This document shows, piece after piece, positions 1 to 64,000 of a stretch of DNA of 64,000 nucleotides (its first letter is position 1; every line of letters begins with the position of its first letter). The notes below the pieces were generated by a model. The model saw only the letters and a program-made list of their open reading frames with translations. It did no database searches and was not told the origin of the DNA. The stretch spans positions 3,723-67,722 of the forward strand of contig CAIRDP010000023.1 in the NCBI GenBank assembly GCA_903877385.1. The letters are read 5' to 3'. A program made the translations under genes and the position numbers. The DNA is from an uncultured Bacteroidales bacterium (lineage in GTDB: Bacteria > Bacteroidota > Bacteroidia > Bacteroidales > FEN-979).

Positions 1-375
1 CCTGTAAAAACCAGACGCAAAAAAGACAATTATGTGAGCGTACCCCTGAACCCATTATCACGGTCTATACTTCAAAAGTATGATTACGATATGTCAAAGT
101 TGATGATTTCAAATCAAAAATACAATGATGGGTTGCGTGATATGTTCACTGTCTTGATTGAAAAATATCCTGAAATATTCAAGCAAACCTACACATCACA
201 TAATGGTAGGGATACCTTTATCACTGATAGCCTTGCATCGAAGGTCGATGTTCCAACGTTGCTGAAAATGGTTGGACAAGAGTCCTATGAAGTGATGAAA
301 AGATACAATAAAGTATCCAAAGAACTCCGAATCCAAAATATGGAACTTGTCAAAGAATTCCAGGTATCAATTTAG
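1..375 (+). CDS. Tyrosine recombinase (phage-type integrase), C-terminal portion; 5' end lies outside the window
   Basis: Frame of ORF 34..375 stays open back to nt 1. Catalytic-domain pattern H-x-x-R (SHNGRDTFITD), LLKMVGQES in place of the usual LLGH box, terminal Tyr in MKRYNK. Confidence 0.6.
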   Translation, partial: PVKTRRKKDNYVSVPLNPLSRSILQKYDYDMSKLMISNQKYNDGLRDMFTVLIEKYPEIFKQTYTSHNGRDTFITDSLASKVDVPTLLKMVGQESYEVMKRYNKVSKELRIQNMELVKEFQVSI

Positions 376-820
376 CTAACTGGTTCAAAGATTCCGTTCT
401 ATAAAACGCAGCATCATCAGACTCCCCAATTCATAAGTTCATTATGCACCCATATCTTGGCAATCTATGGCAACGTAGAGCCTAAACTTTTGGAAGAAAA
501 ATTTTGAAAAATTTTCAGAAGGCTTTTCTCCTTGAACGGAAACTTGTCACCCATATTGCTGATATACAGACAGATAGCGTCGGGATATGCGGGAAGCCCC
601 TGGGGGTGGGGGGTGCCTGAACGCATTTAAACTTTTGATATATTTCCAAGCCAAACCCCCAACTTTCTATACATCTTTTATTATTATTCTGTTTTTCGGT
701 GCGAAGGCGGTACAAGTACTTTAGCTATCAGCAATGCCAAATGAATAGCAAACCCATTCAATATGTGCAAGATGCAGTAATCTAATTATATGCAGAATAT
801 TCGGTGCGATGGTTATTCCA

Positions 821-1078
821 TCAGGAGATACTTCCAGGATCTTTGGGCTTTTTCCTTGGCTTATAATCAACATTTATCAGTGCAGTAACTGGAACGCCAA
901 GGATCTCGGCAATCTGGAACAATCGATCAAGGGGTGGCTGTGACCGCTGGATACAATAACTATTAATTGTGTTGGCTGAAATTCCCAACTTCCGTGCCAA
1001 CCACCTCTGGCTGCGCTCATTCTCCGTGAGCAGGTCAGCGATGAGATTCATTTTCGGTGGTTCAGCCTTTGGTTTCAC
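821..1078 (-). CDS. XRE-family helix-turn-helix transcriptional regulator
   Basis: 85 aa; QRWLARKLGISANTINSYCIQRSQPPLDRLFQIAEILGVPVTALI is a classic HTH_3/XRE pattern. Confidence 0.7.
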   Translation of the reverse strand: MKPKAEPPKMNLIADLLTENERSQRWLARKLGISANTINSYCIQRSQPPLDRLFQIAEILGVPVTALINVDYKPRKKPKDPGSIS

Positions 1079-1126
1079 TCCACAAATATACTACTAATAT
1101 TTAATTGTACAATAAGTACAAATATA

Positions 1127-1158
1127 TTTGGATATATTGTCCTTTTTACGTATCTTTG
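1127..1158 (+). promoter_or_regulatory. Candidate Bacteroidota sigma-A promoter (-33 TTTG, -7 TAnnTTTG) for the radC-like gene
   Basis: TTTG at 1127-1130 and TATCTTTG at 1151-1158, 20-nt spacer, ~18 nt upstream of ATG 1176. Confidence 0.45.
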
Positions 1159-1175
1159 TGTCATTAAAACAAACA

Positions 1176-1643
1176 ATGACAATGGATACAGCAACTTTAT
1201 CAAATCTCAACGTGGCTGAAATTGAAATAACCTACCACAACCCCATTAAACCATCACAGAGGGCAAAAATAACCAAAAGTCAGGATTGTTATGACCTGTT
1301 TCTGGCAAACTGGGGCAACACCATAGAACTGTACGAAGATTTCTATGTGCTTTTGTTGAACAACGCCAACCGTGTATTGGGTCTGGTGCATATCGGTTCT
1401 GGCGGGGTCACGGGGTGCGTCGCCGACCCTAAAAAAATCTTCCAAGCTGCGATTAAAGCCAACGCGAGCAGTTTGATTCTGGCCCACAACCATCCCTCAG
1501 GAAATAAGCAGTTTTCCGACCAAGATTTGAGAATCACAAAGAAAATTGTGGAAGCAGGCGCCCTGCTTGACATCAAAGTGCTTGATCACTTAATTGTGAC
1601 AAGTGAGGGATTCTACAGCTTTGCTGACGAAGGTACCTTGTGA
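1176..1643 (+). CDS. radC: RadC-like JAB/MPN domain protein
   Basis: JAMM motif LILAHNHPSGNKQFSDQDLRITKKI plus LDHLIV. Start moved from 1128 to ATG 1176 because the promoter box lies inside the longer ORF. Confidence 0.8.
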   Translation: MTMDTATLSNLNVAEIEITYHNPIKPSQRAKITKSQDCYDLFLANWGNTIELYEDFYVLLLNNANRVLGLVHIGSGGVTGCVADPKKIFQAAIKANASSLILAHNHPSGNKQFSDQDLRITKKIVEAGALLDIKVLDHLIVTSEGFYSFADEGTL

Positions 1644-1903
1644 ACAATACCAAATCCATAAGAAAAATGAGAGCTTTCAGAATATTCGACAATGGCGGCA
1701 AGACCGTCGACCGCTTCACCCTTATCAATAGCTGGGGTGAGGTCTTTGGCTTCGATGAAAATCCGTTCAGACCCTTGGGCTTCGGGCAGTACTGCGGGAA
1801 CATCAACCAGTGGAAAAGCAAGTCCACCAAGCACCTTGGCAAAAAGATAAGCTATGATGAACTCACGGAAGAAGCAAAAACATTTGTACAAGACAGGATT
1901 TAA
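1640..1903 (+). CDS. Hypothetical small protein (87 aa; GTG start overlapping radC stop, or ATG 1667)
   Basis: ORF directly abutting radC, same strand; no recognised motif. Confidence 0.4.
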   Translation: MNNTKSIRKMRAFRIFDNGGKTVDRFTLINSWGEVFGFDENPFRPLGFGQYCGNINQWKSKSTKHLGKKISYDELTEEAKTFVQDRI

Positions 1904-1912
1904 AAACCAGTT

Positions 1913-2251
1913 ATGAAACAGATAAACTATAGCCAGATCAAGAAGCTGCAAAGAACCCACAACGTGGAAAGTATGCAGCAAATGATTAACGACGGCACCT
2001 GTTGGAAAATGGAAGGTTCGACGGGCAGGTTCGCAATGTCCTGTCTTGAATCGGGCGTCTGTATGCTGCCGCTTGAACCCAGAATTGACTATTACGGAAA
2101 CAGGGTGCCCTCACGGAATATGTTGAAGCAGGGAACAAAGGGCACCTTCCTGAACAGCGTTAATTTCTGGAACAGGGTAAACAACGGGGATTTTGACACC
2201 ATTGACTGGCTGGAAGAAACCTTTGGGGTTGTTGAAAACCAGCGTGGTTAA
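1913..2251 (+). CDS. Hypothetical protein (112 aa)
   Basis: ORF in tight co-directional series with radC; no recognised motif. Confidence 0.45.
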   Translation: MKQINYSQIKKLQRTHNVESMQQMINDGTCWKMEGSTGRFAMSCLESGVCMLPLEPRIDYYGNRVPSRNMLKQGTKGTFLNSVNFWNRVNNGDFDTIDWLEETFGVVENQRG

Positions 2252-2278
2252 TTATTGTCAAGTAAAAATCGATAAAAA

Positions 2279-2461
2279 ATGAAATACATTCTACGTCTTG
2301 AAGATGACAAAGGCAACGGCGCCAATATCACCAAACCCTGCAACTGGCGGTCAGTCAATGAAGCCAAAGAACAGGCAAAGTGTCTTGAAATGAAAGGTCA
2401 GAAGCTGGTGATACAGCTATGTACCGAAAAACAAGCCAGAACGCTTCGTAGGATGATTTAA
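2279..2461 (+). CDS. Hypothetical small protein (60 aa)
   Basis: ORF only; last gene of the plus-strand radC series. Confidence 0.35.
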   Translation: MKYILRLEDDKGNGANITKPCNWRSVNEAKEQAKCLEMKGQKLVIQLCTEKQARTLRRMI

Positions 2462-2476
2462 TTATTTGCTATCCCG

Positions 2477-2866
2477 TTAATAAAAGCAGTAGAGAAAAAT
2501 GATTATCTGCATCCTGCTCAATCCATCAGCCCTTCCAACATACTTTCCTGAACCATCGTAGACCTTGTCACCATCAATTCTCCCAATCAGCTTGCCAGTT
2601 CCACCATAGAGGTTATTCCCATCCACCCTGCCAATGCTCCTGCCTGAACCATCATAAATCTTGTTTCCATCAATCCTTCCAATGTACTTTCCAGAACCAT
2701 CAAAGACTTTATCTGCGTCCACCCTGCCAATTTGCTTTCCTGATGCGCCATAGATGTAATTTTCATCGAACCTTGCGATTTGCTTTCCAGAGCCATCGTA
2801 GAAGTACTGGCAATTCCCGAAACCTGTAATTAGCTGAAATAGTAAAATCAGGATTTTAGTTTTCAA
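2477..2866 (-). CDS. Secreted repeat protein with six tandem ~16-aa repeats (beta-flower-like)
   Basis: Signal peptide MKTKILILLFQLITGFG. Repeats: YDGSGKQIARFDEN / YGASGKQIGRVDADK / FDGSGKYIGRIDGNK / YDGSGRSIGRVDGNN / YGGTGKLIGRIDGDK / YDGSGKYVGRADG. Confidence 0.6.
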   Translation of the reverse strand: MKTKILILLFQLITGFGNCQYFYDGSGKQIARFDENYIYGASGKQIGRVDADKVFDGSGKYIGRIDGNKIYDGSGRSIGRVDGNNLYGGTGKLIGRIDGDKVYDGSGKYVGRADGLSRMQIIIFLYCFY

Positions 2867-2884
2867 TGGTGACGTGAAGTTGGA

Positions 2885-3802
2885 TTATCTGGGGTTTACA
2901 ACTACCGTAAATGTCGGTTTTATCTCTTCTTCATTACGAGTTGAAACAAAGATTGTATCTGCGACGAGAAAATGAAATTCCCCTGGCTTGTTGAATGTAT
3001 ATGTAAAATCACGCAGTCTATCTGCTTCACATTTAGCCAGAAAACCATTGTTCCAAGCGTCTGTATAGATTCCATCCATTGGAGCCTTATTCGTTTTTGC
3101 GTCTGCACCATCAAAAATAATTGCCTGACCAACCTTCAAATAAAAGGTACTTTGCCCATAGGCACTGAATTTATTATTTGAGAAGATGTATTTTGCAACA
3201 ATCCCACCTTTTTTTTCCGCTTTTTCAATATTTGAAATGAAAGTTCTGTTAATTTCATTTCGAACTAATGAATAATTATAGGTTCCCTGGTCGCGCGTCA
3301 TTGTCATCGTGCTATCATTGATAACCGTGACGGAAAAATGCTCTGTGATATCGGGTTCTGTTCCATCTTCTTCATATGGTTCACGCCTATATTCCAATTT
3401 CCCATTTGTATCAATCTTGTATAGGAACATTTCGTCCATAGCGTGAGCGCCGCCCAAATTGGTTTGAGCCAAAGCTAAAGCTACAGATTTTGAATTTATC
3501 AGATAGAGCGTTTCAAATTTCCAAGCGTTGAAAACTTTGGTTTCGCTTATAAGCGACCAACCACGATTATTTGAATTGTTTTTGTTAATATTCTTATAGA
3601 TGAATAACTTGGTCAATGTATCGTCACTATTCAGTGAATCGTTCTTTTTCGTTGCTGCAATGACCAGATATTCGTTATTTGCAGAGAATTTGAGCAATTT
3701 GACTTGTCGGTTATTCCAAATTCCCGATTCTTTCTTTGACGTTTTGTTACAGGCTATTGTCGATATCAGCAGAACTGAAATAAGAATATAAAATGTTTTC
3801 AT
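2885..3802 (-). CDS. Lipoprotein of unknown function (305 aa)
   Basis: Signal peptide ending in a lipobox-like ...STIAC; no recognised catalytic motif. Confidence 0.6.
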   Translation of the reverse strand: MKTFYILISVLLISTIACNKTSKKESGIWNNRQVKLLKFSANNEYLVIAATKKNDSLNSDDTLTKLFIYKNINKNNSNNRGWSLISETKVFNAWKFETLYLINSKSVALALAQTNLGGAHAMDEMFLYKIDTNGKLEYRREPYEEDGTEPDITEHFSVTVINDSTMTMTRDQGTYNYSLVRNEINRTFISNIEKAEKKGGIVAKYIFSNNKFSAYGQSTFYLKVGQAIIFDGADAKTNKAPMDGIYTDAWNNGFLAKCEADRLRDFTYTFNKPGEFHFLVADTIFVSTRNEEEIKPTFTVVVNPR

Positions 3803-3874
3803 TTTCCAAGGTGGTTGGTTTATACTCGATTTGGCAGAAATTCAAGTTTTTTAGAATCCATAATATTGGTTTCA

Positions 3875-4606
3875 TTAATCGTAAATTGTTGCTTCGGGCA
3901 ATCTGAAATTCTTTGCTGGATGAATTTCCCCTGGGGATGAAGAACTGTTTGTAGAAAAATAATAACCCCCATTTTCCGATTTTTTCAATTCACCCAATAA
4001 ATCAAATGTTCTACCATCGTCAGTTTTTCCTGTAAAATGAATATTAACTCCTGTTGTTAAATCCCCGCTCATTACTTTATAATTTCCTTTTGCCCTAACA
4101 GCATCATTTTGGTTCGGATTAATGTCGTTTGTTTCACCCAAATAGTAAGTAAAAGATCCATCTTTTTGAATAGTCAGGCTAATATCGATTTTCCCAATAG
4201 TGGTGACTCCTTGAACCTTCCAATCATAACTTTCAGTTATTTCACTTTTGGTCAAAATGTCAATGACTTTTTCTTCGGTTGTCATCGTTTTCTCGACCTT
4301 TTTTTCAGGTATGGTATCTTTATTTGTTCGTTCTATATTATCATTTTGAGCTTGTTGAGCGTTCAACGATCGTTTCTGATGAGTTAGTGCGTATAGAATG
4401 ACTGCAATGATGACAAATCCAATAATCCAGATAATCCAGAAACCTGAATGATTATTTGAGCCCTGTAATTTTGGTTGGTAGTTTGTAGTACTTGAATAGG
4501 TTTTACCTGGTTCCTGACTTTTATTGATCGAGAATCCACATTGAACACATCTTTCAGCCTTATCTGAAATCAGTTTTCCGCAACTGGGGCAGTTGATTAG
4601 TGCCAT
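3875..4606 (-). CDS. Zinc-ribbon single-pass membrane protein (243 aa)
   Basis: N-terminal CPSCGKLISDKAERCVQCG zinc ribbon, TM FWIIWIIGFVIIAVILYAL, C-terminal ectodomain. Confidence 0.65.
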   Translation of the reverse strand: MALINCPSCGKLISDKAERCVQCGFSINKSQEPGKTYSSTTNYQPKLQGSNNHSGFWIIWIIGFVIIAVILYALTHQKRSLNAQQAQNDNIERTNKDTIPEKKVEKTMTTEEKVIDILTKSEITESYDWKVQGVTTIGKIDISLTIQKDGSFTYYLGETNDINPNQNDAVRAKGNYKVMSGDLTTGVNIHFTGKTDDGRTFDLLGELKKSENGGYYFSTNSSSSPGEIHPAKNFRLPEATIYD

Positions 4607-4743
4607 ATAGTGATGTTTTAGTTAACTACTGAAAAAGTTTGTTTACGATTTGTTGTCTAATCTCTTTTGGAATTAGTTCCCCGACGCTTGCCGCTAATAG
4701 AATTAATTCCCGTGAGTACCTTGCTGCTCTGCGACAAAGACAT

Positions 4744-7700
4744 TTATTTCTCTTTGTATAATTGGTTGACCTCTTGATACTTTAAAGCACGATTATAGAT
4801 TCTAATATCATCTATCGTTCCTTTAAAAAACCTATTGTCTGACGGCGCTCCTGTTCTGCCAATAAATAAATTATGAGTGTTATTAAGATTCCCACGATTC
4901 ATTGTGTTTGAAGAAGATGCTGCCAAAACGCTATTGACATATAAATAAATGTTGTTGGGAGTATAGACGGCAACAATATGGTAAAAGATGTTCGAATTTA
5001 TGGATGTATGGTAAAATGTGGATTGAACAGTTGTGGAATTTTGAGGTGTTCCGCCAATATATCGTCCAAAATTGAACCAAGGATCTCCTGTTTGCTGACC
5101 GTTGACCCTAATTGTAAACGGATAGGGGTCATAACTACTATTCCATTTGGTAATTATTGTTCCATAATCAGGGTGGAGATTATAGTCAACCTTTGCCCAT
5201 AGGCTTATCGAATAACTCTCATCCATAGAAAAATTAATGGCAACATTATGACGTACTTCGATCCAGGAAGTGCCATTAAAATAATATGCCCTATTGGGGT
5301 TCCCAAATCTATCTGTAGTTAATGTGGCACCATAAACAATACCGTTATTCCTATTGCCGCTCATATCATTCGCATTTCCATTAAAAGGATACCATCCGAC
5401 CAGACCTAAGGAAGGTTCATCAGTCGTGGTTTGTCCAACACCACTGACATTGGCATTATTAAAATCACTGGCGGTGGTGATTCGTGATTTTGAAAGAATA
5501 GTTTCATTAATGCTTTCAATTTTTAATTCAGGATTAAGAATCAGATATGCAGCTACATTAAAATGATTGGGTTTATTCTTATTATTTCTTTCCATTTCGT
5601 AATTTAAATTGATTGAAACCTGATAATTGCCCACTTTGTCTTTTCTTATTTTCAATGTTGTCAAATCAATATTCGTGGCAGAACTGATAACATCTGTTGA
5701 ATTGTCATAATCTTTCAGCAGGGATATAATCTCATCAGGATTGCTATTAAACCTGGAATAGAACCTCTTTACTTTTTCCGCAAAGAAAGTGGCAATGACA
5801 CCATAGTCCTTTTTGGAAACTTTGGAATAATAAGATTCAATGAGTTCCCCGATTTTTTCTTTTTCTGATGGAGAAATATCCTGGGATTGTTTTTTCTTAA
5901 AAAAGGTATGCGCAATGCGGTCATTATTATCAAATGCTTGTGGAAATGAAGTACCTATTTTCCCATTTAAATCCGTAATGATTATCGCGGGTTTTCTGAT
6001 GTTGCACTTTGCCAAGCCCCTATAAATTCTACCCTGAGTTATGTCGTCAACTGGGGTACTTTCAAATCTCACCACAATGCTGTCGACGTTAATTTCCGCT
6101 TTTCCTTTCCAAGTGTATCCATCTAATGCTGTACGGAGTGTACAGGATAAATCTCCGTTTATTTCCATTTCAAAGTTTTCCCCGTTGCCGTATTGTTCAT
6201 CAGGATAGTACATCCCTGCCCATTTTCGAATATTGAGTGTCAGGATATTATCCTGCGCGAGTTTTACATAACTGCTGTTGGGGTATGTTTTGATAAAGAT
6301 GGAATAAGCAGGGATTAAATCAACTTGCTGAACTTGATCCCAGGCAATATCTTCATATTTCTTAATCACTTTTAATCTCGTTGTCGCAAATGCTGTAAAC
6401 TTACCCTTAGGGTAACCAGCTAAATAATCATTATAAGATTGAATGGAATTGATTTTTTCCGCGAGAACCCAGGCATTATTATCTTTATTGCTTTTGAGTA
6501 TGTATAATATGCTGAAACCTGTTAAAGGCACTACTATTGCTAAAATACCTAATATCACGCCAACTCTTATAAGCCGTCTTTTATTCTTTAATTTCTTTAC
6601 TTTTAAATAAAAATCGGAATACTGCTGATTATCTGAAACTACTGATTTGCACTCCGTCATTGTTTCCAAACAACCCTTGTAATCTTTGTCTGCAAACTGA
6701 TTTTGCGCCTGCTCAAATAATCGTTCTCCATAGACCTTTGATATTTGGCGATTTAGTAAATTATAAGTCTCAATTTGCGGCAGTATTGTAACTGCTTGTG
6801 AGATTAACTCGAAAGCGCTCTTAATCTCTGATTTTCCCAATGCAACATTTGCTTCTTCAAATAGCTTGTCAGTCTGCTTTTTAGTTTCAATGTTTTTATA
6901 GATCTTATCCCTAAAATTGTTATACTCAGGGTTAGGGAATATTCTTCGTGCTTCATCAATTGAACGCAATGCTTCTATGAATGCTCCCTTTTTAAAATAG
7001 CTTTCGGCATCATTGAACCACTTTTTCGATTCCCTGTAAGCTTCAACCTTTAAGTCTATTTTATTAAGAAGTCCCTTATACTCTGTATTATTTGGAAATA
7101 GTTCAAGGGCAACAAGTACAGATTCCCGTGCATTTGAAATCTTATTATTTTCGAAAAATGTTTTTGCATTGTAAAAAGCTTTGTTGGCGTTCTCTTTGTT
7201 TGTAGAAAGCATTCTTTGAATCGGGTAGCCACAGTTTGGACATTCAGCCGAAGTGCCAGGAATATTCTTTCCGCATTCAGGACAAGCAATCAAATGCGTA
7301 TGATCCTTGCTTGGAAGGTCGTCCTGTTCCCTGCTGCCGTCAGCATTAATCCTGACTCCACATTGAGGACAGAATCGAGAATCTGGTTGCAGTTGCTTAC
7401 CACAGCTTGGACATTTGATGAATAGAGCCGAACCATCCGTTGAGCAATAAAGAGATCCATCTGCGTATTTCTTACCACATTTAGGGCACACAACTGCATC
7501 GTGCGATGATGATACACTTGCTTTCTCTTCTTTTGGTTGACTGGTATCGGAAATAACGACTTTAATATATTTGTCGAGAGATTTAAAAAAGTTATCCACG
7601 TGCTTCCTATTCACATTCCCTGCAATAAGTTGTGCTGGCAAACTATTGCTGGTCACAGAAAATGAAGATTCATTAAGAAATGATATTGTAATAGTATTTC

Positions 7701-7857
7701 CGACTGAATCCCATTGATGCGGCACCTGTGCAATAATTAGATTTGCTCTTTCATCGGAAATTAGCCACCCCAGACTTTTAGCTGCCAGGATGGATGCCTG
7801 ATAAACAACTTGTTTTGGATAATTATGATGCTTTGTTTCTGTAACCGATTTAGCCAT
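4744..7857 (-). CDS. Large multi-zinc-ribbon / helical-repeat / single-pass membrane protein with C-terminal LamG (concanavalin-A-like) domain
   Basis: Three CxxC...CxxC ribbons (CPKCGKK..., CPSCGKQ...CPQCG, CPECGKN...CPNCG). TPR-like helical repeats. TM VGVILGILAIVVPLTGFSILYIL. C-terminus LVGWYPFNGNANDMSGN...FKGTIDDIRIYNRAL is typical of Laminin_G_3. Start set at MAKSV (7857); the ORF extends to 7896. Confidence 0.7.
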   Translation of the reverse strand: MAKSVTETKHHNYPKQVVYQASILAAKSLGWLISDERANLIIAQVPHQWDSVGNTITISFLNESSFSVTSNSLPAQLIAGNVNRKHVDNFFKSLDKYIKVVISDTSQPKEEKASVSSSHDAVVCPKCGKKYADGSLYCSTDGSALFIKCPSCGKQLQPDSRFCPQCGVRINADGSREQDDLPSKDHTHLIACPECGKNIPGTSAECPNCGYPIQRMLSTNKENANKAFYNAKTFFENNKISNARESVLVALELFPNNTEYKGLLNKIDLKVEAYRESKKWFNDAESYFKKGAFIEALRSIDEARRIFPNPEYNNFRDKIYKNIETKKQTDKLFEEANVALGKSEIKSAFELISQAVTILPQIETYNLLNRQISKVYGERLFEQAQNQFADKDYKGCLETMTECKSVVSDNQQYSDFYLKVKKLKNKRRLIRVGVILGILAIVVPLTGFSILYILKSNKDNNAWVLAEKINSIQSYNDYLAGYPKGKFTAFATTRLKVIKKYEDIAWDQVQQVDLIPAYSIFIKTYPNSSYVKLAQDNILTLNIRKWAGMYYPDEQYGNGENFEMEINGDLSCTLRTALDGYTWKGKAEINVDSIVVRFESTPVDDITQGRIYRGLAKCNIRKPAIIITDLNGKIGTSFPQAFDNNDRIAHTFFKKKQSQDISPSEKEKIGELIESYYSKVSKKDYGVIATFFAEKVKRFYSRFNSNPDEIISLLKDYDNSTDVISSATNIDLTTLKIRKDKVGNYQVSINLNYEMERNNKNKPNHFNVAAYLILNPELKIESINETILSKSRITTASDFNNANVSGVGQTTTDEPSLGLVGWYPFNGNANDMSGNRNNGIVYGATLTTDRFGNPNRAYYFNGTSWIEVRHNVAINFSMDESYSISLWAKVDYNLHPDYGTIITKWNSSYDPYPFTIRVNGQQTGDPWFNFGRYIGGTPQNSTTVQSTFYHTSINSNIFYHIVAVYTPNNIYLYVNSVLAASSSNTMNRGNLNNTHNLFIGRTGAPSDNRFFKGTIDDIRIYNRALKYQEVNQLYKEK

Positions 7858-7877
7858 AATCTCAATATTTACAACAT

Positions 7878-8444
7878 TTACTCTATGACACAACAATCCA
7901 AAGACCCTGTGTCTGAATATACCCCCTTCACGGTAATTTCCTGTCCAATGGACAACTTTGATAAAACAGTTGCCTGACCTTTACCACAGTAACAGGTAAG
8001 GTATGACAAGAACCCCGTGCTTAAATCCACCTCATTATAATAGGCTTGAAACATTGCGATTGTACCCTGCACCCTTAATATTTTCCCCACATACTTCTTT
8101 TTTGCCGCAAATTGATTGTGGTCGTACTCCGATGTTAAATCAGTCGCCGAAAGCGTGTAATCAGGCTGTGATCTTGCAACCATTTTGGAGCAGGGCTCTT
8201 TAAACGATGAATATGCCAGATACCCAACAACGATAATGATTGATGGTATTATGCAATAAAGGATAAATGGGTGTTTAAGCCATTTGTTTCTATCAGATTT
8301 CGCATCGTGAAAGCTAATTGACGTTTGAGTGGCTTTCCCTTCATTTTGACCTGATGAAAGTGATGACATATAGCCACAGTGTGGACATTTACTTGCTCGT
8401 TCAGAAATTTGTTTGCCGCATCGAGGACAGATGATTAGCGCCAT
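7878..8444 (-). CDS. Zinc-ribbon membrane protein with OB-fold (tRNA_anti-like) ectodomain
   Basis: CPRCGKQISERASKCPHCG, TM FILYCIIPSIIIVVGYLAYS, then LTSEYDHNQFAAKKKYVGKILRVQG resembling the tRNA_anti-like OB family. Confidence 0.6.
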   Translation of the reverse strand: MALIICPRCGKQISERASKCPHCGYMSSLSSGQNEGKATQTSISFHDAKSDRNKWLKHPFILYCIIPSIIIVVGYLAYSSFKEPCSKMVARSQPDYTLSATDLTSEYDHNQFAAKKKYVGKILRVQGTIAMFQAYYNEVDLSTGFLSYLTCYCGKGQATVLSKLSIGQEITVKGVYSDTGSLDCCVIE

Positions 8445-8792
8445 ATGAATATTAGTTTCTAAAAGAGTGTAAGACTATCCATTTCGACAGGTCACAATTG
8501 TCTGATGGGTTATGTAGAATAAAAAAGGCGCGGACTACAACATTATCTACACTCGTGGTACTGGTATACCATTACAGCAAATAAGTTAAGCCCACGCCAT
8601 AACGTGAGCGTTAACCTATTATCTCGCTGTAATTAGAAAGTTACCAGTTTTCGAGTGTGAGTATAATAGCTAACGCTTTTATTTTATGTGATTTCTACCT
8701 ATGTCATACAAAAATCTTTTAGTTAAGGTCAAATTTATAACAAATTCTAATTCACAGGTATAAACAATGTTCGTTCTATCGAAAAAAACAGA

Positions 8793-10049
8793 TTAATTCT
8801 CTGTAGTTGGCTCTTCCAACTGTTTCATCTGCTGATTCAACCCATCTGATGCAATACCTTCCACACGACCCCAGAAGGACAGTATTGATTGCTTTGCCTG
8901 AAAAATTTGGCTTTCTCTTTCTGAAAAACGTTTAATGGCTGAATCTCTGTCCTGTTGTAAGCTTCTGTCCATTTTCTTGAATGCGTCCAAGATGCCCAGG
9001 ATGTGATTCTTGAAGTCATTGGACAGCAGATAGTCATATAGCATCGACATCTTATCCCCCTTGTTCTGCTGACTCTCCAAGGCGGTAGATTGTTTTACCA
9101 AGCCATCACGCAAAAGCATTGTCAGCAATGGAATATCATCAAAGGGGCATACCCACACCCCATCCCTGAAATGGGTTTCTCCATTATCCTTTGGCATTGC
9201 ACGGGTGACAAGCACACATACATCAGCCTTCACGGTTCTGGCATCAGCCTTCAATTTGGATACCCAACCCTCGCTGAATGCCTGGGTCTGCTTCCGCTCA
9301 TATAAAATCACACCCGACTGGGCACCCACATTGTTTTTGACGACGTGGTATACATCCGCCCCACGTATGCCTGATGGCACGTCCTGGATATCGTCGATTG
9401 GGTAAGTTTTGCGTAGGAAATCCCTGAGCTCGATCTCCGTGACCTCTCCAGTCAGCTTGTTTGACCCCTGTTCCAGTTTCTGCTGGGTTTCTTCCAGCCG
9501 CTTCTGCAAATCTTCGATGAGCTTATCACGTTTCTGGACATCCAGCTTTGATTTCTCCGATTCCGACGTCTTGATCTTCTCCCGTTCCTGGGCAAGCAAT
9601 TCCCCAAACTTCTTTTCGGATTCGGCTTCAATGGATTCTTTCAGTTCATCCTTTTCACGCTTCAACTGGGAAACGAGAGCCTTGGTCTTATTGAGTTCTT
9701 TGAGTTGCTCCGACTTGGTATTGAGCTCCGTTTCCAACGCCAGCAATTGACTTTCTTTCTCAGCATCTATCTGTTTGCGCAGGTTCTTTTCCAATGCGCC
9801 TTTCTCCACGGACAGCTTTTGCTTCACGGCAGCATCCACCTGAACCTGCAAATCTTCCTGCGCCTTTTCGAGCTTCTCCCTCTCCTGTTGAAGCTGCTGG
9901 GTTTTTTCTTTGAACTCCTTGTCCTTTTTGGCAATCTGGGCTTCAAAGTCTTTCTTTAGCTGCTCCTGAACCTGGTGGAACAGGACATCGCTGACGTTGA
10001 TTGGTTCACCACAATTGGGGCATTTGATGGTATTCGATTCTGGTTCCAT
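8793..10049 (-). CDS. DUF2130-family protein (zinc ribbon, long coiled coil, C-terminal nuclease-like domain)
   Basis: IKCPNCGEPINV..., ~170 aa E/K/Q-rich coiled coil, then RGADVYHVVKN...GVILYERKQTQAFSEGWVSKLKADARTVKADVCVLVTRAMPKD, typical of DUF2130. Confidence 0.7.
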   Translation of the reverse strand: MEPESNTIKCPNCGEPINVSDVLFHQVQEQLKKDFEAQIAKKDKEFKEKTQQLQQEREKLEKAQEDLQVQVDAAVKQKLSVEKGALEKNLRKQIDAEKESQLLALETELNTKSEQLKELNKTKALVSQLKREKDELKESIEAESEKKFGELLAQEREKIKTSESEKSKLDVQKRDKLIEDLQKRLEETQQKLEQGSNKLTGEVTEIELRDFLRKTYPIDDIQDVPSGIRGADVYHVVKNNVGAQSGVILYERKQTQAFSEGWVSKLKADARTVKADVCVLVTRAMPKDNGETHFRDGVWVCPFDDIPLLTMLLRDGLVKQSTALESQQNKGDKMSMLYDYLLSNDFKNHILGILDAFKKMDRSLQQDRDSAIKRFSERESQIFQAKQSILSFWGRVEGIASDGLNQQMKQLEEPTTEN

Positions 10050-10067
10050 ATGATGTGATTGATTTAT

Positions 10068-10445
10068 TTATGAGTTATTACACTGTTCCACCAATTTTTT
10101 AAGCCTGTTGTAGACGAATTCCACCTGCACTTCCATTAGGCTTGCCTTGGTTAGTTCATTCGGCAATCCTTTATTTCCATAAGGCTCCCTGCTCATAACG
10201 AATCCATCAGGCTGTCGGCACAATGCCTCACAGAATAACGAATTCGATTGATTAAAAACGGGGTATGTAACCGTGCAGCGAATATTCTCAGTTGTTGCAG
10301 GCAGCTTTAACATTTCCAGCACCAGCAATTGATGGCGGATAAAAGAACGTATTAAATATGACCGTGGACATACACCACCAGAAAGAATTACCCTCCTGTG
10401 CATTTTCAAGACGATACTAATTTCTTGTTCTATAAGGCTTCCCAC
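10068..10445 (-). CDS. Small hypothetical protein, paralog 3 of a tandem triplet
   Basis: Shares RRVILSGGVCPRSY...TYPVF...VEFVYNRLKKL with the two upstream genes. Confidence 0.5.
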   Translation of the reverse strand: MGSLIEQEISIVLKMHRRVILSGGVCPRSYLIRSFIRHQLLVLEMLKLPATTENIRCTVTYPVFNQSNSLFCEALCRQPDGFVMSREPYGNKGLPNELTKASLMEVQVEFVYNRLKKLVEQCNNS

Positions 10446-10558
10446 TTATCTTGAATATGTTTTTGTATATTGAAGATTCAGAAAATTCCAGTATGCCAGA
10501 TGGCGAATGCGAGGTTTTAAAATGAGATTTGGTCATATATGCTTCCTTCCAACGGAAC

Positions 10559-10954
10559 TTATGAATTTAACTTCTGTATTGCCTTCCTAATCAAGTTCCG
10601 AAAGATAAATTCCGCCTTGTCACTGGTCGTGCCGAATTTGACGGCACCTTCGTGGAAACCTATGTCCTGGTTGCCATTAAACGCCCAGTCCAGCATCAAT
10701 TTTATGCAAAGCTTATTCGTCAACTCTTCCTTTGGCGCCCTCTTTGGGTCGATGGAACACGAAAACGGATACCTGAACAACAGGCGTCTGTTCTGACTGG
10801 TAGGTTCCAGTGCAAAAGCTGAGAGTATTTCATCCTGCCGCTGCGTGAAATCGAGGTAAAGCTTTGATGAAGCCGAAATCCCCCCAAGCATCGACACTTG
10901 TTGGTGGTCAGCGACGTGAAACCATATGTCTACCTTGGTTTGGACTAAGCCCAT
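10559..10954 (-). CDS. Small hypothetical protein, paralog 2 of a tandem triplet
   Basis: QVSMLGGISASSKLY..FTQRQDEILSAFALE...LFRYPF...AEFIFRNLIRKA aligns with paralog 1. Confidence 0.55.
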   Translation of the reverse strand: MGLVQTKVDIWFHVADHQQVSMLGGISASSKLYLDFTQRQDEILSAFALEPTSQNRRLLFRYPFSCSIDPKRAPKEELTNKLCIKLMLDWAFNGNQDIGFHEGAVKFGTTSDKAEFIFRNLIRKAIQKLNS

Positions 10955-10966
10955 AGTGTCTATGCT

Positions 10967-11365
10967 TTAGTATTTACCTTTCTGTTTCAAATATTCTGCC
11001 CTTTTGGTGAGCCGAAAGTACACGTGTTCTACCTTTTCGATTACGCTGAAACAGCCATAGCAATTGTTGGGATATCCAGATGCAAGGTAACACCCCAGAA
11101 AGTATTTTCCACCCATAGAGTTGAACTCCGCCAGGGTTTCCACAGCGATTTTGTTAAGAAGGTGGTTAGCCTGAAAGGGATAGGAAAATAACATAAGGTA
11201 ATGCAGGGGGCGCTGTTCGAGGTTGAAATAAGCCAGCACCTCATCCTGCGTTTTCTGGAAGTTGTTGTAGAACCTGGAATTTGGAGATATTCCGCCACAG
11301 AAAAATATTTCCCGCTGGGTTTCCAGCAGCAGTCTGATTTTCTCTTTGGCTTCGTTTGGGGTCAT
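10967..11365 (-). CDS. Small hypothetical protein, paralog 1 of a tandem triplet
   Basis: REIFFCGGISPNSRFY..FQKTQDEVLAYFNLE...LFSYPF...VEHVYFRLTKRA. Confidence 0.55.
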   Translation of the reverse strand: MTPNEAKEKIRLLLETQREIFFCGGISPNSRFYNNFQKTQDEVLAYFNLEQRPLHYLMLFSYPFQANHLLNKIAVETLAEFNSMGGKYFLGCYLASGYPNNCYGCFSVIEKVEHVYFRLTKRAEYLKQKGKY

Positions 11366-11589
11366 ATTGTGATCGTTTCAGATCATAAAAAAACACCAAT
11401 GAATTTAAGATTGGCGTTTTCTTTTAAGTCCTGATCTTCAAGCACAAAGATAGGCAAAATTTATGACATAGCCAAATGTTTTTTCATTGTAATTGGCGGT
11501 TTATTGTAATATTTTCAGGTGGATTTGTTGTTTTGTAAGTATTTCATAGAAAATAGTGAAAGGTAGAGTTTGAAAATCGGAAGATGAAA

Positions 11590-14500
11590 TTAGTTTGTTA
11601 CTTCTAAAATTTCAACATAGTTGTCTAAATTACCGACCTTAACAATATCCCCAATTGAGTGCCCAAGAATTGAGGTTGCAAGGGGAGATTTGATATTGAT
11701 CTTCTGCACCCCTTCAGATGTTCCCAATTTGTTATTGGTTGTTTCAACTAGTTGAACAATAATGTCCTTGCCATTATTCACATATTTAACTTTGACCCTA
11801 CTTTTAAGTTTGATTTCGTCACTGAAAATTTTAAGCTGTTGAGGTTTTTGTTCTTCTAAGCGTTGAATAGATTCAACTTCTTTTTCGGTGTCGATGAAGG
11901 ATAATTGAGAAATATATGTATCAATATTCACAAAGTCATCCGTAAAAGCCGTGGAAATAGTAGAACTGTGAGTAGGACATTTTTTTTGTGTTGTTGTAAC
12001 GGTATCTTTAATAAAATGTACCAACCTCGCTGTTTCTCTTCCAGGGTTTTTCCACCAATTTGTACTCCAAATCCTATGAAATACAAATCCGTGACTTTCT
12101 AATATTTTTTGTCTAAAACTGTCATATAGGTATGCTTCCCTTTTTTCGTGATATTTTGCCCCATCACACTCAATAGCAATTTTTGGAACACCTTCTATTT
12201 TGGGGTCATAGACGATGTCGATTCTGAAACCAGCAAATTTGAATTGTGGTATTAATTTTTCTTCACCAAAGACATCCACCAACCTTTCGTAAACTTCTTC
12301 TTCAAATGGAGATTCCAAATCTCGATTTAGAACATTGATGCTTGTGTTTTTAGGGGCGTTCTCACTTAATGCAGTCAGAACAGAAAGTCTTAAATCACTA
12401 TTGCTTTCGCTGACGGCTTTGCTATATGCCAAATATGCATAAAAGATGGCTCTTTTATTATTCGACCCTTCAATCGTTAAGTATTCTTTATAATTAAGAA
12501 ATATTTGGGGTGGTATTGAAGAACATACATAGACTTTATATTTTGCCCTGGTAATAATAACATTTAGAAGTTTATATCCCTTGGAATGATTAAGCGGGCC
12601 GAATCTATGCGCAAATTTCCCGTCTTTCCCAACGCCATATGTAGTCGAAAGAATAACAACGTCTTTTTCATCACCCTGTATGTTTTCAAGATTTTTAATA
12701 AACGATTTATTACTTTTTGGGTCATCAAGCCCTAATTCTTGAATCTTCTCATTAAAGTGTGTGTATTTTTCAAACTTTTTTCTCTGACTAATTTTTGATA
12801 TTATTAGATTTCGCTGTGCTATATTGAAAGTGGCAACTCCAATTGTCGGGTATTCTCCATTTGGTAATCTATTAATGTTATTTTCTATTATTGATAATAC
12901 CATTTCGGCTTCTGCCTCATTTGTATGGTCAGAAAATGTTCCATTTACCTGAATATATTTAATAGGTACATATTCAAAGATGTTCGGTAATGGCATTAAT
13001 CTCTGATTATAAAAGGCATAGTTGGAAAAATCAATAAGATATGGATGTCTCGAACGATAGTGAAATTCCAACAATTTCTTTTCAAAATTTAATTCTGTTC
13101 CAAAGTCAAGCAAAGATTCACACGATAATAGGTTGTTGTCTTTGTCAACTATTATTTCTTCTTCTTCAATATCGTCTTCATCTTCGACATAGCCATCAAA
13201 GACTTTAGAAAAATAATTTGAAGGTGGCATTTGATGTTCGTCTCCTGCAATTATTATTTGTTTCCCTTTCAATATTGAGGGTAAATTATCTTCTAATCTA
13301 AGCTGACTTGCTTCATCAAACATTACAATGTCAAAGTACCCATTCATATGTTTAAATAAATTACAGCAAACATCGGGTGAGGTTAGAATAATTGGGAAAA
13401 AAGTTGTAAAAAGGTTTGTATCGAACTGCACAATTTGTCTTAATGATAATCTTTTGAACCTATTACTACTTCTTTTATTATAAATGTTTTCAACTGAAAT
13501 GTTATCATTACGGTGTTCAAACTCTCTGGTAGTGTCAATTTGTTTAGAAAACCAAAACTCTCGAATGTACCTTAACTGTTCTTTCCCAATGGCACTTAAA
13601 GATTTTTCAAGCTCTGAATGCTCATCGCTATTTGTAGGTAAATCAATGTTGGCGGAGTTCATTAATAACAAGTTCAAATAATGTATTAAAAAAACTTTTC
13701 TCCAATTAACCTTACTCTTCAATTCATTAATAACTTTTTTATTTTTCTCTGTTAACACATTAAAGAATTGATACCACTTGAACTCAATAGTAAAAAAGTC
13801 ATTCTCCCCGCTAAAATATTCTTTCTCCCGCGCTATTATTCTTTCTAAATCAATAAAAAGTGAATTAAAATTTGAATCGTGGATTATTTCTAAAGTGCAG
13901 CTATCAGAATTAAATCTGAGTATTAACCCCTTAGATTTTTCTTGAAGGTCAGCTAAATTAGGTAAGATCAAATCGGTTAACGGAATTTGTAGCCAATTGA
14001 TTTTTTCAAATTCATTTTGAATCTTAGAATTAAAATTCTTTTGAATCAAGTCGATATCTAATTCAATTCTTGAAAGTGATGATAACTTTTGGTTTAATGT
14101 CCCTTCGGGATTATATTCGTTGTCAATATCTTTGCTGCAATGAATATAATCAACAAGCTCTCGGAATTGTCTATGTAAGTCAACAACAAATTTTGAAACT
14201 TCGTCTTTAATTCTATTAAGCAAAGATAAATATTCAACTGAACTATTATCTTTAGTTAAAGCAATTTCTATGTTTTTAAATGAATCTTCAACATTTTCCT
14301 TTTCACGACTTGAACGAAGGTTAAAGTTTTCAAATTCTCTATCTGTTCTTTCTGCGAAACTGGATTTTACTTCAATTATTATCGAAGTAAACGACTCTAA
14401 GGTCTTCTGTTTAGTTTCAATTTGACCTGAAAAATCAAGAGTATCAAAATCTCTTGATTTAGAAATAGCAGTTTCAAGCTGGGTAAATAATACCTTTAGT

Positions 14501-16452
14501 TTTAAATTGTCAGAAATAATTGCTCTTTTTGATTGTGAGAATAATGACAATACTTTAAATGAAAATCTCCTAATTTTATCTTCGTTAAAAAAGTCGGGAT
14601 TCTGATAATTATTAGCAAATATTTCTTCAATTTTACCTATGAGATTGTGAAAATGTATAATTTGGGCAGATAACTCTGACTCTCGAAAAATACAATACTC
14701 ATATCTTAGACGCTGGATTAATTTTTCCAACTGTAGGAAATTATTTGTTATTGTTGTTGTTAATTGATGTATTCCAGCAATCTGCGCTTTAAGTTCCTCA
14801 ATTCTTAGGTTTATATATTCATTTCTAATTATTTCAAACAGAAGTTTAATAGATCCGATTTCTTTTCTATAATAATCAAAATCGTCAATAATTTTTTGCT
14901 CAATTAAATATGGGTTATCCCCTGAGAATTTCTTTGGGTTTATGAAAGATGTAGCTTCAATCTTCTTATATTCGTTATAAAGTTGCTGCCCTTTTTGCAC
15001 CAAACCCAGCGTAGTATTGAGTTCTTCCGATGTAAAATTAAAATGGGTTTTATCAATTTGCAGCGCATAGTCTTCATCCGCTCCTTTAAGTTCAAGTAAA
15101 AGTGTTCCAACAATGTCAGTCCAAGATTTATTACTTAGAAGTTTTTCATCAAGTTTTTTATGCTTTTTGTTTATAGAGATTATCAGATCTTTTGTCTTAC
15201 AGATCAAATTATCTAAAGATTCTTTTGAGAATGTGTAACGATAATGTTTATAGTCAGAGTTATCAACCCTATTTCGAACAGAATCAACAACCGTTCTTCT
15301 GTCTTTTACAATATCACGAATTAATACACAGTGAAAGTTGAGCCCTCTTTCAATTAGAGCGTTATGCAATACTTCTAATGCAGTTCTTTTTTCACAAACC
15401 ACAATTGTTTTTTTATTATTCTCTAAAGCATTTACAAGGATTGCTGTCAATGTTTGACTTTTACCTGTACCTGGGGGGCCTTGAATTAAGATATTCCGTT
15501 CGGATTCTAAAGAATGTAAAATGCTTTGCTGTGAAGGGTCTGTCTCAACAGAAGAAATCGGTTGAAAAGAATGTCCTTCGATACTGTCGAGGTTTATTGA
15601 TAGTCCTTCAAGCTCTAACAAATTTCCGTAATCATTAATGATATTTTGCTTCTGAACTTCAAAAATTGAAAACAATCCACCAAAATCAATAAAGGCGTTT
15701 GTTGAATTTAACGGTAATTTTTCATAATGAACTTTGTCACAAATTGGTGAAATATTTTCAAGTTTTTTCTTAAAAATATCCTTTATATCGCTTGGAACGG
15801 TTGTATTAATAGCTCTTAGAAGATTGTCGCATATTTCAATGAGTTCGTCTTTACTTATCAACCCATCGTCAAGCATTTCACTGGGTATTTGCTCAATCTC
15901 TATATTTGAATCATTTTGTAAATGATTAATCAACACTTCATTAAGATATATCGGGTCATCTTCGGTTCTGTTAATTTCCCACGTATTAAACTCTTTTGTT
16001 CTTTTGATTCTAAGAGCCCAGATTAAAACTGGTGCAACAGTCAATTTGTTATCAACTTGGTCTCGTCTAACCAGAATTGGGAAACCAAATCCAAAAGTGT
16101 TTATGCCTTTTTCTGATTCTATTGCTTCTGTTTGGTTGATTAAATTTTCAAACGCCTTTGTGATTCTAACTAATTGGTTTTGGTCTTCTTCAAATAGTGA
16201 GTTTAAATCGGGAACGTTTTCTTTCCAGCTAATTCTAAATTTTAATGGTTGTTCTGACAGGAGGGAATTAATGAAATTTGTCGGTAGGTTTTTATCTATA
16301 TATGATAGCCTGTTGAGGTCGAACTTGTAGCGAGATTTTGATGGAATAGCATTAAGATGAACACCTCTACGGTTACCGACTTTTAATCTCAATTGTAATT
16401 CAGTTAACAATTTCTTTGTCAGTTCCATTGTGGTAAATTTTGGTTTAGACAA
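11590..16452 (-). CDS. 1620-aa SF1 (Upf1/DNA2-like, DUF4011-type) helicase fused to a PD-(D/E)xK (DUF559/Vsr-like) nuclease and a GreA/GreB C-terminal-like domain
   Basis: Helicase motifs: Walker A LIQGPPGTGKSQT, motif II VMFDEASQL, motif III IIAGDEHQMPP, motif VI LNVIITRAKYKVYV. Nuclease core: FRIDIVYD...KIAIECDGAKYH...HRIWSTNWWKNP. Extreme C-terminus KINIKSPLATSILGHSIGDIVKV...YVEILEV resembles the GreA C-terminal domain. Confidence 0.85.
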   Translation of the reverse strand: MSKPKFTTMELTKKLLTELQLRLKVGNRRGVHLNAIPSKSRYKFDLNRLSYIDKNLPTNFINSLLSEQPLKFRISWKENVPDLNSLFEEDQNQLVRITKAFENLINQTEAIESEKGINTFGFGFPILVRRDQVDNKLTVAPVLIWALRIKRTKEFNTWEINRTEDDPIYLNEVLINHLQNDSNIEIEQIPSEMLDDGLISKDELIEICDNLLRAINTTVPSDIKDIFKKKLENISPICDKVHYEKLPLNSTNAFIDFGGLFSIFEVQKQNIINDYGNLLELEGLSINLDSIEGHSFQPISSVETDPSQQSILHSLESERNILIQGPPGTGKSQTLTAILVNALENNKKTIVVCEKRTALEVLHNALIERGLNFHCVLIRDIVKDRRTVVDSVRNRVDNSDYKHYRYTFSKESLDNLICKTKDLIISINKKHKKLDEKLLSNKSWTDIVGTLLLELKGADEDYALQIDKTHFNFTSEELNTTLGLVQKGQQLYNEYKKIEATSFINPKKFSGDNPYLIEQKIIDDFDYYRKEIGSIKLLFEIIRNEYINLRIEELKAQIAGIHQLTTTITNNFLQLEKLIQRLRYEYCIFRESELSAQIIHFHNLIGKIEEIFANNYQNPDFFNEDKIRRFSFKVLSLFSQSKRAIISDNLKLKVLFTQLETAISKSRDFDTLDFSGQIETKQKTLESFTSIIIEVKSSFAERTDREFENFNLRSSREKENVEDSFKNIEIALTKDNSSVEYLSLLNRIKDEVSKFVVDLHRQFRELVDYIHCSKDIDNEYNPEGTLNQKLSSLSRIELDIDLIQKNFNSKIQNEFEKINWLQIPLTDLILPNLADLQEKSKGLILRFNSDSCTLEIIHDSNFNSLFIDLERIIAREKEYFSGENDFFTIEFKWYQFFNVLTEKNKKVINELKSKVNWRKVFLIHYLNLLLMNSANIDLPTNSDEHSELEKSLSAIGKEQLRYIREFWFSKQIDTTREFEHRNDNISVENIYNKRSSNRFKRLSLRQIVQFDTNLFTTFFPIILTSPDVCCNLFKHMNGYFDIVMFDEASQLRLEDNLPSILKGKQIIIAGDEHQMPPSNYFSKVFDGYVEDEDDIEEEEIIVDKDNNLLSCESLLDFGTELNFEKKLLEFHYRSRHPYLIDFSNYAFYNQRLMPLPNIFEYVPIKYIQVNGTFSDHTNEAEAEMVLSIIENNINRLPNGEYPTIGVATFNIAQRNLIISKISQRKKFEKYTHFNEKIQELGLDDPKSNKSFIKNLENIQGDEKDVVILSTTYGVGKDGKFAHRFGPLNHSKGYKLLNVIITRAKYKVYVCSSIPPQIFLNYKEYLTIEGSNNKRAIFYAYLAYSKAVSESNSDLRLSVLTALSENAPKNTSINVLNRDLESPFEEEVYERLVDVFGEEKLIPQFKFAGFRIDIVYDPKIEGVPKIAIECDGAKYHEKREAYLYDSFRQKILESHGFVFHRIWSTNWWKNPGRETARLVHFIKDTVTTTQKKCPTHSSTISTAFTDDFVNIDTYISQLSFIDTEKEVESIQRLEEQKPQQLKIFSDEIKLKSRVKVKYVNNGKDIIVQLVETTNNKLGTSEGVQKINIKSPLATSILGHSIGDIVKVGNLDNYVEILEVTN

Positions 16453-16759
16453 ATTAGGGTGTCAGAACTTTTTGTTCAGGTTTATAGGGTCTGATTTAAC
16501 GCAATATTAAGAAAATTTTAGCAATGTTCTCTTGATTGACATAGTGATATTAAAGATATAGCTGTTTCACGTCGTTTAAATCTAAAATATGGACTCTGTC
16601 AAACTAAGCTGGCTTTTTCAAGTATTAAAATAACACAATTCGAGATTCATCTGGTCAATCACTACCCAGGTCTTATTTCCATCGAATACATACTTGATAG
16701 TACAGAATTGCTAAGCGGTTCACTACACCTATATGTTAAACCTGTTGTATAATGAGTAG

Positions 16760-16996
16760 GTGCCCTTTTTTTACCTTGTATTTTTCAAAAATGGCGGTGT
16801 CAGGATGATTGATGTGAAACTTACGGTTCAGGCAATCGGCAACCATAAGGCTCTGCTCAACCAGTTCCGTCAGGTTATTGAAAAGATTGATGAAGAGGTT
16901 ACAGGAGCTATATTCAGCCAGTGCGTGCGCAGTTCGATGAATTCCACGTGTGCACGAAAGGTTGTCGTGCCGAAAGTGGAAGAACTTGTAGTATAA
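16760..16996 (+). CDS. Possible small hypothetical ORF
   Basis: ORF only, in the helicase/IS intergenic region. Confidence 0.2.
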   Translation: MPFFYLVFFKNGGVRMIDVKLTVQAIGNHKALLNQFRQVIEKIDEEVTGAIFSQCVRSSMNSTCARKVVVPKVEELVV

Positions 16997-17033
16997 GTTT
17001 GAAGAGTCCTAACAAGTATGTTAATGTGACTTA

Positions 17034-17288
17034 CTAAATTATTCTTCTTATTGTTCCAAGTGCATCAAAAGGTAGTGGACAATTGCGAACTTGAAGTACG
17101 AACAAATTAAGATGAATATGTGGGTCTGCACCACGTAATATTTCACCTGCTTCACAGTCTATTTGACTATTATTTGTGAATTGTGCTGGCATTGAGTTCA
17201 AGAAAGTAACCAAGGCATCAACTTCATCTTGGTCAGTAAAACATCGTTGATAACCACGAACTGACCTGTACCAATATACAGTTTCACG
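17034..17288 (-). pseudogene. Orphan 3' gene fragment (84 codons, no start) ending at the IS boundary
   Basis: Minus-strand frame open from the IS left end (RETVYWYRSVRGYQRCFTDQDEVDALVTF...GTIRRII-stop). It does not continue in frame on the other side of the IS. Confidence 0.4.
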
Positions 17289-17290
17289 TT

Positions 17291-18600
17291 CACTAGCGTT
17301 GCGTTATAGTTACAACAATATCAATTGATTACAATTTTGTTCTTTGACATCTTGATTATCTTCATTTTGAAAGAGCTTTTTTATCGAAGTTCTATCTAAT
17401 GCTGAAAGGCTTACCAATTGCAGGATTTCATACAGCGATTGCTTTAGTTTAAGTTGTTTTTTTGCAATGACAACGATAACATAAGTCGATATTGCGATCC
17501 AAACCTGCGTTCTTACTGCGTTTTCACTTTGTCCCCAGAATGATTGAATCTTTAGGTGTTGTTTTATCCATTTGAAAAATAGTTCAATACCCCAGCGTTT
17601 CTTGTATAATGCTGCAATTGTGAGGGGCGCCAATTTGAAATTATTTGTAAGAAAAACAAGTGTGTTCCCAGTTTCCTCATCAAAATATCGAATCCTTCTT
17701 AATGGTTCGGGATACTTTGTTGATGTAATAGGGTCAGTGAGGACAATGGTTTGATCACAAATAACTCCTTTTGTTTTATCTGTTATTCTTCTTTCAAGCA
17801 CTCTGTATTTCATATTCTTTTTTGCTCTGACTACAAAGTTGGTTCTTCCTTTTGCAAATCGCCTCAATCTTACGAAATCGATGTATCCCTTATCCATTAC
17901 CAGGTAACTCCCTGCAGGTAGAGAAAAATAGTCCATTGTATTAACCTCGTGAACGGATCCATCGGTGATAAAGATATACTCAGGTATTGCAGTTTTTAGA
18001 TCAATAAGTGTATGGAGTTTAATTGCTGCCTTGGTAGAGCGGAATTTTGCCCACCAAAAAACATCCAAGCACAGATCAATGGTAGTGGCATCCAGAGCAT
18101 AAACTTTGCCTTTCAGTTTTAAATCTATCAGATTGTCGTCCTCACATAACACTCGTGCCTGATCAATGAGTTTAAGTGCAAAATCACGAAATATTCGCCA
18201 ATCTCTATTCTCATTGGCTCTTGCAATTGTAGATTTATCAAACGCTCTGCCAATTCCCAAATGATAAAGTTTATCCTTCTGGAGTTTTAAACAAAGGGCT
18301 GTGTCAGAAAGGCTTTCCCTGTGAGTAAGTTGGCCAAATGCCATACAGAGAAACTGCTTCCAGCAAGTTAGTCCCTTGTTATTGTAATCGCCATTGTATC
18401 GTTTAACACCATATTTGAAAACATCCCATGGCACAAATTCCATTAACTGAGCGAATACCATCTTTCCCTTGTTCATCCTGGGTTTTTTGAACAAAGAACG
18501 GTAAAACAAAATTCAAATCTCGGATCGCAAAAAAACTCAGCAAACAAAGATATATCAAGCCTTTCAAAGAACTTTTAACAATTTATACGCAACGCTAGTG
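17291..18600 (-). mobile_element. IS4-family insertion sequence (1310 bp) with terminal inverted repeats
   Basis: Left end CACTAGCGTTGCGTTATA (17291-) and right end TATACGCAACGCTAGTG (-18600) form a 14-bp perfect IR, extending imperfectly. They enclose a single transposase ORF. Confidence 0.8.
17310..18509 (-). CDS. IS4-family DDE transposase (DUF4372-type N-terminus)
   Basis: MVFAQLMEFVPWDVFKYGVKRYNGDYNNKGLTCWKQFLCMAFGQLTHRESL N-terminus and a DDE_Tnp_1-like body (ALDATTIDL...VMDKGYIDF...YKKRWGIELFFKWIKQ). Confidence 0.85.
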   Translation of the reverse strand: MFYRSLFKKPRMNKGKMVFAQLMEFVPWDVFKYGVKRYNGDYNNKGLTCWKQFLCMAFGQLTHRESLSDTALCLKLQKDKLYHLGIGRAFDKSTIARANENRDWRIFRDFALKLIDQARVLCEDDNLIDLKLKGKVYALDATTIDLCLDVFWWAKFRSTKAAIKLHTLIDLKTAIPEYIFITDGSVHEVNTMDYFSLPAGSYLVMDKGYIDFVRLRRFAKGRTNFVVRAKKNMKYRVLERRITDKTKGVICDQTIVLTDPITSTKYPEPLRRIRYFDEETGNTLVFLTNNFKLAPLTIAALYKKRWGIELFFKWIKQHLKIQSFWGQSENAVRTQVWIAISTYVIVVIAKKQLKLKQSLYEILQLVSLSALDRTSIKKLFQNEDNQDVKEQNCNQLILL

Positions 18601-18798
18601 AAATCACATATGAAAAAGAAACTACCTATGCTGTGCATCCTCTTTAAGATGGTGTTGAAGCATCCGCCAATGCCCCACTTTACCTTGTTTCACTATATCT
18701 TTATCGTCGAGGTATGCGGTTTCTCGCGCAAGCTTATCGCTCTGCAATTTTTTATAAACCATTGGGGTTTGGAGCGACCAACAAAAATCGAATCTTCA

Positions 18799-19290
18799 TC
18801 ATCCTTTGTAGAAATAATACATCTGAGTCCAGTAGGCAGTTTCCAGAATCTCGAACACCGAATCAGACTCATCACTGACTGGCATAACAGGGAACTTGAT
18901 TTTCGGGTACGCTAATCTCAGCAACCCTAGTTCCTTGTTCCACCTTTCCAACTGCTCTTGGCTGCTCATCGGTTCGCCTGTCAGTAAATGGAGCTTCTTT
19001 AGTTCACGTGTATCGTTCTTTCCGTTATCACAGGGCGCCAGGTACTCCATAAAAAGCGACAACCCATTAAAACGTTCATCTGGATTGTCATCTTTGCCGA
19101 ACATTCTGCTCTGTTTCTCGTCCAGAAGGCGATTAAATGCCATTCTTCTTATTTCCAACGGATCGTGGTGCTCATAGCGGAACGAGCGCAAATAGCGACT
19201 GATTTGCTTATTGCTGTCGGATAGGCGTTGGCAGTCGTTGATGGCGGTGTAGGCGATGATTCTGATGGTTGGAACGGGATTGGTGGACAT
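18799..19290 (-). CDS. Hypothetical protein (163 aa)
   Basis: ORF only; downstream frames are broken before the IS. Confidence 0.45.
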   Translation of the reverse strand: MSTNPVPTIRIIAYTAINDCQRLSDSNKQISRYLRSFRYEHHDPLEIRRMAFNRLLDEKQSRMFGKDDNPDERFNGLSLFMEYLAPCDNGKNDTRELKKLHLLTGEPMSSQEQLERWNKELGLLRLAYPKIKFPVMPVSDESDSVFEILETAYWTQMYYFYKG

Positions 19291-19652
19291 ATTCTATGCA
19301 TTTGGGATGGACTTATTTCTTATAAATAGTACTCCAAAATGGTTTGTTTCGACTGGTGGAAGGGGTAAAGACTGGATACTTCAAAAGAAGTTGGATGCAG
19401 AAGAAGAACACATAGGTAAGGATCTTCGTTTTAGGGGCTTGTAGATCATTCTGGCGAATGATAATTTGTTGTACAAACGTTGAATCCGTTTAGGTTTGAG
19501 TGCAATCTGGGAGCTCAAATCACGATAAAGCAATTCACACTATCAAACTCATTGGAATACTGGTTCAGGGAGAGTTCCATATACTGGTGCTTTTGTTCAA
19601 CTATTTTTCTTCACTTTTCGGTTTTCAATAGTTTAACAAGTTGTACATATGA

Positions 19653-20330
19653 TTAAATTACAACATTCTCAATTTCCCTGTCCAATTCGGCTTCGATTTC
19701 TTTTTTTTGAATTATGGCTCTGTCTAAAGCATTTTTAGCATCCAAGATTATCTGAATAAAATTATTAATTTCTTGCTCTGAACTTTTATTTATTTCGCTA
19801 TAAGTTGCTTCATAAAAAAATGCGTTTTTCGTTAATTGTATTGCGTAATAATAGGAAACGATGGCATTTGCTTTGGCAATATGCTCATCATACTTATTTG
19901 TTGCCTGCATTTGTTCTAACATTAGAAAAGAGAATGATTTAAAAACAGGTTTTAATAATATCCATTTTTCACGAATCGAATGAGTGGGATTTTGTAAAAG
20001 TGATATTGCTTTGTCTAAAAATATCAAATGACTTTGTAATTCAGCACCAGTATTTAAAATGAATTTTGCCGTTTGCCTAATTCTGTAAGTTCTTTCTTCC
20101 CTTTGCCGACCTTCAAATTCTTTTCTTCGCTTTAGCCTATCATATTTTAAAGGAATATATACACCAAATAATGCGCCAAGAAATGTAGTCAAGAAGCTAC
20201 CTGCCAGGGTACTAAAATAGTTATGCACACTATGGTTATACCAAATGAATATTACCGAAGCAATAAAAATAGTTAAACACACTAAAACAATTTCAATATT
20301 TAGTCTACGGTTAATGTTCTTGATTTTCAT
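19653..20330 (-). CDS. Two-TM membrane protein with helical cytoplasmic domain (225 aa)
   Basis: TM1 IEIVLVCLTIFIASVIFIW, TM2 LAGSFLTTFLGALFGVYI, then a helical K/E-rich domain. Noticeably more AT-rich than its neighbours. Confidence 0.6.
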   Translation of the reverse strand: MKIKNINRRLNIEIVLVCLTIFIASVIFIWYNHSVHNYFSTLAGSFLTTFLGALFGVYIPLKYDRLKRRKEFEGRQREERTYRIRQTAKFILNTGAELQSHLIFLDKAISLLQNPTHSIREKWILLKPVFKSFSFLMLEQMQATNKYDEHIAKANAIVSYYYAIQLTKNAFFYEATYSEINKSSEQEINNFIQIILDAKNALDRAIIQKKEIEAELDREIENVVI

Positions 20331-20474
20331 AAGTTTCCGTTTTTGTATTCAACTAATACATTGCATAGGTATCTAAATCGTCAAAGGCAAACTGGATTTT
20401 TACAAATGTCAGAAAAATTTATATAATCGTAAAAATATGAATAAATCATAGTTTCAAATATTATGATTCCATCT

Positions 20475-21011
20475 TCACCTCCCTTCCCTTTCTTCAAGCA
20501 CAACCAGATTCGTCAGATCCCCTTCTTTTTGTGGAATGACAATCAGTTCAGACTCTCCCGCGAAACAGGCAATTATGCACTCCTTTCGGGCAGTTGCCTG
20601 AACCACAACCTTGGGAAGATGATGTGTGTCCTGGTTGCGGATGTAAATGAAAGCAAAGAACCACGCCTGTACCCTGTCAAGAGTCCAACTGATGCCGAAT
20701 TCACCACTCTCGTATTCCTGGCGGGTCATCCCTCGATAAACCGTGACCTTATCGGGAAGGTTCTTTAAAAAGTTCCGTTGAACTGGATCCATCAGTAGTT
20801 CCCTGTGCTTCCGCGGCGACAGGAATGCACGTTTTTTTCGTTCACGGAAAACATATCCGTTATCGCTTCCTGTGTGCGCCATTGCGAGGGATTCCCAGTA
20901 TTCGGCATCGTTCATAAAGGGCGACAGCTCTTCAAATAATGCGAACCGCGTGTAACTGTCTGCAAGAATAAGGGCATCCGAAAATGCTTCTCTAATTTTT
21001 GGTTTTTTCAT
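20475..21011 (-). CDS. Hypothetical protein with candidate R-S-ExE ADP-ribosyltransferase-like motifs (178 aa)
   Basis: VTVYRG (R93), GISWTLD (S108), FAGESELIVIP (E153-x-E155) in the order expected for the R-S-E ART clade. The R-to-S spacing is unusually short. Confidence 0.4.
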   Translation of the reverse strand: MKKPKIREAFSDALILADSYTRFALFEELSPFMNDAEYWESLAMAHTGSDNGYVFRERKKRAFLSPRKHRELLMDPVQRNFLKNLPDKVTVYRGMTRQEYESGEFGISWTLDRVQAWFFAFIYIRNQDTHHLPKVVVQATARKECIIACFAGESELIVIPQKEGDLTNLVVLEEREGR

Positions 21012-21029
21012 ATGATTGATTTTAATTGG

Positions 21030-23186
21030 TTACGAAGCCTTGGCATAGATCCTTTTCATTTCTCCGTCTTGTCTGACCTCAATGAATGGCAGCCTGAACA
21101 CATCCGCCTGCCTGTTCAGGATTATCTTCTGAGATTCACCATTTGTGATATTGTCGATGTTCAGGGGAACCTGCAAGCCCCATCGTTGGAACTCCCGTGC
21201 AATCCTATCCTTTAGCAGTTCAACATCCCCTGCTTTACACAGGATCCCATCGTGCAAACTCAAAAAGTGAGGTCGCTTCTCCTTGACAATGAGATCACGC
21301 AAAATATGGTCGACAAAAACATTGGCTTCCCTGCCCTGGAGCTCCCTTGCCAGTTCTTTGTAATTGAACCGCTTGACATCTTCAATGACCTTCCATACGT
21401 TGGGAAATGATTTGATAAAAACGTTCTTAATGAAAACCTGGTAAGGGTTTCCTTTTTTTTTCACCTCACCGATGACCATTGGCTTTGGTTTCTTTGTCAT
21501 TTTGGATTGTCCAGGGAGCAACCCGTAGTAAACGTGCCGTGCAAGCTGCGTCTTGATCTTCTTCTTTTGCTCACTGTTCATTTCGCTGCTGTAAGCCCGC
21601 GTGATGGCTTCGTGTAGTTCCTGTACAAAAGCAATGTCAATCAGGTCGGGGTTATCAAGGTTGGGCTTGCGGATTTTGAATAACTTTTGCAGCACCTGTT
21701 GGGTCTTTGGATTTTCCTGGTCGATTTTAAGCAACTTGCGCAGTGAGGGCAGCCAGAAATGAATCGTACGAATAAGTGCCAGGTGGTCTTTGTCGTGAAC
21801 CAAACTTGAAAGGTACTTCCTGCACTGGCTGAACAATGGTTTGAGTGTCTTAAACCTTGATAAGATCATCAGGCGATGTATCTCACTGTACAGCTTGCCA
21901 TCCTGAACCAACTGGATGTACCTGATAACATCCTCGTTTTTCCCCCTTGTTCTAAGTAGTTGCAGGAAGGTTGGAACGGAATCAATCTCGAAATTGTAAT
22001 CTCGCCACTCATTCTGCTGGTAATGCTCCATAAGGGTCGGAACGAACAGTAATGGCTGGGCATTAGCCAGGTCAAGGATGTAAAGATCATCCTTTACCCC
22101 TGCGAAATACAGGAACCGACGCAGCCGTTTGGGCGACAGGGTAAACAGGGTATGCAGCCGTTTGCCGAACTCATCACGCTTTACACAGTCATTTCCCTTG
22201 GTCTTATCAACCCTGTCAACATATGCTTCTTCTCTAATACGTTTTGAAAGAAGGCGCGCTTGAACCTCTGCGGTAAGCTTATTTTGGCTTTGCAGTCTGT
22301 TGCATTCCTGCTGGTAACTGGTCTTGATGAACGCAAGGGCGTCATTTTTCCGAATCCGAAGGGTTTGCAGGGCTCGAAGCGAATATTGCGTTACATCATC
22401 CATTTCTAACTTCTCCCGCTCCCTGGCATCGATCAGCAGGGAATTTATTTCGGAATTGACAACGGGGAACGAGGTAACCTTGCCAAGGGTGCCCGACAAA
22501 AACAACTGCTCATTGATGCGGAATTTGTCCACGTATTTCTTCGGAACGTATTCAACGCGTTCCAGTATGCCGCTTGCCGATGCAATGTACTTTGCAGTCG
22601 TTACCTTTTTCTTCGACCTGAACACCTCGATAAGCTCCGTGTTGCTGATTCCCGTGAAAGGGTCGTATTCGTAGGAACGGGGCTTTTTCTTCCTTGGCTT
22701 TGTAAGTATCAGATGTATCATATAAATTATAATCCAGATTACTTTTGAGTCTGTATAAATCTCTTTGGATGGCGGGGAATGCTTTTGAACCTCTTCCTGG
22801 GATTGCAATGAATGGCGGGGAACTGTTTTAGCAGGAGCGGAAAGAAGGTTCGTTGGGCTGCCGATTGCACTTGAATACCTCTTGATATTTTCCATCAATT
22901 CAAGTTTCCGTTGGTATTCGAGTAAAGAAATAGGATTAGATTCCGTTCTTTGAACTGGTTTTACCGTTGGGAAATTAAAAGAATGGTTACTTGTATCTTT
23001 AGAAAGGGAAATAACAGGCAGCTGTTCCTTTTCTTCCCTTATCCCAATTGTTGAAATAGTTAGAGATTCCAAGTGTTCCAGGAGCTTTTCTCGAATTTGT
23101 CCGAATTCGAGGTTCTCATACCCATATAAATGACTTATGTCATTTCTCTTTTTACTCTTTTCTAAATATCTTTTCTTCTTATCCAT
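21030..23186 (-). CDS. Highly divergent family-A (Pol I-like) polymerase-domain protein without recognisable exonuclease domain (718 aa)
   Basis: GKRLHTLF, KRLRRFL, LDLANAQPLL (motif A), KIKTQLARHVYYG (motif B), FIKSFPNVWKVIEDV, GREANVF, SLHDGIL (motif C) and LQVPLNID occur in the same order as the Taq/Klenow signatures. Confidence 0.65.
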   Translation of the reverse strand: MDKKKRYLEKSKKRNDISHLYGYENLEFGQIREKLLEHLESLTISTIGIREEKEQLPVISLSKDTSNHSFNFPTVKPVQRTESNPISLLEYQRKLELMENIKRYSSAIGSPTNLLSAPAKTVPRHSLQSQEEVQKHSPPSKEIYTDSKVIWIIIYMIHLILTKPRKKKPRSYEYDPFTGISNTELIEVFRSKKKVTTAKYIASASGILERVEYVPKKYVDKFRINEQLFLSGTLGKVTSFPVVNSEINSLLIDAREREKLEMDDVTQYSLRALQTLRIRKNDALAFIKTSYQQECNRLQSQNKLTAEVQARLLSKRIREEAYVDRVDKTKGNDCVKRDEFGKRLHTLFTLSPKRLRRFLYFAGVKDDLYILDLANAQPLLFVPTLMEHYQQNEWRDYNFEIDSVPTFLQLLRTRGKNEDVIRYIQLVQDGKLYSEIHRLMILSRFKTLKPLFSQCRKYLSSLVHDKDHLALIRTIHFWLPSLRKLLKIDQENPKTQQVLQKLFKIRKPNLDNPDLIDIAFVQELHEAITRAYSSEMNSEQKKKIKTQLARHVYYGLLPGQSKMTKKPKPMVIGEVKKKGNPYQVFIKNVFIKSFPNVWKVIEDVKRFNYKELARELQGREANVFVDHILRDLIVKEKRPHFLSLHDGILCKAGDVELLKDRIAREFQRWGLQVPLNIDNITNGESQKIILNRQADVFRLPFIEVRQDGEMKRIYAKAS

Positions 23187-23438
23187 ATGATTACCAATTC
23201 CTTTTCAGATTATTCATACATATTCATATTTTATTCTTTTCTCCAACTATTATAAATATTCAATTGATTATCTTAATTCAATATTGACCACAATTATTAC
23301 CATCTATCTCTAATCGGAACATTTCAAGACCATATCCATTGATATCCAACCAAATAACCGTTTTTAAGATATTCCACCCCAGGGGTCTTTGCGGCTCCAT
23401 TTCCCTGGATTTCATTGTGTGTCATTAAGGTTTCCATA

Positions 23439-23618
23439 TTATTTCAATTTAGATTTAATTCGAGGTTTCGCAGTCACTTTATACCCATCTTCCAGGGGGT
23501 TCCCGCCATCCCTGGCGGGATTACCCTGGCTGATGACGGCAGCCGTGGTGTTGCCGATTTCTTGCGGTTCCAGCCGCACTGTCCTGAGTTGCCGCATAGT
23601 TCTTGCATTTTCAGTCAT
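23439..23618 (-). CDS. Possible 59-aa ORF (alternatively non-coding structured RNA)
   Basis: ATG 18 nt after the DUF5131 stop; MTENARTMRQLRTVRLEPQEIGNTT.... The segment is also unusually hairpin-rich. Confidence 0.25.
   Translation of the reverse strand: MTENARTMRQLRTVRLEPQEIGNTTAAVISQGNPARDGGNPLEDGYKVTAKPRIKSKLK
23492..23529 (-). other. Extended GC-rich hairpin
   Basis: CCAGGG-ggtt-CCCGCCA-tccc-TGGCGGG-atta-CCCTGG: 6-bp and 7-bp stems separated by a symmetric internal loop. No T-run follows on either strand. Confidence 0.6.
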
Positions 23619-23632
23619 CGGGTTCCGATTTT

Positions 23633-24391
23633 CTACGACACAACATAATGAGTGTAACTCTGAGTCCAGGTCGGGATGCTTGGTTTGGGTAATTCTTTGT
23701 ATTCCCAGCCAGCGAGCTCGCAGCCCAGTTGCCTTGGATGAAACCCAGACCATTGCTTGAAGAAGAATGCAACACCCTTTCGCTTGCAGATATCCCGCAG
23801 TTCCAGTGCCCATTCCTTCTTCATTTCACGGAAGCCACTACCTGACTCACCACCACAAATGCACCAGTCTACGCCTGTGAGGTCTATGTCGCTTACTGGG
23901 CTTAACATCGGCTCCACCGAAATGAATCGTATTGCAGCAGGGATTCTTCTCAAATGGGCTATCCTGTGGTAATACTGGTTGCTTTCCACAGTACAGCCCA
24001 TCCAAATGTTCTGTGTCCAGTTAAGTTCCGATGAAAGCTCTTCCGCCCGTTCTATGCGCTTGGTCAGCACCTGAAACGTGAGGTGTGGGTTATCATTCAT
24101 AACCTTCCACACACGTTTGATGTAGGACAATGGAATTTGCCTGTGGAACAAGTCGCCCATACTGGGAACGAAAACCTTCTGCGGCTTTTTCCAGTGATAG
24201 GGTTTATCCAGTTCACCAGGATGCATCTGCACCCTGAATCCCTTCTCATACTTGGGATTTCCCATTACCAGTAGATGATTCGCTTCCCGTGCTGCGTAAC
24301 AGTGGTCACATCCTGGGGAGATCCTTTCTCCTGCACAGCCGCTTACGGGGTTCCAGGTGCGGTCTGTCCAGCTTATCTTTGAATTGCTCAT
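23633..24391 (-). CDS. DUF5131 / phage Gp37-Gp68 family protein (three-Cys motif)
   Basis: ISWTDRTWNPVSGCAGERISPGCDHCYA N-terminus, FVPSMGDLF, FQVLTKR, WMGCTVE, FISVEPML, WCICGGESG are all typical of PF07505. Confidence 0.8.
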   Translation of the reverse strand: MSNSKISWTDRTWNPVSGCAGERISPGCDHCYAAREANHLLVMGNPKYEKGFRVQMHPGELDKPYHWKKPQKVFVPSMGDLFHRQIPLSYIKRVWKVMNDNPHLTFQVLTKRIERAEELSSELNWTQNIWMGCTVESNQYYHRIAHLRRIPAAIRFISVEPMLSPVSDIDLTGVDWCICGGESGSGFREMKKEWALELRDICKRKGVAFFFKQWSGFHPRQLGCELAGWEYKELPKPSIPTWTQSYTHYVVS

Positions 24392-24480
24392 AAGTTTATG
24401 GTTTTTAGATTAATAAATCAGGATGGATGCCCACCCCTGTCATTGATTGAATCAGGGATGGGCAGCATCCAGTTTACTGG

Positions 24481-25119
24481 TTATACAATTGCTTGTTCAG
24501 GTTGTTCTATTGATTCAGGTTCACCGAACTCTACGAACCCATTACGGGATTCGATGTACCGATAAAAGGCTGACCCATCACTGCCCACTGAGAACCTTTT
24601 TGGTTCATACCCCAGTGATGCAAGATGAAAATATTCTTCATCAAGACATTCCAGTGTGTGTTCTGAGGGTTCACCTGCTCTATCGTAGATCAGTAATTCA
24701 ACCTTATGAATATGGTCAACCATAAAGACCTCAATTCTATAGCCGTTATAGTTACGGTACCCCTTGTTCTTTGCCACTCCTGGGGAATCAAAAACAAGAC
24801 CGCCCAACTTATGCTCATTTTCGAGCAACGAAGCAAGACCTGCTGCATAGATTATGGAATCCCTGCGCGATTCAAATGGATCGGGGCGGTTGAAAAGGCA
24901 AGATTCTCTGTAGCCGCTCCGACTGGTAGGGTTTTCACCATCACCAACCTGCCACTCGAACAAGCCCACCAGATAGCTTATTGGGCATTCTGGTTGGAGT
25001 TCAACATTTTTATTATCTGCTGCATACTCAACACCTTTATCGGTGGAATTAGCAACAGTTTCAATCGGTGCGTGTGCTGCACTTAGTGCAGCATCACGAC
25101 TTTTGGTAACAGTTCTCAT
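24481..25119 (-). CDS. Hypothetical protein (212 aa)
   Basis: ORF only; co-directional between the frameshifted gene and DUF5131. Confidence 0.5.
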   Translation of the reverse strand: MRTVTKSRDAALSAAHAPIETVANSTDKGVEYAADNKNVELQPECPISYLVGLFEWQVGDGENPTSRSGYRESCLFNRPDPFESRRDSIIYAAGLASLLENEHKLGGLVFDSPGVAKNKGYRNYNGYRIEVFMVDHIHKVELLIYDRAGEPSEHTLECLDEEYFHLASLGYEPKRFSVGSDGSAFYRYIESRNGFVEFGEPESIEQPEQAIV

Positions 25120-25123
25120 TGTG

Positions 25124-25751
25124 CTAATTGTTTAAATTTATAATTGAGTTATTTGTAATTTCTTTTTTGTCATAGAACCAATCGAGGTCAAGCTGCACCC
25201 ATTTTTGCATTGCCAAGCCCCCCCGATTAAATTTGCCACCTATACCAATGATTCCGCAGTGATGTGCACCAATTCCATTGCACTCTTTGAGCGGCAGGGT
25301 TGAGTATACTCTGTTCCCAAGACTTGCTGATTTATCCGTCAGCAGGTCAATCCATCCACTCTTTAAATGTTTGATAGTCTTTATCCCCAACAATGTCGTT
25401 AAATTGTTTTGTATCAATGAATGTGTATATTTCAGTGTGTATCGAACCAGCTAATTCGGAAACGCTGCCAAGTTGTTTTGCTGCTAAGCTGAATAATCCA
25501 TTCATCACTAATCCGAGAAGGGGTAACTTTCGATTATCAAATTCAAACGAGGTTCCATTCAGAGAGCGCAACGTTATATTCCCATTATTTTTACTTTCAT
25601 AAACAAAAGGTGTCACATCAAAAACAGAAAGCCAAATGGCAACTGCATATCTACCTTTTATGGGGTGGTCACCGTAGAAACTGATGATTAATTTTTCATC
25701 GATATACTTTAGAATATCGCTTATTGTTTTAAACTTTTTATCTTTATTCAT
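25124..25751 (-). pseudogene. Probable frameshifted gene (134-aa and 97-aa ORFs overlapping by 71 nt)
   Basis: ORF 25347..25751 ends ...YQTFKEWMD-stop, while ORF 25124..25417 reads ...IKHLKSGWIDLLTDKS across the same bases in another frame. One indel would fuse them to ~210 aa. Confidence 0.4.
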
Positions 25752-25892
25752 ACAGGTAAATTTTAGATGATTAAATAACTATTATTTGATTTGTAATTCA
25801 TTCTTTTGGGTTCAACAGTATATGAGTTTTCATATTATCTGGGTTAATGTTCCTGTTTATTTTCTTGTTGTTTTTGAATCTGGTGCAGTAAA

Positions 25893-27254
25893 TTAGGCGG
25901 CACGCAGCAGGATTTGATCTTCAAAGCTGTTTTGCTGTTCATACTTGATTCGCTGGGCAAGGGCAAGCCCGACCTTTTCTACGATGCCGACAACCAGTGC
26001 ATTTCCCATAAAAGATGCCCGCTTGACATCGGATATGCCTTCAAGCCTGGTGTGATTGTCGGGAAACATATTGAGCCTTTCAAGTTCGATTGGCATCAGG
26101 CGTCTTAGACCTTTATCAGTCTGGATTACGTGTTTAACCCTTGATGGTGACGAACCGCCTTCTTGTGTGATTATCGTGCGAGAGGGCTTGTCCAGGGGGT
26201 CTGGGAACTTCAACGCACCTTCGTTATAATGATATTCGGAACCATCAGGCTTTCTGCGGATTATTTTCTTTGCCCCTTTCAGGTAATGCCATTTATCCAA
26301 ATCTTTTTCATCGATGAAGTACCCTTCTTCCACGTCACCATTGAGGATAATGTCATTTAGCACCTGATAGGCACATTTCGGGCAAGGGGTTGTTTTCAGC
26401 GTTGTTACGGTGCCATTAATAATTAATCCCGCATTATTAAAAGCAGATCTGGCATTTGGCTTATTGAATGCGGAAGAGATATCAGCAATGTCACCCGTCA
26501 GGTGGAATATTGATGGGAGAATTACTGGCTGTCGACACAGCGGAAAAGCTTCGGCAAGGGTGCCCTTATTTAAGATCCATTCCTTTGGGGAAGTTTCAAT
26601 GATGCGCTTGAAGATGGATGACGTCCTGTGGTACCCCAGGATGAATATTCTCTTTCTTCGTTGCGGCATACCATATTCAGCCGCATTAATAACGCGCCAT
26701 TCAACGGCATATCCCAGTTCATTCAGGCTTTGCAGTATAATTGCGAAATCCCTGCCCCTTTGGGTTTTCGGGGAAATGAGCAGTCGGTCGACATTCTCGA
26801 ACAGCAGGTATTTTGGTTTTTCTTTCTTCTCATTCAGGATTTTATAAACCGACCACCACAGAACACCCTTTTTCCCAATTAGCCCTTTTGAGTTTTTCAG
26901 GGTTGTTGCCACGGAGTAATCCTGGCACGGGAAGCCGCCAACCAATAGGTCGTGGTCAGGAATTGAAGCAACATCAACCGTGGTAATGTCTTGGTTGCTT
27001 ACCCCTTCGTTCCCCCAGCGGCTGACGTAGACATTGAAAGCGTGCTGGGTCTTTGTCGATGGCTCAAACTGGTTGCTCCATACAATCTCGTATGGTGATA
27101 CAAATTCATCGTTGTAACCCGATGATGCTGATTTACGGTTCCAGCCTTCGAGCCCCAGCCTGAACCCTCCAACACCAGCAAAAAGTTCTGCAACTTTTAT
27201 TTTACTTACCCCGTTGATTGTATTTTTTGACATTTTAACCTTGTTTCTTTTCAT
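25893..27254 (-). CDS. dcm: DNA (cytosine-5)-methyltransferase
   Basis: Motif I AELFAGVGGF, motif IV GGFPCQDYS, motif VI LLFENVDRLL, motif VIII QRRKRIFILG, motif X GNALVVGIV. Start set at MKRNKVKM (27254). Confidence 0.9.
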   Translation of the reverse strand: MKRNKVKMSKNTINGVSKIKVAELFAGVGGFRLGLEGWNRKSASSGYNDEFVSPYEIVWSNQFEPSTKTQHAFNVYVSRWGNEGVSNQDITTVDVASIPDHDLLVGGFPCQDYSVATTLKNSKGLIGKKGVLWWSVYKILNEKKEKPKYLLFENVDRLLISPKTQRGRDFAIILQSLNELGYAVEWRVINAAEYGMPQRRKRIFILGYHRTSSIFKRIIETSPKEWILNKGTLAEAFPLCRQPVILPSIFHLTGDIADISSAFNKPNARSAFNNAGLIINGTVTTLKTTPCPKCAYQVLNDIILNGDVEEGYFIDEKDLDKWHYLKGAKKIIRRKPDGSEYHYNEGALKFPDPLDKPSRTIITQEGGSSPSRVKHVIQTDKGLRRLMPIELERLNMFPDNHTRLEGISDVKRASFMGNALVVGIVEKVGLALAQRIKYEQQNSFEDQILLRAA

Positions 27255-27519
27255 TATTTTTTGTTGAACAATCAGTGTTTTTGAATAGTACAGTGCATAG
27301 TTTGGACTGTATGACATTCTTAATGTTATGAATATCAATTAAATTGATGTTTAATATAATACGTGGTGGATGTTAATCCTGGCGCTGCAATTCAGCGTTC
27401 GGATCAATGATTATGGCGACCGTGAATGTTGATGCCAAAGGGTGGCTGGGTTGTATTTTAATTGAGGTTTCATAATCTTGTATCAATATAGTTTGTGGTT
27501 ATTTTGATATCTTACCCAT

Positions 27520-28071
27520 TTAAGCGGCAAATGAATTGTAAGTAGGAGCGAACAGATCAATCATACGGTAATCCAAGATCTCCCAGGTCTTTCTGTCATC
27601 CTTGACTGGAATCACCCTGTTTTCAGTTTCATATCCATATTCCCGATACCACATCAATTCAGCAATGCAGTAATCAAGATATTCATCAGGGGGATTGAAG
27701 AAATCGGCTTCTGAAATGGTCATTCTGTCACCCGTTTTTTTGTCAACGCAATCAATTTCCAATGAAAGGGCTGTAAAGTTCTTCATTCCCTTTGCAAATG
27801 CTTCATCAGGCGTATCAAGGTGCTTTTTACAAAGCTTGCCATCAATATTGGCATCCTGTAGTAGTTGGAATGCGTGGTTGAAGGCTCTTTTACGACAGTC
27901 GATTGCCCTGCCACCTTGAAAGAGCTCTTCCTTATCCACAATCGTCGAACACACACGGTTCTTGTTAAAATGAAGGATTTCGAGTTTTACAACATAAGAA
28001 ATGTTGTTTGTTTCGGCTGCGATGGCTTTGGCTGTCTTTGCTGTGCCATCATTGTTACTTGATTTTTTCAT
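27520..28071 (-). CDS. Hypothetical protein (183 aa)
   Basis: ORF only. Confidence 0.5.
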   Translation of the reverse strand: MKKSSNNDGTAKTAKAIAAETNNISYVVKLEILHFNKNRVCSTIVDKEELFQGGRAIDCRKRAFNHAFQLLQDANIDGKLCKKHLDTPDEAFAKGMKNFTALSLEIDCVDKKTGDRMTISEADFFNPPDEYLDYCIAELMWYREYGYETENRVIPVKDDRKTWEILDYRMIDLFAPTYNSFAA

Positions 28072-28122
28072 TTCGTTTTGTTTTAGTTTATGATTTATAA
28101 TTGTTTGTATTTGCTTTTCATT

Positions 28123-28395
28123 TTAGAATCTTGGAGCCATCCCAACTTTTTCCAAATCCTGTTTGACCTCATATAAGTTGTATAGTATTTTCCGCCCGAT
28201 CTTCCGAAATCTGATTACTTTTCTATCACGATAGTTTTGCATTGTTCTTCTGCTTATAGGAATGTACTTCAACAGTTGATCGGTGGTCAGCAGTTCTTTA
28301 TCCTGCTTTTCATTTTGCTCGATCCACTGTAATAGCTTATCCAACTTCATATTTATTTCGCTATATTCATTTTCGGAAAAATTGTAGACTTTCAT
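28123..28395 (-). CDS. Excisionase/MerR-type (HTH_17-like) DNA-binding protein
   Basis: LLTTDQLLKYIPISRRTMQNYRDRKVIRFRKIGRKILYNLYEVKQDL matches the small HTH proteins common in Bacteroidota mobile elements. Confidence 0.65.
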   Translation of the reverse strand: MKVYNFSENEYSEINMKLDKLLQWIEQNEKQDKELLTTDQLLKYIPISRRTMQNYRDRKVIRFRKIGRKILYNLYEVKQDLEKVGMAPRF

Positions 28396-28462
28396 AACTT
28401 GTGACTTTAAAAAATTGTTCTTTTAAATTTTCGACAAAGTTACGGAACCCCTTTGGAGTCAA

Positions 28463-28498
28463 GGGTTACAAGAAGGGTTACAAGAAGGGTTACAAGGG
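28463..28498. repeat. Three tandem 12-bp direct repeats (GGGTTACAAGAA x2 + GGGTTACAAGGG), iteron/operator-like
   Basis: Read directly; located 68-103 nt upstream of the HTH gene start (28395). Confidence 0.8.
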
Positions 28499-28535
28499 GA
28501 GTATAAGGCGGGAATGGGTCGGTATTGCTTTTCTG

Positions 28536-29867
28536 CTAAGTGTTATTCTCAGTATTGATTTTCATTTGGTGGTCGATCTCATCAATAATCTCTTGAAGCG
28601 CGGTTCTAACCGCATTTAAATTGAAATTCTGGATTTTCTGATACTTATCAGGTTTCCCACTTGGTTGGTCACCCTTAATTTCATTAAGATTATCAATATT
28701 CCAATTATCTTGAAGGTTTTTCTTTGAATATCCCGTTAATGCACTCACCATTTTGGACATCGCATTTGGACTATGGGTTAAAACTAAACCGTATTCCTTT
28801 AGATAATGAAAAAGCAATGCAGTTTGGCGAATATCTAATCTGAGGATGGAGTTCTGTACTGATTTTTGAGAAATGGATCCAGGAAAGTCAATTGAGGGGG
28901 TGTCAACAAAAGGTGCTTCGCTAACTGGTTCAAGAGTTACTTGGGTCTGCGAAGCGGGTGAAATAGGTGGAATATTTAGGGATTGCACAATTTCAATTTG
29001 CTTTTTCAGGAAAATGATGTAATCTGCTATGGCGCTGAATCGATATCCTACCACTTTGGGGATATAAACCTTCTCAATATTAAAGATGGCTTCTTCATTA
29101 TAAAGGTCACCTTTACACCAGGTCATTTGATATCTTGATGGAGTGTTCTCTGGTTTTTCCATCAGATAATTACCAAAGAAATCCATTGATATTGGATAGC
29201 CAAAACTACTTAAAGCTTTTGTTGCCCATTGTAATTCATTATTGAGGTAAGTCAGCTTTTCATATTTTGACTGCAAATTAGAAAGGTCATTGATTATTAA
29301 AGAGCAGATTTCCTGTAAAACTCCTGCTATCAATGCCTTAAAATCGGCTGGTGATTCATAATCAGCATTTATTTTATGGATAGAATCTTTTTGCAGGCGC
29401 AACATAATATCAGCAGGGGATTCACGGTGATTTATTAGCATTAAGGGTGAATCTTCACAATCATCGTCTTGAAGCAAAGCCCATCGATTATATTTCATAT
29501 ATCTATTGAGCCTGGGAATATCAATGACAATGTCAAAGTTGACAATACTATTTTTTAACTTTTCAAGCTGGCTTTTTTCAGTTTCTGGTTTTGGTTTTCT
29601 CTCAACAATGTCACCCTCGTCACCAGGTACCCATTTCCCATCCTCCGTGAGAATAAAAATCCCGCTATCCCCATCCGTTGGCAATTCTTCAAATTCCTCT
29701 TTGCGATTATCGCCATCCTGATTTTGCTCCTGATTTTCGCTCATAACCGCAGTATTATTAACGTTTAATAATTCCATATTGAACAAAATTGCCGAACCAT
29801 CATCCATACTATCGTCGCCCAATTCAGAAAAGTAGGTCTGGATTTCAGTCAGATGCTCGTCTGACAA
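28536..29867 (-). CDS. Hypothetical protein (443 aa), acidic N-terminus
   Basis: ORF only; no catalytic motif recognised. Confidence 0.55.
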   Translation of the reverse strand: MSDEHLTEIQTYFSELGDDSMDDGSAILFNMELLNVNNTAVMSENQEQNQDGDNRKEEFEELPTDGDSGIFILTEDGKWVPGDEGDIVERKPKPETEKSQLEKLKNSIVNFDIVIDIPRLNRYMKYNRWALLQDDDCEDSPLMLINHRESPADIMLRLQKDSIHKINADYESPADFKALIAGVLQEICSLIINDLSNLQSKYEKLTYLNNELQWATKALSSFGYPISMDFFGNYLMEKPENTPSRYQMTWCKGDLYNEEAIFNIEKVYIPKVVGYRFSAIADYIIFLKKQIEIVQSLNIPPISPASQTQVTLEPVSEAPFVDTPSIDFPGSISQKSVQNSILRLDIRQTALLFHYLKEYGLVLTHSPNAMSKMVSALTGYSKKNLQDNWNIDNLNEIKGDQPSGKPDKYQKIQNFNLNAVRTALQEIIDEIDHQMKINTENNT

Positions 29868-30031
29868 TTATGTTTTTACAAACTTAATATCTTTAATGAT
29901 TTCAAATGCATCTATCATAAATTTTTGGTTGCACAATCGTTAAAACAATTAGACGAATGGTACAGAATCAGGTGCTTGTACTTTTTTTGGCGAACCTTCC
30001 TTATCTTTGGGCACACTTATAATATATAGGT

Positions 30032-30601
30032 ATGCCTGTCATTCATTTTTCAGATGATGAATTTGAGCAACTGCGCTCATTTTATACCGCAGAGCTTGAA
30101 GCGGTCAGCAAATACATTGAACGGATAAAGAAAATTCTTGCCAAGCTTGAAACCCCAGAAAAGTCCAAGGTTGTAAAACCAGAACAGTCGACTGGGATTG
30201 CTGCCAAGCCCGCAAAGAAACGCGGACGCCCGAAGAAAGTAAGGATTGAAATCATCAATAAGAGAGCGCTCACCAAGCCAGGAAGCAAAAGAAGGGGGCG
30301 CCCGCCAAAGGTAAAATCAGAACTACCAATTCCAGCGGTAACGGGTGATGGCTTAAAAGAGCTTATTTCGCAGAAGATAGTGGAACCTTTGGTTCTACAA
30401 GCGAAGCAAGCCAAAAAAAGTGGTAGACCACCCAGGGTTAAGACAGCGGAACCCCGTGTTGCCGCGACGCATTCGGGTTCACAGCCACAAATTGTGCCTT
30501 CAATGCGCCTTGAAGATGATTTCATCGCGCGGACAGCACAGGTTGATCCCAATGCCCGAAAAAACCAGAAGAGAAGGCGTCGCTCACATTACCGAAGGTA
30601 A
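30032..30601 (+). CDS. AT-hook DNA-binding protein (189 aa)
   Basis: Helical N-terminus, then three AT-hook cores KKRGRPKKV, KRRGRPPKV, KSGRPPRV, and a basic tail KNQKRRRRSHYRR. Confidence 0.6.
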   Translation: MPVIHFSDDEFEQLRSFYTAELEAVSKYIERIKKILAKLETPEKSKVVKPEQSTGIAAKPAKKRGRPKKVRIEIINKRALTKPGSKRRGRPPKVKSELPIPAVTGDGLKELISQKIVEPLVLQAKQAKKSGRPPRVKTAEPRVAATHSGSQPQIVPSMRLEDDFIARTAQVDPNARKNQKRRRRSHYRR

Positions 30602-30720
30602 GCTATCACTATTGAGTATTTGGGTAAACCGATGTCAACAAATCTTAATGCCGCAATTCCGATGCAGGCAACAAACACGATTATTCCAGAAGTAGAGAAA
30701 GAGAACAATCCATTATTACA

Positions 30721-30927
30721 ATGATTAACTCAAAGATTGTTGGTTTACGACTTGCTGGCACCATCTTCGGCGGCGTCGCGGTATTACACCTGCTACGGGC
30801 AGTAATGGGAATATCGGTTGTCATTGGCGGCTGGATGTTGCCAGTATGGATGAATGTGATAGGATTCTTGGCGACGGGATTCCTTTGCGTTTGGCTCTGG
30901 CTATTATCGGTGAGTAGGGGCAGGTGA
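30721..30927 (+). CDS. Small two-TM membrane protein (68 aa)
   Basis: Two hydrophobic helices (LAGTIFGGVAVLHLL; VIGFLATGFLCVWLWLL); followed by a hairpin terminator. Confidence 0.4.
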   Translation: MINSKIVGLRLAGTIFGGVAVLHLLRAVMGISVVIGGWMLPVWMNVIGFLATGFLCVWLWLLSVSRGR

Positions 30928-30930
30928 TTT

Positions 30931-30975
30931 GTAACAATGCATCACAGAAACGAATTGTTACCAATGATTTTTGTT
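30931..30975 (+). terminator. Candidate rho-independent terminator
   Basis: GTAACAAT (30931-38) pairs with ATTGTTAC (30954-61); a T-run follows at 30968-72. Confidence 0.4.
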
Positions 30976-31105
30976 TAGCATCCTCTGAAAGCCCAGGAAT
31001 ATAGATCATTTCCGTCATTTTTCTCTTGGTAGATTCAGGAATTTTCCGTATCTTTACACCATAATTTCTTGATTCCAACAACCTTCTTTTATTAAGCAGA
31101 AGCGT

Positions 31106-31672
31106 ATGAAAAATGTCGCATTGTATCAGCGCGTGTCAACATCAAGTCAAACGGTCGATAATCAGCGCATCCGTTTAATTGAATACGCTGAACGAAATGG
31201 TTTCACCTATGATATCTTTGAAGAAGTTGAATCAACCCGCAAAACAAGACCCGTGAAGCAGGCACTACTGTCTGATCTTAGGGCTGGTAAATATGATGCG
31301 GTTGTTGTTTACAAGCTGGACAGGTGGGCAAGAAGCTCAACGGAACTGATCCTCGACACCAAAGAATTAATCGATAAAGGCATTGGCTTCATCAGCATCA
31401 GCGACAACCTTGACTTTGGCACCGCATCTGGGAAGTTGCACTTCCAAATCTTGTCGGCGTTCGCGGAGTTTGAGAGGGAACTTATCCGTGAGCGGACTAT
31501 CGAGGGGCTCCGACGTTCCAAATTGCAGGGCAAGACGCCAGGGCGCCCGAAGGGCTCAAAGGATTTGACCAAACGGAAACGGTCAGGCTACATTTTGCGG
31601 GAAGCGCGAAAAAGGCAATTGGTGGAATCAGATTCGGGCATCCATAAATCGATTGAAGCCTACCTCAATTAA
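31106..31672 (+). CDS. Serine recombinase (resolvase/invertase family), short C-terminus
   Basis: N-terminal VALYQRVSTSSQ (catalytic Ser), VVVYKLDRWARS, ISISDNLDF, ERELIRERT, GRPKG. The usual C-terminal HTH is not evident. Confidence 0.85.
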   Translation: MKNVALYQRVSTSSQTVDNQRIRLIEYAERNGFTYDIFEEVESTRKTRPVKQALLSDLRAGKYDAVVVYKLDRWARSSTELILDTKELIDKGIGFISISDNLDFGTASGKLHFQILSAFAEFERELIRERTIEGLRRSKLQGKTPGRPKGSKDLTKRKRSGYILREARKRQLVESDSGIHKSIEAYLN

Positions 31673-31678
31673 AAACCC

Positions 31679-31704
31679 TCCCCCAAATAATTATTTGGGG
31701 TTTT
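31679..31704 (+). terminator. Rho-independent terminator
   Basis: Perfect palindrome CCCCAAATAA/TTATTTGGGG followed by TTTTTT. Confidence 0.6.
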
Positions 31705-31845
31705 TTGTGTCCAAAACCCCGCCATCCTCCCCTGTATTTGGGGTATCAAATAAACGGACGGTTATTTGTTGATTGAAGAAATTTTATATTGGATTTTCTT
31801 CCTGACAAAATTTTTTCTAATTTGCGTCCACAATATTAATCGAAA

Positions 31846-32796
31846 ATGGGAATTAACCCCGCTCCAAACACTTGCTTTTTAACTGGCTTTCCCGCAGTAA
31901 ATATTCCAAGCGCAGTTGATTGTATAGACTACTATGTAGATGTCTACGGCAAAAGATACCACTGCATATTCAGATGGGATTATCAAAATTCTCCCTTTAT
32001 TGATCAAAATCGTCACATCATTTTAGGTCTTTTCGCCAATAATCGGTTTCCAGTTCCCGAACCAAAACCATTTTACGATAAAGATGTGATCGAACGAATA
32101 ATATTGGAAGCTGATTACCCAAAGGATCCCAAAGCCAAGATGGATAATTTACTCATTAAATTGAGCGAGTTGCAGTCCTTCGAAGGTGAAGTGATCGATC
32201 TTTCAAAGATAGGGTCTGTGGACTTCTTTATTACGAAACTCTTTTTTAAGAACATTGAGGAATATGCATTCTATTTAAGGACTCTTAATGAGGAAGGATT
32301 GATTACTTATATTGATGAATCGACAAAGACATCCATAAGCTTTTCAACTATCCGTTTAACATTTTCTGGGTTGCGATATTTAATTGAAATTCAGAACATA
32401 GGAGCAAATTCGAATTATTGCTTTATTGCGATGTCTTTTTCAGGTACCGAAACTGAAATTCGGAATACCATCAAGCAAGTTTGCCTTGATACTGGATTTG
32501 AGCCGATACTTGTGGATGAATTGCATCTTCCAAGCGATGAGACAATAAATGATGCGATTCTCAGGCATATCAAAATGTGCAAGTTCATCATTGCTGATTT
32601 TACGAAACAAAAACACGGTGTTTATTTTGAAGCAGGCTTTGGACTTGGTCGGGGGATTCCTGTTATTTATACCTGTTCAGAAGAAGATTTTAAAAATTCT
32701 CATTTTGACACTAATCATTATCCTCACATTGTCTATTCCAATCTGATTTCCCTGAGGGAACAATTAACAAATAAAATTCTTGCTTGGATAGTCTGA
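31846..32796 (+). CDS. Winged-helix + nucleoside 2-deoxyribosyltransferase-like / TIR-like domain protein (316 aa)
   Basis: Middle: YAFYLRTLNEEGLITYID...LTFSGLRYL (wHTH-like). C-terminus: CFIAMSFSG...KFIIADFTKQKHGVYFEAGFGLGRGIPVIY, the Rossmannoid NDT/TIR-like pattern. Confidence 0.55.
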   Translation: MGINPAPNTCFLTGFPAVNIPSAVDCIDYYVDVYGKRYHCIFRWDYQNSPFIDQNRHIILGLFANNRFPVPEPKPFYDKDVIERIILEADYPKDPKAKMDNLLIKLSELQSFEGEVIDLSKIGSVDFFITKLFFKNIEEYAFYLRTLNEEGLITYIDESTKTSISFSTIRLTFSGLRYLIEIQNIGANSNYCFIAMSFSGTETEIRNTIKQVCLDTGFEPILVDELHLPSDETINDAILRHIKMCKFIIADFTKQKHGVYFEAGFGLGRGIPVIYTCSEEDFKNSHFDTNHYPHIVYSNLISLREQLTNKILAWIV

Positions 32797-32800
32797 TCAG

Positions 32801-33103
32801 TCAACGCGACTCTGAATTGACAAGAAGGGATATGACAAGAACGATAATCCCTGCCAGCAAAGTAAGCAGGAAGTAAATCACATACGAATTCTTAAAAAAT
32901 CTTATTGTGTTCCTGTAGACTGTTATGTAGTAAGGCGCATATTCAAATTCGCAAGTCCTTGCCCTGCCATCGTGCGTGTCTTTTACAATTTTACCTGCAA
33001 CATCTTTCTCTTGTAAAATATAGTCAACTTTCGTAATGGTTCTGGGTGGTACAGACTTGTCATAATTGATTCGCTTGACCCAAACGTGCTTTGCCATAGT
33101 CAT
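32801..33103 (-). CDS. Hypothetical tail-anchored membrane protein (100 aa)
   Basis: C-terminal TM YVIYFLLTLLAGIIVLVISLLV. Confidence 0.45.
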   Translation of the reverse strand: MTMAKHVWVKRINYDKSVPPRTITKVDYILQEKDVAGKIVKDTHDGRARTCEFEYAPYYITVYRNTIRFFKNSYVIYFLLTLLAGIIVLVISLLVNSESR

Positions 33104-33120
33104 TGTTAAGGGGATAAAGT

Positions 33121-33627
33121 TCAGATGGAACCTTTTATATCCATATTCCGCTTATTTATCTTTTTTATCTCTTTAATATCATCTTTGATTGATTCTTCGT
33201 GAAGCTTGAATGTAGTCCAAAACACTATTATTACAACAAACAAATGAAACAAATAAACAAAAATGAAAAGATTGTCCGTGTTTTCTAAACCAAATGTTGA
33301 AAAGCGGGAAAGGTCGACAAGCTTGATCCACAGTAAAAACTTAAAAAAATAATGTATAACAAAAAGAACCGCGGCTTGCGCAAACACCCATAAGAAAGCT
33401 ATAAATGCGCCGCTAAAAAAAATAGTGAGCATTTCTTTTAGGAATGAGCTTCTTGGTTCCATTTTCTCTAAATCCTCTCTTTCTTTACCTGTTGAAACAT
33501 CATTTAGATAACTGGTATAATAATCTTTGTGGTATACTTTTTCTTTGAAAGAATCCCTGAAAAAGCTGAGGGATAAGGAAGCGGTGAAATAACTAAACAG
33601 TACTGTAGAAATGTATAATAAGATCAT
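33121..33627 (-). CDS. Hypothetical multi-pass membrane protein (168 aa)
   Basis: At least three hydrophobic helices; very AT-rich. Confidence 0.5.
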   Translation of the reverse strand: MILLYISTVLFSYFTASLSLSFFRDSFKEKVYHKDYYTSYLNDVSTGKEREDLEKMEPRSSFLKEMLTIFFSGAFIAFLWVFAQAAVLFVIHYFFKFLLWIKLVDLSRFSTFGLENTDNLFIFVYLFHLFVVIIVFWTTFKLHEESIKDDIKEIKKINKRNMDIKGSI

Positions 33628-33733
33628 ATTCCTTTCGATTGAATCATTATTTGTAAAATTAGAATATTTTCAAGTCCACAAATAATTATGGTTTTTATTA
33701 ATTTTCGGTATTCTGGCAGGTATATTGGTTCAG

Positions 33734-33883
33734 GTGAATGGAGTGTCCTGTATTCGACCAGGTGTTTCTCAGGATAAGGTTGATGCCATTGCCGTGCTGC
33801 AGGTGCAAGGATTGTCGTTGTGTAAAATCGCAAGGGAAATTGGCGTTCACCACGGAACGGTGGCGAAATACCTGAGTAATTGA
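33734..33883 (+). pseudogene. Remnant of a serine-recombinase C-terminal HTH domain (or a 49-aa stand-alone HTH)
   Basis: Plus-strand frame reads IRPGVSQDKVDAIAVLQVQGLSLCKIAREIGVHHGTVAKYLSN-stop, the GRP...G.S...IA...GV...TV.KYL pattern of the resolvase HTH_7. No ATG and no catalytic domain upstream. Confidence 0.4.
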
Positions 33884-34034
33884 CCCAAGGGATACCTTCA
33901 ACTTTCACCTGATAAACTTTTTGTATCTTCGCACCGATATTCACGGCGATGGAGTTCGCCATTGACTGCCACTATTAACTGGCTGATGACTCCTACTAAA
34001 TTAAGGTTTAACTAATTTAATAGGGGTTATTTTT

Positions 34035-35204
34035 ATGAGCGCAGATTATATCCCATTAATCGTTGGCGGGTTAGTGCTGATTGCAAGTTTAATATCACTA
34101 CGCGTCGGCTTATCCGTCGCAATCATCGAAATACTGTTGGGTGCCATTTCTGGCAATATTGGACTGGGCACGGAAGATTGGATGATGTACCTTGCCACCT
34201 TTGGCGGTATAATCTTGACCTTTCTTGCAGGCACGGAAATTGACACAAAGATGATGCGGGAAAACTTCAAAGAGAGTTTTCTTATCGGCTCATTTTCTTT
34301 CTTCGCGCCATTTGTCGGGGTATTTCTGTATACCTTTTATGTGGCGCAATGGTCATTGCAAGCGTCAATGATTGCAGGATGCGCCCTTTCCACCACATCC
34401 CTTGCGGTTGTTTATTCAGTACTGGTGGAAACAGGTTTATCAAAGACAGAAATTGGCAAAAAAATAATGTCCGCGACATTTGTCACGGATATGGGCACGG
34501 CACTGGCATTGAGCATCCTGTTTATCAAACCGAACCTGTTCACCTTGCTCTTCGTAGTGGTTTCAGCCGTATTAATCGCACTGGTCTACCGTTATTCCCT
34601 TGCTGTGTTGCGTAATCCGCGGTGGGCTGATAAGGTTATCGAACCAGAGATAAAGTTCATTTTTCTGGTCTTACTGGCATTTATTTACTTCGCCAAACTG
34701 GGCGATGGTCAAGCGGTTCTGCCCGCCTTTGTTCTGGGATTGCTTATGTCGAAGCACTTCAAAGAGCAGCGCAAGACGGTCGCCGTGCGGAACAAACTGC
34801 GTACGGTCGCTTATGCCATAGTCACGCCCGTTTTTTTCATCGTTGGCGGAATGAAAATATCATTTCCGTTGATACTGTCCGCGCTGGGTCTGTTCATCAT
34901 CCTGTTTGCCGTTAAAATCATCACCAAGTTTGCTGGGGTTTGGTTCTTCGCCAAGAAATACATTCCGCACGGAAGTATGTACACAACCCTTTTAATGAGT
35001 ACGGGTTTGACCTTTGGTACCATTTCCAGCTTATATGGCTATCAGGCAGGACTGATAAATCAGATACAGTATTCCGTGCTTGTCGGTGTGGTTGTAGCCA
35101 GCGCAGTCATTCCTACATTCATCGCACAAAAGTGGTTTATGCCACACCATACAGAAGATATAATCGAAAATGGTGACGCCATTCAACAAGCGGATTCAAA
35201 TTAG
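34035..35204 (+). CDS. Cation:proton antiporter (Na+/H+ exchanger family)
   Basis: 389 aa, ~11 TM helices; LLGAISGNIGLG, FGGIILTFLAGTEID, TTSLAVV patterns of CPA-type exchangers. Confidence 0.8.
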   Translation: MSADYIPLIVGGLVLIASLISLRVGLSVAIIEILLGAISGNIGLGTEDWMMYLATFGGIILTFLAGTEIDTKMMRENFKESFLIGSFSFFAPFVGVFLYTFYVAQWSLQASMIAGCALSTTSLAVVYSVLVETGLSKTEIGKKIMSATFVTDMGTALALSILFIKPNLFTLLFVVVSAVLIALVYRYSLAVLRNPRWADKVIEPEIKFIFLVLLAFIYFAKLGDGQAVLPAFVLGLLMSKHFKEQRKTVAVRNKLRTVAYAIVTPVFFIVGGMKISFPLILSALGLFIILFAVKIITKFAGVWFFAKKYIPHGSMYTTLLMSTGLTFGTISSLYGYQAGLINQIQYSVLVGVVVASAVIPTFIAQKWFMPHHTEDIIENGDAIQQADSN

Positions 35205-35457
35205 CGTTTACTTGTCCTGACCATAATGAAAAATGGCGAAGGTTGCTCATAATCTTGTGAAGCAATTCGGCGGGGAATAAGCAGATTTAGAGTTCGAATA
35301 CTTTGATTTTCTTCATCTTTTCAATAATTCGATTCCTGTTAACCTTTTAGTAGCGACGCATTATCGCCCATCAACCCTGACCTACCATTATTAGTAGGTA
35401 CTGAACGTCAACGCCTGAATTGATGACAAGAATGATAAATGTGCCTTTTCCATTAAT

Positions 35458-36561
35458 TCAATTGTTTTCACTTTTAAAGAATCCCAATAGCTCATCCCTC
35501 CTGTTTATTAGAGGGTCGTACCAATCAATTTTGGCACCTGCAAATTCGAGCCATTTTCTTACTTCATCCGTCAAACCACCCTTCTCAATGGCATTCTGTT
35601 CAAAGGCTTTGATGTATTCCCGCATAAATTTCGCACGATCCCATCGTTTTGCCTGTTTATAAAGGTCTTTGAATGCTGCTTTTTCTTTCTCGATGCGCTC
35701 GCATTGTTCACGAATGATCCGTTCCTTTTCTTCACGTTCTCGTTTGTGTTCTGCATTTTGGCGCCAACACTCCAACATTTCACTGACTTCTGATTCAATT
35801 TTTGCAAGTATTGCTGCCATTCTTTCTTCAATTAGAACCTTACCATCAGTCCAAATTCTGCCGCCGAATCCTTTGATTTCAAAATAAAGCAGCCCTGTGG
35901 TTTCAAACCGTGTAAAGCTCCATTTCTCTTGTTGGCTGGCTTTTTGGGTCTTTTCCATTAGCTTGAATTCGCAAGGCACTTCGTCGATGTACAAAGAGTG
36001 TGTGTATTTCGTGCCTAAATTATGACCCCTTGCCCTGAGTAGCTTAAACAGGGCGTCCATAAATCGTAGGGCTCTTCCGATATTATGTCGAGAAACCCTG
36101 ATGACAAAGGCTCCCTCGTAACGTACCAATCCGTTATCGTGATACTTGCTGTACTTATATTCCATAAGTTTATTTTGAGCCGCTAATACCAATTCCTCAG
36201 GGTTAGTAAGCGTCTTAGGAACCATAAGTGGAAGCGTTTTATCCTCTCGGATAAGGTCAGCCGCAGATTTCTTGTGAAAGGTCAGCCCCTTGGGGCTACT
36301 GGTTGCCTTGTCGTCTGGGAACAGTTTTATTTCCTTTGCACCTGAGTAATCCAGCGGCAGTTCGATAACCTCAACGGGTTTTCCGAACTGAAGCTTTGAC
36401 CAGTAACCGTTTGGCGGTACAGGCACGTTCATTTCGGCGCAAACCTTCCGCAAATGAGGGTATGGGATGTTGAGCCTTTTGGATATGGCGGTCAACGACT
36501 CCTTCCATACCATTTTGTAAAGCTCTTGGCGGGTGATTGTGGTCGTGTTTTCCATTGGCAA
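35458..36561 (-). CDS. Hypothetical protein (367 aa) with conserved N-terminal LY..VW...GYW module and C-terminal coiled coil
   Basis: ELYKMVWKESLTAISKRLNIPYPHLRKVCAEMNVPVPPNGYWSKLQFGKP, then an E/K/R-rich coiled coil. Confidence 0.6.
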   Translation of the reverse strand: MPMENTTTITRQELYKMVWKESLTAISKRLNIPYPHLRKVCAEMNVPVPPNGYWSKLQFGKPVEVIELPLDYSGAKEIKLFPDDKATSSPKGLTFHKKSAADLIREDKTLPLMVPKTLTNPEELVLAAQNKLMEYKYSKYHDNGLVRYEGAFVIRVSRHNIGRALRFMDALFKLLRARGHNLGTKYTHSLYIDEVPCEFKLMEKTQKASQQEKWSFTRFETTGLLYFEIKGFGGRIWTDGKVLIEERMAAILAKIESEVSEMLECWRQNAEHKREREEKERIIREQCERIEKEKAAFKDLYKQAKRWDRAKFMREYIKAFEQNAIEKGGLTDEVRKWLEFAGAKIDWYDPLINRRDELLGFFKSENN

Positions 36562-36734
36562 TTTGTTCTGCCAAAGATAAATCCGAACTTATCACTACTA
36601 TTGAAGAAAGCACATTGTTCTTTGGGTTTTATTTTGTACGGCTCACAAGTTAAAGGGCAAAGCAGGTAAGGAAGACTGTGAAGCAATTAAATTAATACGG
36701 ATTATCAAAAATATATTACATTTTACATTACAAC

Positions 36735-36778
36735 AAAAAGATGGCTGTAATCGATTGATTTACAGCCATCTTTTTTTA
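36735..36778 (-). terminator. Hairpin terminator immediately 3' of tRNA-Pro (usable in both directions)
   Basis: AGATGGCTGTA (36739-49) pairs with TACAGCCATCT (36761-71); flanked by A-run and T-run. Confidence 0.55.
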
Positions 36779-36781
36779 TTA

Positions 36782-36858
36782 TGGTCGGGATGAGAAGACT
36801 CGAACTTCCGACCCCCACGTCCCGAACGTGGTGCGCTAGCCAACTGCGCTACATCCCG
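36782..36858 (-). tRNA. tRNA-Pro (anticodon CGG), CCA encoded
   Basis: Folded by hand into a 77-nt cloverleaf: acceptor CGGGATG/CATCCCG, D stem GCGC/GCGC, anticodon stem CCACG/CGTGG with loop TTCGGGA, T arm GGAAG-TTCGAGT-CTTCT, discriminator A + CCA. Confidence 0.9.
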
Positions 36859-36890
36859 AATTTATTACAGGGCAGCAAAGGTATAAAAAA

Positions 36891-36912
36891 ATGTACAATG
36901 TACCATGTACAT
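36891..36912. repeat. GTAC-word intergenic repeat (ATGTACAATGTACCATGTACAT)
   Basis: Shares the 17-mer AATGTACAATGTACCAT with 38894-38910. Confidence 0.7.
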
Positions 36913-36942
36913 AGCAGGAATTATCGGGGAAACAGGGGATGC

Positions 36943-37632
36943 TCAGATCATCTCCCTGGCGGCCATCATCGACAGTATGCCCTCAACGATTTGATGCTTC
37001 GACAGGGTGGAACAGTTAAAGGCAACATCGAAGATATAGGGATTCATCTTTTGCCCAAGGATGAGCTCGTATAATGCGCTCCGTTTTTTATCGGTGGTCT
37101 CAATGAGATGCTTCGCTTCGGCAGAGCTGATATTCCTGGAACTTATCACCGCCTGCAGCCTCCAGGCCTCAGGTGCCATCAGCCTCACATGCAGGGAACG
37201 CGGCTTCCCCTGTAAAATGGCAGCGCTACCCCTCCCTACCAGCACAACATGCCCCGACTGGGCGATGGTACTCACCACCTTGGTAAGCGTATGCTTGACC
37301 TTGAGGTTGCTTACATAGGTTGAGGAGAACGACACCAGGAAATCCTCCATCAGGCTTTTTTCACCTACGCTGAGGAGGTATTTCACATCGGCAGGATTCA
37401 GCTGGAGCTCCCTGGCGGCCGATTCGAGTACCTCCTTGTTAATGAATCTCCATTTAAGGTGAGAACCCTCAGGCAGCTTTTTATTTATTGTATCGGTCAG
37501 CAGCTGGGCAATGGGTTTGGAGGGGCAGCCGTATTCCCTGCTGATGGTGACAATGGGTTTTATTGCCTGGGAAGCTCGGCTGGGATCCCTGCTGAGCCCT
37601 TCACCCATATATTTAAGTAAAAGGTTATCCAT
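36943..37632 (-). CDS. Cytidylate kinase-like family protein
   Basis: IVTISREYGCPSKPIAQLL P-loop-like start and ...VLVGRGSAAIL; start set at MDNLLLKYM. Confidence 0.65.
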   Translation of the reverse strand: MDNLLLKYMGEGLSRDPSRASQAIKPIVTISREYGCPSKPIAQLLTDTINKKLPEGSHLKWRFINKEVLESAARELQLNPADVKYLLSVGEKSLMEDFLVSFSSTYVSNLKVKHTLTKVVSTIAQSGHVVLVGRGSAAILQGKPRSLHVRLMAPEAWRLQAVISSRNISSAEAKHLIETTDKKRSALYELILGQKMNPYIFDVAFNCSTLSKHQIVEGILSMMAAREMI

Positions 37633-37729
37633 AAAACAGCAATTTGAAGCCAATATACGAAATTCCGGGCTAAAAAGCAAGCCTTGCTGCCGAATTACGC
37701 GAGGGTACGGGATCAAAAATCTGCAGACA

Positions 37730-38875
37730 TCAATGCCATTTAAACAGCTTTAGGCCCGCTGTAAAAAACACCACGCCTATGGTCAGCATGATCAGCGTTG
37801 GCAGCATTATTTCACCGAAACCAGCGCCTTCAATAAAAATGCTGCGGATCCCGTCGGCCATCATGGTAAGGGGAAATTTCTGAATTACAGGAATGCTCCA
37901 GGCCGGGAAATTATGATAGGAAAAAAAGATGCCCGAGAGCACCATCATGGGCATGCTCACCAGGTTGATGAGCCCGTTGCCTATTTCGGTTTTAGCCGTA
38001 TTGCATGACAGGAAAACAGCGATACCCGCGAATGCGATGTTGCCGGCGGTGAAAAACAGCAGAAGGGCAGGTATGCTGCCCTGTATGCCGATATGGAAAG
38101 CCCAGCAGGCAAAAAGGAAAAGCAGGGAGGATTCGACGAAATTCATCGAGATCCTCACCGTGATGAGGGCTACAAGAAAATTTGAACGTTTCATGGGAGT
38201 CGCAACCATCCTTCGGAGCAGTTTCTTTGAACGTTTTTCGATGATGTCGTAACTGACTCCCCACATGCTCGACATCATCACCCCCATGCAGATGAGGCCC
38301 GGAACAAGGAAATCGATATACCTGGTCCCGGTTACCTTAAGCGGCCTGATCTCGGTTTCCGATGGTTTTATGATACGCTCGGGATCCTTCATCAGCTTTG
38401 AAAGTTTCAGGTAAGTAAGCTGGGCGTCGGGATTCATTGGGTCAAAATTGTAGACGAGCTTCCCCCCTGCTTCATCCATCACCAGGTTGAGGTTCCCCCG
38501 TTTCAGCATCACCATGGCCTGTTTCCAGCTCATGTCGTGGAAAATATAGGTCGTGCCCCCCAGCCGCTCATCCGGCACATACAGTTCGCGCGAAAGCCTT
38601 CCGTCGGCGGCTACCTTCAGCAAGGCCCCGTTGATCTGCAAAAAGGACTGTATAAGCGATGCGCTGTCGCCCTTGCTGTGAACCAGGTGGTTCCGGCCTA
38701 TAACAGCTATGGTAACCGTGACGTCTTTTTTCTTGGTAAAGGCAATGCCCAGCCCCAGCGACATCAGTATGGGGAATGCAATCCCCCAGAAAAGCACGGC
38801 AGGCTCGCGAAGCAGTTCGCGTGCATTGGCCAGTATCAGTTGCCAGAGCTGGGCGTTATGGAGTTTACTAATCAT
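37730..38875 (-). CDS. ABC-2 type transporter permease
   Basis: 381 aa: N-terminal TM, large loop, then five C-terminal TMs. Adjacent to the ABC ATPase. Confidence 0.75.
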   Translation of the reverse strand: MISKLHNAQLWQLILANARELLREPAVLFWGIAFPILMSLGLGIAFTKKKDVTVTIAVIGRNHLVHSKGDSASLIQSFLQINGALLKVAADGRLSRELYVPDERLGGTTYIFHDMSWKQAMVMLKRGNLNLVMDEAGGKLVYNFDPMNPDAQLTYLKLSKLMKDPERIIKPSETEIRPLKVTGTRYIDFLVPGLICMGVMMSSMWGVSYDIIEKRSKKLLRRMVATPMKRSNFLVALITVRISMNFVESSLLFLFACWAFHIGIQGSIPALLLFFTAGNIAFAGIAVFLSCNTAKTEIGNGLINLVSMPMMVLSGIFFSYHNFPAWSIPVIQKFPLTMMADGIRSIFIEGAGFGEIMLPTLIMLTIGVVFFTAGLKLFKWH

Positions 38876-38892
38876 TGGTCTCTTTGTGTATC

Positions 38893-38950
38893 AATGTACA
38901 ATGTACCATTTACCATGTACCAATGAATTTGTAAATTGTACATGGTACAT
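38893..38950. repeat. GTAC-word intergenic repeat cluster
   Basis: CAATGTACAATGTACCATTTACCATGTACCAATGAATTTGTAAATTGTACATGGTACAT, between the ABC permease and ATPase genes. Confidence 0.7.
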
Positions 38951-39720
38951 CATTCATTCAGGTGTCGTCCCGTCAGTTCAATAAACAATTCATCCAGGTT
39001 CCTGGGCGGGCCTTTATATTCTTCTTTCTTTTCAATGTCTGCGGATGACTTTCCAAGAAGTTCCTTCAATGTCCCTTCTTTCAGGATAGTCCCGTGGTCC
39101 ATGATCACGATGTAGTCGCAAAGCTGCTCCGCTTCTTCCATATAATGCGTGGTCAGGATCAGCGAAGTGGAAGCTTCATCCTTCAGCTTTTTCAGTATCA
39201 TCCATACTTCCCTCCTGGCCTGGGGATCGAGGCCTGTGGTTGGTTCATCGAGCAGCAATATCCTGGGTTTGTTCAACAGGGCTACACCCAGGGCCAGCCT
39301 CTGCCGCTGTCCGCCCGAAAGGTTGACCACGTAAGCCTGGCGTTTTTCCTCCAGGCCTACAAGATTCATGACTTCCTGGCAGCGGACGTTTCCGAGCCCG
39401 AAAAAGCTCGCGAATAATTTCAATGTCTCGAACACCCTGAGCTTGTCGATAAACCTCGTCTCCTGCAACGAAAGTCCAATGATCATGCGGAATTCCTTCT
39501 CGTTTCCCTTCCAGGGCTTGCCGGTGATCAGGATTTCCCCGGTATCGGGCTTCTGTATCCCTTCAATCATCTCGACCATGGTAGTCTTACCGGCTCCGTT
39601 GGGACCAAGCAGGGCGATGAACTGCCCGTTGAGTATCTCCAGGTTGATCCCTCTTACGGCATGAACCGATTTAAAGGATTTATAAACGTTCTTAACCTGT
39701 ATGACGGTTTCCTCTTTCAT
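38950..39720 (-). CDS. ABC transporter ATP-binding protein
   Basis: Walker A GPNGAGKTT, signature LSGGQRQRL, Walker B LLLDEPTTGLD. Confidence 0.9.
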   Translation of the reverse strand: MKEETVIQVKNVYKSFKSVHAVRGINLEILNGQFIALLGPNGAGKTTMVEMIEGIQKPDTGEILITGKPWKGNEKEFRMIIGLSLQETRFIDKLRVFETLKLFASFFGLGNVRCQEVMNLVGLEEKRQAYVVNLSGGQRQRLALGVALLNKPRILLLDEPTTGLDPQARREVWMILKKLKDEASTSLILTTHYMEEAEQLCDYIVIMDHGTILKEGTLKELLGKSSADIEKKEEYKGPPRNLDELFIELTGRHLNE

Positions 39721-41711
39721 TTCCGTGTTTTTCGTTTCTCTTCGGGCCTGGGGCCGGCAGGCAGGGGATGCTGAACATCAGTCTTTGGCAATCCCTCCTT
39801 CCATCTGGCTTCGAGTATCCTGTATGGATAACGCATTATGAGCTGGCGTGAATTCGGGCAATCGGTGCGGTGTACTTTAACCCCCTGGTAAACGCTTACA
39901 AATGCAAATATCTTATTTCCCGGGACAGGACTGCAGCATTTGGCAAACTGGTAGTGATACGATTCATGGCTGTTATCGATGATAAGGAATTCCTTGTCGC
40001 CCGAACTCACCTTTGACATGGTTTCGGGGAAATGCTCTTCCTGGGCGGCGGCCTGCAAGGGGGCTGCAGGTTTTGTCTCAGTGAGAGCCTTCTTGATTTT
40101 CAAAGGATCGAGCTTCCCTTCACCGAATTTCTGATAAAGCTCAAGGTAATTCTCGCAGCCGAATGCATCAACCAGCCTCTGTATCACTAGATCGGTGAAT
40201 TCCAGCTCCATCTGCTGCACCTTGTTTTTAATGATCTCCTTGCCCAGGTCGGCATCCTTGTACTGCTCCATTTTAAGCGCATGCTTCACCCGGGCTATGT
40301 TACGCGGGCTGCGCACGAACTCCAGCCAGCCCGAATTCGGTTTCTGGTTCTTGGAAGTAAGGATCTTTACCGTGTCGCCATTCCTGAGAGTATGCTTTAA
40401 CTGTACGATCTTCCCGTTCACAATGGCTCCCGTGCAGGTATGGCCAATGGTCGTATGTACCTCGAAAGCAAAATCCAGGACAGTATACCCGTTTCTTAGC
40501 CGTTTAAGATCCCCTTTGGGTGTAAAGATGAAGATCTCGTCGGAATACAGGGCCCTTTTTTCCTTGTTAGTGGTCACACCCTGATTGTTCACGGGAGTCT
40601 CAAGCATCTCCCTGATCGCGGTATACAGGTCGGTTCCTTCTTCGGGTGCCTCCCCGGCCTTATATTTCCAGTGAGCTGCCACTCCTTTTTCGGCAATCTC
40701 ATCCATTCGCCTGGTCCTTATCTGCACCTCCACCCACCTTCCTTCCGGGCCAATGACCGTGGAATGAAGGGATTCATATCCCGTGGATTTGGGAAAAGAT
40801 ATCCAGTCGCGCAGCCGGCGGGGGTTAGGGGTATAGATATCGGTAACGAGCGAATAGATCTTCCAGCAGTCGGCCTTCTCGCTTTCAACCACCTCGTTGA
40901 GGATGATGCGGATGGCGAAAAGATCATAGATTTTTTCGAATTCCACCTTCTGGGCCTGCATCTTCCGGTAAATCGAAGGGATGGATTTGATGCGGCTCCT
41001 GATCTCCACTGTGAAGCCGTTTTCCTGTAGCGTTTCTTCTATAGGGCGGATGAAATCGCGGGTAAACCTGTCACGGTCGGCTCGCGTTTCGGCCAGCTTT
41101 TGTTCAATTAAAGTATAGATCTCGGGTTTGGTATACCTCATCACCCGGTCCTCGAATTCGGTCTTTAACCTGTAAAGCCCTATACGGTGGGTGATGGGCA
41201 GGTACAGTATCGATGCCTCCTTGAAGATCTCGGCCTGCTGTTCTTCAGGGACTTCGCTGATGTGGCGCAGCTGGTAAAGTTTCCTTGCAGTGCGGATGAG
41301 GATGACCCTGATATCGTCGGAACTCGTAAGCAGCAGCTTTATGAAATTTTCAACGTTGGAATGGGCTTTGCGGGTGTCGAAACGGTCAATTTTCAGGAGT
41401 GCGGTAAGAAGCCCTGCCACACTTGCCGTATATTCCCGGCCAACCTTCACCAGGTCGAGCTTCCCTTTGTCCATCAGGGGCCAGAACATGACCGCAACCA
41501 TGGTCTCAGCATCCTGGTCCATCTCGCAGAGAAGGATATAGGAGATTTCGAAGGAAGCGCTTATCAGTCCGGGGAATTCAGCTTTTACAGTATCCTGCTC
41601 AATATATGCCAATGCCTTTTCCAGCAGGGGTTTCCCACCAGCCAGGCGAGGGTCGTTCAAAAGACTTTCCCAATAGGCTCCGTTTAAGCTATTTGTATCC
41701 TGTTCACTCAT
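39717..41711 (-). CDS. RelA/SpoT-homolog (p)ppGpp synthetase with TGS domain; HD hydrolase motif degenerate
   Basis: Synthetase core SRIKSIPSIYRKM...YDLFAIRIIL...YESLHSTVIGPEGRWVEVQIRT...AHWKYK. TGS IFIFTPKGDLKRLRNGYTVLDFAF. The stop overlaps the ABC ATPase start (ATGA). Confidence 0.85.
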   Translation of the reverse strand: MSEQDTNSLNGAYWESLLNDPRLAGGKPLLEKALAYIEQDTVKAEFPGLISASFEISYILLCEMDQDAETMVAVMFWPLMDKGKLDLVKVGREYTASVAGLLTALLKIDRFDTRKAHSNVENFIKLLLTSSDDIRVILIRTARKLYQLRHISEVPEEQQAEIFKEASILYLPITHRIGLYRLKTEFEDRVMRYTKPEIYTLIEQKLAETRADRDRFTRDFIRPIEETLQENGFTVEIRSRIKSIPSIYRKMQAQKVEFEKIYDLFAIRIILNEVVESEKADCWKIYSLVTDIYTPNPRRLRDWISFPKSTGYESLHSTVIGPEGRWVEVQIRTRRMDEIAEKGVAAHWKYKAGEAPEEGTDLYTAIREMLETPVNNQGVTTNKEKRALYSDEIFIFTPKGDLKRLRNGYTVLDFAFEVHTTIGHTCTGAIVNGKIVQLKHTLRNGDTVKILTSKNQKPNSGWLEFVRSPRNIARVKHALKMEQYKDADLGKEIIKNKVQQMELEFTDLVIQRLVDAFGCENYLELYQKFGEGKLDPLKIKKALTETKPAAPLQAAAQEEHFPETMSKVSSGDKEFLIIDNSHESYHYQFAKCCSPVPGNKIFAFVSVYQGVKVHRTDCPNSRQLIMRYPYRILEARWKEGLPKTDVQHPLPAGPRPEEKRKTRK

Positions 41712-41799
41712 TCCGGCCGTAAAATTAGATGATTTTGATGCATGAAAATTTCATTTTATTAAAATTGTTTCTAAATTAGTTGCCTGATAATCCCGTTTT

Positions 41800-43407
41800 A
41801 TGTTTCGAATTGAAAGTAAGATAGATACATCTTCGCCTGAGTTTTTGCGCAATAAGGAAGATTACCTGAAGGTACTGGATGCTTATAAAAAGGTCCTTGA
41901 AAAAGCGAAGGAAGGAGGCTCCGAACAGGCTGTCAAAAGGCATAAGGAAAGGGGAAAGCTGCTGGCCAGGGAGAGGATAGACCTGCTGGTCGACAGGAAC
42001 ACACCATTCCTTGAACTCTCGTCCCTTGCCGCATACGATTTGTACAACAACGAATTTCCCTCGGCCGGGATCATCACCGGGATAGGTGTGATACATGGCA
42101 AGGAAGTTATGATAGTGGCCAATGATGCCACGGTTAAAGGCGGGACTTATGTCAAGGAAAGCATCAAGAAACATGTGCGTGCCCAGGAGATAGCAATGGA
42201 AAACCGCCTGCCTTGTGTTTATCTGGTCGATTCCGGTGGTGTTTTCCTGCCCGAGCAGGCGCAGGTGTTTCCCGACAAATACGATTTCGGGCGTTTCTTT
42301 TTCAACCAGGCCCGACTTTCGGCAAAAGGAATTCCGCAGATCGCCCTGGTGATGGGTTTATGTACCGCAGGAGGAGCTTACGTTCCGGCGATGAGCGATG
42401 AGACCATTATTGTAAGAAAGCAGGGGACTATTTTCATCGGAGGCCCCCCGCTTGTAAAAGCCGCCACGGGCGAAGAAGTCAGCGCCGAAGACCTGGGAGG
42501 GGCCGAAATGCATACAAGCATTTCGGGCGTAGCCGACCACCTGGCCGTTAACGACATGCATGCCATACAGATCTGCAGGAATATCTTCGAATCCATCGGC
42601 AGGAAGGAATACCAGGAGCTTCAGATGCAGGCTGTACAGGAACCTTTTTATCCTGCGGATGAGCTTTATGGCATACTCCCGCTTGACCTCAAAAAGCCTG
42701 TGGATTCGAGGGAGATCATCGCGAGGATAGTAGACGGAAGCCTCTTCCATGAGTTCAAGGAGAGATATGCCCCCACTATAGTCACCGGCTTCGCCCATAT
42801 CATGGGATTCCCTGTGGGCATCCTGGCCAACAACGGCGTACTTTTCGGTGAAACGGCCCTCAAAGGGGCACATTTCGTGGAGCTCTGCACCTCGAGGAAC
42901 ATCCCGCTTTTATTCATGCAGAACATCACCGGTTTTATCGTAGGGAGGCAATATGAACGGGCCGGTATAGCCAGGGACGGGGCCAAGTTCGTGCATGCCG
43001 TCGCCAACGCAAACGTGCCCAAATTCACGCTTATCTTCGGGGGCTCATTCGGGGCAGGGAATTATGCCATGGCAGGCAGGGCTTATGAACCCCGCTTCCT
43101 CTGGATGTACCCCAATTCGAAGATCTCCGTCATGGGGGGCGAACAGGCCGCCAATGTACTGATCACCGTGAAGGAAGACCAGCTGCGTGCCCAGGGAAAG
43201 ACTTTATCTGCAGTCGAGAGACAGAAGATGCTGGATACCATACTGCAGAAATACGGGCATGAGGGTTCGGCGTATTACAGCACGGCCAGGTTATGGGACG
43301 ACGGCATATTGGACCCTGCCGATACCCGTAAGGTCATGGCTATGGCGATTGCCATCAGCCAGAATAAAAAATATGACAAAACCGAGTACGGGGTGTTCAG
43401 GATGTAG
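41800..43407 (+). CDS. Methylcrotonoyl-CoA carboxylase beta subunit-type carboxyltransferase
   Basis: 535 aa; KRHKERGKLLARERIDLLVD..., GGAYVPAMSDE, ARLWDDGILDP are typical acyl-CoA carboxyltransferase patterns. Confidence 0.85.
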   Translation: MFRIESKIDTSSPEFLRNKEDYLKVLDAYKKVLEKAKEGGSEQAVKRHKERGKLLARERIDLLVDRNTPFLELSSLAAYDLYNNEFPSAGIITGIGVIHGKEVMIVANDATVKGGTYVKESIKKHVRAQEIAMENRLPCVYLVDSGGVFLPEQAQVFPDKYDFGRFFFNQARLSAKGIPQIALVMGLCTAGGAYVPAMSDETIIVRKQGTIFIGGPPLVKAATGEEVSAEDLGGAEMHTSISGVADHLAVNDMHAIQICRNIFESIGRKEYQELQMQAVQEPFYPADELYGILPLDLKKPVDSREIIARIVDGSLFHEFKERYAPTIVTGFAHIMGFPVGILANNGVLFGETALKGAHFVELCTSRNIPLLFMQNITGFIVGRQYERAGIARDGAKFVHAVANANVPKFTLIFGGSFGAGNYAMAGRAYEPRFLWMYPNSKISVMGGEQAANVLITVKEDQLRAQGKTLSAVERQKMLDTILQKYGHEGSAYYSTARLWDDGILDPADTRKVMAMAIAISQNKKYDKTEYGVFRM

Positions 43408-43450
43408 GCGCTGTGCGCCGATAAGGGCGCTTCGCGCCAGATGCGGGATG
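43407..43450. repeat. REP-like palindromic unit cluster (GGCGC-nnn-GCGCC, GATAAG, GATGCGGGATG)
   Basis: GGCGCTGTGCGCC GATAAG GGCGCTTCGCGCC A GATGCGGGATG; the same words recur at 46286 and 55275. Confidence 0.75.
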
Positions 43451-43483
43451 TGGAAGATTGAAAAATGCTAGATAACATTAAAA

Positions 43484-44284
43484 ATGAACACGTATAAAAC
43501 GATTGAAACGATTACTGCGGAAGGGGTGCTCAGCATCTGCCTGAACCGGCCCGAAAAGCACAATGCCTTCAACGAAACCATGCTGCAGGAACTTACCGAT
43601 ATCTTCGGCAGGGTTGGCGGTATGGACGATGTGGTTTGCGTTGTGTTGCGAGGAAACGGAAAAAGTTTCTGTGCGGGCGTCGACCTGAACTGGATGAAGG
43701 ACGTGGCTTTGAACACCTTTGAGAAAAATTACCGGGAAAGCCTTTACCTGGCCGAATGTTTTTACACAATTTACACCTGCCCTAAACCGACTATCGCTAT
43801 TGCGCACGGTTCGGTGCTCGGGGGAGCCAACGGTCTGCTTTCGGCCTGCGATATGGCTTACTGTACCGATGATGCTGTTTTTTCACTTTCGGAAGTCAAG
43901 ATCGGCATTGTGCCCGCCTGCATTTCTCCCTATGTGATCAAAAGGATAGGCGAATACGGGGCAAGGGAACTGATGCTAACGGGAAGGAGAATAAACGGGA
44001 AGGAAGCCGAGCGGTACAGGCTGGTGAACCGCTCACTGCTATCCGCAGACATTGAAGAGGAAATCAAGGGCATCATCAGCCAGCTTAAAAGCAGCGGACC
44101 GGCGGCCTTGAGCCATTGCAAAACGCTTATCGACCAGGTCTCGAACAGTCTTACACTGAAAGAAGCCGTTGATTTTACCGCCAGGATGATTGCCGAGATC
44201 AGGGCTTCGGAGGAGGGGCAGGAAGGGATGAAAGCGTTTCTGGAGAAGAGAAAACCGAAATGGATGAACCAAGTCGCGAAGTAA
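43484..44284 (+). CDS. Enoyl-CoA hydratase/isomerase family protein (methylglutaconyl-CoA hydratase-like)
   Basis: LNRPEKHNAF, FCAGVDL, crotonase fold pattern EGMKAFLEKRKPKW. Confidence 0.85.
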   Translation: MNTYKTIETITAEGVLSICLNRPEKHNAFNETMLQELTDIFGRVGGMDDVVCVVLRGNGKSFCAGVDLNWMKDVALNTFEKNYRESLYLAECFYTIYTCPKPTIAIAHGSVLGGANGLLSACDMAYCTDDAVFSLSEVKIGIVPACISPYVIKRIGEYGARELMLTGRRINGKEAERYRLVNRSLLSADIEEEIKGIISQLKSSGPAALSHCKTLIDQVSNSLTLKEAVDFTARMIAEIRASEEGQEGMKAFLEKRKPKWMNQVAK

Positions 44285-46284
44285 TGAAACAGATAACAAA
44301 GATACTAATCGCAAACAGGGGCGAGATCGCGGTGAGGATCATGCGCACAGCGAAAAAGATGGGAATAAAGACCGTTGCGGTATATTCTGAGATCGATCAC
44401 GACTCCCTGCATGTGAGCCATGCCGACGAGGCATTCTGCATAGGCCATTCGGAGCTCAGCGAGACGTATCTCAATATTCAAAAGATCGTTGAAACGGCCA
44501 TCAGGGCAAAAGCCGATGCCATTCATCCGGGCTATGGTTTCCTCGCCGAGAATCCACTGTTTGTGCAGGCCTGCCAGGATGCAGGAATCATTTTCATCGG
44601 TCCTGGTGCAAAGGCCATGAGGCTGATGGGGAATAAAATCGAGGCCAGGAATTTCGCTAAAAAAATCAAGGTTCCCATTACCGAAGGAGTTACCGGCACT
44701 GCGAAAGAACTGGTAAGCGCCGCGCCAAAAATCGGCTTTCCTGTCCTGCTTAAGGCGGCAGCCGGTGGAGGAGGCAAGGGGATGCGCATAGTGCATGAGC
44801 CCTCAGAGCTGGAGGAAGCCATAGAAAGCACTTCCAGGCAGGCAAAAGCATACTTCGGCGATGAAACCGTTTACATCGAAAAGTTCATTGAGGAGCCGAG
44901 GCATATTGAAGTTCAGATACTGGCGGATGAGCAGGGTAACGTGATCCATCTTTTTGAAAGGGAATGCTCGATACAGAGACGCTACCAGAAAATCATTGAA
45001 GAATCCCCCTCCCCCACCCTGAGCCCTGAAGTGAGGCAGAAAATGGGCGAAGCAGCGGTGAGGATAGGAAAGGAAGCAGCTTACAGCAGCGCCGGGACCA
45101 TAGAATTCCTTGTCGACAAAGACCTGAATTTCTACTTCCTAGAGATGAACACCCGAATACAGGTTGAACATCCTGTGACCGAAATGGTGACAGGTATTGA
45201 TATCGTTGAGGAGCAGATCATCATTGCCTCGGGCCACAGCCTGAGGATAAAGCAGGAAGATGTGAGGCAAAAGGGGCATGCGATAGAATGCAGGATCTAT
45301 GCCGAGGACCCGTCGAACAGCTTCCTGCCCTCGCCGGGAAAAATGAGCCTGTACAAAGAACCAGGTACACCCGGCATCAGGCTCGACACCGGGGTTGTCG
45401 CGGGCACCGGCATCAAAAGCGCCTTTGACCCCATGATAGGCAAGCTGGTGGCCTGCGGCGACGACAGGGAAGAAGCCTCAAGGATCATGGTCAGCGCTCT
45501 TCAGGATTACATCATACACGGCATAAAAACCAATATTTCGTTCCTTACCAGCCTGCTTCAAAGCAAAGCCTTTGTTACGAATTCCATTACGACCAGGTTT
45601 TGCGATGAGCATCTGCAAGGGCTGATCACCTTGATGGAAGAAAAGAAACAGGCGTTCCCTCTGCATGTCCCCATTGCCGGGTACCTGCTGTCGAGCCTTA
45701 CCAATTCGCTTGCGCCGGTCTGTGAAAAGCTCAGTGTGTGGCAGCAGATCGGCTATTGGCGTGAGCTGATGAAGATCAGGCTGACGGCAGGCAGTGAGAT
45801 TACTGTGAGGATAAACCGGGTGGGGAAAGATTCTTTTGAGCTCGGCTTCCCCGGAGGATCGTACAGCTGCCGCATAGAAAGCTGGAAAAACAACCGCCTC
45901 GCTTTCAGCCTCAACGGGCATGATCATGTTGTTTATGTTTCGGAGGACAGTAACAACCTGGGTTTTGTAAGTGCAGGGGGCTTCCTGTTTTCGATCCAGA
46001 GGGCCGATCTGCTCACCGAAACCGTTTCAGCCGCATTACTTGATTCATCAAGCGAAGCGGGCGGGCATATCACTTCGCCCATGCCCGGCAAGGTGACCAG
46101 GATCAATGTACTTGAAGGGGAGGAAGTGAAAAAAGGCAAGGTCCTGCTGATCATTGAAGCCATGAAAATGGAAAACATGATCACAGCCCCCGTCGACGGA
46201 ACCGTGAAGATCATTAACGTAAAACTGGGGCAGATGGTCGAGACCAGTACTGCCCTGGTTGAGCTTGAGAAGATGGAGGGATGA
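44284..46284 (+). CDS. Acyl-CoA (methylcrotonoyl-CoA) carboxylase alpha subunit: biotin carboxylase + biotinyl domain
   Basis: KILIANRGEIAVRIMR, GGGGKGMRIV, EMNTRIQVEHPVTE, C-terminal EAMKMEN biotin attachment motif. The start overlaps the upstream stop (TAATG). Confidence 0.9.
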   Translation: MKQITKILIANRGEIAVRIMRTAKKMGIKTVAVYSEIDHDSLHVSHADEAFCIGHSELSETYLNIQKIVETAIRAKADAIHPGYGFLAENPLFVQACQDAGIIFIGPGAKAMRLMGNKIEARNFAKKIKVPITEGVTGTAKELVSAAPKIGFPVLLKAAAGGGGKGMRIVHEPSELEEAIESTSRQAKAYFGDETVYIEKFIEEPRHIEVQILADEQGNVIHLFERECSIQRRYQKIIEESPSPTLSPEVRQKMGEAAVRIGKEAAYSSAGTIEFLVDKDLNFYFLEMNTRIQVEHPVTEMVTGIDIVEEQIIIASGHSLRIKQEDVRQKGHAIECRIYAEDPSNSFLPSPGKMSLYKEPGTPGIRLDTGVVAGTGIKSAFDPMIGKLVACGDDREEASRIMVSALQDYIIHGIKTNISFLTSLLQSKAFVTNSITTRFCDEHLQGLITLMEEKKQAFPLHVPIAGYLLSSLTNSLAPVCEKLSVWQQIGYWRELMKIRLTAGSEITVRINRVGKDSFELGFPGGSYSCRIESWKNNRLAFSLNGHDHVVYVSEDSNNLGFVSAGGFLFSIQRADLLTETVSAALLDSSSEAGGHITSPMPGKVTRINVLEGEEVKKGKVLLIIEAMKMENMITAPVDGTVKIINVKLGQMVETSTALVELEKMEG

Positions 46285-46285
46285 T

Positions 46286-46310
46286 GGCGCTTCGCGCTGA
46301 TGCGGGATGG
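46286..46310. repeat. REP-like unit (GGCGCTTCGCGC + TGATGCGGGATGG)
   Basis: Same words as at 43426-43450 and 55275-55354. Confidence 0.7.
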
Positions 46311-46347
46311 GGGATGTTGGAAAAGATAAATATATAAAAGTGAAACT

Positions 46348-47358
46348 ATGAATTATCCTAAGAAAATAACAATTGGAGATATCACGGTAAGGGACGGGTT
46401 TCAGCACGAAGAGACTTTCATCCCCACCGGGGCCAAATTGTGGGTTGCAGAGCAGCTTATACTGGCCGGGTTCAGGCATATTGAAGTGACCAATCTCGGT
46501 AATCCGCAGGGAATGCCGCAGTTCAAAGATTCGGATATACTGTTGAAAGAGATCCGCAGCAGCAAAAAGGTGGCCCACCTCCTCGACAAGGTATCGCTTA
46601 CTGCGATCACCATACGCGAGAAGGCCATTGAGAGGGCGATACAGGCCAGGAAAGAAGGCTGGGGTCCCAACCGTATCCTGCTGATGGTATCGACCAGCGA
46701 ATCGCATCACAGGAAGAATTCAGGCTTGTCCCTGGCCGAGTACTGGGCTATGGCCGAAAAGTGGATCCCCCTGGCCAGGGAAGCAGGTCTTAAGGTGAAC
46801 GGGACCGTAAGCACGATCTGGGGCTGCCCTATCGAAGGGCCTACCGAGATGAGCAAGGCCATTGAATTTGCCAAACGCTGGTTCGAAATAGGCGCAAACG
46901 ATGTGGAGCATGCCGATCATGACGGCAGTGCGTCGCCCGACAGGGTTTACAGGTATTATTCCATGCTGCTTGAGGCCATTCCCAGGCCCGAGAAGCAGAT
47001 CGTGCATTTTCATACCACCCGCGGATGGGGCCTGGCCAATGTGCTTGCTGCTCTCCAGGCCGGCATGGTCAACTTTGAATCCACCATGGGAGGCATAGGC
47101 GGGCAACCTGCAAATTTTGTAAGCGGGGTGCCTGTGAGCGGAACGGGGAGCTATTATTATAAAGATCCCAACATCACCGGGCTTATCCCGACCGAGGATA
47201 TGGTTGTGATGATGGATGAGATGGGGATAGATACCGGGCTTGATGTGGACAAGGTTCTTGAGATCGGGAGCATGGTCGAACGGATAGTAGGCCGCCGCCT
47301 GCGTTCCGAAGCTATCAGGAACGGTAGGATCCCGAAGAACCTGACGGGAAGAGGGTGA
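46348..47358 (+). CDS. HMGL-like (pyruvate carboxyltransferase fold) lyase, 336 aa
   Basis: ITVRDGFQHE, HIEVTN, HFHTTRGWGLANVLAALQAG, GGIGGQP are HMGL-like domain patterns. Confidence 0.75.
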   Translation: MNYPKKITIGDITVRDGFQHEETFIPTGAKLWVAEQLILAGFRHIEVTNLGNPQGMPQFKDSDILLKEIRSSKKVAHLLDKVSLTAITIREKAIERAIQARKEGWGPNRILLMVSTSESHHRKNSGLSLAEYWAMAEKWIPLAREAGLKVNGTVSTIWGCPIEGPTEMSKAIEFAKRWFEIGANDVEHADHDGSASPDRVYRYYSMLLEAIPRPEKQIVHFHTTRGWGLANVLAALQAGMVNFESTMGGIGGQPANFVSGVPVSGTGSYYYKDPNITGLIPTEDMVVMMDEMGIDTGLDVDKVLEIGSMVERIVGRRLRSEAIRNGRIPKNLTGRG

Positions 47359-47427
47359 TTGAATATCGAATTATGAATTAATTTCGCTTTTCGCCATTTC
47401 GCCTTTCGCTATTTAAACTTTGAAGTA

Positions 47428-48282
47428 ATGAAACTGATAGATTCACCACGTGAAGGGATGCAGGGGCTGCCGGGATTTATTCCAACGGAGCATAAGGCAG
47501 AGTATATCAATGCATTGCTGAAAGCAGGTTTCGATACTGTGGAAGTGGGTAGCAGCGTTTCGTCAAAAGCCGTCCCCCAGATGAGCGACAGCCTGGAGGT
47601 CCTTGGCCGGCTTGATCTCTCATCATGCAAATCAAAGCTGATGATGTTGGTAGTGAATAAAAAAGGCGCTGCTATCGTTGCCGAAAGGGATGAGATCAGT
47701 TGTATCTCCTACCCTTTCTCATTTTCCCCTGAATTTCTGAAACGCAACCTGAACACGAATTTTGATGAAGCCTTGCTGATGGCCGATTACCTGCAGAATT
47801 TATGCAGTAAAAAGGGAAAAGATCTCATTTTATATATCTCCATGGCTTTCGGCAACCCCTATGGGGAAGAATGGAGCTATGAGAAGCTCATCGGTTCCGT
47901 TGAGAAATTGCAGAAGATGGGCATCAGGACCATCCCATTATCGAATGTATCGGTTCCGGTAAGCAAGGAGGCTGTGAGCGAGATTTTCTCAATGCTCATC
48001 CATGATTTTCCCTGTGTTGAATTCGGTTTGCACCTTCACACCACGGGAGAGAACTGGTTTGATGTGGTGGATGCCGCATACCTACAGGGCTGCAGGAGGT
48101 TCGACAGTGTGATCGGGGGATTGGGGGGATGCCCTATGGCTGATAAAACTTTGCTTGGAAACCTGAAAACAGAATACATGCTTGATTTCATGGAGCATTA
48201 CCGGATCGGGGGAGGTATTGAAAGGGCAAAAGTGGATTATGCGGGTCGGCTGGCCAAAAAGTATTTATTTTTACAATCCTGA
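47428..48282 (+). CDS. Hydroxymethylglutaryl-CoA lyase
   Basis: IDSPREGMQGL, VEVGS, HLHTT, GGLGGCP. Confidence 0.8.
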   Translation: MKLIDSPREGMQGLPGFIPTEHKAEYINALLKAGFDTVEVGSSVSSKAVPQMSDSLEVLGRLDLSSCKSKLMMLVVNKKGAAIVAERDEISCISYPFSFSPEFLKRNLNTNFDEALLMADYLQNLCSKKGKDLILYISMAFGNPYGEEWSYEKLIGSVEKLQKMGIRTIPLSNVSVPVSKEAVSEIFSMLIHDFPCVEFGLHLHTTGENWFDVVDAAYLQGCRRFDSVIGGLGGCPMADKTLLGNLKTEYMLDFMEHYRIGGGIERAKVDYAGRLAKKYLFLQS

Positions 48283-48309
48283 GTATTAACCAAAGATAAA
48301 ACCAAAAAC

Positions 48310-49455
48310 ATGATATTAACAGAAGAACATCATAATATCCGCAAGACGGTGCGGGATTTCGCCGAACGGGAGGTCAAACCCCAGGCAAGGGAGCTGGACG
48401 AAAAAGCCGAATTTTCCATCCCTCTCACAAAACGGATGGGGGAACTTGGATTTTTCGGGATCCGCACGGCCCACGAATACGGGGGGCTGGATATGGACAC
48501 GATTTCGTATGTGATCGCTGTTGAGGAAATGGCCAGGGTCGACGGGTCGCATGCAGCAACCCTCGCAGCCCATATTTCGCTTGGCATAGGTCCCATCATG
48601 AATTACGGGAACGGGGAGCAGAAGCAAAAATACCTTCCGATGCTGTCGAGTGGTGAGGGATTATGGGCATTCGGGCTTACCGAACCCGATGCGGGCAGTG
48701 ATTCCCGCGCCACCAAGACAACTGCCAGGCTGGAGGGCGATCAATGGGTGATCAACGGCTCAAAAATATTCATCACCAACGGGGCAAGTGCGATGAATAA
48801 GGGAGCCACGGTTCAGGTAGTCAGCGGGGAACAGAACGGGCAGAAAGAGTTTTCGACCATCCTGGTGGATGCAGACACCCCCGGGTTCAGGAGGGTTCCC
48901 ATGCACGGCAAGATGATGTGGAGGGCTTCCGACACAGCCCAGTTGTTTTTTGATGACTGCAGGGTTCCTGTGTCCAACCTCCTGGGAAAAAGAGGAGAAG
49001 GTTCCAAGATCATGCTCAACACCCTCGACAGCGGCCGCCTGGCCATAGCAGCCATGGGCCTTGGTTGCGCCCAGGGAGCTTTCGAGATGGCGCTCAAATA
49101 TGCAAAGGAACGCAAGCAGTTTGGCAAGCCCATTGGCCATTTCCAGGTTATTGCATTCAAACTGGCCGATATGGCCACAAAAATAGAACTGGCACGTAAT
49201 TTGCTGTACAAGGGTGCATGGCTTAAGTCCAACAACCAGCCATTTGCAAAAGAAGCCGCAATGGCAAAACTTTACTGTTCGGAAATTGCAAAGGAAGTGG
49301 CCGACGAAGCGGTCCAGATCTTTGGAGGCTACGGGCTTATGAAGGACTACGACATAGAAAGGTTTTACCGTGACCAGAGGCTGCTTCAGATCGGCGAAGG
49401 GACTTCTGAAATCCAGAGACTTGTAATATCAAGGTATATAGGAGTTTACGACTAA
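48310..49455 (+). CDS. Acyl-CoA dehydrogenase (isovaleryl-CoA dehydrogenase-like)
   Basis: GLTEPDAGSD, WVINGSKIFITNG, QIFGGYG, IGEGTSEIQR. Confidence 0.9.
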   Translation: MILTEEHHNIRKTVRDFAEREVKPQARELDEKAEFSIPLTKRMGELGFFGIRTAHEYGGLDMDTISYVIAVEEMARVDGSHAATLAAHISLGIGPIMNYGNGEQKQKYLPMLSSGEGLWAFGLTEPDAGSDSRATKTTARLEGDQWVINGSKIFITNGASAMNKGATVQVVSGEQNGQKEFSTILVDADTPGFRRVPMHGKMMWRASDTAQLFFDDCRVPVSNLLGKRGEGSKIMLNTLDSGRLAIAAMGLGCAQGAFEMALKYAKERKQFGKPIGHFQVIAFKLADMATKIELARNLLYKGAWLKSNNQPFAKEAAMAKLYCSEIAKEVADEAVQIFGGYGLMKDYDIERFYRDQRLLQIGEGTSEIQRLVISRYIGVYD

Positions 49456-49466
49456 AAAAAAGAATC

Positions 49467-51920
49467 ATGAAACGAATCAGCATTTTCATCATGGGTTTGT
49501 GTTTAAGCCTTATGGTGATGGCCCAGGCAAAGCAGGGAACTACCTCAAACTGGCCAAAACAGATCAACACTACGAACGGGAAGATCCTGGTGTACCAGCC
49601 ACAGCCCGATTCCCTTATAGGGATCAGGTTATACGGACGGGCGGCAGTTTCCTATACCAGGAACGGGCAGCAGCCCACATTCGGCGCCATCTGGTTCATG
49701 ACCACCATAGCGGTGGACCGCACAAGCAGGGAAGTGAGCATGAGCAGTGTGAAAATACTGAATGCCAGGTTCCCGAACCAGGACCAGAATTCAGACAAGA
49801 TTCAGAAATTCAAGAATACCCTGGAGACCGAGATCCCCAAATGGAACCTCGACATGACCATGGACGAGCTGAATGCCAGCCTCACCGATGCCAAGGCTAT
49901 AATGAAACAGGAAGCCGGCCTTAACAATACCCCTCCCGAGATTATTTTCGTAAAGACCCCCTCGGTACTCGTTCTGTTTGACGGTGAGCCGAAGTTCAAA
50001 CCTGTGCCTGATTCAAAGCTAGAGCAGGCTGTCAACACCCCTTATTTTGTGGTGCAGGAAACCGGCACTAAAGAGTATTATCTCTTTGGAAGCACCTGGT
50101 GGTATAAAACAAACGATGTTTTGAAAGGCCAGTGGGTTAATATTAAAGAACCTCCGAAAGACATTAAAAAGTTCCAGGCTGAACTGGAGGCCAAAGCAAA
50201 CGCAAACAAGGACAACAGCCAGCAGGCCTCATCAGCAGACGATAAATCGAAAAGCAAAACGCCTCCGGCTTCTCCCCCCCAGATCATTGTGAGAACATCG
50301 CCGGCCGAGCTTGTGCAGAGCAGCGGAGAGCCTGATTTTGCACCCATACAGGGTACCCAACTGCTGTATATGACCAACAGCGAGAATAATATTTTCATGT
50401 ACATTGACAAGCAGATGTATTATATCCTGATCTCGGGTCGCTGGTATACTTCTTCGGCTATGGCCGGCCCCTGGTCTTTCATTCCTTCGGACAAGCTGCC
50501 TGCAGATTTTGCAAGTATCCCCGAAGGTTCCGAAAAAGACCAGGTACTGGCTTCGGTAGCCGGGACTGAGGCTTCAAAGGAAGCCGTCCTGGATGCCCAG
50601 ATACCCCAGACAGCTGCAGTCGACCGCAAGACAGCGAGTTGCCAGGTGACTTACGACGGGGACCCCAAGTTCGTGCAGATCAAGGGGACCCTGTTATACA
50701 GGGCTGCGAACACCAGCAGTACCGTGATTATGGCCGAAAAGACGTATTATGTATGTGAAAATGCCGTATGGTTCGTGGGGAATTCCCCCATGGGCCCATG
50801 GGTTGTTGCCACGCAGATCCCTGATGATATCCAGAACATTCCCCCCGATGATCCCGTATATAATGTGAAGTACGTTTACATTTATGAATCCACTCCCGAT
50901 GTGGTTTACGTAGGTTACCTCCCGGGTTACACAGGGTGTTATGTTTACGGGCCTACCGTTGTTTACGGCACCGGGTTTTACTATAATCCCTGGTACGGGC
51001 CCTATTACTATCCAAGGCCTGTCACCTATGGTTTTGCAATGAATTACAACCCCTGGACAGGTTGGAGTTTCGGCTTCGGGATGTCGGTAGGATTTGTGAG
51101 TGTCGGTTTTTACGGTCCGCATCCGGGCGGATGGTGGGGACCTCCCATGTTCCATCCTCCTTTCTGCCCTCCCTACAATCATTTTTATGGCCCCAGGCCT
51201 CCTGTTTACAGGAATACGAATGTTAACGTGAACGTCAACAACAACTATTACAACAGGAACAATGTATATAACAACCAGAACGGCGTAAGGCCGGGATCGG
51301 GTACGAACTCCAGGCCCGGCACTACGCCCACGAACAGGGGTGGCAATCCGTCGACCCAGCCAGGGACAAGGCCGGGACAGGGGCAAGGACAGGGACAGGG
51401 AAACGACAGGGGTAAGCCGTCGACCCAGCCCGGGGGCCAGGGCAGCGGAGTAAACCGTGCGGGTACGGCTCCCAATTCAAAGAACAATGTATATACCGAC
51501 AAGAACGGGGATGTATACCGCAAGGACCAGAACAACAACTGGCAGAAGAACGACGGCAAGAACTGGAATAATGTGGACCAGGGTTCCGGCAGGACTGGCG
51601 GGCAGCCAACCACCCAGCCCGGCAGGCAGGATGGTACGACAAAGCCGGGAACTTCTCCATCGAACCAGCCATCGGGAAGGCCAAGCGGCCAACCGGCCCA
51701 GCAGCCATCGGCAAGGCCGGCGCCAAGCCAGCAGCCGGCAGCCCGGCCAGGCGGCAGCAGCAACGGAGGGAACTCCGGTTTTGACCGTTCCTCCATGGAC
51801 CGCCAGAGCCAGAGTCGTGACCGCGGACAGCAGCTGAACCAGAACGCCGGCAGTTTCCAGCGCAATTCGGGAGGTGGCGGTGCAGTTAGCCGTCCTTCTG
51901 GCGGAGGCGGAAGAAGGTAA
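49467..51920 (+). CDS. Secreted protein with repeated YY..WY..GPW modules and a ~300-aa N/Q/G/P/R-rich low-complexity tail
   Basis: Signal peptide MKRISIFIMGLCLSLMVMAQA. Modules EYYLFGSTWWY...GQW, MYYILISGRWY...GPW, TYYVCENAVWF...GPW. Tail includes NVNVNVNNNYYNRNNVYNNQNG and GQGQGQGQG. Confidence 0.7.
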   Translation: MKRISIFIMGLCLSLMVMAQAKQGTTSNWPKQINTTNGKILVYQPQPDSLIGIRLYGRAAVSYTRNGQQPTFGAIWFMTTIAVDRTSREVSMSSVKILNARFPNQDQNSDKIQKFKNTLETEIPKWNLDMTMDELNASLTDAKAIMKQEAGLNNTPPEIIFVKTPSVLVLFDGEPKFKPVPDSKLEQAVNTPYFVVQETGTKEYYLFGSTWWYKTNDVLKGQWVNIKEPPKDIKKFQAELEAKANANKDNSQQASSADDKSKSKTPPASPPQIIVRTSPAELVQSSGEPDFAPIQGTQLLYMTNSENNIFMYIDKQMYYILISGRWYTSSAMAGPWSFIPSDKLPADFASIPEGSEKDQVLASVAGTEASKEAVLDAQIPQTAAVDRKTASCQVTYDGDPKFVQIKGTLLYRAANTSSTVIMAEKTYYVCENAVWFVGNSPMGPWVVATQIPDDIQNIPPDDPVYNVKYVYIYESTPDVVYVGYLPGYTGCYVYGPTVVYGTGFYYNPWYGPYYYPRPVTYGFAMNYNPWTGWSFGFGMSVGFVSVGFYGPHPGGWWGPPMFHPPFCPPYNHFYGPRPPVYRNTNVNVNVNNNYYNRNNVYNNQNGVRPGSGTNSRPGTTPTNRGGNPSTQPGTRPGQGQGQGQGNDRGKPSTQPGGQGSGVNRAGTAPNSKNNVYTDKNGDVYRKDQNNNWQKNDGKNWNNVDQGSGRTGGQPTTQPGRQDGTTKPGTSPSNQPSGRPSGQPAQQPSARPAPSQQPAARPGGSSNGGNSGFDRSSMDRQSQSRDRGQQLNQNAGSFQRNSGGGGAVSRPSGGGGRR

Positions 51921-51931
51921 ATGATACAAAA

Positions 51932-51974
51932 AGCAGGAGGCCCGGGCTAACGCCCGGGCCTCCTGCTTTTTTTT
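51932..51974. terminator. Bidirectional rho-independent terminator between convergent genes
   Basis: AGCAGGAGGCCCGGG-ctaac-GCCCGGGCCTCCTGCT with a 5' A-run and a 3' T-run. Confidence 0.75.
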
Positions 51975-51994
51975 GCATCCACCAGGACCCCGGC

Positions 51995-53815
51995 CTAAAG
52001 TTTCAACTCATCCAGAACAGGATGGTCCAGGAACTGTATCAACTCCTGCTCAGGCTTCAGCTCTTCGATGATCACAATCTCATTCACCCCTTTTTTAAGC
52101 CATTGGGCAGGGACATATAAAGTCTGCTGGGGTCCTATGTTCCAGTACTTCCCAATGCTGCGCCCGTTGACCCATACATGCCCCTTCCCCCAATTGCTGA
52201 GATCAACATAAGTATCGCCAACATCATTCAATGTAAACACCCCCCTTCGGTAAACCGGTCCGCCTGCGGGTTTGGATGCAGAGAACTTCAGCCCGTCCAC
52301 GTTCTTCATAGGGAAGCCGTACATCTTCCATCCCCTGACATCCTTACCGTTAAGGCTCACCTTTTCGGTGATCCCCTGTTTATTGTCGTTGAGGAAATAA
52401 CCGTAATTGATCCTCCCGTTGTTTTCGACAAAGATCTCAAGCCTGGCGCTCTTAGCGGGGATGTCCAGTTCAAGCGAATCCTGTTTCAGGCGGCGGTCGA
52501 GAACGGCAACACGCTTGCCGTCAACATAAACCATGGCATAATCACGCATCTGGGAAATCTTAAGTATCCCCTTCACCGGTCCCCCAACATTGGTGCGGTA
52601 AAGAATATAACCATACCCCTGCCCGAAATCCTCGAAGCTCAGGGGAGCTGAAACAGCAATGGGCGAAGGCAGGTTGCTGAACAATGCCGAAGCCTGGCTA
52701 AGCCTGAACTCTTTTACGGCAATGGATTTCTTCTTTGCAGGAACAACGGGCAGTACAATATCTTTAGGAAGGTGTTTCATGATCACCTCCCTCATAGCCA
52801 TAAATTTCGGAGTTGCATTCCCTGCTTCGTCTATGGGAGCATCATAATCATAGCTTGAAGTCTGGGGCATATACGGCTCGGTCCGGCTCATATTGGCCCC
52901 GTTCCAGAACCAGCGGGTGGTCCCTCCATGGGCCATGTAAATATTGATCGAAAGCCCGGCATCCAATACCGAATCATAGGTACTGATGAAATCCCGGTAA
53001 GGTACCACCTGGTGTTTCAGGCCCCAGGAGTCAAACCAGGCAGGATACCATTCGGCTATGAAATACGGTCCGTGATTATCGTTGTATTTGTTGATCAGTT
53101 CCTTCACTTCCTTTACATTGTCAAGCCCGTTCACCGCGGGCAGTACACCGGGAAGGTATCCCGCAGGCATCTGGGAAGGACCGTCGCAGGTATAGAGGTC
53201 TACATCAAAGCCAGCTTCCCGGTAGATGTCCCTGTATTTTGCCAGGTACTCCTTGTCCTTGTCGTAGGAACCATATTCATTTTCTATCTGCACCATGATC
53301 ACCGGCCCCCCATGGGTAACCTGCAGGGGAACCAGCTGTTTGCCCAGGGCTGTGAAATATTTCCGGCTCATTTCCATGAAACGCGGGTCCCGGCTCCTTA
53401 CTTTCAGTCCCTTTTCCCTCAGCAGCCACCAGGGATAGCCCCCGAATTCCCATTCGGCGCAGGCATACGGACTGGGCCTGATGATCACCCAGAGGCCTTC
53501 CTGCTGCGCAAGCCTGCAGAATTCAGCCACATCGGCATTTTCCTTAAAATTGTATTTCCCCTTTTCAGTTTCGTGGTAATTCCAGAAGATATACGTCGCC
53601 ACGGTGTTCAGCCCCATGGCTTTGGCCATATGCAAACGGTCGCGCCAGCATTCCCGGGGTATCCTGGCAAAATGCATCTCCCCACTTATGATCTGGAAAG
53701 GTTTGCCGTCGAGAAGGAATTCGCCAGGGCCTATTTTAAACGTGTGGGACTGGGCGTTTACACCGCATGACAGCAGTGTGAGGGAAGCCAGAAGGTAAAA
53801 GATTTTTGTTTTCAT
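51995..53815 (-). CDS. Glycoside hydrolase family 35 beta-galactosidase
   Basis: ISGEMHFARIP, LNTVATYIFWNYHE, MVQIENEYG; signal peptide from MKTKIFYLL. Confidence 0.9.
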   Translation of the reverse strand: MKTKIFYLLASLTLLSCGVNAQSHTFKIGPGEFLLDGKPFQIISGEMHFARIPRECWRDRLHMAKAMGLNTVATYIFWNYHETEKGKYNFKENADVAEFCRLAQQEGLWVIIRPSPYACAEWEFGGYPWWLLREKGLKVRSRDPRFMEMSRKYFTALGKQLVPLQVTHGGPVIMVQIENEYGSYDKDKEYLAKYRDIYREAGFDVDLYTCDGPSQMPAGYLPGVLPAVNGLDNVKEVKELINKYNDNHGPYFIAEWYPAWFDSWGLKHQVVPYRDFISTYDSVLDAGLSINIYMAHGGTTRWFWNGANMSRTEPYMPQTSSYDYDAPIDEAGNATPKFMAMREVIMKHLPKDIVLPVVPAKKKSIAVKEFRLSQASALFSNLPSPIAVSAPLSFEDFGQGYGYILYRTNVGGPVKGILKISQMRDYAMVYVDGKRVAVLDRRLKQDSLELDIPAKSARLEIFVENNGRINYGYFLNDNKQGITEKVSLNGKDVRGWKMYGFPMKNVDGLKFSASKPAGGPVYRRGVFTLNDVGDTYVDLSNWGKGHVWVNGRSIGKYWNIGPQQTLYVPAQWLKKGVNEIVIIEELKPEQELIQFLDHPVLDELKL

Positions 53816-54017
53816 GATATTTCTTGTAATTCCATTGATGTCACTCACATTTTTATACCGCAGCTAAGGTTCACTCCGTTCAGCTTTTGCGGTTTGGTAA
53901 ATGCTTCGCTGATAATATTCATTCGAAATTCGTCATTTGACATTTGAAATTATTCGCAGCAATCTCTTATTTCATTTGTGTGCTTATTTCGGCTGCGCCG
54001 AACGAGTATTCATTCCT

Positions 54018-55202
54018 TCATTCCCCGGTAACAAGTATCAGAACCCTTTTCTTCAGATAGTATTTGAGGGTGAACAGCCTGAAAAGGACCAGGCCGGTGG
54101 CACAGTATATGGAGCAGCAGAGGAAGGCCGCTGAGATGCTGTACCTCTGCGAGATTATTCCCGCTATCATCATACCCAGCCCCATTCCAAGGTCCATTGC
54201 AATGAACAGGGTTGAGTTCGCTGCACCCCGGCGGTTCGACGGGACAATGTTATTGACCATGGCCTGGAAAGTAGGCCAAACCACCCCGTTGCCGAAACCT
54301 ATGATGAGAGCGGCCAGGTAAAATCCCCAGTTATTCTGAACCAGGGCAAGCAAAGGATACCCTATGATCAGCAGCGAAAGGCAGATGAAGATCACGAGCC
54401 TGGGGCCGTTGCGGTCGACCGCCTTCCCTGCCGAAAACCTTGAAGTAATGATACCCAGGGCAAAGACCAGGAAAAACCCCGAGGGGTTCTGTATCCCTAT
54501 TTCCTTGCCGTAAAGCGCAATAAATGAAAGCAGTCCTCCATACGAAAGCCCTATGATGAGCAGGTTTATCGAGGGGATAACAGTGCTTGCCTCGAAAAGG
54601 TTCTTCCATCGGAACTGCCGGTTCTGGGGAAGGGGTTCATACGCCGGGTACCTTATGAACCCGGCCATGACCATACTGATCAGGCTGATGACCGACCCCG
54701 CGATGAACATGGCATTATAGCCCGAATGCTGAAGGATGAACGTCCCAATGGGAGGTCCCAGAGCCATGCCGATGGTCGTTGAAACCCCGAACAATCCGAA
54801 GCCCTGCCCCCTTTTCTCAGCGGGTATAATATCCCCTGCAATCGTTGAATTGGAGGTGGTGGTAAGTCCCCAGGCAATTCCGTGGGCAAATCTTAAAAAT
54901 AAGATGATCATCACGGTGGATGCGAATATATAGACATTGAAGATAAGCCCGTAAACAAGCAATGAGGCGATAAAGATGGTTTTACGGCCGAAGTAATCCA
55001 GCCCGAAGCCGGTAAAAGGCCTCACCAGTATCGCCGCTATGGCGTATGCCGAAAGTACCAGTCCCACCACGCTGTGTGGGGCATGGAGTACGCCTGAGAC
55101 ATAGATGGGCAAGGTGGATATCAGTGAATAATAAGCAGAGCACATTAAAAAATTAGAGAAGGTCAGCAGGGTGAAGTTCCTGTTCCAAAGCGTGCTTTTC
55201 AT
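54018..55202 (-). CDS. MFS transporter
   Basis: 394 aa, 12 predicted TM helices, GFGLDYFGRK loop motif. Confidence 0.85.
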   Translation of the reverse strand: MKSTLWNRNFTLLTFSNFLMCSAYYSLISTLPIYVSGVLHAPHSVVGLVLSAYAIAAILVRPFTGFGLDYFGRKTIFIASLLVYGLIFNVYIFASTVMIILFLRFAHGIAWGLTTTSNSTIAGDIIPAEKRGQGFGLFGVSTTIGMALGPPIGTFILQHSGYNAMFIAGSVISLISMVMAGFIRYPAYEPLPQNRQFRWKNLFEASTVIPSINLLIIGLSYGGLLSFIALYGKEIGIQNPSGFFLVFALGIITSRFSAGKAVDRNGPRLVIFICLSLLIIGYPLLALVQNNWGFYLAALIIGFGNGVVWPTFQAMVNNIVPSNRRGAANSTLFIAMDLGMGLGMMIAGIISQRYSISAAFLCCSIYCATGLVLFRLFTLKYYLKKRVLILVTGE

Positions 55203-55274
55203 TGCAGGGAAATTAAAACGAAACGGCCGGGCGGCAGCCGGCGGCAGCTAGCCGCGATGCAAAAGTAGTAAAAA

Positions 55275-55373
55275 GATGCGGGATGGGCGCTTCGCGCCGA
55301 TAAGTGATGATGGCGCTTCGCGCCGATAAGAGCGCTTCGCGCCGATGCGGGATGGGCAACGCAAAGCGTTGCC
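55275..55373. repeat. Largest REP-like cluster: three GCGCTTCGCGCC palindromes flanked by GATGCGGGATG words, plus GGCAACGC-aaa-GCGTTGCC hairpin
   Basis: Read directly in the MFS / GH2 divergent intergenic region. Confidence 0.8.
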
Positions 55374-55452
55374 GATACTGGGTACAGTAATTCGTTATTA
55401 TAATTTGCCTGTAAATCCTTATTTTTGAATGTTAAATTTTTATTCCCTGATC

Positions 55453-57906
55453 ATGAAAAAACCTGTACTTCTTCTCAGCATCATCCTTTGCCTGTTCTCA
55501 GTTTCGGTCACTGCCGGCGGCCCCCGCGAAAAACTCCTGATGGACCGCGGGTGGAAATTCCACCTGGGCAGTTCATCCTCTGTTGAAAAGGATTTCGGCT
55601 ACGGGGCATCTGCCCTCTTTGCCAAAGCCGGTGAAGCCTATGGGCCGGTAGCTCCCTCTTTCAGCGATTCCTCGTGGAGGTCGCTCGACCTCCCCCACGA
55701 CTGGATGGTGGAGCAGGATTTCGTGAAAAGCGATAATGAAGATGTGCTGAGCCATGGATTCAAACCGGCCGGGCGCATCTACCCCGAAACCACCATAGGA
55801 TGGTACCGCAGGGCATTCACACTGTCCGAGGCCGACAGGGGAAAAAGGATAATGATACGTTTCGACGGGGTCTTCCGCGATTCCAAGGTATGGCTCAACG
55901 GGCATTATATGGGATGCAACATGAGCGGGTATTCCGAATTCAGCTTCGATGTCACCGACTACATCTGGTTCGGGAAAAAGAATGTTCTGGTAGTGAGAGC
56001 CGATGCCTCCCAGTACGAGGGCTGGTTTTATGAAGGTGCAGGCATTTACAGGCACGTTTGGATGGAGAAATACGATCCCCTGCACATCAGCCCTTACGGG
56101 GTGTATGTAACAGCCACAGTACACGGAAACAGGGCGCTTATTGAAGTCAGCTGCGAAGTCATCAACCAGGGCGATGAGAAAAAAGGATTTGTCCTGGAGT
56201 CCAGGATACTCGATCCCGACGGGAAACAGTCTGCCTTCGCCTTTTCAGGAGCACTCCCTGCCACTCCCCTGCAAACGATAACCTCCGTTTCGGAAATGAG
56301 TGTATCAGGTCCCCAGCTCTGGTCCCTCGAATCGCCCAGGCTTTACACCCTGGTCTCGCTGGTGAAAGTCAACGGCAAAGTGGTCGACAGCGTATCAACT
56401 CCGTTTGGGATCCGAACCCTGGAATTCGATGTGAACAAGGGCTTTTTCCTCAACGGGAAAAGGGTCGAGCTCTTGGGCGTATGCTGTCACCAGGACCATG
56501 CCGGCGTAGGATCAGCGCTTCCCGACAGGCTGCAGTATTACCGCATCGAAAAGCTTAAGGAAATGGGTTGCAACGCCTACCGCACCAGCCATAACCCTCC
56601 CACCCGCGAGCTGCTCGACGCCTGCGACAGGCTGGGGATGCTGGTATTCGACGAGACCAGGCTGATGGGCAGTTCCCCCGAATACATGGGGCAGTTCGAG
56701 AAACTGGTTTTAAGGGACCGCAACCATCCCTGCGTTATCATCTGGTCCATTGGCAACGAGGAATGGGTCGTACAGGGGAATGAAACCGGGCATAATATTG
56801 CGAAATCACTCATCGCCAGGCTGAAACAGCTCGATACAACCAGGCTTTATTCCTATGCCGGTAACAACGGCAATGAATACAAGGGGGTGAACGAGCTTGT
56901 TCCCATACGCGGGTTCAATTATATGAACAACCATGCCGATATCGACAGCTACCATAAGGATCATCCTAAGCAAATCCTGATGGGCAGCGAGGAAGCCAGC
57001 ACTTTATGCACCCGGGGAATTTACAAAAAGGATACTGTTAAAGGGTATGTTCCCGATTACGATGTAACCAGGCCTTACTGGGGCGCACTGGCCGAGACCT
57101 GGTGGAAATTTTACGCTGCAAGACCATACCTGCTCGGGGCTTTCGTGTGGACAGGCTTCGATTACCGGGGCGAACCCACGCCTTACGGATGGCCTTGCAT
57201 CAGTTCCCATTTCGGTATCATGGATGTATGCGGGTTCCCGAAGAATAACTATTATTATTATAAAAGCTGGTGGACTGCGGATGATGTGCTCCATATATAC
57301 CCCCACTGGAACTGGAAAGGGCATGAAGGCGACACTATAAGCGTATGGTGCAATTCAAACTGTGAAAGTGTTGAACTTTTACTGAACGGGAAGAGCCTGG
57401 GAATAAAAACCATGCCTCTGAATTCACATTTAGAATGGAAAGTGGCCTATAAACCCGGAACTCTTGAAGCCCGGGGGATGAAGGTCGTGAGGAAAAGCGT
57501 GAAGAAGATCGTAACGAAGATCGAGACAACCGGTGAACCCCTGACGATAGTCCTGAGTCCCGACCGCTCTGCCATCAATGCCGACGGCGAAGATGTGAGC
57601 GTGGTCAACGTGAGTGTGCTTGACGAAAAAGGCCGGGAGGTTCCCGATGCGATGAATCTGATCAGGTTTGAACTGAAAGGCGAAGGCCGCATCATAGGTG
57701 TGGGTAACGGGGATCCAAGCAGCCACGAAGCCGACAAATGCGCAGCCGGGAGCTGGCAGAGGCGTTTGTTCAACGGGAAGTGCCAGTTGATCGTTCAGTC
57801 GCCGCGCAGCCAGGGAAGCATGGAAGTGGTGGCCTCGTCGGATAACATGAAACCTGCAATGGTAATAATCGCGGTGGAAGGCGGGAAGGTGAGGGAAGAA
57901 CTGTAA
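55453..57906 (+). CDS. Glycoside hydrolase family 2 protein
   Basis: LPHDW, GVFRDSKVWLNG, RTSHNPP, NHPCVIIWSIGNEE; signal peptide from MKKPVLLLSI. Confidence 0.9.
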   Translation: MKKPVLLLSIILCLFSVSVTAGGPREKLLMDRGWKFHLGSSSSVEKDFGYGASALFAKAGEAYGPVAPSFSDSSWRSLDLPHDWMVEQDFVKSDNEDVLSHGFKPAGRIYPETTIGWYRRAFTLSEADRGKRIMIRFDGVFRDSKVWLNGHYMGCNMSGYSEFSFDVTDYIWFGKKNVLVVRADASQYEGWFYEGAGIYRHVWMEKYDPLHISPYGVYVTATVHGNRALIEVSCEVINQGDEKKGFVLESRILDPDGKQSAFAFSGALPATPLQTITSVSEMSVSGPQLWSLESPRLYTLVSLVKVNGKVVDSVSTPFGIRTLEFDVNKGFFLNGKRVELLGVCCHQDHAGVGSALPDRLQYYRIEKLKEMGCNAYRTSHNPPTRELLDACDRLGMLVFDETRLMGSSPEYMGQFEKLVLRDRNHPCVIIWSIGNEEWVVQGNETGHNIAKSLIARLKQLDTTRLYSYAGNNGNEYKGVNELVPIRGFNYMNNHADIDSYHKDHPKQILMGSEEASTLCTRGIYKKDTVKGYVPDYDVTRPYWGALAETWWKFYAARPYLLGAFVWTGFDYRGEPTPYGWPCISSHFGIMDVCGFPKNNYYYYKSWWTADDVLHIYPHWNWKGHEGDTISVWCNSNCESVELLLNGKSLGIKTMPLNSHLEWKVAYKPGTLEARGMKVVRKSVKKIVTKIETTGEPLTIVLSPDRSAINADGEDVSVVNVSVLDEKGREVPDAMNLIRFELKGEGRIIGVGNGDPSSHEADKCAAGSWQRRLFNGKCQLIVQSPRSQGSMEVVASSDNMKPAMVIIAVEGGKVREEL

Positions 57907-57908
57907 AA

Positions 57909-57945
57909 AATGTACCCAGTACCCAGTACCAAGCACCAAGTACCA
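57909..57945. repeat. GTACC-word tandem repeat (TGTACCCAGTACCCAGTACCAAGCACCAAGTACCAA)
   Basis: Degenerate ~8-nt period, between GH2 and mscL. Confidence 0.6.
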
Positions 57946-57966
57946 AAAACAAAAAACCAAGACAAT

Positions 57967-58389
57967 ATGAGCATGATGAAAGAATTCAAGGATTTTGCAA
58001 TGAAGGGCAATGTGATCGACCTGGCGGTAGGTATTATAATCGGGGCCGCATTCGGGAAAATAGTTTCTTCGGTCGTAAACGATGTGATCATGCCCCCCAT
58101 AGGGCTGCTGGTAGGAGGCATCACCTTCACCGACATCAAGATCATCATGAAAGACGCTGTAAGCGATCCCGCTACAGGGAAAGTGATCAAGGAAGCCGTG
58201 ACATTAAAAATAGGGAACTTCATCCAGACCCTGGTTGATTTCACCATTATCGCTTTCTCGGTATTCATGCTGGTTAAGGGCCTCAACCGACTCAGCAGGA
58301 AAAAAGAAGGAGAAGCAGCGCCTCCGCCGCCGGCTGTGACAAAAGACCAGGAATTGCTGACCGAAATACGGGACCTGCTTAAGAAATGA
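57967..58389 (+). CDS. mscL: Large-conductance mechanosensitive channel
   Basis: [43 protein letters not shown] is the canonical MscL N-terminus. Confidence 0.9.
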
Positions 58390-59103
58390 TCAGAATTTGC
58401 CCAGCCTGAAACTCAGTTTCGCATTGAACTGGTTCAGTTCATTTGACGAAACTCCCTGCAGGCTGAAGTTGGGGCTGTAACGGTAGCTTATGGTTATTCC
58501 CATCCTGAACATCCTTACCAGGTTGAATTCGGCCCTGACCCCCGGCTCTATAATAAAGCAGTAGGTATCGGCTATGCTCTGGTTATGATGGTCCTCATCC
58601 CAGTTTGGGTTGTTTGGGTTGTTCGACTGGCTGTAATGCCCCGGGTTTCTGAAGCACATATACCCAAGGTCGATCATCAGGGGAAAAGAAATATGAACCA
58701 CCGAATTCGGCAAAAGGGTATATTCAAGCAATAGTCCGCCATAGCCCCCGTGCATATAAGCTCCTTTTTTAGGCCGTCCTACCGTGTCGGAATAGATACT
58801 GTCGTAATGAAGTCCTTTGGGATTGCCCAGCATGCTTCCGCTCATACCGATGGTCCAGTGGTGGTTGAGGATTATCCCTGCGCTGATGCCCGGCAGGAAA
58901 ACGCTGTTTGATCCAAACATGGTATAGGCGGCATTGATTTCGAAAAAATAGCCCAGGGGTATCTTTGCCTTGTTTTTACCGATACTGAAAACCGTTTTGA
59001 ATTCAGTTTGATCGCTTTTGCTTTTAGGCTGTGACAGATCGGATTGTGCATAAACCGGGACAAGAAGTAGAATGCAGTAAATGGAGGTGAGGATCTTTTT
59101 CAT
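58390..59103 (-). CDS. Hypothetical secreted / outer-membrane beta-barrel-like protein
   Basis: Signal peptide MKKILTSIYCILLLVPVYAQ, alternating aromatic/Gly-rich strands, C-terminal ...SFRLGKF. Confidence 0.55.
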   Translation of the reverse strand: MKKILTSIYCILLLVPVYAQSDLSQPKSKSDQTEFKTVFSIGKNKAKIPLGYFFEINAAYTMFGSNSVFLPGISAGIILNHHWTIGMSGSMLGNPKGLHYDSIYSDTVGRPKKGAYMHGGYGGLLLEYTLLPNSVVHISFPLMIDLGYMCFRNPGHYSQSNNPNNPNWDEDHHNQSIADTYCFIIEPGVRAEFNLVRMFRMGITISYRYSPNFSLQGVSSNELNQFNAKLSFRLGKF

Positions 59104-59403
59104 AATGATGCGTTTAAAAACCAGGGGCTTCCGAATGAGCACACAAGATACGAAATATTTCATTAAAAAGGCTGTCATCCTGCTACAGTGACAGCCTTTT
59201 ATTTAACCGCCTCGTGGGCGGGTCTGCGCCTCTTGTTCCCCCCGCTGATCCGTGGGTGGTGGACCATGCCGGGAGGAAAAAGATTCTGATATGATTTTAT
59301 GACAGGGCAGGTTTTATGAGGTTGCCTCAGGATAAGAAAAAAAATTTGGCCAAGCAACCCCGGCAGTAAAATCATATCTTTATAATCAGACAAAAAAGCA
59401 AAC

Positions 59404-61941
59404 ATGAAAAAATCTTCACTCCTTTTATTCATTGTCCTGGCGTTCCAGGCAAGCAGTATTGCACAGGTACCGGCTGCCTGGTACAGCCGGGGAATAGGCG
59501 GGGGAGGCGCATTATATTCGCCCTCCATCAATCCTTCAAACCACAACGAGATCTATCTTGGCTGCGACATGGGCGGACTCTATCATTCCACCGACCTGGG
59601 TTACAGCTGGAAAGAGGTAAATTTCCTGCAGCTCCAGGGAGGGCATGATGCCTGCGTACAGTTCACAAACAATCCCCAGGTATTATACTGTATGGATTAT
59701 ACTTCCATCCAGGGTTCCGATTACATAAGGCCCATGAAAAGCACCGACGGAGGCAATACCTGGAGTGTGATCAGCGGGGATCCTTATCCCCTGGCGCCCA
59801 ACGGGAGTATTTTAAGGCTGCTGGCCGATTATGACGATCCGAATCTCGTGATGATAGCCGATTACGGTACCATTTATTTCTCGGAGGATGGAGGAGCGTC
59901 GTTTCACCAGGTTCACACCTGCCTTGACAACGGTTCGGGTAACCATATCGCAGGTATTTTCTTCGACAGTCCGAACATTTACATAGGGACCAACGACGGG
60001 TTGCTGGTCTCAACCAATAGCGGGGTAAGCTTCAGTACGATGAGCATTACTGGCATCCCCTCCACTGAATACATGCTATCCTTTGCAGGCGCCAAACAAG
60101 GCGGGACGCTTCGGTTCTTCTGCCTTACCGCGGCTGCGGTCTGGTCAGGGTACCAGTACGGAAGCGATTACTGGAATGCCATGAAGGGAGTATATCAGAT
60201 GGACAATGCAGGCGGGAGTTGGGTGTCGAAGATCAGCGGCATTACCCTGGGCAGTGATTTCCCTGTTTTTGTAGGGATGTCGGCGGATGACATTACCACG
60301 GCTTACCTGAGCGGGGGAAGTTCGGCCGGGGCGCCCATAGTGATGAAATCGGTGAACGGCTCTAACTGGACCCATGTTTTCCTCACGAACAACAACCAGG
60401 ATATTTATACAGGCTGGGCAGGTTACGGAGGTGACCACGGATGGAGTTTCCCCGAAGCCCCGTTTGGGTTCGCTGTTGCGCAGAACGACGCGAATACCGT
60501 GATGCTCAGCGATTATTCCTGTGCCCATATCACTACCGACGGAGGTACTTCCTGGCACCAGCAATATCTCAGCCATGATGATGAAAACCCTAAGAACAAC
60601 CCCACTCCCGCCGGGAAGAAATATCACGGCATAGGCCTTGAGAACACCTCCTGCTGGCAGATACTTTGGAACGACAGCCTGCATCTTTTGGCAGGATATT
60701 CAGATATCAACGGGATAATGAGCGACGATAAGGGAGAAAGCTGGAAATTCATCCCCAATCTCACCCAGAATACTGTTTACAGGATAGTAAAGCAAACCAA
60801 CGGGAATATTTATGCCTGCACATCCAATATACATGATATGTTCCAGAGCACAAGGATATATGATGCGCAGATCGACGCCGGTACCGGTGCGGTGTATGTT
60901 TCGACCGATAACGGGACCAGCTTTGCACTTCTGCACAATTTCGGGCATCCCGTGGTTTGGATAGCCCTTGACCCTTCGGATCCCGGGAAGATGTATGCCA
61001 GCGTACTTCATCACAACAGCCAGTCAACCGGCGGTATATGGGTGACTACGAACCTGGGCGCGGGAGCCGCTTCAACCTGGAGCAAGATGCCTGCCCCACC
61101 AAGGAGCAACGGCCACCCCTTTGCCATCAATGTACTGGGCAACGGGGACCTCGTTTGCAGTTTTTCGGCCAGGAAACCTTTGGGCAGCACCCCGTTCACC
61201 GACAGTTCAGGGGTATATTATTATAACAAGGCCGCTTCGGCCTGGTACGACCGTTCCGATGCCAATATGCGCTTCTGGACGCAGGATGTGGTGGTTGATC
61301 CCAACGATGCCGGCGGGAACACATGGTATGCCGGTGTTTTCGAGGGATGGGGAACATCGGGGATACAGGGCACGGGAGGTTTGTTCAGGACCACAAACCA
61401 GGGCCAGAGCTGGACCAGGATCAACGATAATTTCAGGGTGAATTCCTGTACCCTGAAACCAGGCAGTCCCAACGAAATGTATTTCACCACCGAAACCGAC
61501 GGCTTATGGCACAGCAGCGATGCCTCGTCAGGCAGTCCGCAGTTCACCCAGGTAAGCAATTATCCCTTCAGGCATCCCATGCGGGTTTTCTTTAATCCCT
61601 TTAACCTGCAGGAAACATGGGTAACATCCTTCGGGAGCGGCATCATGCTGGGAGGCGATTCCTCTTCGGGTATTGAAAGCCTTCAGGCGTCAGATGCCGG
61701 GTTCGGGCTTTACCCGAATCCCTGCAATGAATCGGTAACTCTTAAGCTCACCAACGCTCCGCCATCCGCAGTCATAAATTACATTATACGTGATATCACC
61801 GGGAGGATGATACTGGGCGGCAGGCTGGAAGGGAGCAGGGAGGCCACTGTAAGCACTGTTTCCCTGTCGGGAGGGATTTATATCTTGGAAGTTATCTCTG
61901 ATGGGAAGTCAGTGGGAAACCGGAAGCTGGTGAAATACTAA
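59404..61941 (+). CDS. BNR/Asp-box repeat (sortilin/GH74-like beta-propeller) protein with T9SS C-terminal sorting domain
   Basis: Asp-boxes STDGGNTW, SEDGGASF, STNSGVSF, TTDGGTSW, SDDKGESW, STDNGTSF, TTNQGQSW. C-terminus LYPNPCNESVTLKL...GIYILEV. Confidence 0.8.
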   Translation: MKKSSLLLFIVLAFQASSIAQVPAAWYSRGIGGGGALYSPSINPSNHNEIYLGCDMGGLYHSTDLGYSWKEVNFLQLQGGHDACVQFTNNPQVLYCMDYTSIQGSDYIRPMKSTDGGNTWSVISGDPYPLAPNGSILRLLADYDDPNLVMIADYGTIYFSEDGGASFHQVHTCLDNGSGNHIAGIFFDSPNIYIGTNDGLLVSTNSGVSFSTMSITGIPSTEYMLSFAGAKQGGTLRFFCLTAAAVWSGYQYGSDYWNAMKGVYQMDNAGGSWVSKISGITLGSDFPVFVGMSADDITTAYLSGGSSAGAPIVMKSVNGSNWTHVFLTNNNQDIYTGWAGYGGDHGWSFPEAPFGFAVAQNDANTVMLSDYSCAHITTDGGTSWHQQYLSHDDENPKNNPTPAGKKYHGIGLENTSCWQILWNDSLHLLAGYSDINGIMSDDKGESWKFIPNLTQNTVYRIVKQTNGNIYACTSNIHDMFQSTRIYDAQIDAGTGAVYVSTDNGTSFALLHNFGHPVVWIALDPSDPGKMYASVLHHNSQSTGGIWVTTNLGAGAASTWSKMPAPPRSNGHPFAINVLGNGDLVCSFSARKPLGSTPFTDSSGVYYYNKAASAWYDRSDANMRFWTQDVVVDPNDAGGNTWYAGVFEGWGTSGIQGTGGLFRTTNQGQSWTRINDNFRVNSCTLKPGSPNEMYFTTETDGLWHSSDASSGSPQFTQVSNYPFRHPMRVFFNPFNLQETWVTSFGSGIMLGGDSSSGIESLQASDAGFGLYPNPCNESVTLKLTNAPPSAVINYIIRDITGRMILGGRLEGSREATVSTVSLSGGIYILEVISDGKSVGNRKLVKY

Positions 61942-62095
61942 TCATTCTTCATTTTTCTTTAACTTCGCGGCAGCAATAATTAGAATTTCCCGGCGTTTAT
62001 CACCTTTATCTCAGGAGATATACCGGGCTTTGCAGAAGATGCTGAAACTATACCCTGCTTTCACGAAAACGTCTGCCGAAAGGAGTCACTATGAA

Positions 62096-64000
62096 ATGGG
62101 GCCGGCCCGGAAAAAGGCAGGGATACCGGGTTCAGCAGTATTGTTTACTATTCTTACCCTTGTTTTTATTATCCTTTGCATCCCGGCCAGGCCTCAGGCC
62201 GTAAGCAATTATGCGAGGGATGCCCAGACCAGCATCCGCAACGGGCAGTTTGTAGAAGCCCTGAAGACCCTGAACCTCGCCATTCAAACCGACCCTACGG
62301 TGCCCGAATTATTTTACATGAGGGGATATGTAAAGTTCAGCCTTGACGACTACATAGGGGCTGAGCAGGATTTCAGCAAATCGATAAGCCTGTTCCCTTA
62401 CCTTCCCGATGTTTATGTGAACAGGGCCCAGGTAAGGAGCCAGCAGCAGAATTATAACGGGGCGCTTGAAGACCTCTCGACAGCGTCGAAGATCGACAGC
62501 ACCAATGCCGAGATATTTTTCACCCTTGCCAGGATCAAGCTTTACCTGAAGAAATACTATGCCTGTCTTGCCGATTGCAACCGGGCCATCAAGCTGAAAT
62601 GCGAGAATGAATCGGTTTACATCATAAAAGGAGCAGCTGAGCTGGGGATAGACCGTTTTGATGCGGCCGTGGAGGACCTGAAGAAGTCCATAGAGATAAA
62701 TCCTTCGAACATTTACGCATACATACAATTAGGGACGGGATGGAGCGACAAGTCGAAATATGATTCGGCACTGGTATATTTCGACAAGGCCATCGAACTT
62801 GACAGCAACAATATTTTCGCTCTTTTCGACCGGTCCATCACCCTGATCAAGAAGAAGGACAACAAGGCCGGGCTTGCCGACCTGGGGAAGATCATCCGCC
62901 TTTCGCCTTACAATTCCTATGCTTATTTCAACAGGGCCATTCTGTATAACGATATGGGCGACAGGAAATCGGCCATCGGTGATTTCGACAAGGTGATCAA
63001 GCTCAATCCCAAGAACATCGTAAGTTATTATTACAGGGGGCTGATGAAGATGCAGGAGAACGATTCCAAGGGGGCCCTTGAGGATATGGACAAGACCGTG
63101 GAGCTACTGCCCGATTATGCCGATGCCTGGTATGCCAGGTACGAGATCAAGCTGAAGTTAAAGGATATGGCCGGGGCCCAGAAAGACTACAAGATGGCGA
63201 TGGATATTGCAAAGAAAAACAATCTTTCGACCGACAGCCTCACGACCAGGAAGAAGGACTTTTTACAGAGCCTGGTCAAGCTGAGCGGGGATTTCGAGGA
63301 GATGAACACCAACAACAGCAAGTTCCAGAACCAGGCTGTGGACATCCAGCTCATGCCCATGTTCAAGCTTTTCCAGGGGAAGGCCGGGTACAATGTGATC
63401 GATCTTTACGACACCTATCACAAGGGCCATTATTATACCGGGATACTCTCGCTTACCATTCATCCGTTCCTGATCAGTGATTCGCTTTGCAACAAGCAGC
63501 TTGAGCAGCAGAATGTGAAGGTGAATACCGGGGCCGAGCTGGCCGACGCTTATTTGCAGAGGGCCGTGGCGTATTCAGGTATAAGGAAATACAATGATGC
63601 GTTCGCCGATTACGCTGCGTCGGAAGAACTCGACTCATTATATGCCCTCCCTTATTTCTGCAGGGCGATCACCCGTTACGACCTCATCCAGCTTATCAGC
63701 ACCCTTGATAATTACGACCAGCAGATCACCATAGTAAAATCCAAAACAAAGACCAGGGAGCAATACACCACCACCGAGCTGGAGCACACCTACGATGCGG
63801 TAGTTTGTGATTTTGAGAGTGCTATCAAGATCGATCCCGGGTTTTTCTTTGCTTATTACAACCGCGGCATTGTTTACTGCAAGATGGGCAATTACCACCG
63901 GGCCCTGGAGGATTTCAGCAAAGCCATCTCCCTGCGTAAAAACTTCGCAGAAGCCTTATTCAACCGTGGCCTCGTCCAGATCATGCTCGACGATTCCCAG
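62096..64000 (+). CDS. TPR-repeat protein, 3' end outside the window (absent from the ORF track because it has no stop)
   Basis: Hand translation is open from ATG 62039/62096 to nt 64000. Signal/TM MGPARKKAGIPGSAVLFTILTLVFIILC, then many A-x-x-D-[FL]-x-K-A-I-x-L-[DN]P TPR units. Confidence 0.75.
   Translation, partial: MGPARKKAGIPGSAVLFTILTLVFIILCIPARPQAVSNYARDAQTSIRNGQFVEALKTLNLAIQTDPTVPELFYMRGYVKFSLDDYIGAEQDFSKSISLFPYLPDVYVNRAQVRSQQQNYNGALEDLSTASKIDSTNAEIFFTLARIKLYLKKYYACLADCNRAIKLKCENESVYIIKGAAELGIDRFDAAVEDLKKSIEINPSNIYAYIQLGTGWSDKSKYDSALVYFDKAIELDSNNIFALFDRSITLIKKKDNKAGLADLGKIIRLSPYNSYAYFNRAILYNDMGDRKSAIGDFDKVIKLNPKNIVSYYYRGLMKMQENDSKGALEDMDKTVELLPDYADAWYARYEIKLKLKDMAGAQKDYKMAMDIAKKNNLSTDSLTTRKKDFLQSLVKLSGDFEEMNTNNSKFQNQAVDIQLMPMFKLFQGKAGYNVIDLYDTYHKGHYYTGILSLTIHPFLISDSLCNKQLEQQNVKVNTGAELADAYLQRAVAYSGIRKYNDAFADYAASEELDSLYALPYFCRAITRYDLIQLISTLDNYDQQITIVKSKTKTREQYTTTELEHTYDAVVCDFESAIKIDPGFFFAYYNRGIVYCKMGNYHRALEDFSKAISLRKNFAEALFNRGLVQIMLDDSQ

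What the first reader, a model, noticed from the sequence alone, without database searches (positions are those of the whole stretch)
10068..11365. Tandem triplication of a divergent ~130-aa protein family
Three consecutive minus-strand genes are clearly homologous but highly diverged. The shared blocks are:
- hydrophobic strand + GG[IV][SC][PA].S..Y: FFCGGISPNSRFY / SMLGGISASSKLY / ILSGGVCPRSYL
- F.[KQ].QDE[VI]L: present in two of the three
- [SRT]YP[FV]
- a C-terminal [VA]E[HF][VI][YF].[RN]L helix

I can't assign the family. Tandem arrays of diverged small paralogs in mobile islands are typical of immunity-protein arrays (for example acquired interbacterial-defence clusters in Bacteroidales), anti-defence gene arrays, or specificity subunits.
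Basis: seen in the sequence. Interest (0 to 1): 0.6.

Follow-up and report, generated by a model that had tools for sequence, protein, structure and literature searches.

The report
Orphan helical paralogs partnering DUF2130 nuclease
Three neighbouring genes encode old, diverged copies of a rare, undescribed small helical protein that usually sits just upstream of an uncharacterised DNA-cutting enzyme (DUF2130) on mobile DNA of freshwater Bacteroidales, so they are most likely helper subunits of that enzyme and not toxin-immunity genes.

Summary
Three minus-strand ORFs, A (10967-11365), B (10559-10954) and C (10068-10445), are homologous: pairwise BLASTP E is 7e-12 to 2e-6 at 23-27% identity.

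They are real genes. dN/dS is 0.06-0.36, and the DNA is identical in contigs of four lake metagenome runs.

The family is an orphan. It has no consistent hit in Pfam, NCBIfam, PHROGs or PADLOC and no PDB match. AlphaFold gives an all-helical fold for A and B with no Foldseek match. It is very rare: about 31 clusters among 1.84 billion representatives.

A, B and C belong to three old, well-supported clades. Arrays elsewhere hold one, two or three members in different combinations, so this is not a recent local triplication.

The recurrent partner is the next gene, a DUF2130 coiled-coil PD-(D/E)XK nuclease. It lies directly downstream in 8 of 11 loci that carry a full-length family member. DUF2130 itself usually occurs without the family.

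The unit has its own conserved promoter and leader hairpin. The Hhe-like helicase upstream is a separate unit. No locus has a toxin or secretion gene.

My best reading, at moderate confidence, is that these are optional accessory (regulatory or adaptor) subunits of the DUF2130 nuclease on mobile or defence islands.

The parts
11445..11476 (-). Predicted Bacteroidetes-type promoter of the unit (TTTG-N20-TAtcTTTG)
   Evidence: Sequence read; pattern match and coordinates. The block is conserved in L001 and in L005/L054 although the upstream genes differ, and the homology begins at the -33 box. The same pattern lies 70-85 nt before the first family gene in L082 and L014. That this consensus is the Bacteroidetes promoter form is from my own knowledge; transcription was not tested.
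11387..11420 (-). Leader hairpin with an A-tract before it and a U7 tract after it (terminator or attenuator-like), between the promoter and gene A
   Evidence: RNAfold gives -17.7 kcal/mol, z = -3.0, with 0 of 200 shuffles folding as well. L005 keeps the stem through two compensatory pair changes. Analogous hairpin plus U-run leaders occur in L082, L014 and L015. No Rfam match.
10967..11365 (-). Gene A: 132-aa all-helical protein, A clade of the orphan family
   Evidence: (pLDDT 76.8). dN/dS against orthologues is 0.06-0.11.
10559..10954 (-). Gene B: 131-aa paralogue, B clade; starts 12 bp after A
   Evidence: (pLDDT 79.2, same helix topology as A). dN/dS is 0.16-0.36.
10068..10445 (-). Gene C: 125-aa paralogue, C clade, GTG start; 113 bp after B
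   Evidence: C clade 100/100. Homology between the window and L001 stops at about 10460, just upstream of C, which marks a recombination joint.
8793..10049 (-). DUF2130 protein, 418 aa: N-terminal zinc ribbon, about 170 aa of coiled coil, C-terminal PD-(D/E)XK domain; starts 18 bp after C
   Evidence: Pfam PF09903, E = 7.5e-47. D232, E251 and K253 are invariant in an alignment of six relatives. DUF2130 is classed in the PD-(D/E)XK superfamily in PMC3424549. It is the recurrent downstream neighbour of the family.

Best explanation
A, B and C are three old paralogues of an undescribed family of small (about 130 aa), cytoplasmic, all-helical proteins. Together with the next gene, a DUF2130 zinc-ribbon/coiled-coil PD-(D/E)XK nuclease, they form one self-contained transcription unit. 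That unit has its own promoter and a hairpin/U-tract leader, and it sits in a mobile island beside an independent Hhe/PDC-S37-type helicase-nuclease.

I infer that the small proteins are optional accessory subunits of the nuclease. The conserved N-terminal domain of about 65 residues (helix, GG turn, helix, F.LP.T..N) and the C-terminal helix would form a common scaffold or docking surface. The variable middle part would give each paralogue lineage its own specificity, either for what the nuclease is directed to or for what releases it. Cassette-like gain and loss of paralogues (one to three per locus) would then change that repertoire.

Shown here: the homology, purifying selection, the fold class, the rarity, the conserved synteny with DUF2130, the separate promoter and leader block, and the mix-and-match composition of the arrays.

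Inferred only: physical interaction with DUF2130, the regulatory or adaptor role, and any defence function.
For: - **Homology and reality of the genes:**
- **DUF2130 directly downstream, same strand, 1-36 bp away,** in the window, L002/3/4, L005/L054, L018, L020/21, L080, L081 and L082. This holds across family members only 20-30% identical. In L018 the DUF2130 is so divergent that phmmer did not link it to the window's.
- **Chance adjacency is implausible.** DUF2130 is roughly one gene per genome in only 47 of 401 genomes of the order.
- **A mobile block with its own promoter.** The promoter plus leader block is conserved with L005 although the upstream gene differs.
- **The helicase is not a conserved neighbour.** Upstream genes vary: Hhe-like, BrxL and others, a 684-aa orphan, a UvrD-like helicase, a transposase, a C5 methylase.
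- **The nuclease triad D..ExK is intact**.
- **The N-terminal domain is modular.** It recurs at the N-terminus of a separate family of about 415 aa (hhalign probability 97%, E = 8e-11).
- **The arrays are mix-and-match.** The window is A-B-C, L002 is X-B-Y, L005 is A-B, and elsewhere single members occur.
Against: - DUF2130 mostly lives without the family. None of the 54 other DUF2130 loci examined carries it, including the two closest relatives of the window's DUF2130.
- The family also occurs without an adjacent DUF2130 (L019, L014, L015). Genomes G328 and G347 have a family or domain hit but no DUF2130 hit at all.
- No interaction, expression or phenotype data exist, and no RNA run was found.
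- The fold gives no functional hint.
- The loci with DUF2130 may share ancestry, so they are not fully independent.
- The 415-aa family that carries the same N-terminal domain is not next to DUF2130 in the two lineages I looked at.
Confidence: 0.4

Rival explanations
1. Establishment or counter-defence genes of the mobile element. The small proteins would inhibit host defences (or serve another element function), and DUF2130 would be the element's own recombination or repair nuclease. They would be co-transcribed because both are needed on entry, without forming a complex.
For: - All loci lie in mobile contexts: integrases, transposases, a TV-Pol element, a tRNA-Pro boundary (earlier notes).
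- DUF2130 in L018 and L052 lies close to RadC and HTH genes, which by my own recollection are typical of conjugative-element accessory regions.
- Variable copy number and mix-and-match arrays resemble anti-defence gene clusters.
Against: - The proteins are mildly basic (pI 8.8-9.0), not acidic DNA mimics.
- No PHROG hit, and no B-type relative in 2.9 million viral contigs.
- dN/dS is low, not arms-race-like.
- Nothing in this reading explains why the family is tied specifically to DUF2130.
Confidence: 0.2
2. Antitoxin-like inhibitors. DUF2130 would be a toxic nuclease kept silent by the upstream small proteins, as in a type II toxin-antitoxin or abortive-infection pair.
For: - A small upstream gene tightly coupled to a nuclease gene, with 1-36 bp spacers.
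- A hairpin/U-tract leader that could set expression ratios.
- Orphan copies without DUF2130 (L019, L014, L015) could be anti-addiction remnants.
Against: - DUF2130 stands alone in all 54 other loci examined, including close relatives at 57-64% identity. It therefore does not need an antidote.
- No DNA-binding antitoxin domain was detected.
- Three diverged antitoxins for one toxin would be unusual.
Confidence: 0.12
3. Immunity-protein array against interbacterial (T6SS or contact-dependent) toxins, like the acquired interbacterial defence clusters of Bacteroidales.
For: - Tandem diverged small paralogues in a Bacteroidales mobile island.
- Copy number varies between loci.
Against: - No toxin, Rhs, T6SS or PAAR gene in any of the 11 loci.
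- No match to any immunity family.
- Cytoplasmic proteins without a signal peptide.
- The 12 and 18 bp spacers exclude rAID-type intergenic repeats.
- The consistent neighbour is a cytoplasmic nuclease gene.
- The source is freshwater or soil MAGs, not gut communities.
Confidence: 0.05
4. No functional link. The small genes are selfish or neutral cargo that happen to have been inherited next to DUF2130 from one ancestral island.
For: - Both partners occur separately.
- The family is tiny and confined to a few Bacteroidota lineages, so shared ancestry of the loci is plausible.
Against: - Adjacency persists while the small proteins diverge to 20-30% identity and the DUF2130 partner spans subfamilies.
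- The flanking genes are completely reshuffled, yet the pair stays together with very short spacers.
- Purifying selection acts on A and B.
Confidence: 0.1

Closest known systems
DUF2130 / COG4487 (PF09903) coiled-coil PD-(D/E)XK nuclease genes
   Same: The downstream gene of the unit is a clear member: E = 7.5e-47 with D..ExK intact. Its class is listed as 'function unknown' in the PD-(D/E)XK survey PMC3424549.
   Different: No paper found in the search describes a small helical partner. In 54 other DUF2130 loci the family is absent. Earlier unchecked AI notes of this scan report DUF2130 paired with OLD, RloC, TrlF and RM genes, never with this family.
Nuclease effectors gated by a partner protein in defence systems, for example Hachiman HamA-HamB (PMC12278908 abstract)
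   Same: The proposed logic is the same: a PD-(D/E)XK-type effector whose activity or targeting depends on a co-encoded partner, carried on mobile or defence islands.
   Different: The partner here is one to three 130-aa helical proteins with no NTPase or helicase domain. There is no sequence or fold relation, and nothing has been tested.
Type II toxin-antitoxin pairs
   Same: A small upstream gene tightly coupled to a downstream nuclease-like gene.
   Different: The 'toxin' is usually found without the small gene. No antitoxin DNA-binding domain is present. Up to three diverged upstream genes occur.
Acquired interbacterial defence (AID / rAID) immunity arrays of Bacteroidales (Ross et al. 2019, cited from my own knowledge)
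   Same: Tandem small genes of variable number on Bacteroidales mobile DNA.
   Different: No toxin homologues, no known immunity families, no intergenic repeats. The conserved neighbour is a cytoplasmic nuclease gene.
Hhe (Gao et al. 2020, as named notes) / PADLOC PDC-S37 helicase-nuclease
   Same: The 1620-aa upstream neighbour matches PDC-S37 (2e-137) and Hhe (4e-79), and carries DUF4011, AAA_11/12 and MTES_1575 nuclease domains.
   Different: It is a separate unit. The paralogue-DUF2130 unit has its own promoter, and it is found beside other genes elsewhere.

Membership tests
AID / rAID immunity-gene arrays | Genes are homologues of immunity proteins, or lie beside cognate toxin or effector genes or fragments | tested here: not met
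   No Pfam, NCBIfam or PADLOC hit for the three proteins, no consistent Pfam hit among the 38 members, and only one weak PADLOC hit (PDC-M54A, E = 0.0058) among 39 members. No toxin, Rhs or T6SS gene in the 11 loci.
AID / rAID immunity-gene arrays | Conserved repeated intergenic sequence before each gene, and an associated tyrosine recombinase (rAID; from my own knowledge) | tested here: not met
   The spacers are 12, 113 and 18 bp, which leaves no room for repeats before B or before DUF2130. An integrase is nearby only in some loci (L005).
Type II toxin-antitoxin | The toxin gene is accompanied by its antitoxin wherever it occurs | tested here: not met
   None of 30 DUF2130 loci in the order and none of 24 in named genomes has the family or a common small upstream gene.
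Type II toxin-antitoxin | The antitoxin carries an HTH, RHH, AbrB or similar DNA-binding domain | tested here: not met
   No consistent domain hit in any member. The fold searches give only generic helical bundles at E >= 1.
DUF2130 (PF09903), downstream gene | Profile match above the gathering score, and the PD-(D/E)XK catalytic D...ExK | tested here: met
   160.2 bits against a cut-off of 26.7. D232, E251 and K253 are invariant among six relatives.
HEPN domain (recurrent top weak fold hits) | Four-helix bundle with a conserved Rx4-6H motif | tested here: not met
   No conserved R/H pair in the 38-sequence alignment; the invariant or near-invariant positions are G24, G25, L49, P63 and L119. 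Foldseek E is 5.8-8.
DNA-mimic anti-restriction proteins (Ocr / ArdA type) | Strongly acidic surface (from my own knowledge) | tested here: not met
   pI is 8.84, 8.98 and 8.91. Most family members are neutral to basic.
Hhe / PDC-S37 (upstream neighbour only) | DUF4011 plus SF1 helicase core plus Vsr/DUF559-type nuclease in one polypeptide | tested here: met
   An extra GreA/GreB C-terminal domain scores 2.5e-7.

The most novel reading that the evidence does not exclude
The small proteins are interchangeable trigger-recognition subunits of an undescribed modular anti-phage or anti-plasmid system. A shared N-terminal docking domain would plug one to three different sensor paralogues onto a DUF2130 coiled-coil nuclease. 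Cassette-like gain and loss of paralogues would retune what the nuclease responds to. A promoter-proximal terminator hairpin would keep the unit nearly silent until needed. This would also give the first functional handle on DUF2130, a widespread nuclease family of unknown role.
Probability: 0.15. Interest if true: 0.7.

Novelty: new variant of a known kind. Interest (0 to 1): 0.4.

Why it matters
DUF2130 (COG4487) is a widespread bacterial nuclease family. It is present in 12% of genomes of this order alone. The library search found no functional study of it: only four papers mention it, and none assigns a function.

A dedicated, co-transcribed partner family, even a rare one, gives an experimental entry point. 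One can ask what the nuclease binds, what restrains or directs it, and whether it acts in defence or in mobile-element biology.

The family itself is a clean example of a fold and sequence orphan. It has a modular N-terminal domain that is shared with a larger uncharacterised family of about 415 aa in Bacteroidota.

The significance is limited by the rarity of the family, by its restriction to uncultured freshwater, peat and soil Bacteroidota, and by the absence of any functional data.

Tried and rejected
- **Family libraries.** Pfam, NCBIfam, PHROGs and PADLOC on the three proteins, and Pfam, PADLOC and PHROGs on all 38-39 members, gave nothing consistent.
- **PDB profile search.** Nothing.
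- **Fold searches.** Foldseek of two AlphaFold models against PDB and BFVD gave only generic helical bundles at E >= 1. HEPN-like hits recurred weakly, but the motif is absent, so I rejected that assignment.
- **Named genomes and viruses.** B-type relatives in 185,579 species genomes and in viral contigs: none. The whole-family and A-type alignments were too divergent for the locus finder.
- **Phylum sample.** No other carrier among 400 genomes.
- **Helicase as the true partner.** Rejected. It is conserved only in L001, and the unit has a separate promoter.
- **Fusion proteins.** The C-terminal parts of the two proteins carrying the family's N-terminal domain (L013 419 aa, L016 239 aa) gave no Pfam or PDB match. 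My recollection that L013 resembled an alkyladenine glycosylase was not borne out.
- **Context of the 415-aa family.** Uninformative.
- **RNA evidence.** No RNA run is listed.
- **Rfam on the unit.** No match.
- **Repeat finder on the spacers.** The call failed on a strand argument and I did not repeat it.

Full report
**1. The observation**

ORF listing finds three consecutive minus-strand ORFs exactly where stated.
- A is at 10967-11365 (132 aa).
- B is at 10559-10954 (131 aa).
- C is at 10068-10445 (125 aa, GTG start).

Pairwise BLASTP gives 23-27% identity, with E = 7e-12 (A/B), 2e-6 (A/C) and 4e-7 (B/C). The quoted motifs are all present in the three-way alignment. A profile of the family finds only these three copies in the 4.3-Mb genome.

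The genes are under purifying selection. Nei-Gojobori dN/dS against orthologues in other loci is 0.06-0.11 for A and 0.16-0.36 for B.

The 4.5-kb stretch is identical, with no differences, in contigs assembled from four freshwater or lake metagenome runs from four studies. It is therefore not an assembly artefact.

**2. What the proteins are**

Family libraries give nothing consistent.
- Pfam, NCBIfam, PHROGs and PADLOC give no hit for A, B or C.
- No family recurs when all 38-39 members are scanned singly.
- A profile search of PDB sequences finds nothing.

AlphaFold2, run with a 38-39 sequence alignment, gives the same all-helical topology for A (pLDDT 76.8, pTM 0.68) and B (79.2, 0.71). That topology has five parts:
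- a long helix 1;
- the invariant GG turn;
- helix 2, then a short helix 3 after the F.LP.T..N motif;
- a poorly predicted variable middle region (about residues 68-104);
- a confident C-terminal helix.

Foldseek against PDB and BFVD gives no match better than E of about 1. Weak HEPN-type hits recur, but there is no Rx4-6H motif.

The proteins have no signal peptide or membrane segment and are mildly basic, with pI 8.8-9.0.

The family is very small and very rare.
- 19 clusters turn up among 5.8 billion by the word-indexed search.
- 31 representatives turn up among 1.84 billion by exhaustive HMMER.
- In whole genomes it occurs in 5 of 401 genomes of the order, which is Bacteroidales according to the record titles of L058 and L059.
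- It occurs in none of 400 other genomes sampled across the phylum.
- It was not found in viral contigs or in named species genomes with the B-type query.

**3. Not a local triplication**

A maximum-likelihood tree of 41 members puts A, B and C in three separate clades.
- The C clade has 100/100 support.
- The B clade has 100/99 support.
- A lies within a set supported at 98/90.
- A and B are sisters at 97/95.

Each clade contains members from other loci. Array composition differs between loci:

| Locus | Composition |
|---|---|
| Window | A-B-C |
| L002 | X-B-Y, where X and Y are other lineages |
| L005, L054, L019 | A-B |
| L018 | single, C-like |
| L020, L080 | single, own clade |
| L082 | single, A-like |

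Nucleotide homology between the window and its near-copy L001 (89%) stops about 15 bp upstream of C. This marks a recombination joint between B and C. The array is thus assembled from old paralogue lineages by cassette-like gain and loss.

**4. The conserved partner**

In the window the spacers are 12 bp (A to B), 113 bp (B to C) and 18 bp (C to the next gene). A 224-bp gap separates A from the helicase upstream.

The next gene (8793-10049) is a DUF2130 protein (PF09903, E = 7.5e-47). It has an N-terminal zinc ribbon, about 170 residues of coiled coil, and a C-terminal PD-(D/E)XK domain. Its D232, E251 and K253 are invariant among six relatives. The PD-(D/E)XK survey lists the family as function unknown (PMC3424549). 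Only four papers in the library mention it at all.

I looked up the contigs that encode other family members.
- A DUF2130 gene lies directly downstream (1-36 bp, same strand) in L002/3/4, L005/L054, L018, L020/21, L080, L081 and L082. In L081 and L082 only the DUF2130 N-terminus is visible before the contig ends.
- With the window, that makes 8 of 11 loci that carry a full-length member. Some of these loci are related to each other.
- The exceptions are L019 (A-B followed by a LytTR response regulator), L014 and L015.
- L001 and L017 are truncated or degenerate.

The linkage holds while the small proteins diverge to 20-30% identity. In L018 the DUF2130 is of so different a subtype that phmmer at 1e-5 does not connect it to the window's.

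The upstream and downstream neighbours are completely different from locus to locus. They include the Hhe-like helicase, BrxL and others, a 684-aa orphan, a UvrD/GajB-like helicase, a transposase and a C5 methylase.

DUF2130 is about one gene per genome in only 47 of 401 genomes of the order. Chance adjacency is therefore not credible.

The dependence is one-sided and partial.
- None of 30 DUF2130 loci in the order carries a family member, even at E <= 10. Nor do the two closest relatives of the window's DUF2130 (G222 and G242, 57-64% identity) or any of 24 loci in named genomes.
- G328 and G347 have a family or domain hit but no DUF2130.

**5. A self-contained unit**

Upstream of A lies a perfect Bacteroidetes-type promoter pattern, TTTG-N20-TAtcTTTG, at 11476-11445. 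That this is the Bacteroidetes consensus is from my own knowledge.

It is followed by an A-tract, a 7-bp stem and a U7 hairpin at 11420-11387, and then by the ATG at 11365. The leader folds better than all 200 shuffles (z = -3.0).

This promoter plus hairpin block is conserved in L001 and in L005/L054 although the gene upstream differs. The homology begins at the -33 box. The L005 stem keeps pairing through two compensatory changes. Equivalent promoter, hairpin and U-run leaders with different stem sequences precede the first family gene in L082 and L014, and a hairpin plus U-run precedes it in L015. Rfam has no match.

The helicase (PADLOC PDC-S37 2e-137, Hhe 4e-79) is therefore a neighbouring, independent single-gene unit and not part of this operon.

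The island itself has low G+C up to about 36 kb and ends near a tRNA-Pro gene. It also carries an IS4-family transposase, a C5 methylase and DUF5131.

**6. A modular N-terminal domain**

The first 60-70 residues of the family also occur at the N-terminus of larger proteins.
- One is a 239-aa ORF in G347 (E = 3.6e-10).
- One is a 419-aa ORF in G222.

The 419-aa protein belongs to a family of 80 or more clusters of hypothetical proteins from Bacteroidota. About 40 of these match the family profile at residues 4-60. A profile-profile comparison gives 97% probability and E = 8e-11 over 68 columns. The contexts of that larger family are uninformative and lack DUF2130.

This shows that the N-terminal part is an independent domain. 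It is compatible with a docking or oligomerisation role but does not prove one.

**7. Mechanism**

The best-supported reading is that the small proteins are optional accessory subunits of the DUF2130 nuclease, regulatory or adaptor in role. They would be co-transcribed from a dedicated, probably attenuated promoter and carried on mobile or defence islands. The different paralogue lineages would provide different specificities.

Only the genetics is shown: homology, selection, synteny and unit boundaries. Interaction and function are inferred. I put this at about 0.4.

The rival readings are weaker.
- **Antitoxin model (0.12).** It is weakened because DUF2130 normally lives alone.
- **Mobile-element establishment or counter-defence model (0.2).** It remains open.
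- **Immunity-array model (0.05).** It finds no support in any locus.
- **Pure hitch-hiking (0.1).** It is hard to reconcile with adjacency retained through deep divergence and complete reshuffling of the flanks.

Earlier AI notes from this scan report DUF2130 recurrently coupled to defence NTPases such as OLD, RloC and TrlF, and to RM systems. I used these only as leads. They fit the contexts seen here (Hhe-like, BREX, UvrD-like and methylase neighbours), but I did not test them.

**8. Novelty and verdict**

Neither the family nor its pairing with DUF2130 appears in any library or paper I could search. In kind, a small accessory gene in front of a nuclease effector on mobile DNA is familiar, so I class this as a new variant of a known kind.

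Interest is moderate (0.4). It offers a rare but clean handle on an uncharacterised, widespread nuclease family. It comes without functional data, and it is confined to uncultured Bacteroidota.

Noticed in passing
window 11387-11476 (minus strand): A conserved Bacteroidetes-type promoter is followed, before the first gene, by a terminator-like hairpin with a U7 tract. It shows compensatory changes in L005 and has analogues in L082, L014 and L015. It could be an attenuator or a short leader RNA.
   Followed up: partly
window 8557-8614: An element of about 36-40 nt in the intergenic region 3' of DUF2130 also occurs, at 90-95% likeness, in several unrelated short contigs of runs X5 and X6. It may be a small dispersed repeat.
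   Followed up: no
window 11590-16452 (minus strand): A 1620-aa Hhe/PDC-S37-type helicase-nuclease (DUF4011, AAA_11/12, MTES_1575 REase) carries an extra C-terminal GreA/GreB-like domain. In L001 the same gene is split into two ORFs and gene A is frameshifted. That could be decay or long-read assembly error.
   Followed up: partly
L013 1489-2745; L016 9011-9727: The family's N-terminal domain of about 65 aa heads a separate, more abundant family of about 415 aa (80 or more clusters) and a 239-aa protein. All are hypothetical with no Pfam match.
   Followed up: partly
L015 8887-9258 (minus strand): A bAvd-like / 23S rRNA intervening-sequence four-helix-bundle protein lies about 880 bp downstream of a single family member in G328.
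   Followed up: no
window 36782-36858 and the G+C step near 36 kb: A tRNA-Pro(CGG) gene sits where G+C rises from about 0.36-0.44 to about 0.50. This is probably the boundary of the roughly 36-kb mobile island that holds the finding.
   Followed up: no
L005 62-2116: A 684-aa protein with no Pfam or PADLOC match occupies the position taken by the helicase in the window, directly upstream of the conserved promoter block.
   Followed up: no
L018 4676-5478; L052 5884-6705: DUF2130 genes of two different subtypes each lie a few small ORFs away from a RadC-like gene and an HTH gene. This suggests a recurrent mobile-element accessory region.
   Followed up: no
G222 contig C14 (L053, L014, L013): A stand-alone DUF2130 next to an integrase, a single family member and an N-domain fusion protein all lie within about 22 kb of one another on one contig.
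   Followed up: no

Follow-up and report, generated by a model that had tools for sequence, protein, structure and literature searches.

A single very large gene in a 64,000-nucleotide stretch of DNA from an uncultured Bacteroidales bacterium (hereafter the window) raises the question of why a helicase joined to a nuclease should end in a GreA/GreB C-terminal-type domain, and of where such an enzyme might act. We examined the gene, its relatives and its genomic setting.

The helicase-nuclease gene and its core

On the minus strand, positions 11590-16452 of the window hold an intact reading frame of 1620 codons, which in its longest form opens at a TTG (16452) and closes with the stop codon at 11590-11592. 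The initial annotation had accordingly described a 1620-aa protein. The open frame stands, but its length probably does not: since the homologues all start with MELTEKLL..., the real start is probably the ATG at 16428, eight codons in, giving a gene at 11590..16428 (minus strand) and a product of 1612 aa. An identical 1612-aa protein is recorded on at least 28 contigs. Residue numbers used here follow the 1620-codon numbering from the TTG. A chance reading frame was ruled out: the gene has a G+C content of about 30%, against 46.2% for the genome, and more than 3000 homologues were retrieved. The domain architecture read from the letters at the outset (a DUF4011 part, an insert, an SF1B helicase, a nuclease and GreA-C) is borne out by Pfam and by predicted fold, and all the motifs then quoted (GPPGTGKS, DEASQ, GDEHQMPP, NVIITRAK, RIDIVYD, IECDGAKYH and SPLATSILGHSIGDIVKV) were located in the protein.

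The N-terminal DUF4011-type region (aa 9-300; 15553..16428, minus strand), assigned from Pfam and conservation, is the best-conserved part of the protein, with 84-93% identity to homologues except in one stretch of 58%, and with a dN/dS of 0.04-0.09. The Pfam DUF4011 match itself is marginal (aa 95-178; score 23.4 bits, cut-off 22.2) and covers the C-terminal half of the model only. An AlphaFold2 model of aa 9-371 reached a pLDDT of 64.7; compared with the PDB using Foldseek, it gave no match at E <= 0.001, the top one being Upf1 (E = 0.025, probability 0.2).

Both lobes of the Upf1-like SF1B helicase exceed the Pfam gathering score (AAA_11 56.6 bits and AAA_12 50.6 bits, cut-offs 27). The first part of RecA1 (14953..15552, minus strand; AAA_11 at aa 306-499) carries the Walker A motif GPPGTGKS at aa 325-332 with the catalytic Lys331. 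The rest of RecA1 together with RecA2 (aa 981-1330; 12463..13512, minus strand; AAA_12 at aa 1123-1310) carries Walker B DEASQ (aa 1046-1050), motif III GDEHQMPP (aa 1070-1077), HYRSRHP (aa 1131-1137) and motif VI NVIITRAK (aa 1297-1304). Helicase motifs I, II, III and VI are intact and nearly invariant across the alignments. Further downstream, Pfam, fold and invariant columns define an MTES_1575/Vsr/DUF559-type PD-(D/E)xK nuclease (aa 1383-1490; 11983..12306, minus strand). The MTES_1575 match covers aa 1383-1481 (Pfam, E = 2e-24), DUF559 falls slightly under its cut-off, and the model (pLDDT 86-95) is matched by I-Bth0305I (3r3p) and NGO0050 (3hrl) in Foldseek. Within RIDIVYD (aa 1410-1416) and IECDGAKYH (aa 1427-1435), Asp1412, Glu1428, Asp1430, Lys1433 and His1435 are invariant in the alignment. 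The dN/dS across the core and N-terminus is 0.02-0.09. By these sequence measures selection holds the ATPase motor and the active site of the nuclease under strong constraint, and both are intact.

Between Walker A and Walker B the alignments delimit a fast-evolving insert of about 480 aa (aa 501-980; 13513..14952, minus strand), which contains few Pro and Gly and is presumably helical. In the most variable core of the insert (aa ~570-810), identity to homologues is only 16-47%, and the family falls into length classes of about 1323, 1355, 1460, 1610 and 1750-1786 aa. Cassette swapping was rejected as an explanation, since insert identity tracks that of the flanks (r = 0.81). Positive selection on the insert as a whole was also rejected: its dN/dS of 0.15-0.35, a region-wide rather than codon-level measure, indicates relaxed purifying selection on a segment that is fast-evolving yet constrained.

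Relatives among defence systems

The analogy to known anti-phage systems drawn in the initial annotation is supported, except for Nhi. Profiles for Hhe, ProA and PDC-S37 match the protein; PADLOC gave seven matches at E <= 0.1, none of them to an Nhi model. The top-scoring defence model is PDC-S37 (PADLOC PDLC05009; 458 bits, E = 2e-137), whose best stretch in the window protein corresponds to profile positions 843-1404 of 1550 and spans only the nuclease and the second lobe of the helicase. Against the window protein and six relatives the model scores 457-489 bits over positions of about 475-1405 of 1550, and its last ~150 positions are never matched. Strong as the score is, this partial coverage speaks against identity with PDC-S37, itself a candidate; we found no paper naming PDC-S37 in the literature. 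The Hhe models give 264 bits (PADLOC PDLC02194) and 328.5 bits (NCBIfam NF042953), the latter aligning aa 992-1547 with profile positions 1234-1736 of 1797. Membership of Hhe was rejected against the equivalog cut-off of 2000 for NF042953. For ProA, NCBIfam NF058533 aligns aa 983-1503 with profile positions 1247-1727 of 1903 at 423.5 bits; here the equivalog cut-off is 1500, and membership of Prometheus/ProA was rejected too. By profile score and coverage, the protein is a sister of Hhe, Prometheus/ProA and the candidate PDC-S37; it is a member of neither of the first two and probably not of the third.

Hhe, which reportedly goes back to Gao et al. in 2020, is likewise one large polypeptide in which DUF4011 (in our protein the marginal Pfam match) is joined to a Vsr-like nuclease and to a Upf1-like SF1 helicase carrying a long insert, and it shares a location on mobile DNA, Hhe being found on conjugative plasmids. 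The window protein is about 32% identical to genes annotated as hhe on Klebsiella plasmids. The similarity does not, however, reach beyond the second lobe of the helicase and the nuclease, the window protein has 1612 aa against the ~1800-1900 positions of the profile, and its GreA-C end is covered by no Hhe match. The E1731A nuclease mutant of Hhe loses defence (bioRxiv 10.1101/2022.06.16.496414). Prometheus (van den Berg et al. 2024, Cell Host Microbe 32:1427) is described in the summary of PMC13700489 as a single protein that unites DUF4011, a nuclease and a DNA2/Upf1-like helicase bearing a characteristic insert. The window protein shares all of these. Prometheus is also reported there as experimentally validated in Pseudomonas aeruginosa and as related to eukaryotic R-loop-acting enzymes. 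According to the same summary it ends in DUF3320, whereas the window protein, in which Pfam finds no DUF3320 match at E <= 0.1, ends in a disordered linker followed by GreA-C.

The GreA-C tail and a proposed function

The linker (aa 1491-1544; 11821..11982, minus strand), recognised by composition and pLDDT, is acidic and predicted to be disordered (pLDDT below 50). Asp, Glu, Gln and Ser are abundant in it, and its dN/dS is 0.1-0.3. Behind it, Pfam, AlphaFold2 and Foldseek identify a GreA/GreB C-terminal-type domain (aa 1545-1620; 11593..11820, minus strand). PF01272 matches aa 1545-1619 with 31.0 bits against a cut-off of 26.9. Consistent with the fold first proposed for this end of the protein, the last 76 residues are modelled (pLDDT 85-93) as the C-terminal fold of GreA, Gfh1 and Rnk. 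Foldseek matches Rnk 3bmb, Gfh1 2etn/3aoi/2eul and GreA 9a7t with a probability of 1.00 and an rmsd of 2.4-3.5 A over ~78 columns, and GreA 1grj and GreB 2p4v more weakly. HelD (PDB 6wvk) appears as a weak match only. HelD is an SF1-type motor whose Gre-like element binds the secondary channel of RNA polymerase. In Gram-positive bacteria it serves as a housekeeping recycling factor, and it has an N-terminal Gre-like coiled coil and no nuclease, whereas the window protein has a nuclease and a C-terminal Gre-like domain.

Besides the globular fold, the tail shares with GreA, GreB, Gfh1 and Rnk an SPxAxxLxG motif, seen here as a conserved SPLAxxxLG (Ser1589, Pro1590) within SPLATSILGHSIGDIVKV (aa 1589-1606). 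The pattern sPla.a..gk..Gd.v is common to 31 aligned tails and to the GreA that the genome itself encodes, to which the tail is 34% identical. Unlike GreA and GreB, the protein lacks the N-terminal coiled coil and its acidic tip: Pfam gave no match to PF03449, and the NCBIfam GreA models reach 19-26 bits (cut-offs 139-167), confined to the C-terminal domain. Lacking that coiled coil, the tail would be unable to stimulate transcript cleavage.

In GreA, the globular domain contacts the beta-prime rim helices, the N-terminal coiled coil contributing to binding too; S121P lowers RNAP binding, S124L leaves 9% activity and L130P is inactive and unstable (PMC7527559). GreA/B-C domains have already been described in defence proteins, namely TPR-GreA/B-C-PIN ('TGP') and Bab/Agp (Kaur et al. 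2021, PMC8195603; bioRxiv 10.1101/2024.11.07.622273). In Agp, S628L and L634P, which match GreA S124L and L130P, abolish defence, a result its authors read as polymerase binding (bioRxiv 10.1101/2024.11.07.622273). By alignment, the tail has retained the 'SP' helix cap, mutation of which cripples GreA and abolishes Agp defence. It also has the two residues required in Agp, namely the conserved Ser and, six positions on, a hydrophobic one. In TGP and Bab/Agp, too, the domain belongs to a stand-alone defence protein and lies beside a nuclease, and it is proposed to engage phage-hijacked RNA polymerase. The partners differ, being TPR and a PIN RNase in TGP/Agp (neither has a Pfam match in the window protein) and an SF1 helicase and a Vsr-like DNase here. 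Moreover, the domain is internal there and C-terminal in the window protein, and the predicted target is RNA for the former and probably DNA for the latter.

We consider it probable that the gene, which stands alone and moves horizontally, codes for a protein directed against phages or mobile elements. It would belong to the DUF4011/Upf1-like-helicase/Vsr-like-nuclease superfamily, as do the validated single-protein systems Hhe and Prometheus (ProA), and its tail would dock on RNA polymerase. On its flexible acidic linker, GreA-C would reach the secondary channel and bind the beta-prime rim helices there, and the helicase-nuclease would thereby be held at transcription complexes. A polymerase that is hijacked, stalled or forming R-loops on invading DNA could then allow the motor to engage nucleic acid, upon which the Vsr-like domain would nick or cut DNA. 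The RecA1 insert probably tunes sensing or serves phage inhibitors as a target. The fold and motif of the tail suggest recruitment to RNA polymerase. We propose more tentatively that the tailed clade provides transcription-coupled, DNA-targeting immunity, in which GreA-C rides the polymerase or senses its hijacked or backtracked state, so that transcription may scan for foreign DNA.

The tail is absent in about 105-108 of the 150 nearest cluster representatives (about three quarters stop directly after the nuclease), and it would therefore be dispensable for the core activity. One relative has a KTSC domain in its place, and the histories of tail and core differ in some pairs. As these comparisons indicate, most of the family does without the tail, an optional extra that has been gained, lost or swapped on many occasions; its dN/dS of about 0.1 points to purifying selection despite this turnover. 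Such differing histories are as expected of an exchangeable sensor module, and together with the dispensability, the KTSC replacement and the missing Gre coiled coil they would fit a tail that serves the same defence core as a regulatory, autoinhibitory or decoy domain rather than as a polymerase anchor, for example by binding a phage protein aimed at Gre factors or the secondary channel and so releasing the nuclease. We regard this as unlikely, given that the best-conserved motif is one common to true Gre factors and that the same positions in Agp are needed for defence and were attributed by its authors to polymerase binding. Under the preferred reading of a polymerase anchor, the tail would be a plug-in giving a new direction to a core that can also function alone. 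The tail had been called unusual, but it is not rare: the tailed form is a large Bacteroidota clade, found at 403 loci in a scan of 185,579 species genomes. This clade is common in Flavobacteriia, Chitinophagia and Sphingobacteriia, groups whose defence systems have received little study.

What appears to be new is the GreA-C tail as an optional module on a Hhe/Prometheus-type helicase-nuclease; we found no paper joining DUF4011 with GreA in the relevant sense. The 'polymerase-sensing' theme of GreA/B-C, so far seen on TPR-PIN RNA-targeting proteins, would thus extend to a DNA helicase-nuclease. We did not find an answer in the literature to how Hhe- and Prometheus-type single-protein systems discriminate foreign from self; since the tailed clade has a recognisable candidate docking module for RNA polymerase, it offers a concrete, testable hypothesis for the enzyme's site of action. 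Close sisters occur naturally with the tail, without it and, in one case, with KTSC, and their comparison could reveal what the tail contributes. Should transcription-coupled immunity prove true, the natural gain, loss and swapping of tails would be a ready-made experiment on re-aiming defence motors.

The island and the distribution of the gene

The gene sits on an integrative island and is horizontally mobile. The interval from tRNA-Thr to tRNA-Pro measures 39.8 kb here and 36 bp in two relatives of the same genus (G002 and G005), where the two tRNA genes are adjacent. Direct repeats and the comparison with relatives identify tRNA-Pro(CGG) (36782..36858, minus strand) as the integration target: its 3' end (36784-36798, GTCGGGATGAGAAGA) recurs on the same contig at C23:2595-2609, 1.1 kb ahead of the window start, and the 15-bp direct repeats flank a 37.9-kb element with the helicase-nuclease gene inside. 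A complete, putative recombinase-like gene (C23:2634-4094) starts just inside the left repeat; its 3' end, at 1..375 (plus strand) of the window, was assigned by eye from the sequence as that of the element's putative tyrosine-recombinase-like gene. The element also encodes a C5 methyltransferase and DUF5131. The neighbouring insertion sequence noted in the initial annotation is confirmed as an IS4-family DDE transposase (17310..18509, minus strand; Pfam DDE_Tnp_1 and DUF4372) directly upstream of the helicase gene. A conserved housekeeping helicase at a syntenic core position, considered from the start as the contrary case, is not what we find: the gene is present in none of 40 relatives, and two same-genus genomes have an empty site. 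Its distribution over Bacteroidota is patchy, and its spread there is recent: genes whose labels place them in different orders or phyla have core dS values of 0.2-0.3, which indicates recent transfer between orders. Phage records contain almost no homologues, with one distant relative only, and the tail occurs in none of the plasmid homologues.

This distribution bears on whether the protein might serve the island or the host in transcription-associated genome maintenance, acting like Sen1/senataxin, HelD or Mfd to clear R-loops or stalled polymerases where transcription and replication collide. The solved sequences closest to the helicase are indeed IGHMBP2, Upf1 and Sen1, the tail points to RNA polymerase, and the summary cited above describes Prometheus as akin to eukaryotic R-loop-acting enzymes. 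Such a role nevertheless seems quite unlikely for a gene that is missing from 40 relatives, lies on an acquired island with a patchy distribution and recent inter-order transfer, encodes an endonuclease of the type that Hhe uses for defence, and resides in a genome that already has its own GreA.

As for the anti-phage or anti-mobile-element protein that we favour, it is encoded by a stand-alone gene with no conserved partner. The three paralogues and the DUF2130 gene that lie downstream, like all other window neighbours, are absent at 80 homologous loci, save for DUF2130 at one of the 80; the commonest neighbour cluster occurs at 6 of these loci. An operon or multi-gene system was rejected, no neighbour being conserved across the 80 loci. 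We think it very unlikely that the protein is a weapon of a selfish element, excluding rival mobile elements or stabilising its own element instead of protecting the host from lytic phage: the gene does lie in a tRNA-integrating element with a methyltransferase and DUF5131, relatives such as Hhe are on conjugative plasmids, and integrases are among the most frequent Pfam families of immediate neighbours (3 of 125), but the surroundings at the 80 other loci are wholly different, so that the gene is not bound to one element type, and such a role overlaps with defence without excluding it. At other loci the neighbours include integrases, LmuB, AriA, pAgo/SIR2, PtuA, HerA and AbiL, and in some other genomes housekeeping genes as well.

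Architecture of the helicase-nuclease protein

The gene is one open frame of 1620 codons (window 11590-16452, minus strand) with a G+C content of ~30%, compared with 46.2% for the genome. Since all close homologues start MELTEKLL, the real start is almost certainly the ATG at 16428, giving a product of 1612 aa; residue numbers used here are those of the 1620-codon frame of the initial annotation. The identical 1612-aa sequence is present on at least 28 contigs of public assemblies, each time in the same island context. The giant helicase-nuclease-GreA-C fusion read in the initial annotation is real and well delimited: all the motifs quoted there were located in the protein, and the Pfam domains agree, namely AAA_11 (aa 306-499), AAA_12 (aa 1123-1310), MTES_1575 (aa 1383-1481, E = 2e-24) and, at aa 1545-1619, the GreA_GreB C-terminal domain (31.0 bits, cut-off 26.9). 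DUF4011 (aa 95-178) is marginal, with 23.4 bits where 22.2 are required and a match to the C-terminal half of the model only, and a DUF559 match falls slightly below the Pfam cut-off. The N-terminal region is the best conserved part of the protein; its AlphaFold2 model, searched against the PDB with Foldseek, gave no fold assignment.

The motor and the nuclease are both intact and constrained. Walker A (aa 325-332, GPPGTGKS) lies ~710 residues from Walker B (aa 1046-1050, DEASQ), motifs III and VI and a HYRSRHP block lie downstream of Walker B, and the helicase motifs are nearly invariant in alignments of 45 and 37 sequences. The closest solved proteins by sequence are IGHMBP2, Upf1 and Sen1, and on these similarities the helicase falls with the Upf1-like SF1B group. 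In Foldseek, the nuclease part of an AlphaFold2 model of aa 1330-1620 (pLDDT 86-95) matched NGO0050 (3hrl), a DUF559 protein, and I-Bth0305I (3r3p) in its Vsr-like catalytic domain, and Asp1412, Glu1428, Asp1430, Lys1433 and His1435 are invariant in the alignment.

Between the Walker motifs lies an insert (aa ~500-980) poor in proline (1.5%) and glycine (1.9%). Among 119 homologues, identity to the query is ~75-93% in the flanks of the insert and 16-47% in its core. Family members fall into length classes of ~1323, 1355, 1460, 1610 and 1750-1786 aa, the longest of which arose by tandem duplication inside the insert, with units of ~103 aa and ~40 aa. The possibility that the insert is a freely swapped cassette is ruled out, since its divergence follows that of the flanks (r = 0.81). 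Together with a dN/dS of 0.15-0.35 (flanks 0.02-0.09), this argues that the insert is fast-evolving yet constrained; positive selection across the insert as a region was not seen at these values. In P0068, one of the ~1750-aa variants, the repeats at aa 720-759 and 823-862 are almost identical, and this duplication is therefore recent; a second variant, P0048, has repeats at aa 782-821 and 886-925 and at aa 551-590 and 591-630.

The GreA-C tail as an optional module

The initial annotation had made its reading depend on the C-terminal end adopting a GreA-C fold, and this fold holds. The tail (aa 1545-1620) was modelled by AlphaFold2 with a pLDDT of 85-93, and Foldseek ranked Rnk (3bmb), Gfh1 (2etn, 3aoi, 2eul) and GreA (9a7t) highest, with probability 1.00 and rmsd 2.4-3.5 Å over ~78 columns; GreA 1grj and GreB 2p4v matched more weakly. 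It is thus a genuine GreA-C fold, and it retains the functional motif: the conserved core of 31 tails (identity down to ~30%), sPla.a..gk..Gd.v, is common to the tails and the genome's own GreA (SPIAKGLLGKILGEKVEI), with whose C-terminal domain the tail shares 34% identity. The tail has a dN/dS of ~0.1 and is therefore maintained by selection. The linker preceding it (aa 1491-1544) is acidic, Gln/Ser-rich and predicted to be disordered (pLDDT <50), and is a flexible tether.

From the spacing in GreA, and from the S628/L634 spacing in the defence protein Agp, we take Ser1589 and Ile1595 to be the equivalents of GreA S124 and L130. The globular domain of E. coli GreA binds the beta-prime rim helices, S121P reduces polymerase binding, and S124L and L130P almost abolish activity (PMC7527559). 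Binding of the tail to RNA polymerase is, in our estimate, slightly favoured.

A HMMER search with aa 980-1620 returned 6224 clusters (50% identity, E <= 1e-30). A BLAST-detectable tail is carried by 25 of the best 150 representatives and a divergent one by 8 more (6 recognised by PF01272 at E <= 4e-5, 1 by a weak match and 1 by alignment), while ~105-108 stop within a few residues after the nuclease, end points so consistent that random truncation is disfavoured. When tail presence is mapped onto a maximum-likelihood tree built from the helicase-nuclease core, 19 changes are required, at least nine of them forced by well-supported branches. In close pairs of loci (L050 and L082, L058 and L082, L032 and L041, L032 and L073), dS is 0.5-1.6 in linker plus tail, above 1 in several pairs, against 0.2-0.5 in the core, a two- to six-fold excess; the tail has thus been exchanged by recombination between alleles. 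In P0196 (1253 aa), a close relative from the same clade as the window protein, a KTSC-like domain (PF13619, E = 2e-5, slightly below the cut-off) replaces the GreA-C tail, which suggests that the C-terminal position can accommodate different adaptor domains in exchange for one another. As judged from these sequences, the GreA-C tail is an optional module of the family, a feature that is new here.

Relation to known defence systems and a proposed mechanism

The PADLOC candidate PDC-S37 scored 458 bits on the window protein and the validated single-protein system Hhe 264 bits. Neither the window protein nor any of six diverse members of its family covers more of PDC-S37 than ~475-1405 of 1550 profile positions, and the matched part is chiefly the nuclease plus the second helicase lobe. 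Membership in Hhe or in ProA is rejected, the NCBIfam scores being far short of their cut-offs (328.5 against 2000 bits and 423.5 against 1500 bits, respectively); by these profile comparisons the tailed clade is a sister of both and a member of neither. Hhe protects against lambda, T3, T7 and PhiV-1 and requires its Vsr-like Glu (bioRxiv 10.1101/2022.06.16.496414). Prometheus/ProA is reported to be a validated single-protein system that combines DUF4011 and DUF3320 with an insert-bearing helicase, and is described as kin of R-loop-acting enzymes (PMC13700489). Plasmid records held distant, tail-less relatives only, annotated hhe among them, and phage records one distant match.

GreA/B-C domains have precedents in immunity. 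They occur in TPR-GreA/B-C-PIN proteins, for which engagement of hijacked polymerase has been proposed (PMC8195603), and in Bab/Agp, where S628L and L634P in the domain abolish defence (bioRxiv 10.1101/2024.11.07.622273); here, in contrast, the domain is carried by a DUF4011 helicase-nuclease. Our literature search found no paper on a GreA/B-C tail joined to such a protein, and databases annotate these proteins as 'GreA/GreB family elongation factor'.

The protein is probably a defence-type enzyme of the DUF4011/helicase/nuclease superfamily. We propose that the tail would dock on the beta-prime rim helices of RNA polymerase and keep the helicase-nuclease at transcription complexes, where the helicase could act on an R-loop or on DNA, after which the nuclease would cut invading DNA; the insert may modulate sensing or serve as an inhibitor target. 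We lean moderately towards this proposal as a whole. The interest of the protein lies in the testable idea of polymerase tethering and in the natural series of tail-plus and tail-minus proteins, and is tempered by the GreA/B-C precedents.

Genomic site, spread and transfer

The initial annotation had allowed for a conserved housekeeping helicase present in all related genomes at a syntenic core position. The gene is single-copy, no homologue at E <= 1e-20 was found in any of 40 relatives (10 at genus, 14 at family and 16 at order level), and it lies inside an insertion between two tRNA genes; it is therefore not a syntenic housekeeping gene. tRNA-Thr(CGT) and tRNA-Pro(CGG) are 36 bp apart in the same-genus genomes G002 and G005; here they lie at 642-715 and 40504-40580 of the whole contig (the latter at window 36782-36858), 39.8 kb apart. 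This insertion is composite, consisting of a HipA-like toxin module and a 37.9-kb element that lies between 15-bp direct repeats of the tRNA-Pro 3' end and has a tyrosine-recombinase-like gene at the distal end. The toxin module (contig ~900-2500) has copies of 83-88% identity on other contigs of two relatives.

Over 3000 homologues came from a word-index search; the top 120 show 58-70% identity, and PF01272 is present in nearly all of them. Among 185,579 genomes, one per species, we found 403 loci, the best 80 being Bacteroidota almost throughout, with two Ignavibacteria. At these 80 loci the window neighbours are almost wholly absent and the most frequent neighbour family occurs at no more than 6; the gene stands alone. 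Immediate neighbours elsewhere are mixed (integrases, HTH regulators, defence proteins and some housekeeping genes), the defence proteins including LmuB, AriA, pAgo/SIR2, PtuA, HerA, AbiL, a restriction enzyme and several PDC candidates. The sole recurrence is a DUF2130 protein at locus L058 (11850-13031), unique among the other 80 loci and 37% identical to that at window 8793-10049; as in the window, its gene follows the helicase gene by ~1 kb, but on the opposite strand, and this one recurrence is probably due to chance.

Core dS is just 0.2-0.3 for gene pairs from bins of different order or phylum labels, for example a Flavobacteriaceae bin (L050) and an Ignavibacteriae bin (L082), or Aureispira and Sphingobacteriaceae, which indicates recent transfer of the gene between orders or phyla. 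Single cases may instead be mis-binned metagenome contigs. Nearly identical genes in bins of different phyla (L050 and L082; L026 and L029) reflect either very recent inter-phylum transfer or mis-binning, and the Asaia bogorensis label in the L026/L029 pair looks like contamination. The gene is thus stand-alone, mobile and sporadic.

Other island cargo comprises an IS4 element, a C5 methyltransferase and DUF5131. The DUF5131 protein (window 23633-24391, minus strand) matches the PADLOC candidates PDC-M41B and PDC-M30B (E ~1e-97), and a 316-aa protein (window 31846-32796, plus strand) has a weak TIR-effector match in the defence library (E = 9e-7). Only an imperfect TAATTTG is present 5' of the helicase start. 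A perfect Bacteroidota-type -7 element, TAtcTTTG (window 11445-11452, minus strand), sits ~80 nt 5' of the next gene (ATG 11365), and this position fits transcription of the downstream unit of three paralogues and DUF2130 apart from the helicase gene.

Follow-up and report, generated by a model that had tools for sequence, protein, structure and literature searches.

Sequence motifs of a divergent polymerase core

What kind of enzyme is encoded by the 718-aa ORF at 21030-23186 (minus strand, ATG start, stop codon included in the coordinates) of the window, the whole 64,000-nucleotide stretch of Bacteroidales DNA analysed here, and does it serve the mobile element around it or the defense of the host? 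Sequence and structural comparisons lead us to conclude that it is a winged-helix protein with a TV-Pol-type minimal family-A polymerase core. Family-A polymerases are textbook primer-dependent enzymes, and the de novo start of chains by some of them (T7 RNAP, CcPol-MP) is partly understood. The protein has no match in Pfam (even at E <= 10), NCBIfam, PHROGs, PADLOC or the PDB sequences, and the profile comparison with PF00476 and T7-type RNAPs that had been suggested for it did not reach significance, either for the target or for 72 family members; the only recurrent weak Pfam match is to PF00940 RNA_pol (3/72 members, best E = 0.012). It belongs to a superfamily of at least 1,973 clusters (E <= 1e-3, 50% identity) from Bacteroidota/Ignavibacteria, Planctomycetota and Verrucomicrobiota, one member of which is named in UniRef as a 'DNA polymerase family A palm domain-containing protein'. 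The target clade itself is very rare, with 7 relatives in 5.8 billion clusters and none in 185,579 GTDB species genomes.

A sequence-only reading of the ORF, in which its strand was left unstated, had listed eight Pol I-like motifs, all of which we found at the exact residues quoted, namely GKRLHTLF (aa 341-348), KRLRRFL (aa 353-359), LYILDLANAQPLL (aa 368-380), KKKIKTQLARHVYYG (aa 541-555), FIKSFPNVWKVIEDV (aa 590-604), GREANVF (aa 618-624), FLSLHDGIL (aa 641-649) and LQVPLNID (aa 671-678). They are more than chance similarities because their residues are near-invariant across the 128 superfamily sequences over which conservation was counted: R343, D372, E620 and D646 are present in 128/128, and Q377, H645, Y433, K545, P595 and K605 are at least 98% conserved (Q377 and H645 each in 127/128, K545 in 125/128). 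Profile alignments with hhalign place all motifs collinear with T7 DNA polymerase and T7 RNAP, with D372, K545 and D646 aligned to D475, K522 and D654 of the former and to D537, K631 and D812 of the latter, and thereby reproduce the catalytic-residue equivalences to Pol I that had been proposed.

The region at aa 336-380 (22047-22181, minus strand), delimited by invariance and alignment, comprises a beta-hairpin (R343, R356) and the motif A strand (D372, N375, Q377, P378), and aligns to GRATH...D475...E480 of T7 DNAP. The GRLSS/PNLQNIP segment, thought to be missing, has a counterpart here: GKRLH...SP, with the invariant R343, aligns to T7 DNAP TGRATHAFPNLAQIPG, and the superfamily consensus GxRVHTNxTNLP is even closer to an element of this type. 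Motif B, on the O-helix (aa 538-555; 21522-21575, minus strand), was assigned by conservation and by alignment to R518...K522 of T7 DNAP; the family consensus R-x3-K-x3-F-x3-F reads K541-x3-K545-x3-A549-x3-Y553 in the target, where position 541, followed by K545, is Lys (Arg in 95/128 members) and position 549 is Ala (Phe in 85/128). The F-x3-FPxV...K605 and L-Q617-x-x-E620 motifs (aa 590-624; 21315-21419, minus strand), in which P595, K605, Q617 and E620 are conserved at 95-100%, align to 'FLENTPAI' and 'LLQSAGA' of T7 DNAP, and the second of them also to 'LLQRIE' of gp030. Motif C (21240-21266, minus strand), likewise identified from conservation and alignments, carries H645 and the catalytic D646 and reads HDG in the target versus HDS in the family; it aligns to LIHDSFGT of T7 RNAP, VSVHDCYWT of human mtRNAP and WVHDEIQ of T7 DNAP. 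The long A-to-B spacing was noticed correctly (173 residues in the target versus a family median of 76) and is due to an extra helical stretch of ~95 aa (aa ~439-537; 21576-21872, minus strand), restricted to the target clade and recognizable from hhalign insert columns, spacing and the model, which lies in the fingers, with the G430-x-x-Y433 element before it and motif B after it, and whose helices have a pLDDT of ~95.

Predicted fold and domain architecture

The high-confidence AF2 model of the target (pLDDT 88.6, pTM 0.78) displays a thumb, a palm of the RRM type and, following the first strand of the palm, an insertion that makes up the helical fingers; the two Asp of motifs A and C and the Lys of motif B, carried by the O-helix, are likewise in place, as is typical of family A. 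The Foldseek comparison of such a model, which had been suggested as a check, recovered almost only family-A DNA polymerases and single-subunit RNAPs (37 of the 38 top PDB matches), led by the apicoplast Pol 7sxq (prob 1.00, E = 9e-3), with human mtRNAP at a prob of ~0.9. In the viral BFVD library, there are 8 matches at E <= 1e-3 (best 1.7e-13), among them a 403-aa 'Putative DNA polymerase I' (8e-9), with phage RNAPs and PolAs thereafter.

The N-terminal half had been described as free of exonuclease motifs, which stands, since neither a 3'-5' exonuclease nor a 5' nuclease domain was found in the target by Pfam or by Foldseek against the PDB and BFVD; it is, however, not featureless, being made up of a disordered region, a winged helix and the thumb. 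The disordered, poorly conserved extension (aa 1-140; 22767-23186, minus strand; pLDDT <50, gapped alignment) is found only in the target clade and is absent from family members of 400-460 aa. It is followed by a predicted winged helix-turn-helix (aa 147-224; 22515-22748, minus strand), delineated from model secondary structure, Foldseek and conservation, with the layout helix, strand, two helices and beta-hairpin wing. This domain resembles the MarR-type regulators SlyA and ZitR (prob 0.91) and phage 'replisome organizer' proteins (prob 0.92), with Y155, L185, Y213 and F222 kept across the family, and is a putative DNA-binding domain. Two long antiparallel helices (aa 280-300 and 306-328, pLDDT ~97; 141-161 and 167-189 in the numbering of model 2) constitute the thumb (aa 280-328; 22203-22349, minus strand), as judged from the model and the published TV-Pol thumb definition (PMC2579912). 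By sequence and modelling, the target is thus a single-chain enzyme with a variable disordered N-terminus, a predicted winged helix, a minimal family-A core and a clade-only finger insertion.

These results effectively refute the notion that the protein is a prophage PolA of the ordinary replicative kind, or that the motif resemblance is accidental. Family members do occur in six huge-phage genomes, and phrog_4756 (no assigned function) matches 19 family members; but the target has no exonuclease domain, neither the window nor its relatives contain a phage module for replication or structure, and the motifs with their invariant catalytic residues, along with the structural matches, exclude chance.

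Greater weight attaches to a minimal promoter-specific single-subunit RNA polymerase, in which the winged helix would recognize a promoter and the core would transcribe element genes or make an RNA primer, in the manner of T7 RNAP and mitochondrial RNAP. The family motif C is the HDS of T7 RNAP, the one weak Pfam match that recurs is to PF00940, and the structural matches in the PDB are mostly mtRNAP, T7 RNAP or N4 RNAP; hhalign likewise gives P = 0.029 against the T7 RNAP profile versus 0.14 against that of T7 DNAP, both reference profiles being shallow (Neff ~2), so that a deeper HHpred comparison may yet reach significance. A sequence-specific N-terminal domain would also parallel the promoter-binding domain of T7 RNAP, as outlined in the discussion of PMC10061031. 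On the other hand, the best PDB match is a DNA polymerase, as is the best named viral match, and the position of T7 RNAP Y639, which reads the 2'-OH, is mostly Phe in the family (85/128; Y553 in the target). The steric-gate Glu is indeed absent, but the Gln377 in its place has the same bulk; the 'relaxed sugar pocket' suggested earlier is hence a weak proposition, Gln377 being isosteric with that Glu and near-invariant in the family. Further, T7 RNAP lacks the 'GDIH' element of Pol A, to which G-x-x-Y aligns, the protein is far too small for the T7 accessory modules and has neither a specificity loop nor a large N-terminal domain, and the characterized relative CcPol prefers dNTPs (PMC7581432). 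Taken together, we regard an RNA polymerase as quite unlikely.

The comparison with T7-type single-subunit RNAPs (T7, N4 vRNAP, mitochondrial RNAP; PF00940) is still instructive: shared with them are the right-hand fold, the HD(S/G) motif C and a motif B of the form R/K-x3-K-x3-hydrophobic-x3-Y/F, and they may plausibly have in common, by analogy, an N-terminal module for nucleic-acid recognition and the ability to initiate de novo. The target is less than half their size, lacks both the specificity loop and the intercalating hairpin region, bears the Pol A-type 'G-x-x-(H/Y)' element that they do not have, and is without a significant Pfam score. With Pol I (Klenow, Taq, T7 gp5, apicoplast Pol; PF00476) it shares the canonical arrangement of motifs 2, A, B, 6 and C, both in order and in register, but it differs in the missing exonuclease domains, the much reduced thumb and fingers, the changes of the steric-gate Glu to Gln and of HDE to HDG, and the failure of PF00476 to detect it.

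Relationship to the TV-Pols

The sequence-only reading had missed that this design matches an already published family, the TV-Pols of Iyer, Abhiman and Aravind (2008, Biol Direct 3:39; PMC2579912). Their core was defined by a two-helix coiled-coil thumb, a beta-hairpin with an invariant Arg, two catalytic Asp and RxxxK fingers, with no nuclease. One subset with an N-terminal accessory domain is linked to gamma-delta resolvases, lambda-type integrases or transposases, while another, of mutually exclusive architecture, is associated with a D5-like helicase. They were reported from Bacteroidetes, Planctomycetes, Verrucomicrobia and Proteobacteria, in hot spots with R-M genes, and were predicted to be the minimal, ancestral form, combining primase with polymerase activity (PMC2579912).

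All four published structural hallmarks are found in the target and its family. The thumb consists of two antiparallel coiled-coil helices (aa 280-300 and 306-328), R343 is flanked by short strands that immediately precede the strand of motif A, and the fingers carry the RxxxK pair as K541/K545; no nuclease is fused to the core, and no nuclease gene recurs among the neighbors of 87 family loci. The N-terminal domain is conserved, and the linkage to recombinases is seen in integrases (38/87 loci), resolvases and HTH_17 genes. The taxonomic spread of the superfamily agrees with the published one. Moreover, hhalign aligns the family with a profile of Ma-LMM01 gp030, Polaromonas and Calothrix proteins at P = 2.6e-5 (prob 75%) over 380 columns that include the N-terminal domain, and these gp030-type proteins adjoin transposases or serine recombinases, as described in PMC2579912. 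We infer gp030 to be the Ma-LMM01 TV-Pol of the 2008 paper from its transposase neighbors and motifs, rather than from an accession. By its sequence and modelled fold, the target accordingly falls into a large TV-Pol-type superfamily that lacks annotation, of which it is a rare and divergent member.

It departs from the described TV-Pols in its ~140-aa disordered N-terminal extension and ~95-aa finger insertion, in HDG instead of HDS, and in the Ala at the F762-equivalent position. The N-terminal domain, modelled here as a winged helix, had been predicted to be 'all-helical' (PMC2579912), and the D5-like helicase is absent: neither such a helicase nor another AAA+ helicase was found in the element of the window, and none recurs across the family loci.

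Genomic context: element backbone and cargo

Comparison with a related contig (L008) separates two layers of genes. L008 has the polymerase gene and its flanks without the cargo, and it is the absence of the methylase and DUF5131 genes there that identifies the polymerase as backbone and these neighbors as cargo. The cargo block (23633-27338, minus strand), of which only ~140 bp is present in L008, comprises DUF5131 (23633-24391), a 212-aa gene, a 134-aa gene and a C5 cytosine methylase (25893-27338). The backbone includes a 183-aa gene (27520-28071, minus strand), 54% identical to the product of 5647-6342 in the relative L001. It follows an excisionase/AlpA-type HTH_17 gene (28123-28395, minus strand; PF12728, E = 1.1e-7), a typical companion of the family that belongs to the second most frequent neighbor cluster (12 loci); in L001, too, the counterpart of the 183-aa gene comes after an HTH_17 gene, so that the pair is common to both. 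Further along are a backbone segment shared with L008 (30439-31045; 83% identity over 613 bp) and a small serine recombinase of the resolvase type (31106-31672, plus strand; PF00239, E = 2e-36). This resolvase is divergent from the polymerase gene, an arrangement also present in L001, its cluster is found in 7 family loci, and it is presumed to be the integration/excision enzyme of the element. On these sequence comparisons, the polymerase gene is best described as part of the backbone of a small integrative element with a resolvase-type serine recombinase and an HTH_17 gene.

Across the family, the commonest neighbor is the tyrosine integrase (38/87 loci), followed by HTH_17, resolvase, DUF3871 and AAA_24, and integrated elements carry the gene at their edge, in many cases with translational coupling to an integrase or HTH_17 gene. 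The description of a divergent stand-alone family-A-type core without nuclease domains in a mobile island is therefore upheld by the model, Foldseek and hhalign, and, as had been observed, no replicative helicase, primase or clamp gene is nearby, nor an exonuclease gene. The picture of an enzyme 'alone among cargo' is reversed by L008, in that the polymerase is the backbone and its neighbors are the insertions.

This bears directly on the non-replicative role that had been preferred before, namely an anti-phage defense effector or sensor making an unusual nucleic acid, a signalling molecule or an abortive product. The gene is flanked in the window by the methylase gene and by the DUF5131 gene, the latter matching the PADLOC candidate systems PDC-M41B and PDC-M30B, a TIR-like gene is nearby, one family locus adjoins a type I R-M system and a cyclase+TIR pair, and Rice 2022 leaves a defense function possible for PolA-SSB primases. 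However, PADLOC has no match for the target protein, the defense-like neighbors are missing in the close relative L008 and are thus cargo rather than partners, and no defense gene recurs in the 87 loci, where integrases, serine recombinases and HTH_17 genes do; a position at the element edge with coupling to integrase or HTH_17 genes, and a winged helix like those of replisome organizers, also speak against it. We consider a defense or signalling role very improbable.

Proposed role in element replication

Among the earlier suggestions, the backbone status of the gene, its integrase neighbors and the replisome-organizer-like winged helix favor replication of a small element. By analogy with CcPol-MP, the only characterized relative, we posit that the protein is probably the initiator and primase-polymerase of its element. 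Once the element has been excised or transferred, the winged helix would bind repeated sites in the element's own DNA adjoining the gene, and the core would start DNA synthesis de novo and extend it over a short distance by two-metal catalysis with D372 and D646, after which host enzymes would take over. The covalently attached winged helix may replace the separate ssDNA-binding partner (MP) needed by CcPol.

Three relatives (L001, L010 and L286) offer candidate binding sites: clear 13- to 15-bp tandem arrays immediately precede their polymerase genes, and L001 and L010 have an array unit in common, CATTAATGAAT. Such arrays occur in 9/96 upstream windows of the family and are thus not general. 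The window copy has no clear iteron array upstream of the polymerase gene; its non-coding stretch (23187-23600, minus strand), 89% identical to L008 and 79% to L007, contains TGAATAT[TG]TAT twice and a CAATTG palindrome, and is a candidate operator or origin.

That iterons are not general would also suit a more limited function, in which the enzyme performs only gap-filling or second-strand synthesis, converting transferred or excised ssDNA to duplex or filling gaps in recombinase-mediated replicative transposition, with no origin-specific initiation. Replicative transposition with a resolvase or integrase was proposed by Iyer et al. (PMC2579912), and second-strand synthesis after transfer by Rice (2022). 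On two plasmids, the family gene coexists with a separate Rep gene and is therefore not simply 'the replicase' of its carrier. Nonetheless, the winged helix and the upstream arrays in three loci fit site-specific initiation better, and conjugation or relaxase genes do not recur beside the gene in the 87 loci, making this explanation unlikely. In a bolder form of the favored initiator model, a single polypeptide would be a sequence-specific initiator, the winged helix reading the repeats and the core starting de novo without primase, SSB partner or helicase; its radical version would make RNA. We hold this form to be conceivable, if on the unlikely side. If true, the radical version would be smaller by far than any other promoter-specific T7-type RNA polymerase, and either initiator version would illustrate the conversion of a Pol I-like active site into a primase or RNAP with minimal additions.

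The target is a new, rare member of a kind already known and biochemically almost unexplored; to our knowledge, only one distant member of the TV-Pols has ever been assayed. The winged-helix-fused form nonetheless makes up the large superfamily delineated above, which has no model in Pfam, NCBIfam or PADLOC; in Bacteroidota, Planctomycetota and relatives, its gene belongs to the core of small integrative elements. The family offers a compact single-chain candidate for biochemistry and can serve as a marker gene for mobile elements of an overlooked class; within the window, it allows a 'hypothetical protein' to be re-labelled and the element backbone to be told apart from the defense and modification cargo.

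The same genomic niche, beside integrase and excisionase genes in small integrative elements, is occupied by functional analogues, namely by archaeo-eukaryotic prim-pols and by phage replisome-organizer and plasmid Rep proteins, in which a winged helix is likewise joined to a nucleotidyl-transferase; the prim-pols have an AEP domain of unrelated catalytic fold, in contrast to the family-A palm of the target. [quoted passage not shown] 2020, PMC7581432). Like the target, it has an A-family domain without proofreading and comes from an integrative element that also carries serine recombinases. As a functional precedent it differs in being distant, from Firmicutes rather than Bacteroidota, and without the N-terminal domain, and in retaining the steric-gate Glu (E710) and F762, where the target has Gln377 and Ala549. 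CcPol also requires the separate OB-fold partner MP and lies in an operon with a helicase, neither of which is conserved at the target loci: no OB-fold-type partner, SSB partner or helicase cluster is conserved next to the gene among the 87 family loci, and the 178-aa ORF downstream of the target (20475-21011) is conserved only in its first 58 aa, in one relative. A 115-aa beta-rich neighbor is present in 7 distant family loci.

Fold and catalytic residues

The gene at 21030-23186 on the minus strand is a single ATG-initiated ORF of 718 codons, and the eight peptide motifs from which a sequence-only reading had recognized a divergent, stand-alone family-A polymerase each lie at exactly the residues it named. 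Searched alone, the protein has no match in Pfam (E up to 10), PHROGs or the PDB sequence library, and profiles of the target with its close relatives (A1) and of the wider family (A2) each recovered only sub-threshold matches among PDB sequences. The sequence-level matches to family A are below significance, yet they always fall on the correct motifs. PF00940 (T7-type RNAP) is the sole recurrent weak Pfam match (3 of 72 members, best E = 0.012), the TIHDSI of the family profile aligns with motif C in both human mtRNAP (E about 2) and T7 RNAP (P = 0.03-0.06), and the family motif B aligns to TRDNAKTFIYGFLYG of T7 DNAP. Our reference profiles for T7 RNAP and T7 DNAP, built from viral contigs, are too shallow for significant hhalign scores; with a permissive hhalign setting the full layout relative to T7 DNAP was obtained, with GKRLH paired to GRATH, RLRRFL to QCRAAF, D372 to D475, Q377 to the steric-gate residue E480, DGKLY to NGDIH, K545 to K522, SFPNV to NTPAI, LQGREA to LLQSAGA and HDG to HDE. 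The motifs are thus laid out collinearly, with D372 and D646 as the predicted catalytic aspartates; Q377, which is isosteric with Glu, takes the place of the steric-gate Glu, and the 'GRLSS/PNLQNIP' element, mistakenly reported as missing from the sequence, persists in a degenerate form (GKRLH). Since the family version of motif C is HDS, as in RNAPs, the protein being an RNA polymerase or a maker of RNA primers stays a real rival, albeit one we consider rather improbable; most family members have Phe at the position equivalent to Y639, evidence against rNTP selection of the T7 RNAP type.

The initial AlphaFold (AF2) model, built on 8 sequences, was of poor quality (pLDDT 59), and none of its Foldseek matches was significant. 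For a better model, 120 family members were gathered and residues 140-718 were modelled on a 104-sequence alignment (mean pLDDT 88.6, pTM 0.78). Against the PDB, 37 of its 38 best Foldseek matches are family-A DNA polymerases or single-subunit RNA polymerases, such as the Plasmodium apicoplast Pol (7sxq; prob 1.00, E = 9e-3) and human mtRNAP (prob about 0.9), with N4 vRNAP, T7 RNAP and yeast mtRNAP also recovered. Among predicted viral structures there are eight matches at E <= 1e-3, the best being phage proteins of ~400-450 aa headed by A0A516L5C2 (E = 1.7e-13, TM 0.56); phage RNAPs and PolAs rank after this protein and A0A8D9FR19, a 'Putative DNA polymerase I' (E = 8e-9). The AlphaFold and Foldseek comparison, which the sequence-only reading had itself proposed as a check, hence returned significant structural matches, and these, with the conserved residues of the superfamily, bear out the identification as a divergent stand-alone family-A polymerase. 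We regard the structural evidence as decisive: the modelled fold is that of family A.

The protein begins with a disordered, poorly conserved stretch (aa 1-140) restricted to the target clade, i.e., its close relatives. This is followed by a winged helix (aa 147-224) matching MarR-type regulators (SlyA, prob 0.91) and phage 'replisome organizer' proteins (prob 0.92), a thumb of two long antiparallel helices (aa 280-328), a beta-hairpin bearing R343, the motif A strand with D372, helical fingers with G430-x-x-Y433 and an O-helix (K541-x3-K545-x3-A549-x3-Y553), and a palm hairpin with H645 and D646 that leads into the C-terminal strands. As the lack of visible exonuclease motifs had suggested, there is no nuclease domain in this architecture, and the model shows a polymerase core that has an attached winged helix and lacks proofreading. 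The long spacing between motifs A and B also holds, at 173 residues versus a family median of 76, 53 in Pol I and 94 in T7 RNAP; the extra length is a well-folded helical insertion (aa ~439-537) specific to the target clade.

Superfamily and distribution

An exhaustive HMMER search with A1 across 1.84 billion cluster representatives recovered a superfamily of 1,973 proteins at E <= 1e-3 (279 at E <= 1e-10), mostly of 400-550 aa and matched in two places, near motif A and again near motif C; of ten members checked, not one has a Pfam domain. In UniRef, the Adhaeribacter member WP_200504427.1 has been automatically named 'DNA-directed DNA polymerase family A palm domain-containing protein'. In a 128-sequence alignment (target numbering), R343, D372, E620 and D646 are invariant, and R356, N375, Q377, P378, G430, Y433, K545, P595, K605, Q617 and H645 are 92-99% conserved; the positions conserved across the superfamily are those that had been picked out by eye. 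The family consensus reads GxRVHTNxTNLPxxLRxFL ... LDIxNSQP ... GxFYE ... RxxFKxxFFxxVFF ... FxxxFPxV...K ... LQxxES ... TIHDSI, and the alignment shows the predicted two-metal catalytic residues to be invariant in the family. Short superfamily members, with 28-35% identity to P0020, are also found in six 'huge phage' genomes of 595-735 kb (LR756511, LR756501-04, LR745206).

The target gene itself is very rare. Only seven relatives were found among 5.8 billion protein clusters (50-99% identity, all metagenomic, unnamed proteins), a homologue search queried with a 72-sequence alignment retrieved the close clade only, and the clade was not found in 185,579 GTDB species (one genome per species). 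JGI metagenome contigs hold only three target-clade loci, of which the scan contributed one new, partial locus.

Relationship to the TV-Pol family

TV-Pols were defined computationally as a family of minimal, family-A-like polymerases (Iyer, Abhiman and Aravind 2008; PMC2579912). Four hallmarks set the family apart: a coiled-coil thumb of two helices, an Arg conserved without exception on a beta-hairpin, two Asp in the RRM palm, and RxxxK in the fingers. TV-Pols are never linked to nucleases and range over Bacteroidetes, Planctomycetes, Verrucomicrobia, Firmicutes, Proteobacteria, cyanophage Ma-LMM01 and Sputnik; one subset is fused or linked to D5-like helicases, and a second, with an N-terminal accessory domain, is encoded beside transposases, lambda-type integrases or gamma-delta resolvases at hot spots of integration where R-M genes abound (PMC2579912). 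The target displays all four hallmarks together with the second, recombinase-linked context.

We infer that the Ma-LMM01 TV-Pol of the 2008 study is gp030, a 506-aa hypothetical protein that adjoins two transposase genes and, by eye, has its motifs in the order of the family. The family HMM gave no match to the Ma-LMM01 ORFs in the first 50 kb of the genome, and gp030 alone compared with the family gave P = 0.088; its viral relatives, all >90% identical, are unusable for a profile. By tblastn we recovered relatives of gp030 on two plasmids, one from Polaromonas and one from Calothrix; in both, the gene lies a short way downstream of a serine recombinase gene. The profile of these three lineages aligns with the full family alignment at P = 2.6e-5 (prob 75%) over 380 columns that span the N-terminal domain, with every motif in register; the core alone gives P = 7.9e-4. 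On this alignment, and given the inferred identity of gp030, we assign the target to the TV-Pol kind, as a rare and structurally embellished member. This kind, known computationally since 2008 and almost untouched experimentally, has no model in the Pfam, NCBIfam and PADLOC libraries used, and such a protein would hardly come as a surprise to someone familiar with TV-Pols.

Genomic context of the family

In the window the gene keeps company with an IS4-type transposase, DUF5131, a C5 cytosine methylase, HTH_17, a resolvase and a TIR-like gene. The related contig L008 has only three segments in common with the window (31045-30439, 25240-25097 and 23600-21058, window coordinates) and lacks the methylase, DUF5131 and the 443-, 183- and 212-aa genes, which places the polymerase gene in the backbone and makes cargo of its 'defence/modification' neighbours. 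The L008 copy (L008:2980-5129, 86% identity) is the closest full-context relative; a frameshift splits it into P0003 (458 aa) and P0011 (258 aa), reflecting a pseudogene or an assembly error, and downstream lie three genes with weak 'HA' (helicase-associated) domain matches that the window lacks. Locus L001, whose protein is 55% identical to the target, resembles the window in its divergent resolvase and its HTH_17 genes, and also has a gene homologous to the 183-aa one. An apparent synteny of the 443/90/183-aa ORFs of the window with the 474/64/183-aa ORFs of L001 proved to be a coincidence of size, and the real shared neighbours were then taken from systematic BLAST.

To cover the wider family we retrieved 79 loci from named genomes, many of them Bacteroidota, a few Proteobacteria, and the others Ignavibacteria, Planctomycetota and Verrucomicrobiota; all neighbour ORFs were clustered, with counts made on 87 loci. 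The commonest neighbour is a tyrosine integrase (38/87 loci, median 0.9 kb upstream); HTH_17 lies directly upstream in 12 loci, often overlapping the start codon, and resolvases, DUF3871 and an AAA_24 ATPase also recur. The gene belongs to the backbone of recombinase-bearing integrative elements, and the target is a marker for an overlooked class of these. Clustering across the 87 loci uncovered no recurrent defence gene, helicase or SSB, and neither NCBIfam nor PADLOC has a model matching the protein; with its neighbours being cargo, the non-replicative or defence role favoured earlier finds no support. We also considered such proteins as sole plasmid replicases: a Hymenobacter plasmid encodes a family member beside a serine recombinase plus a normal Rep gene, and the idea was dropped because this and the Polaromonas plasmid encode separate Rep proteins.

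Candidate binding sites and predicted function

Tandem arrays lie directly upstream of target-clade genes in three loci: 8.8 copies of CATTAATGAATAA at L010:832-945, 3.5 copies of ATCATTAATGAAT at L001:9926-9974, and about 7 copies of a 15-bp unit (the 30-bp period being two units) at L286:1125-1228. The L010 and L001 arrays have 13-bp units with a common core, CATTAATGAAT, although the protein of either locus shares no more than ~50-55% identity with that of the window. Upstream of the target there are weak repeats only (TGAATAT[TG]TAT twice and a CAATTG palindrome), and the window shows no enrichment of the L001/L010 unit ATTAATGAAT (16 matches versus 12.4 expected). When all loci are taken together, the region upstream of the family gene has an about 3-fold enrichment of arrays per kb, but only 9/96 carry one. 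The arrays are at most suggestive of site-specific binding by the winged helix.

The only biochemically studied TV-Pol is the SCCmec CcPol, which with its small ssDNA-binding partner MP constitutes a dNTP-using primase-polymerase (PMC7581432; Rice 2022). By analogy, we propose that the target would bind the DNA of its own element through the winged helix and prime and extend DNA de novo, with the fused winged helix standing in for a separate MP subunit; such activity could serve to replicate the circle once excised or to make the second strand after transfer. In seven distant family loci (e.g., L248:2832-3179), a ~115-aa, apparently beta-rich protein with no Pfam match is encoded ~340 bp downstream of the polymerase-like gene and is reminiscent of MP, the small OB-fold partner of CcPol. 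Being a single chain, the target is a clean candidate for work on how an active site of the Pol I type starts synthesis.

The surrounding island

The G+C content is 30-44% in the first ~36 kb of the window versus ~50% beyond, and a tRNA-Pro(CGG) gene (36782-36858, minus strand) lies at the rise from ~0.36-0.44 to ~0.50. Everything up to ~36.7 kb has the appearance of a composite island inserted beside this tRNA gene; no att-like repeat of the tRNA-Pro 3' end and no att-like direct repeats delimiting the element ends were found. A T9SS sorting-domain protein encoded by the host points to Bacteroidota. An IS4-family DDE transposase with a DUF4372 N-domain (17310-18509, minus strand), between the polymerase element and a giant helicase gene, may mark the junction of separately acquired segments.

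The cargo directly upstream of the polymerase gene is a DUF5131 gene (23633-24391, minus strand; Pfam E = 7e-89), whose product matches the PADLOC candidate defence components PDC-M41B and PDC-M30B (E ~1e-97); a 212-aa (24481-25119) or a 124-aa ORF (23439-23813) is a possible 'A' partner. Just upstream of the HTH_17 gene (28123-28395), between it and the 443-aa ORF, are a perfect 3-copy 12-bp tandem repeat, AAGGGTTACAAG (28461-28496), and a 16-bp repeat of 2.5 copies (28377-28418), which may be an operator or a recombination site. Directly after the resolvase (31106-31672) lies a 316-aa ORF (31846-32796, plus strand) that weakly matches Nuc_deoxyrib_tr and DUF4062 in Pfam and a TIR effector in PADLOC (E = 9e-7); it possibly encodes a TIR-like defence effector, acquired as cargo. 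Separate from this intact resolvase, a translated fragment (33686-33880, plus strand) shares 48% identity with the C-terminal 48 aa of the resolvase in L001, and may be what is left of another recombinase gene or of an earlier element.

In the part of the island with the lowest G+C (30-32%), a 1,620-aa protein (11590-16452, minus strand) combines DUF4011, an SF1 helicase (AAA_11/AAA_12), a restriction-endonuclease-like MTES_1575/DUF559 domain and a C-terminal GreA/GreB-like domain, an unusual helicase-nuclease fusion. Three consecutive zinc-ribbon proteins are encoded at 3875-8444 (minus strand), among them a 1,050-aa protein that has several zinc ribbons and TPR and ends in a Laminin_G_3 domain, and another with a tRNA_anti-like OB domain; this run is followed by a DUF2130 protein at 8793-10049.
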